Below are positions 1-64,000 of a DNA stretch of 64,000 nt, one piece after another. Location: positions 496,001-560,000 of the forward strand of contig NIVC01000386.1 of the NCBI GenBank assembly GCA_002269645.1, read 5' to 3'. The stretch is from Macrostomum lignano. Its lineage: Eukaryota. Position 1 is the first letter of the stretch. Every line of letters starts with the position of its first letter. The notes below the pieces were generated by a model. The model was not told the origin of the DNA. It ran no database searches and was given only the letters and a program-made list of their open reading frames with translations. The position numbers and the translations under genes were made by a program.

Positions 1-384
1 AGCATGCACAGTGAAAATACGCGGAGATGCACAAATGTATGGTCGTATTAAATAAAGCTTACTTTAACCACTTTACTCATCTATCATAACTAGGATTAAA
101 TAAATGCAAAAATTTAACCGGTTACAAACGAAACAAGTCTTGAAAAGAAAAGTGCAACAGGTTTCAAGTTTGGGAGACGCCAATGCAGCTGGACTGCAAG
201 TGGGACTTCAATGTGTCTCGTGCCAGATTCTGAAGCATGGATCTGGGTGGAGACCAGGATTTCCGGGACGTTGGTTGCAGCGAAATAGTGTCCTCTTAGC
301 TAGAACGTCAGGTTTCAAAGAGCACATTCGGCATCGTTTGCTTTGGCGAGCCTGGGCTTCCGTTGCTGGGAGGAGGGGGGGGGG

Positions 385-510
385 GAATCACGAATCCGAA
401 AAATCAAAAACCCGAAATATCATAACTCCGAAAGTTCTAGCAATGTCCAACACTATTTTGGTTTTCCGAGTTATGATATTTCGGGTTTGTGATATTTCAA
501 GTTTATGATG
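385..510. mobile_element. Small hairpin (MITE-like) element
   Basis: aaacccgaaatatcataactccgaaa (408-433) is the reverse complement of 463-488 with one mismatch; degenerate atcayraa...cgaaa subrepeats flank both arms. Confidence 0.5.
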
Positions 511-1199
511 GCGACCCGCTGGGAGTCTCATTGGCAAATGAATTTGGACGGTTGGCCTGCATCGGGGCTGGAGCCTGAATCGGTGATCGAGTGCGTCCCG
601 TTTGAGTCGCGGATCAGCGTCTTGAACTTGAACAAGGGCCGGCATACATGTAAATGCATGCATATGATTCAAAAATTAACAGTTCCAATTTCAAACTGGT
701 TTTCACACTGGCGACTTATCTTTGTTGGAAATTGGTGGAAAATTAGTAGTGGTTAGCAACACCTCGGTTACCTTGACAGCTTCATGAAATTATTTTTCAG
801 AAGCTGCATGCGCAAACCCTGATGTACACTTTTACCGATAGCTTTGTGAGAGCAAATGTTGGAATTTTTAGTTCAGCTGACCTCAGCGAGGACATTGTAC
901 GAGCTAATTAGTGCCTTGACGCTCGACGTCTCGTAGCTCTATTGAAATTGGATTTTATCTTCATTTCTAATCGTATAACAAAGCTTTAATACAATAAATG
1001 AATTGACTACTGCATATCACTTATGAGATAGAGATGTGTCTGCGAACACTTTTCACAAAATAGGATGCATTTTATGATCCAAAATCTAAATCAAGCTCTG
1101 CGGATACAGCTTGGCTACTTGATAGAATGCCAGCTAACAATATGGTATTGCAGTAAGATTTGTGGTGATTGGCAAGAATTTTCTTATACGAGCGTAAAA

Positions 1200-3109
1200 T
1201 TAGTCAATTTTCAGCTCGCCCACAGCCACTGGCTCGGTTGGCCCCTGCCGATCACAGCCTGCAGCCGGTAGTTCACTGGGCCGACTTTCTTGACAACGGT
1301 ATACGGACCGGACTATCGGTTTGACAGCGGCTTGCACTGTCCGAGCTTCATTGCCAGGTGCGTGAACATCACTTGGAAGCCCCGCCAGATTCTCGCCTGC
1401 AGATCCGCGCAGTCCTTGCGGCAGTTTGCGCTGGTCTCGCTCACCGAGCGCTAAATCGACCAGCAGTCTGGACAGCATGTTTCCAAGCGTCCTGTTGAAT
1501 CTCTCGACGTTTTCGTTTGCAACGGAGTTTGCATTACTCTACTTACAGTAGCATTTATGAATTTGGGATACCATACACTTGCTCCTCTGGCATGTAGGTG
1601 ATCTAAAACTGCACCGGCAGAGAGAGTTTCCGGCACGATGTTCTCCTTGCCAGGCCGATCCAGCGTAAGCTCTTGGATGAGCTGCAGCCAACGTGCTAGC
1701 CCTGTCGGCTCCTTCTCGTCGAGCAGTCCGATGATCGGTGAACACCTGGATATTGCTGCTGTTGCTCAGGTACATGTAAAACTGCTGAGGCTGCGGCTCG
1801 CGTCGAAGTCGAACCGGTCGAGTCGAACCGTCAGGCTGCACTTGGGCTAGGATAGCGCCCGCTTGAGTTGGACTGGCGTCGACGATCAGCCTGGATTGCA
1901 AGTCTTTGCTTAAGAATGCCAGCGCCTGGCTACTGACTATCGTGCGCTTGATGTCGATAAAAGCTGCTTCTTGATGGTCGCCCCACGTCCACTCTGCATC
2001 GTGCTTTGTTGGGTCTCGGAGTGGCCTGCGCTGTCGGACAGATTGCTAATGAAGCGAGCGACAAAGGTGGCGTGGTAACGAGGCCGAGGAAAGACCGGAC
2101 CTTGGTGGTGCTGGTCGGTATTTTAAAGCATCTAATGGCCACCACCTTCTACGTGCTGGGATGAATTCCAGCTGCTGTGAGATGAAGTCGATTTCTTACT
2201 GCTCGAACTTGCAAGGTGATGTTGTGGTCTCGTAGCCGCTACAAAGAGTCGCGCAGTCGCTTGTTGTGCTCTTCAATCCCAGCGCCGCACGCCGGTGAGT
2301 CCACTTAGAACTGTCGTTATCACGTGCTGTAGAATTTCGGAGACTGAAGTGTAGCCCATTAAGAGGCACCTCAGTCGCATAAAGCCTAGTGGCGTTGAGA
2401 AGGTCAGGAGCTCCCTCGAATCTTCGGCCACCTCGATTTAGTGGAAGGCCTTAGCGACATCCAACTCTAAGAAGCATGTTGATCCATCCATCTCGTCCGT
2501 AACCTCAAATGTGGGAATTGGTTGCTTCTCGGGAATCACGCATTTTCTACTGGTTTTTTAAAATCCTGGGCGATGGGGATCCGTCACTTGTCGTCCTTTG
2601 AAACAGCCACCATCCTTGAACACCATGAGGTAGGTCCTAGCACACGCTCGATGATTCCCTAAGCAAGCTGCTTTTCCAGCTCTTTTTTGATAGCGTCTCT
2701 TAGGTGCACTGGCATGCGCGACAGCGCTTGGCATGTTGGCATGGCTTCGGGGCGCAGCTTAATGGCGACGCGGACGCCTTTGACGCAACCGCTGCCGTAG
2801 AATCAATCCTCGAATTCAGTCAGGACTCTCTGCAGCTGGCGATTGTCGTTAGAGTGCTGGTAGTTTTTTGTCCGATAAGACTGGCTGTGAATACGTGAAT
2901 ACGGGTTTCTGGTTGGCTTCCGGACTCACTTGTAGCTCGTAGCATGTTCCTGGGGCAGCAGTTGCAAAGCCATGGCTCGCTCTTGCGACACCAATGTATT
3001 GACTAAAGTGAAAGGCCGGAGTTTTCTGGGACGAAAGGCGAGCCCTGCTACTCGATGATCTGATCGATCTTTATTGATTTGCAAAGAAGGTGTGCATCGT
3101 TAATGAACA
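1200..3109 (-). mobile_element. Decayed, internally deleted Ty3/gypsy LTR retrotransposon
   Basis: Minus-strand fragments in RT-RNaseH-INT order: GIIERVLGPTSWCSRMVAV (RT start, ~2.62-2.67 kb), KIPTSTTKVRSFLGL (~2.1 kb), LIVDASPTQAGAILAQVQPDGSTRPV (RNase H, ~1.85 kb), NVERFNRTLGNML (integrase, ~1.49 kb). LTR-like end ...AATACA then TGGTGTC (PBS-like) at 2993; AATAAA within 2995-3109. Many stops and frameshifts; no 3' LTR found. Confidence 0.8.
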
Positions 3110-3546
3110 TTGTCATAGTATTGTCATAGCATTGTCATACATTTAAATGTATGTAAAATATTCTAGTATTGGCATACTGGCAGTATTGGCATCTACAAGC
3201 ATACTTGTAGATGCATGCAGCTCCGAAAAGAACTAGTACTTAACCTTTAAAAAGCAGATATTTACCCAAACTGAAAACTTCACAAAAATGGCCACTAGAC
3301 TTTGAGTTTTGACTTTCCTGTTGTAGTCCACGTACTTTACTAACCTTTCGACAACCTTTTGCAATCAAAACAGTTTTCTGTCCAATGAGACAAATTCCAG
3401 CTTAAACAGCTGGCGTGTCATTGGTGATTGCAGCCCTTCAAAAAACAATATAAATTCGCATAGGGCGGCCTATGCGGGGTAGAGCCACCCAGCAAAGTCT
3501 AAAACAACTAATTCTGATAATACAACCTAAAACAGCATATATTACA

Positions 3547-4847
3547 ATGATAGTTGGTGTAATATCGCTATTGCTTTTGTGCTACCCAGCTATAGCATGC
3601 AAGCAATGCTCTGCCATGTATGAGCTTCTGACCAACACCTGTCCGATGAGTGCTCTGTCTGGCCTGGAGCCCGCGACCGCTGCCGTCGAGTTCGAGTGCA
3701 TGCGACACTGCACTCTGAATAGCTGGTGCCGACTGTCTGTGTACCTGACAGACAGTGGTGCCTGCTACGGCCTGCCCAACGTGACTTTAGTGACTGGCAG
3801 CTGCGGCCTGGTGCGAAGGAAACTGGCCATCGTTTCCGGTAAGCTTTTAGCATGGCAGTTGATGCGGTCAGATTTGTCTCGCACAGGGTAAACAAGTGTG
3901 AACTATCATCATTTCACAGACGCATCAACGTCTGCAACTGCCTCAACGATCGGATCAACTGGTTCCACGACCAGCCCGACCAGCGCAACTGGGACTCAAT
4001 CTCCGGTCACTGTAGCATCGACCACAATGGTGCAGAGTGTCTCCACAGCTGCCATTTCGTCCGGAGTGTCGAACCTGAGCTTCGCCTCAAGCGTACTGCT
4101 TTGGTACAATTTTCGAAAGGGCTTCATGAACCTGGCGAACCCGGGCCATTTCGATGTCTCACCTTTCGGTGTTGCAGATCAGGATGCACTCAAAGGAGTT
4201 CGCCTCAACGGCTCCTCCGGTTCCTATCTCGAGGTTCATTCGGCCAAGTTTTTCAAAAATTTTAAATCCGAGAAAAGCTACAGCTTCTTTTTTCAAGGGA
4301 CTTTTGCCAGCAACGCGTCGTGAGTTTTCAGAAAATTCAATATTAATGTATTAGAGATTTTTAACGCGTTATTAATCATTATTAACCACACAGCGGTTGC
4401 ATACATTGCAGGCTTCGATGCATCAGTTCGTTTAGCAGCTGCTCGCACAACACCACCGTCAGCCACTTCAGCACTGACATCGCAGCCAGGATTTACTCCA
4501 AGACCTACTTTTCAGACGGCTCCGAAGAATTCGCGTCGGTGGGCGCAGAAGCAGCTCTTCCGAACAACGGTTCTGAGCAAGTCCACTCTATTGGACTGGC
4601 CTTTATTGGTGAGGACAATGAGTACCTCGACGAGTGGTACTTGAATGGATTTTTTTACGATACCGAATCACCAGATACTGACGGTGATAGCCCCACCGCC
4701 AACTCGACCTTCGACTGCTTGCGCATCGGCAACTGCTTCAGCGCCGGCCCTCGGCCCTACAACGGCTGGCTGCAGTGCTGGGGATTCGTCAACAGCACTC
4801 TCAGTCTTCCCGAGTTTAACAGCCTTCGCCAATTGTGCAACTCTTAG
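3547..4847 (+). CDS. Secreted PAN/apple-like + Ser/Thr linker + LamG/concanavalin-like protein, copy A (exons 3547-3838, 3920-4319, 4412-4847)
   Basis: Signal peptide MIVGVISLLLLCYPAIA; PAN-like Cys pattern ECMRHCTLNSWCRLSVYLTDSGACY; T/S-rich linker; LamG-like LLWYNF...VRLNGSSGSYLEV...LRIG...YNGWLQCWGFVNSTLS. Two GT-AG introns give one continuous frame and are conserved in copy B. Confidence 0.8.
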
Positions 4848-5737
4848 ACTGCGCGGTCTGAATCCACGGCGCAGTCAAAATGGCCAGGACTTTGTCAGAA
4901 TTGCCAGAACCAACTAACCAATAATAACTAGGTAGAGGCTAGGTAAAAAAGGAACGAAAGTGCGGAGTAATGTGTGCTGTGTCTAGTTTTGATGCGGAAC
5001 GAATGAAAAAAATTCTAAGCTTATTAGAAGCAGTCCAAAAGTTTTTCCTTTACATGTAACTTTGCCGCTCTCAGTATCGATTTCTAAGACTGAAATAAGC
5101 AAAGTGAAAAAGGCCTGCAGCAGTTACTACCACACACAAAGGCTTTAATTGTTGTGCTTGTTTGATCTCTCCAATAAAGTAACTTTTCTCTAGTTGGGAA
5201 CAATTTTCATCATCAAGGATGCTGAGCTTCCTATCACGGGGCTATAATTTCTGTCCATCGGTTCTGAAAAAGCTTTCCCAAGTCAAAGTATCAGAAGTCC
5301 GTTAAACACACCAGAGACTCCAATCGGCTGTTGAATCCGACATGCACAAAACCGGAGCAGCCGAGAGAGCTGTTTTGCATACTAGATCAAAAAGCAATCT
5401 TGAACAAAGCTTCTTTTCAAAGCAAGCTGTTTTAGTAAATTTTTTTAGTTCTGGTCACACTGACTGATTTATTTACCAGAGACAAGGTCCGCTGATGAGT
5501 TACCCAATCCAAACTTTTTATAATTAACACCAGTCTTTTACGCTTCGCATTCTGTCGTTTTGTTATTTTTTAGTTTTTATGCGCAGCGCTATCGAAAAGT
5601 CACGCATGCCTGCTTTTTTATTCTTCGATTGGGCCAAAATTGCGTTGACAAAAGCGGAGCCCTGCATTGAACTGACAATGGTCGATAGCCTTTTCAGCAC
5701 GCACAAAGGTTGCGATTTCAGGGGCCGGTTTTAACCT

Positions 5738-6110
5738 GCTCTGTAATCGTGTTTAGCCGACGGGGCCGCCCCCTCCGCCCGTCTGTGCGTGCGGCCCGCG
5801 CGTGTGCATCCCTGCCGCAAGGTGGGGTGCTGGGTGCCGGCCGGCAGGCGGGGGTGTTGGGTTGGGGGTGGGCGGCGTCGGCCCCCTTTTATTTGTGCGC
5901 TCACGCTCTCTCGTGCGCGCTGCGAGAGCGCTTTGGCTCGTAAAATTTTTTTTATTAATTTTCTTGTAATGCTTGTATTCCGTTGCTTCGTGACTTCCCT
6001 TTTAATCGCCTCAAATCCTAAAATATATTCGCTATCGCAGGACTCGTTTCGTCCGCTGCCTTTGTCGCCACGCCTGTGCCTTCCCTCTTGCTGCTTTTGG
6101 CCCTGTTGGC
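5738..6110 (+). repeat. GC-rich dispersed repeat, inverted homolog of 8080-8410
   Basis: ctgtaatcgtgtttagccgac (~5741) matches the reverse complement of gtcagctaaacgcgattacag (~8389); the G-rich block and T-rich tail also align in inverted orientation. Absent from the paralogous block near 15.5 kb. Confidence 0.55.
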
Positions 6111-6560
6111 TAACGTTGATTTTTTAACCAAGCTGGTACGTGTTCCTCTTCTTCACAAACCTTTCATTCTGTTTGCTCTGTTTTAAATCTGCTTACTTTT
6201 TTTCTGAATATTCGCTACGATGCGTCCAAACAGATGTTTAATCCACTTATTTTTGTTTCTCTCAATGCGTAAGAAAATCTACTCAATTTTTATCTATCTA
6301 AATGTTGCTCGTAGTCAACGTCTATACTCGTATATTGCCTTTTTTTACTATCACACACCTAATATAGATATAAATTATGCTTCTCTTGCCTTCATATCGT
6401 CAGCACTAACCCTTTAAATCTTAACCTACTGTAGTAAACCTAGTTCTGTAGCCCAGTCAATTCTGTCGGCTTCTTGAAGTCAAATTTGTAAAAACTAGAT
6501 AGATACTATATTCTAAAAACTTCTGCCTTCAATTTTTTTATACGTGACTTCAAAGTGTAG

Positions 6561-6741
6561 AACAAGGTTGCTGCAACTCGGACTGCTACTCAATAGAGCC
6601 TACGAGCGAAATGTTACTTCACGAGTTTCCTATACGGATGGGGAACTACGCTTGTACTGACCAATCGGCTAAAGAATCTATCCCGTTGGGTTTTTACTTC
6701 AATCCGAGGCAAGATTACGGGTGCGCTCTCTGCACTACTTC
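6561..6741 (+). pseudogene. Degenerate THAP-domain-like relic, copy A
   Basis: DNA homologous to 16035-16198; retains LLHEFP and gtgcgctctctgcactac (VRSLH, cf. THAP VCSxHF); frameshifted. Confidence 0.3.
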
Positions 6742-8079
6742 CCAACGAGCATGAGATGGAGAGTGCGAGAGTGCGAGAGGGAGAGTGCGAGATGGATATA
6801 TCAGAACAGCAATGCCAAGGACAACTTAAGGTGAATATGAATAGAGCTATAAGAAAGGCACAACATATTAAAAGATGAACTCTGGGTCTGCATCCTGTAC
6901 AATAACAATTTTTGCGCTGAAAAATGAAAACTTTCTATCTCTGTAGTGTATTTTTCGGCGAAAAGTTGCCTCTAAAAAAGTGTTGCTTCCCTCTACTTAA
7001 GTTGTCCTTGAGCAATCCTCGCTGGAAAGTACGCAGTTTCAACCACAGATACTATGGTTTCAACACAGTTGCACACCGATTCCATGCCATTGCCTTCCTA
7101 ATTCACTAAAGCAACCACCGATTTTAAGATCATATAGGATAAGTTGAGGCACCGGAAAAATTGACTCGTGCAGTACGGCAGATTTATTGAGTTTTTATTT
7201 TATAGACGCTAATTTTGTCTAGAGTTCGAAGGGGGCATAGCCTAATGGTCTAGCGCAGCGCTCTGATGTGCCAGATTCCAAGTGCAGTTACATTAATTTG
7301 GGCTAAATTCGGGCTTGGGTCTACTCGTGCAATTGACGACCTTGAGGCAACAGCAATGCACGAGGAAGTGTACATGCCTAACGATAAATATAGTTTGGGC
7401 CGCTGTACACTCCTGTGCGTATGACTGCGTACCTATCCGCGCGCTTCTGTGCCTGCTTAAGTCGATTTGACCGAATGGGCAGTAATGCCTCTCGCCGGTT
7501 GTGTGACAATGTCGCCAAAAATGCGCCAGAGTGTAACACAGTCCCCTTCATCTAATAAAGGGGTCTGAATTTCTATGTGCTTCATACACAAGCGATGTTA
7601 TTTAGCGCTGCTGTGCGTACTTTCATTCGTCTGCTGCAATCCACTTGAATTGAAAATTTCGAATTCTCTCAACTGTGGTTGTTTTGGTAAATCAATCTTT
7701 AATCTACAATCTTATTACTGTCAGTAAGATGGCCGGTAATTGATTTTGCGGTTTTTCTATTCTGTGAGACTTTTATAAAGAAAATGAGAATACGGAGGTT
7801 TTTGACAGAGCATACAAATACAAATATCGTTACACTCGTATTGTGAATGCATATGTAAGAACAAGCCGAGACGAAAATAGGCTTAAGGCATAGACCGACT
7901 CTTGGCTGCCCAGGGCGCCAAGCACTCACTTATATATTATGATTGTACATAATAGCAAAAGTACGTACGGGCTAGTAAACTTGCGTACATGCAATCAACT
8001 AATCAAACCATCTTACACATATATTTATTATACCCAATACTGGCCACTCAATAACTAAGACTTTATTAGCCAACAGGAC

Positions 8080-8410
8080 AAAGGCGGAAGGCGCGGGGAT
8101 GGCGAGGACGACGAAGGGCAGGCGAAGCGAGCCCGCTAGCAATTACGAGTATATTTCGATAGTTTTGAAGTTTAAAAGAAACAAAATTGCTGAGTAAAAC
8201 AGGAGAACAAAAATCATAGGATAAAACAAAAAGCAAGGAAAAGCAGAAAAAAAAATTGCGAGGGCAAACGCGCTGATCAGACCATCGCGCACGCACATAA
8301 AAGGCCAACCGCCCCAGCACCCGGCGCACCCCCACCCCCACACGCTGGCACAAAGAACAGCCCGCGCAAGCACGCACAAAGGCACAAAGTCAGCTAAACG
8401 CGATTACAGC
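8080..8410 (-). repeat. GC-rich dispersed repeat, inverted homolog of 5738-6110
   Basis: See 5738-6110; diverged inverted copy. Confidence 0.55.
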
Positions 8411-9069
8411 GCCAGTAACCCAGCACTGATATCGCCAACTTATTCACTCATTCATTAGTCATTATTAGAATGCTATATCGAATGGGAAATTATTGACTTT
8501 AGATGCATTGTAAGAATCTCGACTGACTGAATTGCAATTCCAATTGAGATTGCGCCACAACTTTTTTTCTCCACTGTGTAGGCCTCAATACTGGCTGCAG
8601 TGTGCAAGGGACAGGAAAATGCTTAATGGCTGCGTGTGTACATTCTGACTGAATAGACAATTGCTATTTATACGCCCGTAGATTTCACTCAACTGTGCAT
8701 TGGCTCTGGCAGCACACAACCTGTGCACACTGAGCAGCCTATCCACTGCTATGTGTTTGAATGAAGTGCTGAAGCATATATGGCTGATTTTCTCGTCCTC
8801 CAATCAACAGGCGGAATAGCCGCAGCTGTAGTCACTAGGACTAGGTTTAGGCGAGGCGTAAGGTCCCAGTTGCAAAGGTGACAAGCTGCAAACTGCTGAG
8901 GTATTTCCTCCAGACTTATGAGCGTATAGCTGAAAACTGCTGAGGGGTAACAGCGGATTGCTTGGAGGATAATGGCAGAATTCTGAGGTGGATAACTTCA
9001 TGGGTTCAACCATAAAACTCATTTGGAATTGCCAAGATATCAAAAGGTTAGTCGCTAAATTTTTAAGCT

Positions 9070-9490
9070 CATGGGGGAATTGCTGAAATTATTGGGCTGA
9101 GACGCTGTGACTCGGCTGCGGGTTAAGGGTTATGGTTAGGGTTCAGTTATAGAAAAATCGTGTTAGCCATAAAGGATTCATGAGGGAATTGCTAAGATGC
9201 TGAGGCTTAAGGCTCATGGGGGAATTGCCAAGATTCTACGACTCACTTATGATGTTTGGGTTAGGGCTTAGGGTCAGTTTTGGGGTTAGGATTCAATATA
9301 ATAACGCTCTCTCAACCATAAATGACTTAGGGGGAATTGCTGAGACGTCAATTTTCATGGGGGCTTTCAAAGATGTGAAGGCTCGCGGGGGAAATTTCTG
9401 AGATTTCAATGGTGTTTGTGGGAAATTGCTAAGATTTCAATGCTCATGGGGGGAATTGCTGAGATATCTAGGCTCATAAGGGATTGCTGT
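9070..9490. repeat. Degenerate ~30-bp satellite (ggggaattgctgagat...aaggctc); recurs at 11240-11370
   Basis: Repeated gggaattgctgaga/aagat cores with interspersed ggttaggg-like runs. Confidence 0.6.
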
Positions 9491-9929
9491 GTTGTTGGGG
9501 GTGGGGGTTGGGTTGTTAGGCGATTGTTAGATAGTCAAGTAGTACGTCCCAAGTAAGTTATTTGATTCAGTTAATGAGATATTCATACGTATGTGATACT
9601 GATTTCTGCTGATAGCAAATACGAGCGTATTTATAAGAGATTTGATTTTTTTACTTTAGGCTAAGTTACTTTATTTAGGCTATTAAAGTCCGTAATGGAT
9701 TAGTGTATTGAGCTGTTCGGGCCAGAATATAACTAGGCTAATGACGATGCGCACAAAGAGTTTTTGCTTGACGGGATAGGCGTTATTTGCTGATTAAGAA
9801 AGTGTGACGTTGTCAGTTTAAAGTGGTCCCGCAAAAGGGCCGTTGGACTACAATTTCTCATTTAACATTCTCCAATCTTGTATGCGCATGTTTACTTGTA
9901 GTAGCGCCCAACGAATCTGTATCAATTGC

Positions 9930-12400
9930 TAATCATTGCGTACATTGTAATCTTTGCGTGCGTCTGTAGGGTCTTCGCGCGATCGATACTTTCTGTTTTT
10001 GCTTTTCCCCCGCCAGCCAATGGAAACTCCGCGCATACATGTATATTATGCTAACCCTCCTGGGCTCCTTTATTAACCCCGCCTGGCGGCCGCCACGGCC
10101 CGCTCCGTCTGGGCCAGACTTGTTTACGCCTTCTCTCTCTCTCCGCTTCACTCTACCACGGGCTAGCCGCTTTTGCTAGGCCCTACTACGCTACTTTCCT
10201 GTCTGCCAGTTTGCCACTAAAGGCTGCCACCACTGTCTACTCATCGCCATCGCTCTACCATTTGCGTCACCTTCATCAATCTGCTCATCATCCTACTTTA
10301 TCTATTAAATTCAAACCCATTGTTGCAGCCGCCAGCGCCCCCGCGTGCCATAGCCTCTGTACTAACTTATATTGACAATTACAATAAACAAGCTGCGGCC
10401 CTTATTTATCTTGCCGCTGAATTGCCAAGTGCTACCGCTACAAATCTACTCCGCCATTGTTGAGTTCACCATCCTTTTGGGAACCTACAACTAAGAACGT
10501 CACAAAAGGATTTAGGGCTGATGAAGGATTGCAGTAATAAAAAGTAATTTTATGTCTAATTGAAATCAAAGTTTTGGCTGGTTAGTTAAATTACTCTCGG
10601 GCACAAATGAAAGCCCCTTGGTGTCATTTTTGCGCCCCGAAAGGGGGGCTTAATGGCTAGTCATGGTTTGGCCAATTTTCTTCAAATTTTAATCGTTAGA
10701 TGGGAAATTTTTCGGAATGAATACGCATTGAGTTGAGATTTCTCAATGTTAAGGGGATTAAATATTCGAAAAACATGCTATTTCGCAAAGGTCAAGCAGA
10801 CTTTTCGACTTGAAATGCTTTGGACAAGCGTACGAATGCAAGAGAAAAAAACTGACTGACTGAATTCTGACTTTGACAAAGACTGCATCACACCGGGCTT
10901 TTTATTTATCGTCTGTGCGCTGGCTGTGAATTGCATCACAGTGTTGAAAATAGAGTGTGAAAGCATGACACCGGACTTCATTGAAATTGCGTAACCATAT
11001 TGTAAAATTTAATGGACACTGATACTGACTGACTGAGTAATTGATTATATCCTAACTGCTTCGAGTGACTTTTGCTCTAACCGACTTGGTGTGGGTGTTG
11101 AAATATAAGTCCTACAATTCATTTTATTAGACTGATGAGAGCTAGTCCGGATGTGAGCAGACTGAACTGCTAATGCAGCAACCTGAGTTTGAATCTTAGT
11201 TGTGTAAAAATTCTTTATAGAAAGATTGAGAAGTCAAGGCTTAGGGGGGGGGGGAGATTGCTGAGATATCAAGGCTGGGAGAAATTGCTGAAATGTCAAG
11301 AATGACGGGGAGAATTGCTGAGATGGCAAGGTTTACGGGGGGGGGGGTTGCTGAGATGCCAAGGCTTAGAGGTCAGAAGCTACATGTAGTTTATTCAAAA
11401 AATTATTTCATTCTTTGTTGACTCCTCAAATCTTTGTCCGTGACAATTTTACTCCGAATAACGTGATTCAAAAAACTGAAGAAGGAATGCTTTTAAGAAA
11501 ATATGCCTTCATCCTAAAAGATTTACATACGTAATTTTCGTCCCTTGCTTATTGGCCGCGCCGAAGGGGGGTGTGACGATTAGAGCAGACTCAGTCCCGG
11601 GAAAATTGTGTAGCGGTAGCACTCAGACTTAAACGCAGTCAATGTACTCGTAATTGTTAGGTTATGGCCGATGGCGGCAATTTATTACGGTCAGATTGAC
11701 CCGCTCGCTATAGGTTTCTGTCGGCAATATAAGAGTGGGACTGGGCCTGGATTGACCCGCTCGCTATAGGTTTCTGTCGGCAATATAAGAGTGGGACTGG
11801 GCCTGGATTGACCCGCTCGCTATAGGTTTCTGTCGGCAATATAAGAGTGGGACTGGGCCTGGATTGACCCGCTCGCTATAGGTTTCTGTCGGCAATATAA
11901 GAGTGGGACTGGGCCTGGTTTGGTGCTGAATCCGAGCTATGGTACTCTGGGCACTGCGGCAGGCAACAAAAATGGCGATGGATAGCTAAAGGGCTACGTC
12001 GATGAAGTGGCGACGGTGAAGGCGTGGCGTGATTCCCACTCGGGACAGTGGCGTGGCTCAAGTTTGGCAGAGTGGACTTGCCCGAGCAAACTTAGCAGTG
12101 GTAGAGAGAGAGAGAGCGCGCGGGCCGGAAAACAAGAAGGAAAAGAAACTAACCCCGGGCGCCCCAGCCAGACAGGACTGATAACGAGCGGGCTGGGGGT
12201 GGGTGCACGACAAAAGCTTAAGTTCAGGCTAGCATAATATGTGCACGGCTTTCCTATTGGCCGGCGCGAAAAGCAACTTAAAAACAGAAATTATCGATCG
12301 CATTGTACATAGGTTTTACGAATGTCACGCAATGTTGTTAAAATTCCTTGGGCATTACTATAAGCAGACGTTAGAGTACGAGACCATCAAATTAACAATA
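9930..12400. mobile_element. Candidate old foldback element bounded by ~450-bp diverged inverted repeats (9930-10400 / 11930-12400)
   Basis: gcgatcgatactttctgtttttgc...gccaatggaaa...tattatgctaacc (~9980-10055) aligns with the reverse complement of ~12230-12305; (ct)n vs (ag)n tracts also mirror. No TSD seen. Confidence 0.45.
11694..11917. repeat. 56-bp tandem repeat, 4 perfect copies
   Basis: gattgacccgctcgctataggtttctgtcggcaatataagagtgggactgggcctg starts at 11694, 11750, 11806, 11862. Confidence 0.97.
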
Positions 12401-13403
12401 TATAGAATGGCACTGCTTTCGCTAAAACGGCCCTTGTCGGGGCCACCTCAACTGACAACGTCACAGGGGGCACTATAGATTGCTAGCATGACTAGCATGA
12501 CTATTTTCTACTGAATGATATAAAAAACTGGTGCCAGTGAATTTAAAATTAATAAAAATGATGCGAAGTTACAGAAAATCAGCTGCCTGATGACAATTTT
12601 AATGGACAATGAGTCATGACTAGATAGTAATCATAGTTTGCCGTCCTTCTATTTGAGTAGTCCTTGATCAGACATATAGAAATCTGAAAGTTTGCTAGAA
12701 ATAAAAGTATTGCTGCTCGCAGCTTGCGAACCCTGTTATCGACCCGTCGACAGACATCAATGGCAAATTGGGCCCTTTTTAAACTGCGCCGTTTTATTTT
12801 GACTTGTATTGCACATTTCCCTTCTTTTAGTGTCCAATACTATCCACTAACGTCGTTGCAATTTAAAAGCACACATTTGCCATCGATGTCGCAAGACGAC
12901 TTCGGATTATTTTTCGGAATGTAGTCGATCGACACTGCATGTAAGCACTGTATAGTGTACATGTACAACTTAATATTCACACTAACGCGTTTTAAATGAC
13001 ATCTACACAAACTTCATTTCATTTTCAAATGCATGTAATAAATTAAACGTAAAAAATTCTTCTAAAATATGCCTAATGTATTATCCAACTTGGCATCCCG
13101 TGTTTCTGTCAAGTTCGGGCCGACCCCTGTTTTGCCACTGGGCTGCCTATTCCTATTGGCACTCAGCGTTTCATCAAGAGAATGGAGAGGGTGTAGTGCG
13201 ATCCTTCAGCACAGGTACAGATGCATGTAGATGTCCATAGCCTTAAAAATAGGCTATATCTACAGTGTTCTGTCCAATGAGACACTTGCCAGTGTGTCAT
13301 TGATGATTGCAACAGCAAAACAACAATCTATATTCGCATAAAGCGACCTACCCAAGGGTAGAGCCTCCTAGAAAATTCTAAAGCTAAAACAGCATATATT
13401 ACA

Positions 13404-14706
13404 ATGATAGTTAGTGTAATATCGCTACTGTTCTTGTGCTACCCAGCTGTAGCATGCGAGCAATGCTCTGCCGTGTATGAGCTTCTGACCAACACCTGTC
13501 CGATGAGTGCTCTGTCTGGCCTGGAGCCCGCGACCGCTGCCGTCGAGTTTGAGTGCGTGCTGCACTGCACTCTGAATAGCTGGTGCCGACTGTCTGTGTA
13601 CCTGACAGACAGTGGTGCCTGCTACAGCCTGCCTGACGTGACTTTAGTGACTGGCAGCTGCGGCCTGGTGCGAAGGAAACTGGCCATCGTTTCCGGTAAG
13701 CTTTTAGCATGGCAGTTGATGCGGTTAGATTTGTCTCGCTTGCACAGGTCACAGATGTGAACTATCATCATTTCACAGGCACATTAACGTCTGCAACTGC
13801 CTCAACAATCGGATCAACTGGTTCCACGACCAGCCCGACCAGCGCAACTGGGACTCAATCTCCAGTCACTGTAGCATTGACCACAATGATACAGAGTGTC
13901 ACCACGGCTGCCATTTCGTCCGGATTGTCGAACCTGAGCTTCGCGTCAAGCGTACTGCTTTGGTACAATTTTCGAAAGGGCTTCATGAACCTGGCGAACC
14001 GTGGCCATTTTGATGCCTCCCCTGTCGGTGTTGCCGATCAGGATGCACTCAAAGGAGTTCACCTTAACGGCTCGTCTGGCTCTTATCTCGAGGTTCATTC
14101 CACCAACTTTTTCAAGAACTTTAAATCAGGGAAAAGCTTCAGCTTCTTTTTTCAAGGGACTTTCGCTGGCAACGCATCGTGAGTTTTCAGCAAATTCAAT
14201 TTTAAAATATTCAGGATTTTTAACGCGTTGTTAATCATTATTAACCACACAGCGGTTGCATACATTGCAGGCTTCGATGCATCAGTTCGTTTAGCAGCTG
14301 CTCGTACAACACCACCGTCAGCCACTTCAGCACTGACATCGCTGCCAGGATTTACTCCAAGACCTACTTTTCCGACGGCTCCGATGTATACACGTATGTG
14401 CTTGCAAAAGCAGCTCTTCCGAACAACGGCACTCAGCAAAGCTACTCTGTTGGGCTGGCCTTGATTGGTGGGGACAAGAAGTACCTGGATAAATGGTACA
14501 TGAACGGTAGTTTCTACGGCACGGAATCACCAAACAATGTCGGCGGCAGCCCCGCCACCAACCAAACCTTTGACTGTCTGCGGATCGGCAACTGCTTCAG
14601 CGCCGGCCCTCGGCCCTACAACGGCTGGCTGCAGTGCTGGGGGTTCGTCAACGGCACTCTCAGTCTTCCCGAGTTTGACAGCCTTCGTCACTTGTGCAAC
14701 TCTTAG
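13404..14706 (+). CDS. Secreted PAN/apple-like + Ser/Thr linker + LamG/concanavalin-like protein, copy B (exons 13404-13695, 13779-14178, 14271-14706)
   Basis: Paralog of 3547-4847 with identical intron positions and phases and an intact spliced frame. Confidence 0.8.
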
Positions 14707-16034
14707 ACTTCGCGTTCTCGATCTACAGCGTAGTCAGAATAGCCAAAACTTTGACAGAATGACCAGAACGTTTATCCCTAGAAAAGCATAGAGTTGTCAA
14801 CAGGCGTCAAAAACGTCTTGAAAATGTAAATCAATGAGTGGATCCAACTAACTAAGAGATAATAACTTGGCATTTGCTAGGATACGAGCTAAAAACTCAC
14901 GAAAGTGCAGAGTAACATGTGATGTGGCGAGTTTTGATGCCGATTACGCTGTTTGTATCTCTTACAACTGCCTAGCTGTTTATCCTAGCATTGTCATTTT
15001 CTATTTTTTTATTTTCTTTTTATCTGCGCTCGTATCTGCAGTTTTCATTGTTTGCTGAGAATTAAAGAAAGCTTGAAAAAAGTCTGTCCCTCCCCAATAT
15101 CGATTTCAAAGACTTTGCTGCAGTAATTACGGTACAGGCCTTTGTTTTCCTTTGCGTATGTCAGTCCGGCTCTACTCTGCTTGTCTGCTTCCCTCCAATG
15201 GAGCAACTTTTCTCGGGTTAGGAACAATGTTCATCCTTAAGGATACTGACGGGGCTCTAATGTCTGTCGATGGGTCCTGGAAAAACTTTCCCCAGTCAAA
15301 GTATCAGAAGTCCGTTAAACACACCAGAAACTAGGGCTTGTGGATATTGAATCCGACATTCACAAAACCGAAGCAGCTATGAGAGTTGTTTCAGCTGATC
15401 AAAGACTGCTTGAGCAAAGTTTCTTTTCAAACTGTCTTTGGTACTATTCGATGTTATACCAGCGACCAGGTCTCAGCTGATGAGTCACCCAACCCCGACT
15501 TATATTTTTTTGTTGATTAAAAGCGAGCCCAGAATTTTATCTGATCCTGATTTACAGACTTTTAAGCAGGACCTTGTCGACATTTTTACTAAGCTGAAAC
15601 GTGTTCCTCCTTACAAACCATTTATTCTATTAGCTTCAAATCTGCTTACTTTTCTCAATTTCTTTACGATACGTCCAATGATGAAGTTTTTGACCCACTT
15701 GGCTCGTATTTTGTCTCTCCGTTATTACCGGTACGTCTTTTTGCGTTCATATCTTTAGCGAACTACGAGTATCCTTTTAAATCTTTGTATAATATACCTA
15801 GTTCTGTAGCCCAGTCAATTCTGTCGGCTTCTTGAAGTCAAAGTTGTGAAAACTAGATAGAGAATATTATAATTTCTAAATAAGAATAAGACAAGAATAA
15901 AAATAAGATCTAAAAGCAATTAGAATATTTATTCAATTTATTCATACGTGACTTCTTCAGGTGCTACATATATTGCGACTTACGAACACTATCCTGTAAA
16001 ACAACCAAAGCAGAAAGTGCAGAACAAAGTTTCT

Positions 16035-16198
16035 GTCGTTGGTTGCATATCGGACTGCTTCTCAACAGAGCCATCGAGTGAAATTTTACTTCACAAGTTT
16101 CCTACTGATGAGGAACTACTGGCCGAAGGATGCAGAATCCATCCTGTGGATCTTCATTTCAATCCGACGCAAGTTTATGGGCGCGCTTTCTGCACTTC
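16035..16198 (+). pseudogene. Degenerate THAP-domain-like relic, copy B
   Basis: SVVGC...ILLHKFPTDEELL then ARFLHF in a shifted frame, resembling THAP CxVxGC...LHxFPxD...VCSxHF; first Cys and Trp lost. Confidence 0.35.
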
Positions 16199-19100
16199 AT
16201 CCCAGCGAGCTTATCACAGACCATTAAGATTAGACTGTGAGCTATCGGGCTCTTAGCTATAAATGAATTTACTTTGTGGCTGTGTCTATGGTTACAAACT
16301 CGTTCCATTTGATACAGACCACGACATCGAGAAGCATAAGCTCATGGATGAATGAATAGAATGGATTGCTATTCTGGCTCTGGCTATTTTCGTTTTTGAC
16401 TCTTTTGCATCCGGTTCCCCCCGTGCCTTTTCATTTGTTGATGATTGCCATAGACAATTTTCGGCCTTCGCCCCTTTCTTTCGATGCACAACAAGCGCTT
16501 TCGCTCGTGTTTTGAAATAAAGGGGGAAGACCTACAAGCACGATTCGAGAGTCGATTCGTCTACAATAAAATCAGTTCTTTGCGCTTGTTGTTGTTGTTT
16601 ACTCACTGCTCAGCAATCCATTCTATTCATTCATCCATGCATAAGCTATGCTCGTATGCGGTGTAAAATAAAAGGTTCCAAACACCTCGCTTATAGAGCG
16701 AGCGAACGTTATAGAAAGTAGCAAGCCAAGGGCTGCTCATAAAAGTTGTTTTTGAATTTGTTATCATTCTTCGGCCAAAACTTAACAAAGACGGCAATCC
16801 TCGCTCGAAAATGACACAGTTTAAACACATTCGCACGCTGTTGCCATGCCATTCACCAAAGCAACCACCGATTTTAAGATCAGATGGGACACAGATGAAA
16901 CAAAGTCGCTATCATTGAATTGAAGAATGAAAGGTAAAACAGGACGACTTAGAAGGATACGTAAAGAAGCATAATCGATGGTTAAGCCTAGCACGTCCGG
17001 CGACCTTTTGCGCCTTCGGCGAATCCAGCTTGCAGGTGGCAACATCATCCGAACCCAGTTTTTCTGCTGTTGACGCTGGAACCCCGGAATTTTCCGGCGA
17101 ACCGGCCCCAAAGTTGCTGTTGCTGTTGCTATGTCATCTTCGAATCCAATGTGCAGAATGAAATTTAAGCATTGGGGAAAAACTCTAGCAAAGCAACGGA
17201 CTCCCGTACAAGGCAGTCCCGTAGCCTGCAGTCGCAGGACGGAGAATGTCGGATGTCCTGCACCAGCTAGGGGTTGATCTGTAGTGGCGCAGCAGCTCAC
17301 TGCTATGATTTTTTCCCGACAACAGAGTGAATTGTGGTACGAGCTCGTAGTGAAACCTCAGCCCGAATGCGGGTAAACTTTTTGCTTCATTTTTCTTGGT
17401 TCATTTATCGATCGCTGTGGCCCGGAAAAAATAGCGGGAAACTTCAACAAATGAATCCCATCCTAGGAGCAAATGCTAGTCGCAATGGAGGCCTTAGCGC
17501 TGGCAATACGAGTGGTGAGGCAAGTAGACAGAGGGGTCGGACTGGTTCTGCCATCCGGTCGCTCCGGTTGGTGAATCGGATGTCTACCATAAAAACTCCC
17601 GCTGCAATCCTGTGGAAAAAGCCTCACCAAAGCTTTTGCTTCCGTTGGCAGGTATTTTTAGTCGCGCTTTGAAAAAACTTTGCTTAAATTTTACACGCAT
17701 TTGATGTTTTTTCACAAAGAAATTTTGTCAAAGCACGGTTGTCTCTCTCTACCTTTCGCACAAACAGTGCTTGAATGAGACTGAAAATTTTCACAAAAGT
17801 CTTCAGAGTTACCGCAACAGCTCCGGACCAAGCCGACTTCAAAACGGAAAACTTGTCGGGATTAACGGACTAAAAAGGCTTATACTACAAATTCCTTCTT
17901 TGGAATGCCACTAGATAAAGGAGTTATCTGGCTTTGCTAAATGAAATCCAGACAACGCAGTTCTCAATTTATAACATTAATCAATCTGCTCAGAAACCTC
18001 GCACTCTCGTCATCTCGTCATGATTCGTTGCTATCTACAGCCAACATTATACACGTCGTTAAAATACCAGCATGACTCAGGTAGTAGTGATACAGGGCAT
18101 GTACAATTGTATTCAATATATATCAATAGCGCTTGTCCTCGCTTCAGGAGCAGCGAAATACATACCGGCTTTGGGATGATGTACATGTAACAGAGGCTCC
18201 TACGCTAGGAATCACAATGCAATGGTCGGGGGCCACCATGGTCTAAGTGTCCCCGGTGTACCCGGTACATTCGGATCGCTGCGAGGTACCATCTAGGCCT
18301 CCATAAGGTAAGTCTGGGCCTAATCAAAAGTCTGATCAAATCATTTTGATGGAACTGTGCGAACCCAAAGAGAGATGCCATTGGCAGACAAGCATGTGTT
18401 CGAATTTTTAGCTCAACTGACCTTGCATGGGTATCAATATGAAGCGCCTAGAGGCTGCATTGCAATTAGATTTCACGAGTCTTCATTTTTTAAATAGTGT
18501 AGAAGATCTTAAATGCAGTAAGTGAATTAGCTACTATATGTCACTTATAAGGTTAAGGTGCAAATCAAAACATTTGCCTCAAATTTTCTGATTAATGAAG
18601 GCATTTTCCCAGTATAAGATTCAGTTCTGTAGGTGTCTTTCTGAATCACCTACGTATTTTTAATCGTTGAGAAACTCATGGCCCAGCCGTTTGGTACTTT
18701 GTAAAAGCGACGAGTTTGAAAACAAGAAGATCGAAATTTTTTCACCGGAAGTGACCGGGACTTCGTTTGCTTTCTATTGAAATTAAAATATCTCAATTGA
18801 TCAACGATGGCACTGCATAACACTGCTCCAGGCCGCACAAGCAGGCAGAGGTGCACCCTCTCGGGTCAAACAGGCTCCATTGTCCCCCTGACTTTTCATG
18901 AGAAACCAAGCACGGCACGGAGGAAGCTGAGTAAGACGAGCGCCTTGCTGCTCGGCAAAGCAGAAACTCCGAGGAGAGCAAAAAAGAAGACGTGTGGACA
19001 GGCACACTTTGGACTGGGGGTTCGGGGTGCTTTTCTCTTGCTTTCTCAGTCAAAAAAGAAGTTGAGGCTGCCTGTTTTGCTGGCGCTCAGCTCCACGCCT

Positions 19101-19252
19101 GTCACAAATAGCCTCGCAACCCCACCCGGTGCTCTATCTTTCTTCTCTCTTCTAGAAGCAGACCACTTCTGCAATGAGAACTATAAATATTTCTTTTCTA
19201 GACCACAGTAGTAATTAATTTGCGCACTGTATTTCTTTTCTTCCTTCTACAG

Positions 19253-22200
19253 GGCATCGGCTGGATTTGCTGCACAATTTCGGCTTCTAAGCTGCCAGCT
19301 GCTCGAAATTTCGTCGGCTTGCCCGAATTCTGAAGCAAAATCTGGCATGGCTCTGCGGCTCTGCGCCCAGTCGGCCAACTCCGAATGGCAGCTGCTTAAC
19401 CAGTTATCGGTGAGTGGCTGAATGCTTCTAGGAAAGCTAATTTATGGAAAAACTGCCTCAGCATCTCTGTTGACACCATCTTTACTCCCTGGCCTCTTTC
19501 TCTTCCGGGCTCAGAATAAAAGTTGTCAGGCTTACAGACCACTGAAAGTTAGCTACAGCTCTAGTAGGCGCAGCCAAACCGCTTGAGTTTCAACTGAAAC
19601 TACATGCATACTACCAAATTTTAACTTGATGCGATTGCAAGCGGTCGCTGCGATGTTTCTTCCACGGAATTCACGGAAATTTTTTGTATGCGTCAAACAC
19701 ATTCGTCCTTACAGAACGCAGTCCAAGGCTCAGAGGACGCGGTGCTGGAGTCCGTGACGCACGGCAGCCCCAGCTCTTCTGGTTGGATGCCCCAGTTGGA
19801 GCCGTCTAGTGGCGCAACGTCCGATCACGTAAGTTTGACAAAATTTTGAGAACCACTTAGCTAATTGAGTATCCGGAGAAATGTCTAAAAAACGAAAACA
19901 CAGAATCTTGGTCATGCAAATGGTCGCAAAGTATAGCTTAAGTTAAGGCATAGTTTTGAACAAATTTCATGCTACTTGCGAGATCCTCTGTAACCAAACC
20001 CCACACCCGACGCCTCGATCGCGCAGTCCAGTCCGGCTGATCGCCTTCAGCAGTTCTGGCTGGAGGCCGGCAGCCTTGCTACCTGCCTGCAGCTGCAGCT
20101 GGAGCAGCAGAAATCCTACCACCTGGTGAGTGACATTGGCTATACTAAGCTCTCACGTGAGCTGTATGTAATTGCTACCTATGGCTAATCTGGCTGTCAT
20201 CACCACCTGTCCAACCTGGCAGTTCTACCAAACCCTGGCTCACTACGAGGCCAGCCTGGAGGCAGAGTTCGACCAGGCCAGGGAGCGGCTGCAGCGACTG
20301 GAGGGTCACAAGGAGGACGCCAGCGCCATACTTGATTGCACTCAGGTGCGAGTCCTAATAATTGGTTGTTCTCGTATTTCGTGTAAAAAAACTCTATCAC
20401 GCCATTATGCATTTCGTACTTAGGAATTTTGATCCTTGCGAAGTCGAAATCAGCTAATAAGCTCCTGTTGATCACTTCCCACAGAACCTGCTCACCACCT
20501 CCATACTCTGGTGGCGCCGAGTGGACTCAATAATGGCGCAGAGTCGCCGCTGCCCCCCACTGTCAGCCCGTCTGGAACCGATTGAGTTCAAACGACCGGC
20601 TCAGCTTCTTGTGGACTTTGCTGCGCCAGAGGTAAGATTAAAAGCAGATTTATTTTAGCATTGGATTGCAAATCACAATACGGTAACTCTCATAGTGATT
20701 TTTGGCACCATTATGGGGTCCCGGTTCTCCTCTAGCCGCAATTCCAATCTCTGAGGATTTAAAGAGGCCTGAAACTATGCCATAGACTTGCATTAAATGA
20801 GAAACAGCAAGTGTTGCGCTTTAAAGTACACGTGTTTGAATGGCGCACGATTAGTATGGTACGAGCTACGAGTATGATGTAGTTAGTTAGATAAGTAAAA
20901 GACAAGATATTGGGGTTGATTGCGCTCGTTGCGCCCATCAATATCATCTTATATTTGGCTTATAAATTTCGACTTTATGTGAAATTTAGAATAAAAATAG
21001 CATTGCAAAAATCATCAGGAAAGACTCGCTCCAATAATAAATAGTGATTGTCAAACCCAGCCGATAACAACTTGATTGGAAAGTGACCGCTTTTAAGAGT
21101 TTCATTCTTCATAACACACGAATAGTGGAGATCAGAGCAAGGAGAGACTCGGAAATCAAACGAACCTTTTAATGAATTTTAAGAATTCAAAGCTTTCTAG
21201 AAGTATAAATGTTTATTCACCTTCTAATTTCGATGCTTTAACCTTCGTTCCTACTCTACGTTTTTACTCTGTGCAAAAATTCAAACTTTATACTTTATAC
21301 TTTATTCTTCCAAGGGAGCCTTATTGATTTTGATTGCACTTTGTTAAATTGATTTTTCGAGCTCAGATTTTAGCGAAGACTGAAAGGATGAAAGAAGGAT
21401 GAAAGCGCTCAGGCTGATGACGCAGTGGTCATTTGTTGCTGTTCTTGTTGGTGTAGAAGTACGGCTGCTCAGGGCTCAGGCACTCGATCGGCTCGCCGAT
21501 GTGCCAGTCCGTCCGCTTGGCCCCGACCGGCTCGATCATGTTGTTCCAGAGGGCCTGGGCCGCGCGGGCGTTGCCCAGCCCGCTGAGGTGGAAGCAGTCC
21601 GGGGCGAAGTAGGCCAGGTCCGGCTTGCCGCACCTGTTCCTGCATTGCGGAGTCCAGTAAGTACGATTATGTGGTTGTCTTTTAACGAGGTTTTGAAGCC
21701 TGCTGCGCTACTGAGTCACCAACGTGGTATTAAATCTCCACGCTGGAATCTCGTCCGTCCAAGCGACCAGCTGTTGCACTGGCGTTGCAAGCACCTTACT
21801 GACGAGGACAAGTGCGCAATTTGCGTTTCTGTTCGAGCTTTGAGACTTATCTTGTTCTTCTTAGACTTTTCTGATAGTATGCTTTGTTTCTGCTATTTTG
21901 ACGAGTAGATCGTCTATTGAACGGACGTGAACAACAGTACTTCATCGGTTAAGTAGCTTGATTTGTAGTAAAAACAAATAAACAAACAGTGTTTCCAAAC
22001 AGAGCTTTTGGAAACTATTTAGGGAAATTTTAGCATTCAGATACTGTACGAACGGCCGGAAAAGGAGTGGTAAGAAAACTCACTTAGGCAGAACAGTTTT
22101 TTCCAAGAAAGGCTGCAGCACCACTGTGAAGTCATCCCTGGTGTCGTACACACCGGAGCTCACCAGCGCAGACAAGTTGCCCTGGTACTCAAGAACGATC

Positions 22201-25200
22201 TGACGCAGCTCTTCCGTTGGCTGTTTGAAGGCGCCGCAGCGGCACTCGAAGTAGTGCAGAACGGTGCAGGCCAGGCCGCGGTTCAGCTCCTTGATCTGCG
22301 ACACGTCCAGCACGTTGACAACGTTGACGAAAGCGCGTGGCACCTCGCTGTGCAGTAGGTCGAGAGCTCGCTTAATGTTCGCCGTGTACATCTCCGCGGC
22401 GTAGTACCTGGGGTTCTTGCAGTAGGCACATAGATCATTGCCGCCGATGAACAAAGTGATTACCTTCCAGTCATTCTGGTAGTCCACAGTCGGATCCGCC
22501 TTCATTCGCTGGATGAGGTCGTAAGCCTGCAGTGAAGGATCGCAAATTATTCAGTCTCGCACTACAAGCGTTTTAATAATTGGGAATGAACTTCTATAAC
22601 GATAGGGATACGGTTCGCGCATGTTTGGTGAAATAAGCACTGTACCTGCTTGAGCATATCCTCCGATTTTGCTCCCGGTACGGCAACATCGAAACCGCGC
22701 GACTTCTTCAAGACGCCCTTAGCGTAACCACGCAGGTTGGGGTTGTACTTGAGCAGGATGTTTGGCAGAGTGGGAATCCATCGGTAGTTCAGGTCGGCCC
22801 CAATGCTGAACACGGAGCCGCGGAATGACAGCACAATACCTAGTGGTGTGAAGGCGTGGATGCCGGAGCCAGCCGAGATGGAGTCTCCGATGGCGCCGAC
22901 CACCTGAAGTTTATCGGGTTTTGGATAATTCGATGTTGAATAAGTCAGCACACAATGAGTGACTTGCACAGAATTTCACTTTGCCAAAGTAGTAATCGAA
23001 ACATACCTGGACGTCAGCCGGAGTCAAAGCGTGGACACTGGTAGCCGGCTGGGCAAGCTTGAACGGAGAGCAGGGAAAATCGTAGCCGATTCCTTTGAGC
23101 ACTTGTCCCAGGGCCGATGAGAATCCGAGCTCCGCTGTTTCATTCAGCATCGCCTGTCGCAGCGTTGCATTGGACTCAATCACTTTGATGACTCTCTCCA
23201 GCGTCTCGGTCCAATTCCCTGTGTCGCCTTGCATTGTTGGGTCGCTTAGGATGGTTGTCAGCGCATCAGTCGGTGTCACTGATGAGCGGTTCTCAGCTGG
23301 GCAGTCAGCTTCTGGCGCTGAGATGCCGGCTGAGCAGCCGAACAGGGCTGCAAGTAGCAGCAGCAGAGGAATTTGCATGTCTATAGAGGCTTAGATAGGC
23401 CGGCCGAAACACAGAAGCAGAAGAGCTTGTCAGAGACTAGAACAGAGCAGGTACCTTTGCATGCTTTCAACAGCAGATAAAAAGTTGCATAAAGCGTTTT
23501 ATTGCGACTGATTAGCGTTAGGGGCTGTCGAAGACAAAGATAGCAAGTTTATGCAGGTAGTTCTTATTTTTCTTGAGGACTAATGCCCCGAATGCACTAT
23601 TGCTCAGGTCTTTGACTCCGTGCGTCAAGGCAACAAGTCCATGCCAGTTCAGTGCGACAGATAAGTGCTGGGCTCTGCCACTGCACTTCTGATATTTCTT
23701 TCTCTCCCTATCTTTATTTTCTTGTGCCACGGTCGAGGTCACGTGATTCATAAAAATTGTTATAAATAGACACTGGCCCAGTCAATGTACGCTTCTGAGA
23801 AGTGTGCTTCGAGTTTCTTGACCAATGATGACAGCTGACCAAATGTAACGATAAAATGATTTTACGTCATATAACATTTCTCTACTGCGCGGAGAAGTAC
23901 AAAGAATGCCGTTCAGACAGTCTCTGTAGAACCCTGGAGCCTGTATAAACGTGACAGTGTGACCTTAATGTTGCACCAGCGGCTGTAATAATGAGGGGTT
24001 GGTTTGAGAGACAAAGGCAGAGAATCTGCTTGCCGAAAAAACGTCTCGAGACCAGATTTAAGATGGTTGCAACACTGTTTAGACATAATATTAAAAACAT
24101 GATCAATCCATCACGAACCAACTTATACAGGTCTCAGTGAAGACAGGAAGCGAAGTATTTCTAGTCGACAACACCAACCGAGACCAGTGGATCGTGGAAA
24201 CGTGCGGCGGCGTTTGTCTCGGCGTGCCGTCGCTCTGCGTGACCATCGCGGGCGGCGACCCGGCGGCGCTGGAGCGTGCGGCTGCGCTGAGGCTGCGCCT
24301 GCTGGCCAGCTGGACAATCGCGCTCAAGGAGATCGGCCGGGCGCTCATCGGGTTCATGCTGCAGGTGTTCCGACGGATCAGTGCAATCGAAAGTCAGGTA
24401 GGTCACTTTCCTTCTTTCCAGCTAAGCTCAACGATCCTCACGACATCTCTGTCGTCCACTTTTCCGCAGACAGAGGCTCCCTGCGTCGTGACATCCCACC
24501 AGGACATCATAACTGATGGAGAGCTTCGCCCTTTGCTGGCCACGATGGAGCAGCTGCTGCAGAGCTACTGGGCTCAGCATCCCGAATTTGAAGAGCTGCG
24601 CGACCGAATGCGGCGTGTCCGAGCTTCTTTAGCCATCTGCGACGCCGAGGACTGCCTTGACGACTGGACTCGTATTGATATCCGTGAGTCAGGGACGTCC
24701 GTATTGTTAGTTAGGAAAAGCTTCCCGTAACTCCATAGCTTAACTAATTCGAAACTCCAGACACGATATTTCTGAGGCTAAGTCCTCTGGTAATGTCGTC
24801 ATCTGAAGAGCCGGACTCTGTCACCAAGCAGAACGAAATGCATGGCCTCTTAGGCCAGCTGATGCGTCGGTACCGCGATCTGACGAGACACTGGGAAGCT
24901 TTCCGACTCAGCGGGGACGGCAGCGGCTCATCCGCGTTTGGAAATGACGAAACCGCGAGTTTTCAATTTTGCCGCGACCTGACCGAGTAAGCTTATTTTT
25001 GACTGGAGTAGAGTGCGAACTGTCAAGTTTATAAATATCTACCATTAAAAACTCTCGAAAATACTTACAGTAATACTCGTAGGTAAATTGTTCAGTTTTA
25101 ACCTAAAACAGGTACGTACCTTTATATGAGTTAACTAATCCTAGCTGAATTTACCAAGAAACAGGGAGCCGCAACATGGAAGTAATGAGGAGGCCTGGCC

Positions 25201-27250
25201 CCCGGAGCTGCTCCGTCTGCTTCAGCTCGGCTCCCAGACCATCGCTGGGATCTCAAAGGCCTCGACCGCAGACGCTGCCAGAACTTACAGAACTGAAGTC
25301 ACGATCGATGTAGTGAGCAATACGAGCGAGGGCTCAGACATAAGGAATCGAAATGGCATCGAAGGTAAGGCTCAGAATAGCACAGAGTGTGTAATGCGAA
25401 AGTTGATTTCCGAAATAAACCGCTATAAAACACGTTCCATATAGACTACTATTTTGGTACAGATTAGAGTAGTTGAAAACGTAAATCTTAGTGCTTTAAT
25501 GTAATATTTTTGGAGAAAAAATCTAGCTTTTATGGAGTGATTAGAACAGAGAGTTATAATGATATAAATAAATTGCACATAATTCTGTAGGTCATTCTTG
25601 ACAACTGGATGACTTGGTTATGCTGCGCTCTTTTAGAAACTACTCAAACCTCTTCTCCCGTCGTGGAGCGCCAAAATCAGAGGCGTCCCGAGCGACCGAA
25701 AGTTCGATTCCGACGCGACTCCCCGCTTGCCGATACCGCCAGCCCGATTCTGTCGGACAGCGAAGAAGAGCGCAACCTTGAAGGAGGCCGACCGCTGTCG
25801 GAGGTGATCGAGGACTACAAACGTGAGGAGACGGAAGCCAAATCGCGACTGGTGATCTCCTGCGTGGTGGATACAAAAGACAAGGCGGTGCTGTCGCTTG
25901 ATGAGGCCGTCCAGCGGGGCATTGTCAGCTGGGACACTGGGAGCTACTTGAACCGCGAGACCGGCGACTGGATGCCGATTCAGGCCGCGCTGTCACGGGG
26001 TGAGTCTTGGTTTTGGTGACTTCCAGGCAGATAATTCTCGAACTCATGCTCAACAAGTATAATCAAGGACTTCCAATGTTAAACTCAGCCAAACAGATAC
26101 CAATCCTAATGTGTCCAGTGCAAGTAGCAAGCATGCATCGGACACTACAAGTTGTACACATCCACCTATACTAAATCTCTAATCTTCCTATATACCAAGC
26201 CTCTAAGGTTTGTATACTTATCCAACTATACGAAAAATGGTCTGTAGGTAGGTATCTAGGTATCTACGTACGAGTATGTGTGATCAATTTTAGCAAAAAC
26301 TAGCAAGCTAGTCCCCCTTTCAAGGCGCGAAATAAGCAAGGAGCAAAAATTATTCATGGAAAACAATTATCAATAAAAAGCACTTTTTCTCAAGAACCAA
26401 TTCCTTCTTTAGTTTTATAAATCACCTTATTCGAGTAAAATTGTCACGGACAAAGACGTTTGCTATGAATCACTTTTTTCAAAAATTAACAAGAAAACAA
26501 AATATAGCATTCACAAAGATAACAGACATTGATACATGCGTCTTGGCAAAGAAATTGCTAGATGCTAAAGGGATTAAATATTCGAAAAATATGCTTTTTT
26601 GCAAAGGTCAAGCAGACTTTTCGACTTGACACATGTATGCTCTAAAAACGTGGGAAGTTTAGGAAAACAGTACTTAAAAAAGCATGTACACTGTTCATTG
26701 TAGTTTTGACTTCATCTAGGATGCCAAAGTACAAATATTAGTCTACCGAATATTAGACGGTAGAGATATATCAGTTATCAATCAATTACTAAGAGAGTTT
26801 GGAACTGCACAGCCAAGCAGAAATGTAACTTTTTCGGTAGTAAGTTAAGGTTTGCCCGTCTCATCAATGCATTTTGGGGCGAAAACCGGCCTTCAACTTT
26901 TTGTAAATGTAATGCATCCGCATTCTTCAGGTCTGATTATCGCCGAGAGTCGCACGGAGGGCCGCGCCAAGGTGAAAAACCGTCGAGTCTACGGCCTGGT
27001 GACGCTGCAATCGACCGATTCGAAGTCCGCGGACAAGCTGGCAAAGGCAGCTGGAGACGGCGGCAGCTACCTCATCTACAGCGCGCTGGACGTGGCCAAC
27101 GGAACGGCGCTGAGCTTCCAGGCGGCTAAGGAGGCGGGCGTCATCGATGCAGAGGAGGGCGTCTTCTGGAACAGCCGCACCGGCGAGGCTCTCGAGCTGC
27201 CCGTCGCCATCAAAAAGGGCTTCGTGCGGGCCAGGAAGGTCGTCACTTAA
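19253..27250 (+). CDS. Short plakin-family protein (spectrin-like repeat, plakin SH3, plectin-like C-terminal repeats); 5' end unresolved
   Basis: Spliced exons give LEQQKSYHL|FYQTLAHYEASLE (spectrin repeat-like) and RPAQLLVDFAAPE|VSVKTGSEVFLVDNTNRDQWIVETCGGVCLGVPSLCV (plakin SH3 pattern across the phase-0 intron 20632-24130). Later exons include 24470-24683, ~25638-25999 (LSLDEAVQRGIV...YLNRETGDWMPIQAALSRG) and 26931-27250 (LSFQAAKEAGVID...NSRTGEALELPVAIKKG). Confidence 0.75.
21429..23378 (-). CDS. PLB1-like: Secreted single-domain phospholipase B1-like GDSL/SGNH lipase (exons 23378-23007, 22903-22646, 22526-22084, 21633-21429), nested antisense in a plakin intron
   Basis: Signal peptide MQIPLLLLLAALFGCSAG; VVGAIGDSISAGSG (block I), WKVITLFIGGNDLC (block III), PDLAYFAPDCFHLS (block V), ALWNNMIEPVG. 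Three GT-AG introns give a continuous frame. Confidence 0.92.
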
Positions 27251-29436
27251 AATTGATTTTATCATCAACCCTAAGCATCATTTTATCCGACTATCATTGT
27301 AAACTATCGCAAGACCTGCTCATCACGGAATTCTTTATGTACTTTTCAACAGACATGCCAGAATATTTACTCTCATGAGGAGTACAGTTGTATTTCCAGT
27401 TTTTTACGGAACATAATATGATGTGCATAAGTTTATAAAACGGGTACTGGGTTTTCAACATAAAATGTTAGGATTTACGTATATTTTGTAAATTTTGATT
27501 CAGTCTCCTTACTGTTAAAGCATGGCTAAACTAGTCATAGCTGTTTACCAGTTCATTTGCCCTGAATCGAATTGCTATAGATGGCAAGCATGTAATTGTA
27601 AAAACGAAGTTCCACGCTTATTCGTCACATGCGCATCAAGTTCGTGCGTACCAATCCAGTTGTAAGTAGACCCGCCATATACTAAATCTGAAAGGAAAGA
27701 AATGCTTGTAATTTCAAGGCGCACAAAATTTGTTGGTTGCAGAGACCCTCTCTGTGCACCGGAAGCATTAGTAAAGAGTCCTATCCGAATGGAAAACGAA
27801 AATATTGTAACCAATTTGCTTTAGTTTGAGAGTTCTTGTGGTTAACAATTTAAAGGGGCTTTTGGTTAAACAAAATTTTGTTAAATTATATATTACGAGT
27901 ATATGACATGGAAAAGCAATTAACCACTGGATTGAATTTTCAATTGCTAAGCCTTCTATCCACATGTAAACCGAAATAAGTCAGGTTATAAAATTACTTG
28001 ACAAAATCTTAGCAGGATCTGGCAAAATTTGCCGGTAAATCCATGAGAATTCCTCGGCAAGCCCACGGAAAATCCGCAAAATTTCCAGGAAAATGGTTCC
28101 TATTTCTTGTTTATAAAAGTAGACGCCTCTACGGTAGACCTGATAACACCTAATATTGAAACTGACGTCTCTCAGCGCAATTTTCAAAGTCGGCCAGTGC
28201 CACAGTCAGCTCTCAGCATGTAAGTAATAAGTAACTATGTATGGTTTCTGGCTGTGGCTCATAACTATTAATTTTTGGCCATTAAAGTCCTGTCTGGTGC
28301 ATGAAAATCTAGAAATTAGCGATTTGGCGCTGTTTTTGCAGCCCTTACCATCCCTTTGCCTACCCTTTTCGTCAGCTAAAGCGGAATCGAACCCGGGATG
28401 AAGCCACTCATGATTACACAAAGCTTTACAACAGTTTTAGGACAGATGACGGAATCCAAGAATGCATTTTAAAAGCCAGCAGCAAGTTAGGCTGTCTTGT
28501 CGGAGTCTCCAGAGCCGAAAAACAGATCACGGATGAGTCTAAAGCCAGAAAATTTCTGTCTGGTACAGAGAACGAGAAGGAGTCTGTTGAGAGACTTATT
28601 TCAAATATTGCATTTGCAGTTAATCAAAAAGCTTTAGTAACGATAACAATATTTTAAGACGGAACTGCGAGGTCCTGCAGCTGGATGCGAGATATTGGAA
28701 GCTAAAAATTTAGAATCGTGAGGCCTTGCTTATCTTTGGATATAAATTAACAGTACTATCAATAATCTAAAACGGCTGCAAAAATGTCGGTATGGTCGAA
28801 AGAGCAGCATCCCAGTTTAGGAAAATTGTCGGCCTACTATAGTCAGCTGATAGTTTAACTCTTCAAAAACTCGTTCAATACTTTGCACAGAAAGCTCTAC
28901 ACCAACCCATTGGCAACGAAATTCTCTGTGTTCCATCATGCGCGGATTTTTTATAGAAGATGGGGAATTTAAATAAGCAGAGTAACTGTTTCTTCCCATA
29001 ATTTACATTATTATTGAATTTTTAAGTTTTATTTACGAGCGACGAGCGTCAAATGTCTAAAACTAGAATGAAAACTGCAGTGTCTTCGAAAAATAAGGTA
29101 TAGCTTCATCGAGGTACCAGATATTCACAAACTTCAATTGAAACCAGCGTGCGCTTCAATGGGTTTTCAGCTGTTGGTTGTGGCTAAATTGTCCCAGGGA
29201 GTCCGAATTTCAACCCTTCAGAGATGGTCAACAACAACAACAGGGTTCCCGATCCCGCTGACGACACTCACAGAGCTTGCAGAGCAGCATCCTGATTACA
29301 TCCTAACCTTTTGGCAGCAGTAGGAACTACTAATTTTTGCTCCCTTGCTACTCAGATTACAAAATTTTCTCTATGTTGTCCTTGTTAAAATAATTTTGCA
29401 TAATTTCATAATTTCACTGCTTAAACAAAACTTCAG

Positions 29437-30376
29437 GTCTGGAGATGGTGGTAAAGATCATATTCTAGATTTCGTCTTTGAAGCAAACACAAAGTCAAGC
29501 GCTGTGCGGAAAACCGCTGCTAAAGTAACAGAAGGTGTCTCCAGAGCCGAACAAAAGATCGCGAGCATTGATTCTGCAGCCAAAAAATTGCCGCCTGGCA
29601 GCAAGAGGAACTCTGTTGAGAAACATATTTCAGCTATTCGCAGTGCTTCGTATAAACTTGATAACAACAACAGGATTTTAGAAGAGAACTCCGTGTCTCT
29701 TGCTAATGGCTGGGTGAAATTAAGAAATGAAATTAAAAATATGAAAAAGCCTTACTCCACTTCGGATTTAAAAAAGATGATCAAACAGCTGAAAGAGCTG
29801 CAAGCTAAATGCAACGCTTGTCGGAAGAGCTGCGACCCAGTTCAGAAAAGCTTAAACTCCGTAAGAGATTTATGTGCGAGAGCAAAAGATGACTGCTCAA
29901 GTGCTGCTGATAAGGCGAGAGAGAAGGAGGGGAGAGTTAAACTCATTGGTGGCTTAGCTACTGGCGCTTTGATAGTAGCGACCGCTGGGGCAGGAGCTGC
30001 CGCAGCTGGTGCGATCAAAGTAGCTGCTGTGACAGCAAAGACTGCTGGAATCACGGCAGGTGGTCTGGGAGTCGGAGCCGCTGTCGCTGGCGGCACCACT
30101 TGGTACCTGTCGGACTACTATAGCCACATAGCTGACAATTTCAAGGCTTCGAAAAACTCGTTCAATGCTTTGGACAGCGAGCTCTCCTCAATATGCAGCC
30201 AGCTGACACAACTTCAAGAAGAAACAGACAAACTGCTTGAAAGCCTTCAGGTGGGCGAGGCTCTCCAGTCGGATGCTCTGAAAACGAAGAAAGCTCTGGA
30301 AAAGGCGATGTCTGAAAAGGCTGCTCTCGAAAAGGAGTTGGAAGAGTATCGCAAGAAAAAAAGCACTGGAAATTAA
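29437..30376 (+). CDS. Orphan helical/coiled-coil protein with a Gly/Ala-rich hydrophobic hairpin (probably the last exon; 5' exon not resolved)
   Basis: Stop-free ORF 29345-30376; its AT-rich first ~30 codons look intronic and end in an acceptor ttcag at 29436. Heptad-rich helices flank LIGGLATGALIVATAGAGAAAAG...AGITAGGLGVGAAVAGG. Confidence 0.75.
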
Positions 30377-31459
30377 AAAACGCACCCGTGTGAGTCAGCA
30401 GAGCTACTCAAGATGGGTCAGGCGTAAAAAGCTTAAGTACATGCTAATCGTAAAGTCGACTGTAGCTACGGTGATTGATAGCCACCCTGAACGAAACGAA
30501 ATTTTTTTACAGTTACAGTAATACAGTAATAATTGTTCGCAGATTTCTTGTTCAATAGAAAAATTCTAGCAAGTTTCAAGCAGTAAAAGTTTCAAAAAAT
30601 AACTAATTCAATTATCGTTGTTTGCTATTTGAATAAACATTAACAATATTTGTATTATTACTGATGTGCTTTAAAAATTTAAACAAAACTGCGATGGATG
30701 AGGAACAGGGAAGACACAACCCCAAAAATAAGGGGATGCCATTGTGCAGTAAATCCTGCTTCCTTGAAGACGTCACAAAGGTTGATCAGCAAGGAAACAG
30801 TTAAAAACATTTTTTCTCGTTGTTAGCGTAAATAATAGCAAATTTAATTCCAGTTTTGTCTGAATGTTTTTAAACAGAAATAGCGCTAAACACATGCTTA
30901 GCCCTATTTTTATCAGAACATGTTATACACGCTGATATTCAGAACACTTTTTATATTCTCTCCACTATATATTTTAATGGTGTTTTCTTTTACTTTTAAT
31001 TTCAGTAAATAAAATGTCTGAGTTAGCGTTAGATTTTCTTTCTGAATTTTTACTAACTGCTGAATTCGCCTATAGTTCTTGTTGTTTCATTTCTGTACAA
31101 TTTCACAGTTTAGCGGCAAAATATACCATTGTCACTACTTACGATTACTGAGTAGTGCAGCGCCAAAATTAATTCTTAGATTCAAACTCTAAATCAAAAA
31201 ACGGTCTTACGGCCTTACTCGTTAAAAAAGTTGGAGCCACGAACACTCGAGACCCGCGGTGCCGCTGGCCTCTATACGTGTATGCATGAGACTGCTGTCT
31301 TTTGACGTTGTCAATTGTCTTTTTATTTGAAGGAGACAATTCAACAGCGAACATTTTAGACTCTCACACCAGTACTGCATCAGGCAGTCACGTGACCTGT
31401 AAAATCAACCAGCCAGGAGCTTCCATCCTAAAGTTCTACGTAGAACGTAAAATAACTTG

Positions 31460-31823
31460 ACAGGCACTCGCAGATGGTGTTGTCAATCAAACGGGGACAG
31501 GCACTCGCAAATGGTGTTGTCAATCAAACGGGGACATGCACTCGCAGATGGTGTTGTCAATCAAACGGGGACAGGCACTCGCAGATGGTGTTGTCAATCA
31601 AACGGGGACATGCACTCGCAAATGGTGTTGTCAATCAAACGGGGACAGGCACTCGCAAATGGTTTTGTCAATCAAACGGGGACAGGCACTCGCAAATGGT
31701 TTTGTCAATCAAACGGGGACAGGCACTCGCAAATGGTTTTGTCAATCAAACGGGGACAGGCACTCGCAAATGGTGTTGTCAATCAAACGGGGACAGGCAC
31801 TCGCAGATGGTGTTGTCAATCAA
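31460..31823. repeat. 37-bp tandem repeat, ~10 copies, overlapping the stop codon of the lectin-like ORF
   Basis: acaggcactcgca(a/g)atggtgttgtcaatcaaacgggg every 37 bp from 31460 to 31793. Confidence 0.95.
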
Positions 31824-32287
31824 CTGCCGGTTCTCGGGCGAGTCGAACAGAACCATCTTGTCGCGGCGCAGCTTGATGGCGTTCGCCTTTCCTAGAAAAT
31901 TGTTGGGGTCGCCCGGGTACCACAGCCGGGCGTCGATCTCGATGCCGCAGTCGGTCCAGTGCCAGCCGCCACCGGGCTCGGGGCTCCCCGGGCTCTGGTA
32001 GCCGCCCAGCCAGAACAGGTCGTCGGCAGCGGCGGAGATCCCCACCAGGTGGCTCAGCTCCGCCATGTCCGTCACGTCCGCCATGATGGTGAGTCCGGGC
32101 TCGGAGTTGCACTTATCTCTGCTCAGCTGCCACTCTCCGGGAACTTCGAAAACTCGGTACTTCACTCCGCACAGCTCGTCGCCGTAGCCGGCCGGACACA
32201 GCGAGCCCGCCGAGAGTCCCGGCTGCCGCTTCACGAACAGGCGGCCTCTCCTGGAGCAGCCGCAGTCCCGACTTGCTGCACTTGTCT
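31779..32287 (-). pseudogene. 5'-truncated paralog of the PAN + C-type lectin gene (linker + CTLD only)
   Basis: Nearly identical to 34470-34645 up to cttgctgcacttgtc (~32287), where homology stops; 5-nt deletion just inside the break; CTLD motifs FWLGG, GWHWTDC, WYPGDPNN, CEC. A spliced form via tttcaag|ac cannot be excluded. Confidence 0.6.
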
Positions 32288-32787
32288 TGAAATTTCCATT
32301 AGATTCTAAAACTGCTTCGGTTCACTTGGCTTCAGATTTCTGCTGCTGGTAGCAACACAATGGCTCGCTGGCAAACCGGTTGGCTTCACCGGCTCTTCAT
32401 TGCTGGTCCTCAAAGACGACATGAGAGGCCCTCGATTCGAGTGGAGGGAGAGCGGCGCCAAGCTTGAGTGCGACTGAATGGATTGGATGAAAAGCTTGCA
32501 AGCTCGCTTCAAACCGTCGAAAATGCATAGTCAGAGCTCCTGCTCAGGCTGCTGCAGTTTTGAACAACTTTTTTGGCTCTAGTAGAGCAGAGGTTCAGAT
32601 AATAGCTCAATCTAAAGCTGCTAAGCAAAGCTCAATTCTCAAGTTCTCAAGCTGATTTAGTCCTCAGGAGTTTACTATTATTTTTGGTCTTTTTAGTATA
32701 TATTGATATATGGGATTTAGGTTTATAACCTTATGTAGCTAAAACCTACACTATAAAATTGATACTTTTGGATGGACGGACGGACAA

Positions 32788-32793
32788 GCAGAC

Positions 32794-32858
<65 letters not shown>
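32788..32858. repeat. (GACA)n microsatellite
   Basis: Direct reading. Confidence 0.97.
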
Positions 32859-32906
32859 GGAGTTTCAGGATTATTGGCTTAAATATTTCGTTTATATTTC
32901 GTTTAG

Positions 32907-33595
32907 AAGATATAAACTCAAGGAACATGGCTACAGGTACAAGATATAAATTCAAGGAGCACGGCTACAGGTACAAGATATAAGTTCAAGGATCACGGCT
33001 ACAGGTACAAGATATAAATTCAAGGAGCACGGCTACAGGTACAAGATATAAATTCAAGGAGCACGGCTACAGGTGCAAGATATAAATTCAAGGAACACGG
33101 CTACAGGTACAAGATATAAGTTCAAGGATCACGGCTACAGGTACAAGATATAAATTCAAGGAGCACGGCTACAGGTGCAAGATATAAATTCAAGGAACAC
33201 GGCTACAGGTACAAGATATAAATTCAAGGAACACGGCTACAGGTACAAGATATAAATTCAAGGATCACGGCTACAGGTGCAAGATATAAATTCAAGGAGC
33301 ACGGCTACAGGTACAAGATATAAGTTCAAGGATCACGGCTACAGGTGCAAGATATAAATTCAAGGAACACGGCTACAGGTACAAGATATAAATTCAAGGA
33401 ACACGGCTACAGGTACAAGATATAAATTCAAGGATCACGGCTACAGGTGCAGGATATAAATTCAAGGAGCACGGCTACAGGTACAAGATATAAGTTCAAG
33501 GATCACGGCTACAGGTGCAAGATATAAATTAATTAGGAACACGGCTACAGATACAAGAATTAAATTCAAGGAACACAGCTTCAGGTACAAGATTC
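32907..33595. repeat. 34-bp tandem repeat, ~19-20 copies
   Basis: ggctacaggtacaagatataaattcaagga(g/t/a)cac at 32929, 32963, 32997 and onward. Confidence 0.97.
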
Positions 33596-34132
33596 AAGGG
33601 AAACAGCCAAGGTTATCTGCTCGAAGTGATAGGTGAAATGAAATCTCAGATCCAACCGGTTTGTAGCCACAAGAGCAGATAAAAAATTAATTACAACAAG
33701 TACTGTAGTTCTCACTGCATCCATAAAAAATAGCTAAGAATACAAGCGTCAAGTCGCATTCTAACTTCATTGAAGTGGAGGAAAATCTGCCAGAGAATTT
33801 GGCAATTTTTGATTTCTTAGAAAAGAGAAGCTGCGATTCTGTTTGAAAAGCCGGAGACAAATTCGTTTCAGGCTCGGTGGGAGCCATGTGGCAGCCAAGG
33901 AGATCAACCGAGAGTGACAGTTGTGAGGCGGGCATGCTCAGAACACAGCGAAACCTGTGAGGAACGGGTGGCAGTGCGTCAAAAGCAAAAAGACATTTCG
34001 GAAATCGAAATATTTAAAACTCATTTTAAGCGAAAAATCGGGGGTTAAAAAACTGGTTTAACCAGTTCTTAGGGTCCGTTTCCAAAATGTGGCTTCTGAC
34101 ATTTTCAACAGAGACGGTGTGCGACAACAGAC

Positions 34133-34873
34133 TCAGTCGAAAGGCGATACGCATTCACAAAGGGCGCCAAAGAGACCCATGTCGGTGATGTCCACTACGT
34201 CTGTTACGGTCGGGAATAGAGCGGTGGCCATTTCGCTAAATCCACTCGGTTCACCAGTTCCCCACACAGAGCCGATCGTGATGTTGCAGCCGACCCAGAA
34301 CCAGCCATCTGTCTCCTGGGCTCCCGGAAACACCCGGTAGCCGCCCAGGTACATGGGATTGGTGGGGGAGTGAGCGACAAACAGGACATTCACGTGGCTC
34401 AGCTCAGCTGCGTCAGCGACATCGGCCATGATCACCAGGCCCGGCTCCGACTCGCACCTTCCTCTCTGAACCGCCCAAGTTGCGTTGTTCTTCAGCACGC
34501 GGTACTTCACTCCGCACAGCTCGTCGCCGTAGCCCACAGGACACAGCGAGCCCGCCGAGAGTCCCGGCTGCCGCTTCACGAACAGGCGGCCTCTCCTGGA
34601 GCAGCTGCAGTCCCTCACCGACTTGCTGCACTTGTCGAACACGAACAGCTGGCACAGACCGTCGGCGGTGGTGAAGGCCTGGCAGCGCTGATCGGAGCCG
34701 CAATGCAGAGAGCACGGCAGGTCCGAGGTGATGCCGCTCAGGTTGCGGGTGAAGGCGCTGCGGATGCAGAGGGAGCCATTGGTGAGTTGTCTGAAGCACT
34801 GCTCAATCTCTTGAGCAGCAATGAGACAGACAGCTGGGAGACTGCAAAGGATTAGACCAGCCTTTGCATTCAT
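34133..34873 (-). CDS. Secreted PAN/apple + C-type lectin-like protein, intronless CDS
   Basis: ATG 34873, signal peptide MNAKAGLILCSLPAVCLIAA; PAN SDLPCSLHCGSDQRCQAFTTADGLCQL; CTLD RCESEPGL..MADV...MYLGG...WFWVGC...WGTGEPS...LCEC. Confidence 0.85.
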   Translation of the reverse strand: MNAKAGLILCSLPAVCLIAAQEIEQCFRQLTNGSLCIRSAFTRNLSGITSDLPCSLHCGSDQRCQAFTTADGLCQLFVFDKCSKSVRDCSCSRRGRLFVKRQPGLSAGSLCPVGYGDELCGVKYRVLKNNATWAVQRGRCESEPGLVIMADVADAAELSHVNVLFVAHSPTNPMYLGGYRVFPGAQETDGWFWVGCNITIGSVWGTGEPSGFSEMATALFPTVTDVVDITDMGLFGALCECVSPFD

Positions 34874-35343
34874 TGAACTCAGATGATGTTGCGGACGCAA
34901 GACGCAAATTTTTTAATCTGAAGGCAAGCTTAATATGAGTACGTAGGGTTGCATTTGACAAGAGTCGCAGTGCCGCTCTGCCATTGGCTGATCAAAATAA
35001 TCATACAACGTAGCGGCGCATGAAAAAGATGGAAAACTATTATGGGGCCGAGCTGCCGGCCAGCTCGCGAAAGTGTATTCAGCTCGCCAGTGACGCATGA
35101 AACGGGCCAGGCCTATGGGCTTAAAACACTGGCAGACTCTCTAGGGGACTTCCAAAACCACAGGAAGTCCACGAAATGCGTCCTGCAGCTAAGTGAAGAG
35201 CTGAAGGTTAAAAAAGTCAGACACTGATTTTGTCACGTCAGGCGCCGAACCAGTTTAATGGACTATGAAGCCAAACAGAGCCACAGAGGCAAGAGCTTGC
35301 TGAATAATTGGGGTACAAAGAGAAAATCAGAGGCACAAAGGAG

Positions 35344-37290
35344 CAAACTGATTCTTACCACGCCGATGACACCGACGCCACCGACAGGTCCTCCCACCTC
35401 CCCACTGCTGTCGCCAGTGTGTCGGTGTTGCCGCCGCCGCCGCCGCTGTTGCCACTGATGCTGCAATCGCCGCCTGTATTCGATAAGACAATGGAGCTAC
35501 AGACAAGAGCTTGCTGAACATTTGAAGTGGAAAGAGAAATTCAGAGACACCACAAAGAAGCAAACTGATTCTTACCAGGCTGATGACAGCGACGCCGGCG
35601 ACAGGTCCTCTCACCTCCCCACTGCTGTCACCAGTCTGACATCAGCGTTGCCGCCGCCGTCGCTGTTGCCGCCGCCGTTGCTGCCGCCACTGTTGCCATC
35701 GCCGCCGCCATCGCCGCCACCATCGCCGCCTGTATTCAAAAGACAATAGAGCCGCAGACAAGAGCTTGCTGAATGATTGAAGTGGAAAGAGAAACTCGGA
35801 GACACCACAAAAAAGCAAACTGATTCTTACCACGCCGATGACACCGACGCCGCCGACAGGTCCACCCACCTCCCCACTACTGTCACAAGTCTGTCGCTGT
35901 TGCCGTCGCTGTTGCCGCCGCTGTTGCCGCCACTGTTGCCGCCGCTGTTGCCGCCGCTGTTGTCGCCGCTGTTGTCGCCGCTGTTGCCGCCGCTGTTGCC
36001 GCCACTGTTGCCGCCACTGTTGCCGCCACTGTTGCCGACTGCATTCGAAAAGACGATTGAGTCAGAGACAATAGCTTGCCGAATAATTGAAGTTACAAAA
36101 AGAAAATCAGAGACACAAAAAAGCAAACTGATTCTTACCACGCCGATGACATCGACGCCGCCGACAGGGCCTCCCACCTCCCCACTGCTGTCACCAGTGT
36201 GTCAGTGTTGCCGCCGCCGCCGCCACCGCCGCCGTAGCCTCCACCGCTGTCTCCATCGCTGCGTCCGCCGCTGTGTCCGCCGCTGTGTCCGCCGCTGTGT
36301 CCGCCGCTGTGTCCGCCACTGTGTCCGTCGTTGTGTCCGCTGCTGTGTCCGCCGCTGTGTCCGCCGCTGAGTCCGCTGCTGTGTCCGCCGCTGTGTCCGC
36401 CGCTGAGTCCGCTGCTGTTGCTGCCTGCATTCGAAAAGATGATTGAGTCAGAGACAAGAGACAAAGGTACAAACAGAAAATCAGACACAAAGGAGCAAAC
36501 TGATTCTTACCACGCCGATATCGACGCCGCCGACAGGTCCTCCCACCTCCCCACTGCTGTCACCAGTGTGTCGGTGTTGCCGCCGTTGTTGCCACCGCAG
36601 CCGCCGCTGTATCCGCCACTGTTGCCGCCGCAGCCGCCGCTGTTGCCGCTGTATCCGCTGCTGTTGCCGCCGCTGTTGCCGCTGTATCCGCCGCTGTTGC
36701 CGCCGCTGTTGCCGCTGTATCCGCCGCTGTTGCCGCCGCTGTTGACGCCGCTGTTGACGCCGCTGTTGCCGCTGAGGTTGCTGCCGCAGCCGCCGCAGCC
36801 GCCGCTGTATCCGCCGCTGTTGCCGCTGCAGCCGCCGCTGTTGCCGCCGCAGCCGCCGCAGCCGCCGCTGTTGCCGCTGTTGCGGCTGTATCCGCCGCTG
36901 TTGCCGCCGCAGCCGCCGCTGTTGCCGCCGAGGTTGCCGCCGAAGCCGCCGCTGTATCCGCCGCTGTTGCCGCTGTATCCGCCGCTGTTGCCGCTGTATC
37001 CGCCGCTGTTGCCGCTGTATCCGCCGCTGTTGCCGCCGAAGCCGCCGCTGTATCCGCCGCTGTTGGCGCTGTATCCGCCGCTGTTGCCGCCGAAGCCGCC
37101 GCTGTATCCGCCGCTGTTGCCGCTGTATTCGCCGCTGTTGCCGCCGAAGCCGCCGCTGTATCCGCCGCTGTTGCCGCCGCAGCCGCCGCTGTTGCCACTG
37201 TTGCCGCTGTTGCCGCCGCTGTTGCCGCCGCTGTTGCCGCCGCCGCCGCCGCCGCTGTTGACGCCGCAGATGCCGCTGTTGCCGCCGGTT
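35344..37290 (-). other. Five tandem exon-like modules: Gly/Ser/Asn/Tyr-coding tract + conserved tail [18 protein letters not shown]-stop
   Basis: Shared core caaactgattcttacca at 35344, 35561, 35816, 36124, 36496; minus-strand acceptor-like ttttcgaatgcag / cgaatacag precedes four of the tracts. Confidence 0.5.
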
Positions 37291-37299
37291 GGACAAAGA

Positions 37300-39100
37300 A
37301 AAGAGCAGAATAATTGAAAAGATGAAGAGTAGAAGAGAAATGGTTTTAGGGTAGATAGAGAGAAATGGAAGAGATCCGGGGAATATGAATGGAATGATAT
37401 GAATGGCGGAATACATGTAATTGTAGAAAAGGAGCTGGAGATTTTGAAGAAGAAAAATTAAAGAGAAAATAAGGGAACAGGTGTATTTGTATCAGGGTTA
37501 GTTTTGTTATAAATAGGAGATAAATAGTAAAAGATAAAAGAGGAGAAGAGAAATTATGTTAGGGTGGTAAAAATTCCGGGAAGTGAGATGGGAATGGCGG
37601 GATAGGGAGTAATTGGAATGGTGAATTAATTTAATAAGAAACGAAAATAACGGGGGATGACGAAATTGTTTTGTTAATACTATATAGAGAGAGTAAATTT
37701 AGGTTAGAATAATATTATGTTATGTTAGGGTTGATAGGGAAGGATCGGAAGGGATCCGGGAAGTATGATGGGAATGGCGGAAAAATAGTCGAAAGGAAGG
37801 GATTACAGAAAAATTGAAGAGTATATTAGGGAGCAGGTGTACTTGAAACAGGGTCAGTTTGTTATAAATGAGAGGAGAGTGGAAGAGAGATTATGTCAGG
37901 GTGATAAATGATTGGAAGGAATCCGAGAAGTGGGATGGGAATAACGGGATAGGGAGTGATTGGAATGGGTGGAGTGATTTAGTGGGAATGGAAAATAATG
38001 GGGGATGAAGAAATTATATTTGTTAATATTGGGAAACCTGTCTGAAGTTGAAAAGAGCTAGCCAAACTTTTTCCAACTCCCTCAGGTTTGACCCTCTACT
38101 CCTCTTTACTATTCCGATTCTTGTCCATGGCAAAGAATCGTGATTGTAGGGAAGAGTAGCGAAAGAAGGGATTAGAGACAAATTAAAGAGTAAATTGAGG
38201 GAACAGGTGTCTTTGTAACAGGGTTAGTTTTTTATAAATTGGAGATGGAAAGTATGTTAGAGTTGATAGAGAAGGATCGGAAAGACAGATCCGGGAAGAA
38301 TGATAGGAATGGCCGGATAGATAGTAGAAAGGAAAAGAAAAGTGATTAAACAAAAATTAAGGAGTAAATTTAGAGGGCAGGTGTACTTGTCGCAGGGTTA
38401 GTTTGTTATAGATGGGAGATGGAGAGTAAAATAGAAATTATGTTAAGGTTGATAGAGAAGGGTCGGAAGGGATCCGGTAAGTATGATAGGGATGGCGCAA
38501 AAATATTTTAAAAAGAAAGGGAGAAGTGAATAAAGAAAAGTTTAAGAGTAAATTAAGGGAGTTGGTGTATGTGTAACAGGTTAGTTTGCTGTAAATGGGA
38601 CATGGAGAGAAAAGAAATTGTGTTATGGTTGGAAAAGTTCCAGGGAGTGGGATGGGAATAACGGGATAGGGAGCGATTGGAAAGGGTGGAATGATTTAGT
38701 GGGAATGGAAAATAATGGGGGATGAAGAAATTATTTGTTAATATTGGGAAACCTGTCTGAAGTTGAAAAGAGCTAGCCAAACTCTTTCCAACTCCTTCAG
38801 GTTTGACCCACTACTCCTCCTTACTATTCCGATTCTTGTCCATGGCAAAGAATCGTGATTGTAGGGAAGAGTAGCGAAATAAGAGATTAGAGAAAAATTA
38901 AAGAGTAAATTTAGGAAACAGGTGTATTTTAAACTGGTTATTTTGTTATAAATGGGAGATGGAGAGTAGATGAGGAATGTTAGGGTTAATAGAGAAGGAT
39001 TAGAAGAGATCTGGAGAGTGGGATGGGAATGGCGGGATAGATAGTAGAAATGGAGGGGGGAAGAGATTAGAGAAAATGTTAAAGAGTAAATAAATGAATG
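37300..39100. repeat. Purine-rich diverged tandem/higher-order repeat
   Basis: Recurring gagaaggatcggaagggatccgggaag and caggtgtacttg...gggttagttt blocks; ~37920-38200 is duplicated at ~38640-38930. Confidence 0.8.
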
Positions 39101-39550
39101 GAAAGTTTGAGTGAATGAGAAGTCCAGTCGTTGCGCTGCCGCCGGTGTACCACCTGCACCTGCGGGCGGCGAATTTCGGGGGGGGGGGGCGAGGGGGGCG
39201 GGGCGGTGTGGGGTTTGGGAATTTATTGGGGAGCGAGGGCCGGGTGGAATCTGGGTTGGGGGTTATTAATGAATCGAATTTTTGATTAAATAGATGATCA
39301 ATCAAAAATAAAATTGGATTAATTTGTTATGGATCATTGGAATCATTTAGTGTCTGATTTTTAGTGATTGAAAAGAAGTGATTGTTTTTTTTTTTTTGTT
39401 TTTTTGTTTTTTTTTGTTTTTTTGCTTTTGTTTTATTGCTTTTTTTGCGCTTTTAGGATTTTTTTGAAGAATTGAACTCTCGAATTGCAGCAACCAATCA
39501 AGAAGTCCCAGCCCTTGCAAAATGCCACCTCGCTCACCGGGAATCCGCAA

Positions 39551-39847
39551 TCACCACTCCTCAAAGGAGAAGTAACTGTCGACCGACGGGAGCGCTCCGC
39601 AGGCCGCCATCATTCGCCACCTAAACTGTTCTTCGAAGTTTCTCTGGACTTCAAATTGAAGCCGCAGAAACTCATCGAAAATGGCGTCCTCACGTTTCTC
39701 CTTCGGTGCTTCCTGCTTCTGCTCCTGCTTCTGCTTCTGCTCCTGCTTCTGTTCCTGCTTCTGCTTCTGCTCCTGATCCGAGCGGTAGCGTTTGGGCACG
39801 AAGCGCCTGCGGATGCGTTTCAAGACTCCTTCGTAGCAGCTGGGCAT
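39551..39847 (-). CDS. Hypothetical 98-aa charged protein with QEQKQK repeats
   Basis: ATG-initiated ORF with coding-like GC content and a plausible helical composition; no recognisable domain. Confidence 0.3.
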   Translation of the reverse strand: MPSCYEGVLKRIRRRFVPKRYRSDQEQKQKQEQKQEQKQKQEQKQEAPKEKREDAIFDEFLRLQFEVQRNFEEQFRWRMMAACGALPSVDSYFSFEEW

Positions 39848-40085
39848 TGTTGCTGGTTGATTGCTGTTGTACTTTTAGAGTGCTGGGATTTCTCGAGTGC
39901 TGGGAGTTGAGTTCGCCGGACTGAGCACAGCGAGCCAGCGCTTCACTTCAGCTCGCATGACCAGGGCGAGCGGGCTGGGCCACAGACAAATTTAGTGCGT
40001 TATTTTAATCTATCACGCCTGGGCAACTTGCTCGTACACGCGGCAAAAAAGTGGCAACTGGGAGTGCATGAGGCGACTGATTGTC

Positions 40086-40770
40086 TCACTCTCGAATATG
40101 TCACTCTCGAATATGTCACTCTCGAATATGTCACTCTCGAATATGTCACTCTCGAATATGTCACTCTCGAATATGTCACTCTCGAATATGTCACTCTCGA
40201 ATATGTCACTCTCGAATATGTCACTCTCGAATATGTCACTCTCGAATATGTCACTCTCGAATATGTCACTCTCGAATATGTCACTCTCGAATATGTCACT
40301 CTCGAATATGTCACTCTCGAATATGTCACTCTCGAATATGTCACTCTCGAATATGTCACTCTCGAATATGTCACTCTCGAATATGTCACTCTCGAATATA
40401 TCACTCTCGAATATGTCACTCTCGAATATGTCACTCTCGAATATGTCACTCTCGAATATGTCACTCTCGAATATGTCACTCTCGAATATGTCACTCTCGA
40501 ATATGTCACTCTCGAATATGTCACTCTCGAATATATCACTCTCGAATATGTCACTCTCGAATATGTCACTCTCGAATATATCACTCTCGAATATGTCACT
40601 TTCGAAAAAATCAACACTCTTGAAAATATCACTTTCGAATATGTCACTCACGAATAAGTTACTCTCGCATATGTCACTCTCGAATATGTCACTCTCGAAT
40701 ATGTCACTCTCGAATAAGTCACTCTCGAATTTGTCACACTCAAAAATAGCTCTTGAATACCTCACTCTTG
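40086..40770. repeat. 15-bp minisatellite (tcactctcgaatatg), ~34 near-perfect copies then decaying
   Basis: Direct reading; explains the overlapping TLEYV / RVTYS / SNMSL ORFs. Confidence 0.98.
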
Positions 40771-41022
40771 GACACGTGAAGAACGTCACAGTGAGCCTAT
40801 TCTCTTGCCTCCTCTGCAACCTTCTCCGCCATGCACCCATCTGCATCTTTTCTTCCGCCTTCGTTATCCTCTTCAACGCCTTCTCATTGCTGCTCTACTT
40901 CTTTTTGAAAAAGCCTGTCACACCGGCAACTGACCCGCTCACCTGAGCAGTCACTATGACCTACCTACCCGTGCAAACGTGATTGAAGGCCAATTGTTAC
41001 ATGCACCGAGGGAAGCCACGGA

Positions 41023-41803
41023 CCCGGCAGAGCTGTCGCCGGTCCGCATCTGCTCTGACTCCCTGAGCGCGCTCAGCGCGCTCGCGTCCGGCCCTGGGTC
41101 GACGGGCGCCACCATGATCGACGCCGTCTGGGCCAGCCTCGCCGACCTCGCGGCCCGGAAAACCTCGGTCCACCTGCAGTGGGTGCCTGGCCACGCGGGA
41201 ATCCCCGGCAACGAGGCCGTGGACGAGATCGTCAAGCGAGGCTCCACGCTGGCGCAAGGCACCGCGCCCGTGCCGTTGGCTGCCGCGCAGGCTGCCGTCC
41301 GCCGCCACTGCCTCGCCCGCTGGCACCAGACCTACAACGCGGCGGCCACCGAGGCGGCGAGCACGAGCTCGCTGGCCTGGCACCTTGCCTGCACGGCGGG
41401 CCGCCTGCCGCCTCCGCCGACGAATGACCTCACGCGGCGGCAGGAGCGGCTGATCTGCCAGCTGCGCGCCGACCGCTGCCCGGCCCTGCGGGGCTTCCAG
41501 GCCGCCATCGGCGTTGACGTGGCCCCCACCTGCCGCTTCTGTGGCGATGGAAAGGAGACGGCGGCCCATCTGCTGATCTCCTGCCCCGCCCTGACTCCAC
41601 ACCGCTGCCGCCTCTGGGGACCAAGCCCGGAGCCCGCGGCAGTTTTCGAGAACTGCGTCGCGGTGTTGAACTTCCTCGGGAAGGCGGGCGCCGTCTGACG
41701 CCGGTGCCATGGGCCCTGGCCCGAGCGCGCCCGAAGAAGAAGAAGAAGAAGAAGAAGAAGAAGAAGAAGAAGAAGAAGAATAAGAAGAATAATAATAAGA
41801 AGA
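41023..41803 (+). mobile_element. 5'-truncated non-LTR retrotransposon (RNase H + C-terminal CCHC, I-group-like) with (GAA)n tail and 14-bp TSD
   Basis: ICSDSLSAL...VHLQWVPGHAGIPGNEAVD (RNase H), CRFCGDGKETAAHLLISC (zinc knuckle), stop at 41698, (GAA/TAA)n tail ~41733-41803; agggaagccacgga at 41009-41022 and 41804-41817. Confidence 0.93.
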
Positions 41804-42505
41804 AGGGAAGCCACGGATCGCTTGGGCAAAGTTAAGAACTAAAGAAAGAAGCGCTCCGCTCGTTCAAACAAACATTCTCAACCAAATATGTTAGCTTTCA
41901 TGCACATACGCACTACTACAAGTAACACGGACAGGGTGCGTGCTGTTAAATAGACTTGAAAGTAGCCTTGCTGCGCCACTTCCTTCGCTTGAGCCTCAAC
42001 TTCACCGGCCAAACACACAGAGAGTGGCGGTCCGACTGCGCAAAAAAGTCAAGCAAGACGCAACTCTTATCTCTCCTTGGCTGCGCTCACGGACTGCCCT
42101 GTGGTTCCGACTCTGGCGCTACTCTCTGCCCCTGCGGTCCCCGCTTTGTTATTTAGAAGCCTTTATAAATAGAAAAACCAAATGCATGGCAAGCCTTCTT
42201 TTCAAGCAGCTGAAGAGGTCTCTAAAAGAGCAGCTGGCTCAGCTCAGTCCAGACTCGCTTCTTCATCTAAATGTAGAGTACGAGTATTCCCTGCCCCGCC
42301 TCACCTGCTAGTATTCAGTACAGTTCGCTGCCATGTTTTCAGTCCGACTAACGTTACTTTTGCATGTAGCTCGTAAAACAGCTGTGTCCTATGCCAAAAC
42401 TATGCTACTAGCAGCAGCATCTTCTGCTTTGGGTCTTTGTTGTCTTTCAAAGTATTTTTATCGTTTCGGTTTGAAGTTTTAAAAATAAATAAATATAACA
42501 ATGTA

Positions 42506-42512
42506 GACAGAC

Positions 42513-42573
<61 letters not shown>

Positions 42574-42590
42574 CACAGACAGACAGACAC

Positions 42591-42633
<43 letters not shown>

Positions 42634-42634
42634 C

Positions 42635-42673
<39 letters not shown>

Positions 42674-42727
42674 CACAGACAGACAGACACACAGACAGAC
42701 ACACAGACAGACAGACAGACAAGACAC

Positions 42728-42762
<35 letters not shown>

Positions 42763-42831
42763 CACAGACAGACAGACAGACAGACAGACAGAAAGACAGA
42801 CAGAAAGACAGACAGACAGACAGACAGACAC

Positions 42832-42908
<77 letters not shown>

Positions 42909-42921
42909 AAGACAGACAGAA

Positions 42922-42984
<63 letters not shown>

Positions 42985-42985
42985 A

Positions 42986-43080
<95 letters not shown>

Positions 43081-43129
43081 AAGACAGACAGAAAGACAGA
43101 CAGACAGACAGACAGACAGACACACAGAC
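42506..43129. repeat. (GACA)n microsatellite, ~620 bp
   Basis: Direct reading with CACA/GAAA interruptions. Confidence 0.98.
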
Positions 43130-46100
43130 TCAGCCAGTTTACCCGGGAGGAAACGGATGCCAGCTGAAGTTCAGTCACCAGCAAGAATTATCCGAGAGAC
43201 CAGAATATGAGATTGGCTCAAGAGGCTTCTTAAAATGGCATACAAGCTCAGAGCCAAATTAATGTTTTTTTCGTAATAGCTCAATCAAGTTTTTCTTTCT
43301 TTGTGACACAGTTTCTTTCTTTGGGGCCTAAAAGCAAACAAACACAAAGAAGAGCCGGGCCAGGCGAACGCAAGGACGGGTTCATCTTGGAGCAAGTTTT
43401 TTTGCGCGCCACCAGCAATATCGAATTGATTCGGAGAAAATTTGCATCTATCGAAAGCGGCACAGGTGACGGGCTGTTGAGGGCTTTGGGGGCGTTGAGG
43501 GCGTTTAGAGGGCAGCTAAGCAAGTAAAAAGGGATTAAGAAGGAATCAGTTGGATGAAGGCAGCACGGATGGCCGGTGGCGGGGAGCCAGCATCTCAGCT
43601 TAATCCAAGCTTTGCCGTCAATTACCTGCAGGTGGACGTCAATCATCTGAGGGGGGTCGAGAGCTCAGATGCGATGCAAACTGATCACTGCCGACTCTCA
43701 TTGGGAATTATCAGTCGCATCTTTCCATGCAAGCCATTGAAGCCGCTTGCATTCCTGCAACTCGATGTTGTGTGCATGTGATGAGGAAGTGAGGGCCGCT
43801 GCTCACCCAGCATGTGTGTCTGCGTACGTACCAGCATCGCGTGTTGCCTATTGCATTTTCGACACTTTCTGACCGGCACCTGTCATCCCGTTTTTTCAGC
43901 AAGCATAATTCCTTTTGAGACCCTGAAACAGAATCTGCTCGATCGAATTTCTCAATTTCCTGTTGTTGTCAATTCTTCATCTTTTATAATCCTGTGCTCC
44001 AGGCCGCACAGACCTTGGCAGCCCCTCGATGCTTGGTCCAGACTGAATATCCGGAAGGATTCTGCCTGGCAGTTCTGTAGAAGCCGTCCTAATGAAATCA
44101 GTTCCAGTGGATGGCTCTAATTTGATTCTCGGTTTGCTAAGAACCAGACAGACTTGCGTTAATTTCATCCTAATGCAGTTTATGCTCAGCTGGCTTGTGG
44201 ATCAGCCAGAAGAAGCGAGAACTGAGGCACACCTTTGCCCTCGAGTCCGCTGCGGCCTCTCTTGAGCACCGCACTCGCTTCCCTGTCACTGACTATTTTC
44301 CCACAAAAGCAATAATCTGGATAATCCTACTCAACCTATCGAAGCTCAATACCCTTTTCCTCAGTCAATGTGGAACTAATTGATATTTACACTTTGTTCA
44401 GATAAGCAGCACCATTTGCTACTATGGAAAAGGCATTACCCGAAAATCAATGCTAACCGACCACCGCGACCTCCTTGCTTTCGCATTCCTGACTTGCACC
44501 CGTGCCAGCCCAACTACAGTGCCCCTTAATCTGTAGCTGCGGTCTAATCCAGATAAACCGTGCATGCTACCAAAAAGCGCGGGTTCCGCCCACCCAGTTC
44601 GGATTCCAGCCGCCTCTGCACGCTCGCTCACTCACGGCTTTGCCAGCCCATATTTAGGAAGAGAAAAGTATTTGGGAATTGTACTGAAATCGGGCCGCAC
44701 TCTGCCTGCATTGCCATTGCGGGATCCTAGCGGACCAAGAGGGCCCCTCTGCGTTCAGTCGCGCCTGACGGGGTAAAGGAAGAAAAACTTGTTTTTCCCC
44801 CAGCCTGAAAAAATGCATGTAGAAAGTTCGAACCCACTGCGTGCCAGCCTGGATTTTCCATCGCCTTTGAAGCAGCTGCCTGTCTGACTGTCCGTCTGAC
44901 TGCCCCAACTCCTGACAATGGCCGGCCAGTCGGGAGCAGTCAGTCAGCCGTTTCCCGTCGGCCCCCACCCGCTTGGGTCGTCAACACGCAAAGGGTGAGG
45001 GAAGAAAGAAACCTCATTAATCTTATCTGCCTAATCCCAGCGGGGGAGGCAGGCACTCGGGGGCTAGGAAGGGAAGTGCACTGCATGCGCTTCTCTCTGA
45101 CGAAGCCCCAAGGAAGCGAGGCGAGGAGAGAATCGAGAAAAGAAAAGACAGGCAAAGATTTAAGTTATCCAAGTTGCCTAAGGAGGAAGTGAGAAAGGCG
45201 ACCGAGAAAATATTAGCTTTGAGGCAGCTGAGCAACTTCGTTCCCTGAGCAGCAGTGAGCAGCTCAGTTTGCCCCACCCTAGCATGGCACCGCCGCGTGG
45301 GCCAGCGATAATTAGAGTTCGCTAGAAACTATTTTTGCTAGCAAATTTCCTAACCGTGCTTGAGCCAGCGGTTTGTTTCTCCTAAGAAAATGTACTTTTA
45401 GCGAAGAAAATTCCTGTTGTTTTCCATTCCTAACCCGAGGTTGAGAACAATGCCCTGAGGGCACTCACTGCTTTATCGATCCAATTTCTCTATTGCCGAC
45501 ATTTTGCATTGACTTCACTCACGCAGTTGTACGAGTGCCGGCTCAAATTTAGCCCCAGGAAACCCACCCTGCAGGGTAAACTGCGCCCAAGTGGCCTCTC
45601 GTTTGCCACACCCACTGAACTGAGGCTCTCCCAGCCCGTTCCTTGACAAGCAGAGAAAGAGAGAAGGAACTGGAGCAGTGCGAGTAGGGCGAGTGCGCAC
45701 GCAGGTACTGCAGGGGCAGCTCAGTTGGACGCTCCATGCCAGCCCTCTCTCTCTATGCTGTAAACAAAGCGGAGTTGCCGAGAGCCGCCAGTGCAGTGTC
45801 CAATTCTGCCCTCAACTCCCAAAAATGGCCGCCTGTTTCTGTCAGCCTTTCCTGTTTCTGCCCGCCTATCCTCTGCACAATGGCCAGCCGGATCGCTTGC
45901 AAGGTTAGAGAGATGCTAGCCGCGCGGGCAGAATGGTATGCCACAACCACAAACCCTTGGGCTCGGCTTGCTGGGCTTGTCAGCCAGCCAGCTACTCGTA
46001 TCTTGTCTAGCTGGCCAGGCCCCTATCTCTTTTCCTGAAGCCGCCACTTGAAAAGTGCACGCATCTGTATTCGAGTGTCTGACCCTTCAATTCTCTCTTC

Positions 46101-47184
46101 GTGCGCGCAGGTCTCTCAGCTATGCTGACTGCCCTGGTTTGCATTTTGTGTTAAGCGAGTGAAATACAACAAGGGAGCTCTGTGCGCGCGTCACACAAGG
46201 CTCCGTTTCTCTTCAAGCTGGCCTTAGAAAGCAAAACGCTGCGCTGCAAGCCTCTCAGCCCTCGGTCGCGTGAAGACCACCCTGTGCCCTGCCTCCCCAC
46301 CTGCCTCCCTCCCCACCCAGCTCCGAGGCCTGTCACGCAAGCCGACCATTCCATAGCGGGCCACCTCAGCCGTGCTGCTCCACTCAAGCTGCTGTCGGTG
46401 TTGGAAAAGTGCACGAACTGAGTGGACCGAGTACAGAAGTGTTTAGAGGGGGAAAGCTGGGGAATAATGGGAAAAAGCTCTCCCACAGGCCCCTCCCTAT
46501 AAGAGGAAGAGGCAGGCAGCCAGAAAGAATTCAGGCAGATTGGGAGCGAGGAAGCGGAAGGCTGCGGCAAGGCTGTGCTGCAGGCAGGGAAGGCCAAGTT
46601 CAAACCCGGGACGCGAGTACGCCAGTTCAGTTGTTCGCCCTGGCCAACCCGGGCAGAATCCCCGAAGAGCCGCCTCGCTCTCGCTGCCTTTCATTCATTC
46701 AGTACCCCAATTCTCTCTCCCCCATTAGTTCCGTCTCCCTAGCGGCAGGGCGGGAGCAGGGAGGCTGAGGATCACCCCATGTTGTGAACTTGGGTTTGCG
46801 CGAGGGGGAAGAGAGTCGGACGGAACGGGGAAAGAGGGGCGAAGGGGGCGCACTTGATTTTCATGCAGGGTGCGTGAGGCAGCAGTGAAGCAGTGGGAGG
46901 AATCGCGAGGCCAGAATAGCGGGGTGAGAGACTTGCATTGCGCCTTGAATACTCTTCACTCTCTGCGATTTCCTTCGCTGCATTCTATTTCAAGGCCACC
47001 CTTAACCAAGCAGTGGCCGCGCGTACAGAAGTGCGTGTACGGCAATGCGCACTCAGCAACTGTGTACATTTGTTCAACTTGCCAGTACAGTGCTGGCAAG
47101 GCCGGAGGGACAGAAAAGCAAGAAGGCTCAGGGTGAAATCTCTGCCCTGCAAGTACCCGAGCTAAAAGTTACTCGCTCAATGCC

Positions 47185-47198
47185 GTTGTCATGGCAAC
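47185..47198. promoter_or_regulatory. X-box (RFX-type) palindrome upstream of cyclin G
   Basis: GTTGTCATGGCAAC fits GTHNYY-AT-RRNAAC; ATTGG (~47275) and a TATA-like cttaaaaag (~47332) follow; 560 bp before the ATG. Confidence 0.4.
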
Positions 47199-47757
47199 TA
47201 CGGTCGGCAATCAGCTGTTCACCCAGTGAGAGCCCCGAATCAGCTGACTTGAGGCGGAGGGTGGCTGCGGCAGCGGCAGGGGGCGAAGGCCGCGGAGGGG
47301 TTGCTGCCGGGCCATTGGCCAGCGAGTTTGCCTTAAAAAGAGAAGCCCGCAGCCCCTACAGGCGATTCTTCACTGCCAGGGAAGGGAGCGGGAACGCAGA
47401 CGCCGAGCGATCTCACTTTGTCAAAGCTGCTTCTGCACCCTCCTCTCCTTGATTCAGCCTCTTCTTATTTTATTTTGTCATTAAGTCGTCAAGCTGGAGT
47501 CGAACATGGCCAATTGAATACACTGAAACACAGAGAGAGAGTGAGAGTGCGAGTGAGAGAGAGCGAGAACTGGCACCAGGAGATCACCGTCATCTTGCCC
47601 GCAAGTCTTTCATTTTGCCTGTCTGTGAGTCTGCATCCTCGGGGCATCTCCCGCACAGTCCGATCGCAGCTTCGCTCGCTCTCTCGCCCCAGTCTCTGGA
47701 TTCCATAGTTGATTTCCGCAAGGAAATTGTACAGAGTACTCGCGTCCAGTTAGTTAT

Positions 47758-64000: not shown

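What the first reader, a model, noticed from the sequence alone, without database searches (positions are those of the whole stretch)
35344..37290. Array of five exon-like cassettes with stepwise-growing Gly-rich tracts and a shared tail: possible alternative terminal exons
Seen: on the minus strand four modules start at an acceptor-like site (35474, 35730, 36039, 36425) and all five end in ...GCG TGG TAA. Spacers of ~70-100 nt match real intron sizes here. Module spacing grows 217, 255, 308, 372, then >800 bp. In one common frame (phase-1 entry) the tracts read GGNSGG / GGHSGG / GGYSGNSGGYSGGFGGN, almost all C-ending codons with variation in positions 1-2, then [18 protein letters not shown]-stop (module 2 has a TGG>TGA change). 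If TG|GTAAG is instead a donor, the four measurable exons (115, 154, 208, 286 nt) are all 3n+1, a pattern compatible with mutually exclusive exons. Inference: a cassette system that tunes the length and Tyr content of a Gly-rich structural protein (Gly/Tyr-rich eggshell or adhesive proteins are known in flatworms). No upstream exon was identified and module 5 lacks a clear AG.
Basis: partly seen in the sequence, partly recalled or inferred. Interest (0 to 1): 0.7.

Follow-up and report, generated by a model that had tools for sequence, protein, structure and literature searches.

The report
Tandem glycine-rich exon-intron repeats, flatworm
A flatworm (Macrostomum-like) locus holds five tandem copies of one exon-plus-intron unit from an orphan glycine-rich protein gene; only one copy per mRNA can be read in the glycine frame, but no start exon or transcript evidence was found, so use as a switchable cassette system is unproven.

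Summary
On the minus strand, five homologous modules (35359-37290) each hold a triplet-periodic Gly-rich tract, a 66-69-nt unique tail and a GTAAGAATCAGTTTGCT...YRCAG spacer of 86-102 nt. Exons measure 115, 154, 208 and 286 nt, and the fifth is about 780 nt. The Gly frame is the best of six frames for local codon usage (CAI 0.77-0.92). Exon indels are all multiples of 3; spacer indels are not. Both spacer ends are far more conserved than the middle, as in real introns.

The shared TAA is part of the GTAAG donor. The shared 3n+1 length follows from common descent plus in-frame slippage.

Each module enters in phase 1 and leaves in phase 2, so no two can be joined in the Gly frame. At most one per mRNA can encode Gly-rich protein.

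Evidence against a working cassette system:
- No start codon, signal peptide or convincing upstream exon.
- Module 5 has no phase-1 acceptor.
- Module 2 has stops in all three frames.
- No poly(A) signal lies between modules.
- The tail shows no codon-position signature of purifying selection.
- No relative exists in any protein or DNA collection searched.

Verdict: a lineage-specific tandem exon duplication. Alternative use is plausible but not demonstrated.

The parts
36511..37290 (-). Module 5: about 236-codon Gly/Ser/Asn/Tyr/Cys/Phe tract (37290-36580) plus a 22-codon tail ending ...SAASISAW. It has no phase-1 acceptor and no start codon.
   Evidence: G112 S54 N37 Y15 C10 F4 of 260; CAI 0.92; 92% C-ending codons; all nearby AGs are phase 2.
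36425..36510 (-). Spacer/intron 5>4, 86 nt, GTAAGAATCAGTTTGCT...CTGAC...TTTTCGAATGCAG.
36139..36424 (-). Module 4 exon, 286 nt: (GGHS)n tract with Leu variants, plus tail ...[15 protein letters not shown].
   Evidence: H10; CAI 0.77.
36039..36138 (-). Spacer/intron 4>3, 100 nt.
35831..36038 (-). Module 3 exon, 208 nt: (GGNS)n tract with Asp variants, plus tail ...[15 protein letters not shown].
   Evidence: CAI 0.90.
35730..35830 (-). Spacer/intron 3>2, 101 nt.
35576..35729 (-). Module 2 exon, 154 nt: GGD/GGN tract. The tail has TGA (35611-35613) in the Gly frame, and both other frames also contain stops, so this is probably a dead copy.
35474..35575 (-). Spacer/intron 2>1, 102 nt.
35359..35473 (-). 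Module 1 exon, 115 nt: short tract plus tail ...GRWEDLSVASVSSAW. It is open in all three frames.
35201..35358 (-). Sequence after module 1. The first ~90 nt are homologous to the other spacers and the rest is unique. It contains ATTAAA (35254-35259), an 11-bp complement to the invariant 18-mer (about 35246-35259), and a CTGAC-TTTTTTAACCTTCAG acceptor-like site (first exon base 35200). In phase 2 that site would add 29 poorly adapted codons.
   Evidence: The acceptor and the 29-codon reading come from direct inspection.
37325..39300 (-). Pyrimidine-rich (on the minus strand), degenerate satellite of about 180/360/720-bp periods, abutting module 5. It occupies the place where an upstream exon or promoter would be expected.
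   Evidence: GC skew 0.33; families D6-D17.
38825..38843 (-). Lead only: gccATGGACAAGAATCGGAATA|GTAAGG. This is a Kozak-like ATG mini-ORF with the only GT[AG]AG in the satellite. Its phase-1 donor would join the module acceptors in the Gly frame (MDKNRN-S-...). The paralogous copy at 38128 has GTAAAG.
   Evidence: 6% by shuffling; about 0.8 expected at the window-wide rate.

Best explanation
This is a lineage-specific tandem duplication of one exon-plus-intron unit from a gene for a glycine-loop type low-complexity protein in a Macrostomum-like flatworm.

Structure. Each unit holds a codon-optimised, triplet-periodic coding minisatellite (Gly-Gly-X-Ser, with X = Asn/Tyr/Cys/Phe, His, Asn or Asp, depending on the module). 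This is followed by a 22-23-codon unique tail and a ~100-nt intron bounded by GTAAGA and YRCAG. After duplication, each tract changed length by in-frame slippage or unequal exchange and became homogenised to its own variant.

Consequence of the phases. Every module is entered in phase 1 and left in phase 2. Two modules therefore cannot be joined in the Gly frame, so at most one module per mRNA can contribute Gly-rich protein. That module would act either as the last coding exon (downstream intron retained, stop = the TAA inside the donor) or as a one-of-N cassette (donor used, reading continues in a downstream phase-2 exon).

Shown: the anatomy, the phases, the codon bias, and the intron-like conservation pattern.

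Inferred: that the Gly frame is translated, that a 5' exon exists elsewhere, and that more than one module is still used. M2 is probably dead, and M5 must use a different entry.
For: - Five homologous units with exact coordinates.
- The minus-strand Gly frame has the highest codon adaptation of six frames. CAI is 0.92, 0.77 and 0.90 for the M5, M4 and M3 tracts, against 0.70 for reference ORFs in frame and 0.57 off frame. 74-92% of tract codons end in C.
- All tract periods are multiples of 3: 9, 12, 21, 33 and 54.
- Exon length differences (39, 54, 78 nt) and the single tail indel (3 nt) are multiples of 3. Spacer indels of 1, 3, 5 and 11 nt are not.
- The spacers match real introns of the GDSL-lipase gene in the window (103, 119 and about 440 nt). 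They also match the M. lignano cis-splice motifs GT[G/A]AG and CAG (PMC8629364).
- Variable columns: 2 of the first 25 spacer nt, 3 of the last 15, and 35 of the middle 63 (p = 1e-5; p = 0.003 without gap columns). The first 17 nt of the spacer are invariant in all five copies.
- The tail is less variable than the spacer: 14/65 versus 40/105 columns (p = 0.03).
- No frame stays open across the spliced product E5-E4-E3-E2-E1 (worked out from the frames).
Against: - No ATG in the Gly frame, and no signal-peptide exon with a phase-1 donor in 12.7 kb upstream.
- The 2 kb upstream is a satellite, and beyond it lies a separate small gene with its own AATAAA.
- M5, the most coding-like module, has only phase-2 AGs.
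- M2 carries stops in all three frames.
- Tail substitutions fall 2/7/4 on codon positions 1/2/3 of the Gly frame. By my manual count on the alignment, about 11 are replacement and 4 silent. This gives no protein-level purifying signature.
- No AATAAA or ATTAAA lies between modules.
- High CAI in a slippage-amplified repeat can persist after loss of function.
- No relative of the tail or of any frame of tail plus spacer was found in 5.8 billion clustered proteins or 1.84 billion representatives. Exact DNA scans of metagenome contigs also found nothing.
- No transcript data could be reached.
Confidence: 0.45

Rival explanations
1. Dead relic: a fragment of a former Gly-rich gene (terminal or internal exon plus flanks) that was tandemly amplified in a repeat-prone genome. 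It is now cut off from its 5' exons by the satellite, is not translated, and is decaying.
For: - No start, no upstream exon, and a satellite directly abutting M5.
- M2 has stops in all three frames, and M5 lacks the shared acceptor.
- The tail substitution pattern looks neutral in the Gly frame.
- The window is full of mini- and microsatellites.
- No homologue was found anywhere.
Against: - Both ends of the spacers and the tail are significantly better conserved than the spacer middle. Uniform neutral decay does not predict this.
- Four of the five Gly frames are intact.
- All exon indels are multiples of 3.
Confidence: 0.3
2. Non-coding composite satellite: a 217-372-bp higher-order repeat containing a GC-rich 12-mer minisatellite. 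Its exon- and intron-like features are coincidental.
For: - Neighbouring sequence is rich in tandem repeats of many periods.
- All three frames of a simple repeat are trivially open.
- The TAA and the 3n+1 lengths are by-products.
Against: - Every period is a multiple of 3, and one frame out of six uses the locally preferred codon for Gly, Ser, Asn, Tyr, Cys, Phe and His.
- There are canonical GTAAGA donors, and polypyrimidine tracts ending in CAG, at both ends of every spacer, conserved above the spacer middle.
- The tract is more degenerate (68-77% matches) than the clearly non-coding arrays nearby (88-99%).
- There is only one locus in 64 kb.
Confidence: 0.1
3. Another reading frame or strand is the real product. 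One option is the minus-strand Arg/Gln frame, which has an ATG at 37416 and a hydrophobic N-terminus (311-aa ORF 36481-37416). Another is the plus-strand Pro/Leu frame (328-aa ORF 36331-37317).
For: - Both are the longest mechanical ORFs in the region.
- The Arg/Gln frame has a start codon and a phase-0 donor.
- Tail substitutions fall 4/2/7 on its codon positions.
Against: - CAI is 0.53 (Arg/Gln) and 0.69 (Pro/Leu) for the M5 tract, against 0.92 for the Gly frame.
- The Arg/Gln frame has stops in M4 and M2.
- The plus strand has no consistent frame across units (unit lengths mod 3 are 0, 2, 0, 1) and no GT...AG spacers.
- The hydrophobic N-terminus is what any pyrimidine-rich satellite translates to.
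- The 4/2/7 split is not significant (n = 13).
- No homologue of these frames was found.
Confidence: 0.05
4. Operon-like series of SL-trans-spliced mini-cistrons. Each CAG acceptor would receive the spliced leader, whose terminal ATG starts translation.
For: - The M. lignano SL ends in ATG, and operon intergenic distances peak near 100 bp (PMC8629364).
- The spacers here are 86-102 nt.
Against: - An SL-ATG at these acceptors reads the Ala/Thr frame, with CAI 0.60-0.69 for the M5, M4 and M3 tracts, which ends THW*/TDL*/SDW*.
- No poly(A) signal lies in any spacer.
- The acceptors (A-T-R-C-A-G) do not fit [T/C]TNCAG at the first position.
- The invariant GTAAGAATCAG block points to cis-splicing donors.
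Confidence: 0.03

Closest known systems
Clusters of mutually exclusive exons that arose by tandem exon duplication (Dscam, 14-3-3zeta, Mhc, MRP1; human atlas PMC5740500; origin and docking/selector model PMC6071210)
   Same: - Neighbouring homologous exons with homologous introns.
- Identical entry and exit phases, and lengths not divisible by 3, so that joint inclusion shifts the frame.
- A conserved element immediately downstream of every variant exon, with a possible complement in the unique intron after the last one (p about 0.01, post hoc).
   Different: - Lengths range from 115 to about 780 nt, whereas the human prediction pipeline allowed at most 60 nt difference.
- The variable part is a low-complexity tract, not a folded segment.
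- No flanking constitutive exons were found.
- One member has an in-frame stop and one lacks the acceptor.
- There is no junction-read evidence.
Alternative 3'-terminal exons (own acceptor, own stop, own poly(A) site)
   Same: Four modules have an acceptor and all five end in an in-frame TAA. The only poly(A)-like signal (ATTAAA) lies about 100 nt after the last module.
   Different: No poly(A) signal follows modules 5-2. The stop lies inside a conserved GTAAG donor, so it acts as a stop only if that intron is retained.
Glycine-loop structural proteins: trematode eggshell/vitelline precursors, loricrin and keratin end domains, and Gly-Tyr-rich cuticle or chorion proteins. This comparison is from my own knowledge and was not tested here.
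   Same: The composition of M5 is G 43%, S 21%, N 14%, Y 6% and C 4%, with aromatic or Cys residues spaced by Gly/Ser loops. The repeats are coding minisatellites with strong codon bias.
   Different: No sequence similarity was found and no signal peptide. Modules 1-4 have almost no Tyr. Tissue and function are unknown.
Schistosome micro-exon genes (MEGs). This comparison is from my own knowledge.
   Same: These are flatworm lineage-specific genes in which exon choice varies a secreted protein, arranged as arrays of short exons with short introns.
   Different: MEG exons are very short and symmetric (3n), so they can be skipped freely. Here the exons are 3n+1, much longer, and paralogous to each other.

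Membership tests
Mutually exclusive exon cluster (criteria of PMC5740500) | Neighbouring exons with sequence similarity | tested here: met
   Tail identity is 85-97% and spacer identity 77-90% between modules.
Mutually exclusive exon cluster (criteria of PMC5740500) | Same reading frame and phase at both ends | tested here: met
   E4-E1 all enter in phase 1 and leave in phase 2 in the Gly frame. M5 shares only the donor.
Mutually exclusive exon cluster (criteria of PMC5740500) | Similar lengths (the pipeline allowed up to 60 nt difference) | tested here: not met
   Lengths are 115, 154, 208, 286 and about 780 nt.
Mutually exclusive exon cluster (criteria of PMC5740500) | No in-frame stop codon in any member | tested here: not met
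   M2 has TGA at 35611-35613 in the Gly frame. The other four are open.
Mutually exclusive exon cluster (criteria of PMC5740500) | Internal position between constitutive exons of compatible phase | tested here: inconclusive
   No signal-peptide exon with a phase-1 donor was found in 12.7 kb. The only leads are the mini-ORF at 38843-38825 and an acceptor-like site at 35201 followed by 29 poorly adapted codons.
Mutually exclusive exon cluster (criteria of PMC5740500) | Junction reads show exactly one member per transcript | not testable with these tools
   No transcript data for this species could be reached. The window's proteins are not on record in the assemblies.
Alternative 3'-terminal exons | Each exon is followed by its own cleavage/poly(A) signal | tested here: not met
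   No AATAAA or ATTAAA lies in 35360-37300. The first is ATTAAA at 35259, after M1.
Alternative 3'-terminal exons | Own 3' splice site and an in-frame stop | tested here: met
   Four modules have an acceptor and five have a TAA. The TAA is part of the conserved GTAAG.
Flatworm Gly/Tyr-rich eggshell or adhesive proteins | Sequence homology to a described member | tested here: not met
   No Pfam family was matched. No homologue was found by word-indexed search or by exhaustive profile search.
Flatworm Gly/Tyr-rich eggshell or adhesive proteins | N-terminal signal peptide | tested here: not met
   No ATG in the Gly frame and no candidate exon.
Flatworm Gly/Tyr-rich eggshell or adhesive proteins | Expression in shell-forming or adhesive gland cells | not testable with these tools
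   This needs in situ hybridisation or single-cell data.
Non-coding satellite or transposable-element-borne repeat | Many dispersed genomic copies with random frame damage | not testable with these tools
   Only the 64-kb window is available, and it holds one locus.
SL-trans-spliced operon (M. lignano type, PMC8629364) | A poly(A) signal upstream and a [T/C]TNCAG trans-splice acceptor before each cistron, each with an ATG-initiated ORF | tested here: not met
   There are no poly(A) signals in the spacers. The acceptors read ATGCAG or ATACAG. An SL-ATG would open the poorly adapted Ala/Thr frame.

The most novel reading that the evidence does not exclude
A working one-of-five exon choice in which a single flatworm gene selects the length (14 to about 236 codons) and side-chain chemistry (Tyr/Phe/Cys, His, Asn or Asp) of a glycine-loop domain. 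Each module would be dual-use because its stop codon sits inside its own 5' splice site: intron retained gives a C-terminal exon, intron spliced gives a cassette. The choice might be guided by pairing of the invariant 18-mer after each exon with a docking sequence after the last module.
Probability: 0.2. Interest if true: 0.7.

Novelty: new member of a known kind. Interest (0 to 1): 0.4.

Why it matters
If the modules are really used one at a time, this would be a mutually exclusive or alternative-terminal exon cluster whose members differ mainly in the length and chemistry of a low-complexity tract. That would be a simple genetic way to tune a material-type protein, and an unusual departure from the 'similar length' rule of known clusters. 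Even as a partly decayed array it is a clean snapshot of how tandem exon duplication and coding-minisatellite slippage together generate exon families. It also shows that shared stop codons and shared length classes can be by-products rather than evidence of design. As it stands it is an orphan, locally interesting feature of one flatworm genome.

Tried and rejected
- **Homology of the tail.** A word-indexed search found no candidate. An exhaustive HMM profile of four tails against 1.84 billion representatives gave only two spurious hits, a bacterial repeat protein and a sushi-domain protein.
- **Other frames.** A chimeric query of all other frames and strands of tail plus spacer found nothing with E <= 10.
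- **Exact look-up.** Neither the neighbouring lectin nor the small upstream ORF is on record in public assemblies, so no transcripts of this species could be reached.
- **Related lectin transcript.** The 5' UTR of a related lectin transcript (L001) shows no Gly-rich leader, so the array is not a lectin 5' UTR.
- **Family libraries.** Pfam gave nothing on three frames, and Rfam gave nothing on the whole window.
- **Metagenome DNA scans.** A 21-mer and a 25-mer of the core gave 0 hits.
- **Docking/selector pairing.** In a 7-kb scan the best duplexes were no better than shuffled queries. Only the location-restricted test reached p about 0.01. RNAalifold on the spacers gave a weak hairpin with no covariation. 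No inverted repeats of 25 nt or more were found.
- **Truncated spacer before M5.** The similarity is not significant: score 23 against a shuffled mean of 18 +/- 2.6.
- **Upstream mini-exon at 38843-38825.** It is phase-compatible, but about 0.8 such sites are expected at the window-wide rate.
It has its own stop and an AATAAA about 115 nt downstream. Its internal GTGAGG in phase 1 is unremarkable at the background rate.
- **Constitutive splicing of all modules.** Every starting frame hits a stop in E5 or E4.
- **Literature.** Searches for Macrostomum glycine-rich or eggshell proteins found nothing relevant.
Full report
**Observation**

- The block TGGTAAGAATCAGTTTGCT occurs five times without a mismatch, against 0.04 expected. 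Copies are spaced 217, 255, 308 and 372 bp apart.
- The 33-nt tail core occurs five times with at most 2 mismatches, against 0.00 expected.
- GAATRCAG acceptor-like sites end at 36425, 36039, 35730 and 35474.
- This gives exon-like segments of 286, 208, 154 and 115 nt, and spacers of 86, 100, 101 and 102 nt.
- A fifth, first module of about 780 nt has no such acceptor. All AG dinucleotides near its start are phase 2 in the Gly frame.
- In the common frame the tracts read GGYSGNSGGYSGGFGGN (M5), GGHSGG (M4), GGNSGG (M3), GGDGGG (M2) and a short mixed tract (M1).
- All tracts run into T(D)[21 protein letters not shown] followed by TAA. M2 carries TGG>TGA.
- 74-92% of tract codons end in C.

**Context**

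The window is eukaryotic and repeat-rich and has no Rfam matches.
- Immediately downstream on the same strand lies a single-exon gene with a signal peptide, a PAN-like region and a C-type-lectin-like region (34133-34870). Its best hits are Macrostomum lignano C-type lectin proteins at 62-63% identity. A paralogue sits at 31.8-32.3 kb.
- The source is therefore a Macrostomum-like flatworm. None of the six homologues retrieved (four from M. lignano) matches the window better than about 63%, so the exact species could not be fixed.
- A related lectin transcript has an ordinary 5' UTR, and the lectin has its own CCAAT/TATA-like upstream region. The array is therefore not the lectin's leader.
- Upstream of module 5 a pyrimidine-rich degenerate satellite runs from 37325 to about 39300.
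- Beyond it is a separate 98-codon gene (39847-39551) with its own stop and AATAAA.

**Which frame**

Codon frequencies were taken from twelve ORFs of the window, about half of them confirmed by homology.
- The minus-strand Gly frame has CAI 0.92 (M5), 0.90 (M3) and 0.77 (M4).
- The other five frames score 0.53-0.79. Reference ORFs score 0.70 in frame and 0.57 off frame.
- It uses the locally preferred codon for Gly, Ser, Asn, Tyr, Cys, Phe and His.
- All repeat periods (9, 12, 21, 33, 54) are multiples of 3.
- The tract is more degenerate (68-77% matches) than the clearly non-coding arrays nearby (88-99%).
- The Gly frame is open in four modules. The Arg/Gln frame has stops in M4 and M2. The Ala/Thr frame stops in the tail of every module except M1.
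- Caveat: a slippage-amplified repeat keeps its codon make-up after inactivation, so this evidence shows a coding origin, not present translation.

**Are the spacers introns**

- Their sizes match proven introns of the GDSL-lipase gene in the window (103, 119 and about 440 nt).
- GTAAGA and YRCAG match the M. lignano cis-splicing motifs GT[G/A]AG and CAG (PMC8629364).
- The pattern of change among copies is that of exons and introns. Exon length differences (39, 54, 78 nt) and the one tail indel (3 nt) are multiples of 3, whereas spacer indels are 1, 3, 5 and 11 nt.
- Only 2 of the first 25 and 3 of the last 15 spacer columns vary, against 35 of the 63 middle columns (p = 1e-5; p = 0.003 without gap columns).
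- The first 17 spacer nt are invariant in all five copies. The probability is 3e-5 at the variability of the rest of the spacer and 0.008 at the tail rate.
- The tail is also less variable than the spacer (14/65 versus 40/105 columns, p = 0.03).
- The boundaries of 25 and 15 nt were chosen after seeing the alignment, and the copies are not independent lineages. This is good but not conclusive evidence that both splice sites and the tail have been under constraint.

**What the phases allow**

In the Gly frame each module is entered with one base of a codon supplied from upstream, and it ends TG|, which is two bases of a codon.
- With all modules spliced in series, every starting frame meets a stop in E5 or E4 (derived).
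- So at most one module per mRNA can be read as Gly-rich protein.
The TAA is the T-A-A of GTAAG. All exons are 3n+1 because they descend from one exon and changed length only in units of 3.

**What is missing**

- There is no ATG in the Gly frame.
- No signal-peptide exon with a GT[AG]AG phase-1 donor was found in 12.7 kb upstream.
- The satellite contains a single GT[AG]AG, at 38824. It is preceded by gccATGGACAAGAATCGGAATA in phase 1, which would join the modules in frame. Such ATG-plus-donor sites occur at about 0.4 per kb in the window, so this is only a lead.
- The M. lignano spliced leader ends in ATG. Placed on the module acceptors it opens the Ala/Thr frame, and placed on the AGs before M5 it opens the Arg/Gln frame.
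- No AATAAA or ATTAAA lies between modules. The first is ATTAAA at 35259, about 100 nt after M1. This speaks against five independent terminal exons.
- After M1 the spacer homology ends, and a good acceptor-like site (CTGAC...TTTTTTAACCTTCAG, first exon base 35200) follows. In phase 2 it adds only 29 codons of poor codon usage (read).
- Tail substitutions fall 2/7/4 on codon positions 1/2/3 of the Gly frame. By my manual count on the alignment, about 11 are replacement and 4 silent. The tail therefore shows no protein-level purifying signature (n = 13, weak either way).

**RNA pairing lead**

The invariant 18-mer has an 11-bp complement (TTAAACTGGTTC, about 35246-35259) in the 76-nt unique stretch after the last module, at -16.3 kcal/mol.
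- About 1% of shuffled queries or random 76-nt windows do as well.
- This is the layout described for docking sites downstream of some exon clusters (PMC6071210).
- However, the test was post hoc. In a 7-kb scan the best duplexes equal those of shuffled queries. RNAalifold on the spacers finds only a weak hairpin without covariation.

**External evidence**

None was found.
- The tail has no relative by word-indexed search or by an exhaustive profile search of 1.84 billion representatives, which gave two spurious hits.
- The other five frames of tail plus spacer have none.
- Pfam is silent.
- Two exact DNA scans of metagenome contigs are empty.
- Proteins of the window are not on record in the assemblies, so absence of transcript-derived proteins says little about expression.

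**Explanations**

| Explanation | Confidence |
|---|---|
| Lineage-specific tandem exon-plus-intron duplication in a gene for a glycine-loop type low-complexity protein, with tracts resized by in-frame slippage. At most one module per mRNA is usable in the Gly frame, as a terminal exon by intron retention or as a one-of-N cassette. M2 is probably dead and M5 is entered differently. | 0.45 |
| The same structure as a dead relic cut off from its 5' exons | 0.30 |
| Non-coding composite satellite | 0.10 |
| Another frame or strand is the product | 0.05 |
| SL-operon of mini-cistrons | 0.03 |

The monotonic size order (115 < 154 < 208 < 286 < about 780, chance 2/120) remains unexplained.

**Comparison and novelty**

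The nearest known kind is a tandem-duplication-derived cluster of mutually exclusive exons.
- The similarity and phase criteria are met.
- The similar-length and no-stop criteria are not met.
- Flanking exons were not found, and junction reads are untestable (criteria from PMC5740500).
- It does not qualify as a set of alternative terminal exons, because internal poly(A) signals are absent.
- The likeness to trematode eggshell proteins or loricrin-type glycine loops rests on composition only and on my own knowledge.

I file it as a new member of a known kind (tandem exon duplication with a coding minisatellite), with interest 0.4. The most novel reading not excluded is a working dual-use one-of-five length and chemistry selector. 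I give it about 0.2 probability and an interest of about 0.7 if true.

Noticed in passing
window 37325-39300: A degenerate satellite with about 180/360/720-bp periods, almost purely pyrimidine on the minus strand (plus-strand GC skew 0.33). It contains two 206-nt purine-bearing blocks (38017-38222 and 38732-38937, 94% identical). Each block carries a Kozak-like gccATGG mini-ORF, MDKNRNSKEE.
   Followed up: partly
window 34133-34870 and 31779-32288 (minus strand): Two tandem paralogous single-exon genes for secreted PAN-like plus C-type-lectin-like proteins. Their best relatives are Macrostomum lignano CTLD proteins (62% and 48% identity). Pfam itself gives no hit.
   Followed up: partly
window 39551-39847 (minus strand): A 98-codon ORF with an Arg/Lys-rich start, a (EQK)n run and a helical-looking C-terminus ending EEW. 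AATAAA lies about 115 nt downstream. No family was matched.
   Followed up: partly
window 40979-41698 (plus strand): A GC-rich ORF with an RNase H domain (E = 4e-8) and a weak zf-RVT match. This is a remnant of a non-LTR retrotransposon.
   Followed up: partly
window 40086-40741: A very regular 15-mer tandem array (43.5 copies, 94% matches), open in all six frames.
   Followed up: no
window 31459-31823 and 32907-33593: A 37-mer array (9.9 copies, 96%) overlaps the 3' end of the second lectin ORF. A 34-mer array (20 copies, 92%) lies between the two lectin genes.
   Followed up: no
window 42505-43129, 52852-53395, 54304-55167, 61701-62029, 11694-11922, 58395-58588: Further micro- and minisatellites: (AGAC)156, (TATC)135, a 20-mer x43, a 20-mer x16.5, a 56-mer x4 and a 69-mer x2.8. 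The window is unusually prone to tandem repeats.
   Followed up: no
window 21440-23378 (minus strand): A multi-exon GDSL-lipase/phospholipase-B-like gene with a signal peptide. It has clean introns of 103, 119 and about 440 nt (GTATGT, GTACAG, GTGAGT ... CAG), used here as the local intron yardstick.
   Followed up: partly
window 60414-60896 and 55344-55757 (minus strand): A secreted WSC-domain ORF (E = 6e-15) and a GSKIP-domain ORF (E = 1.5e-24).
   Followed up: no
window 35359-37290: Module size rises monotonically along the array towards the 5' end of the minus strand: 115, 154, 208, 286 and about 780 nt. The two end modules (M5, M1) share tail and 5'-spacer character states that the inner modules lack. 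No mechanism was established for either pattern.
   Followed up: partly
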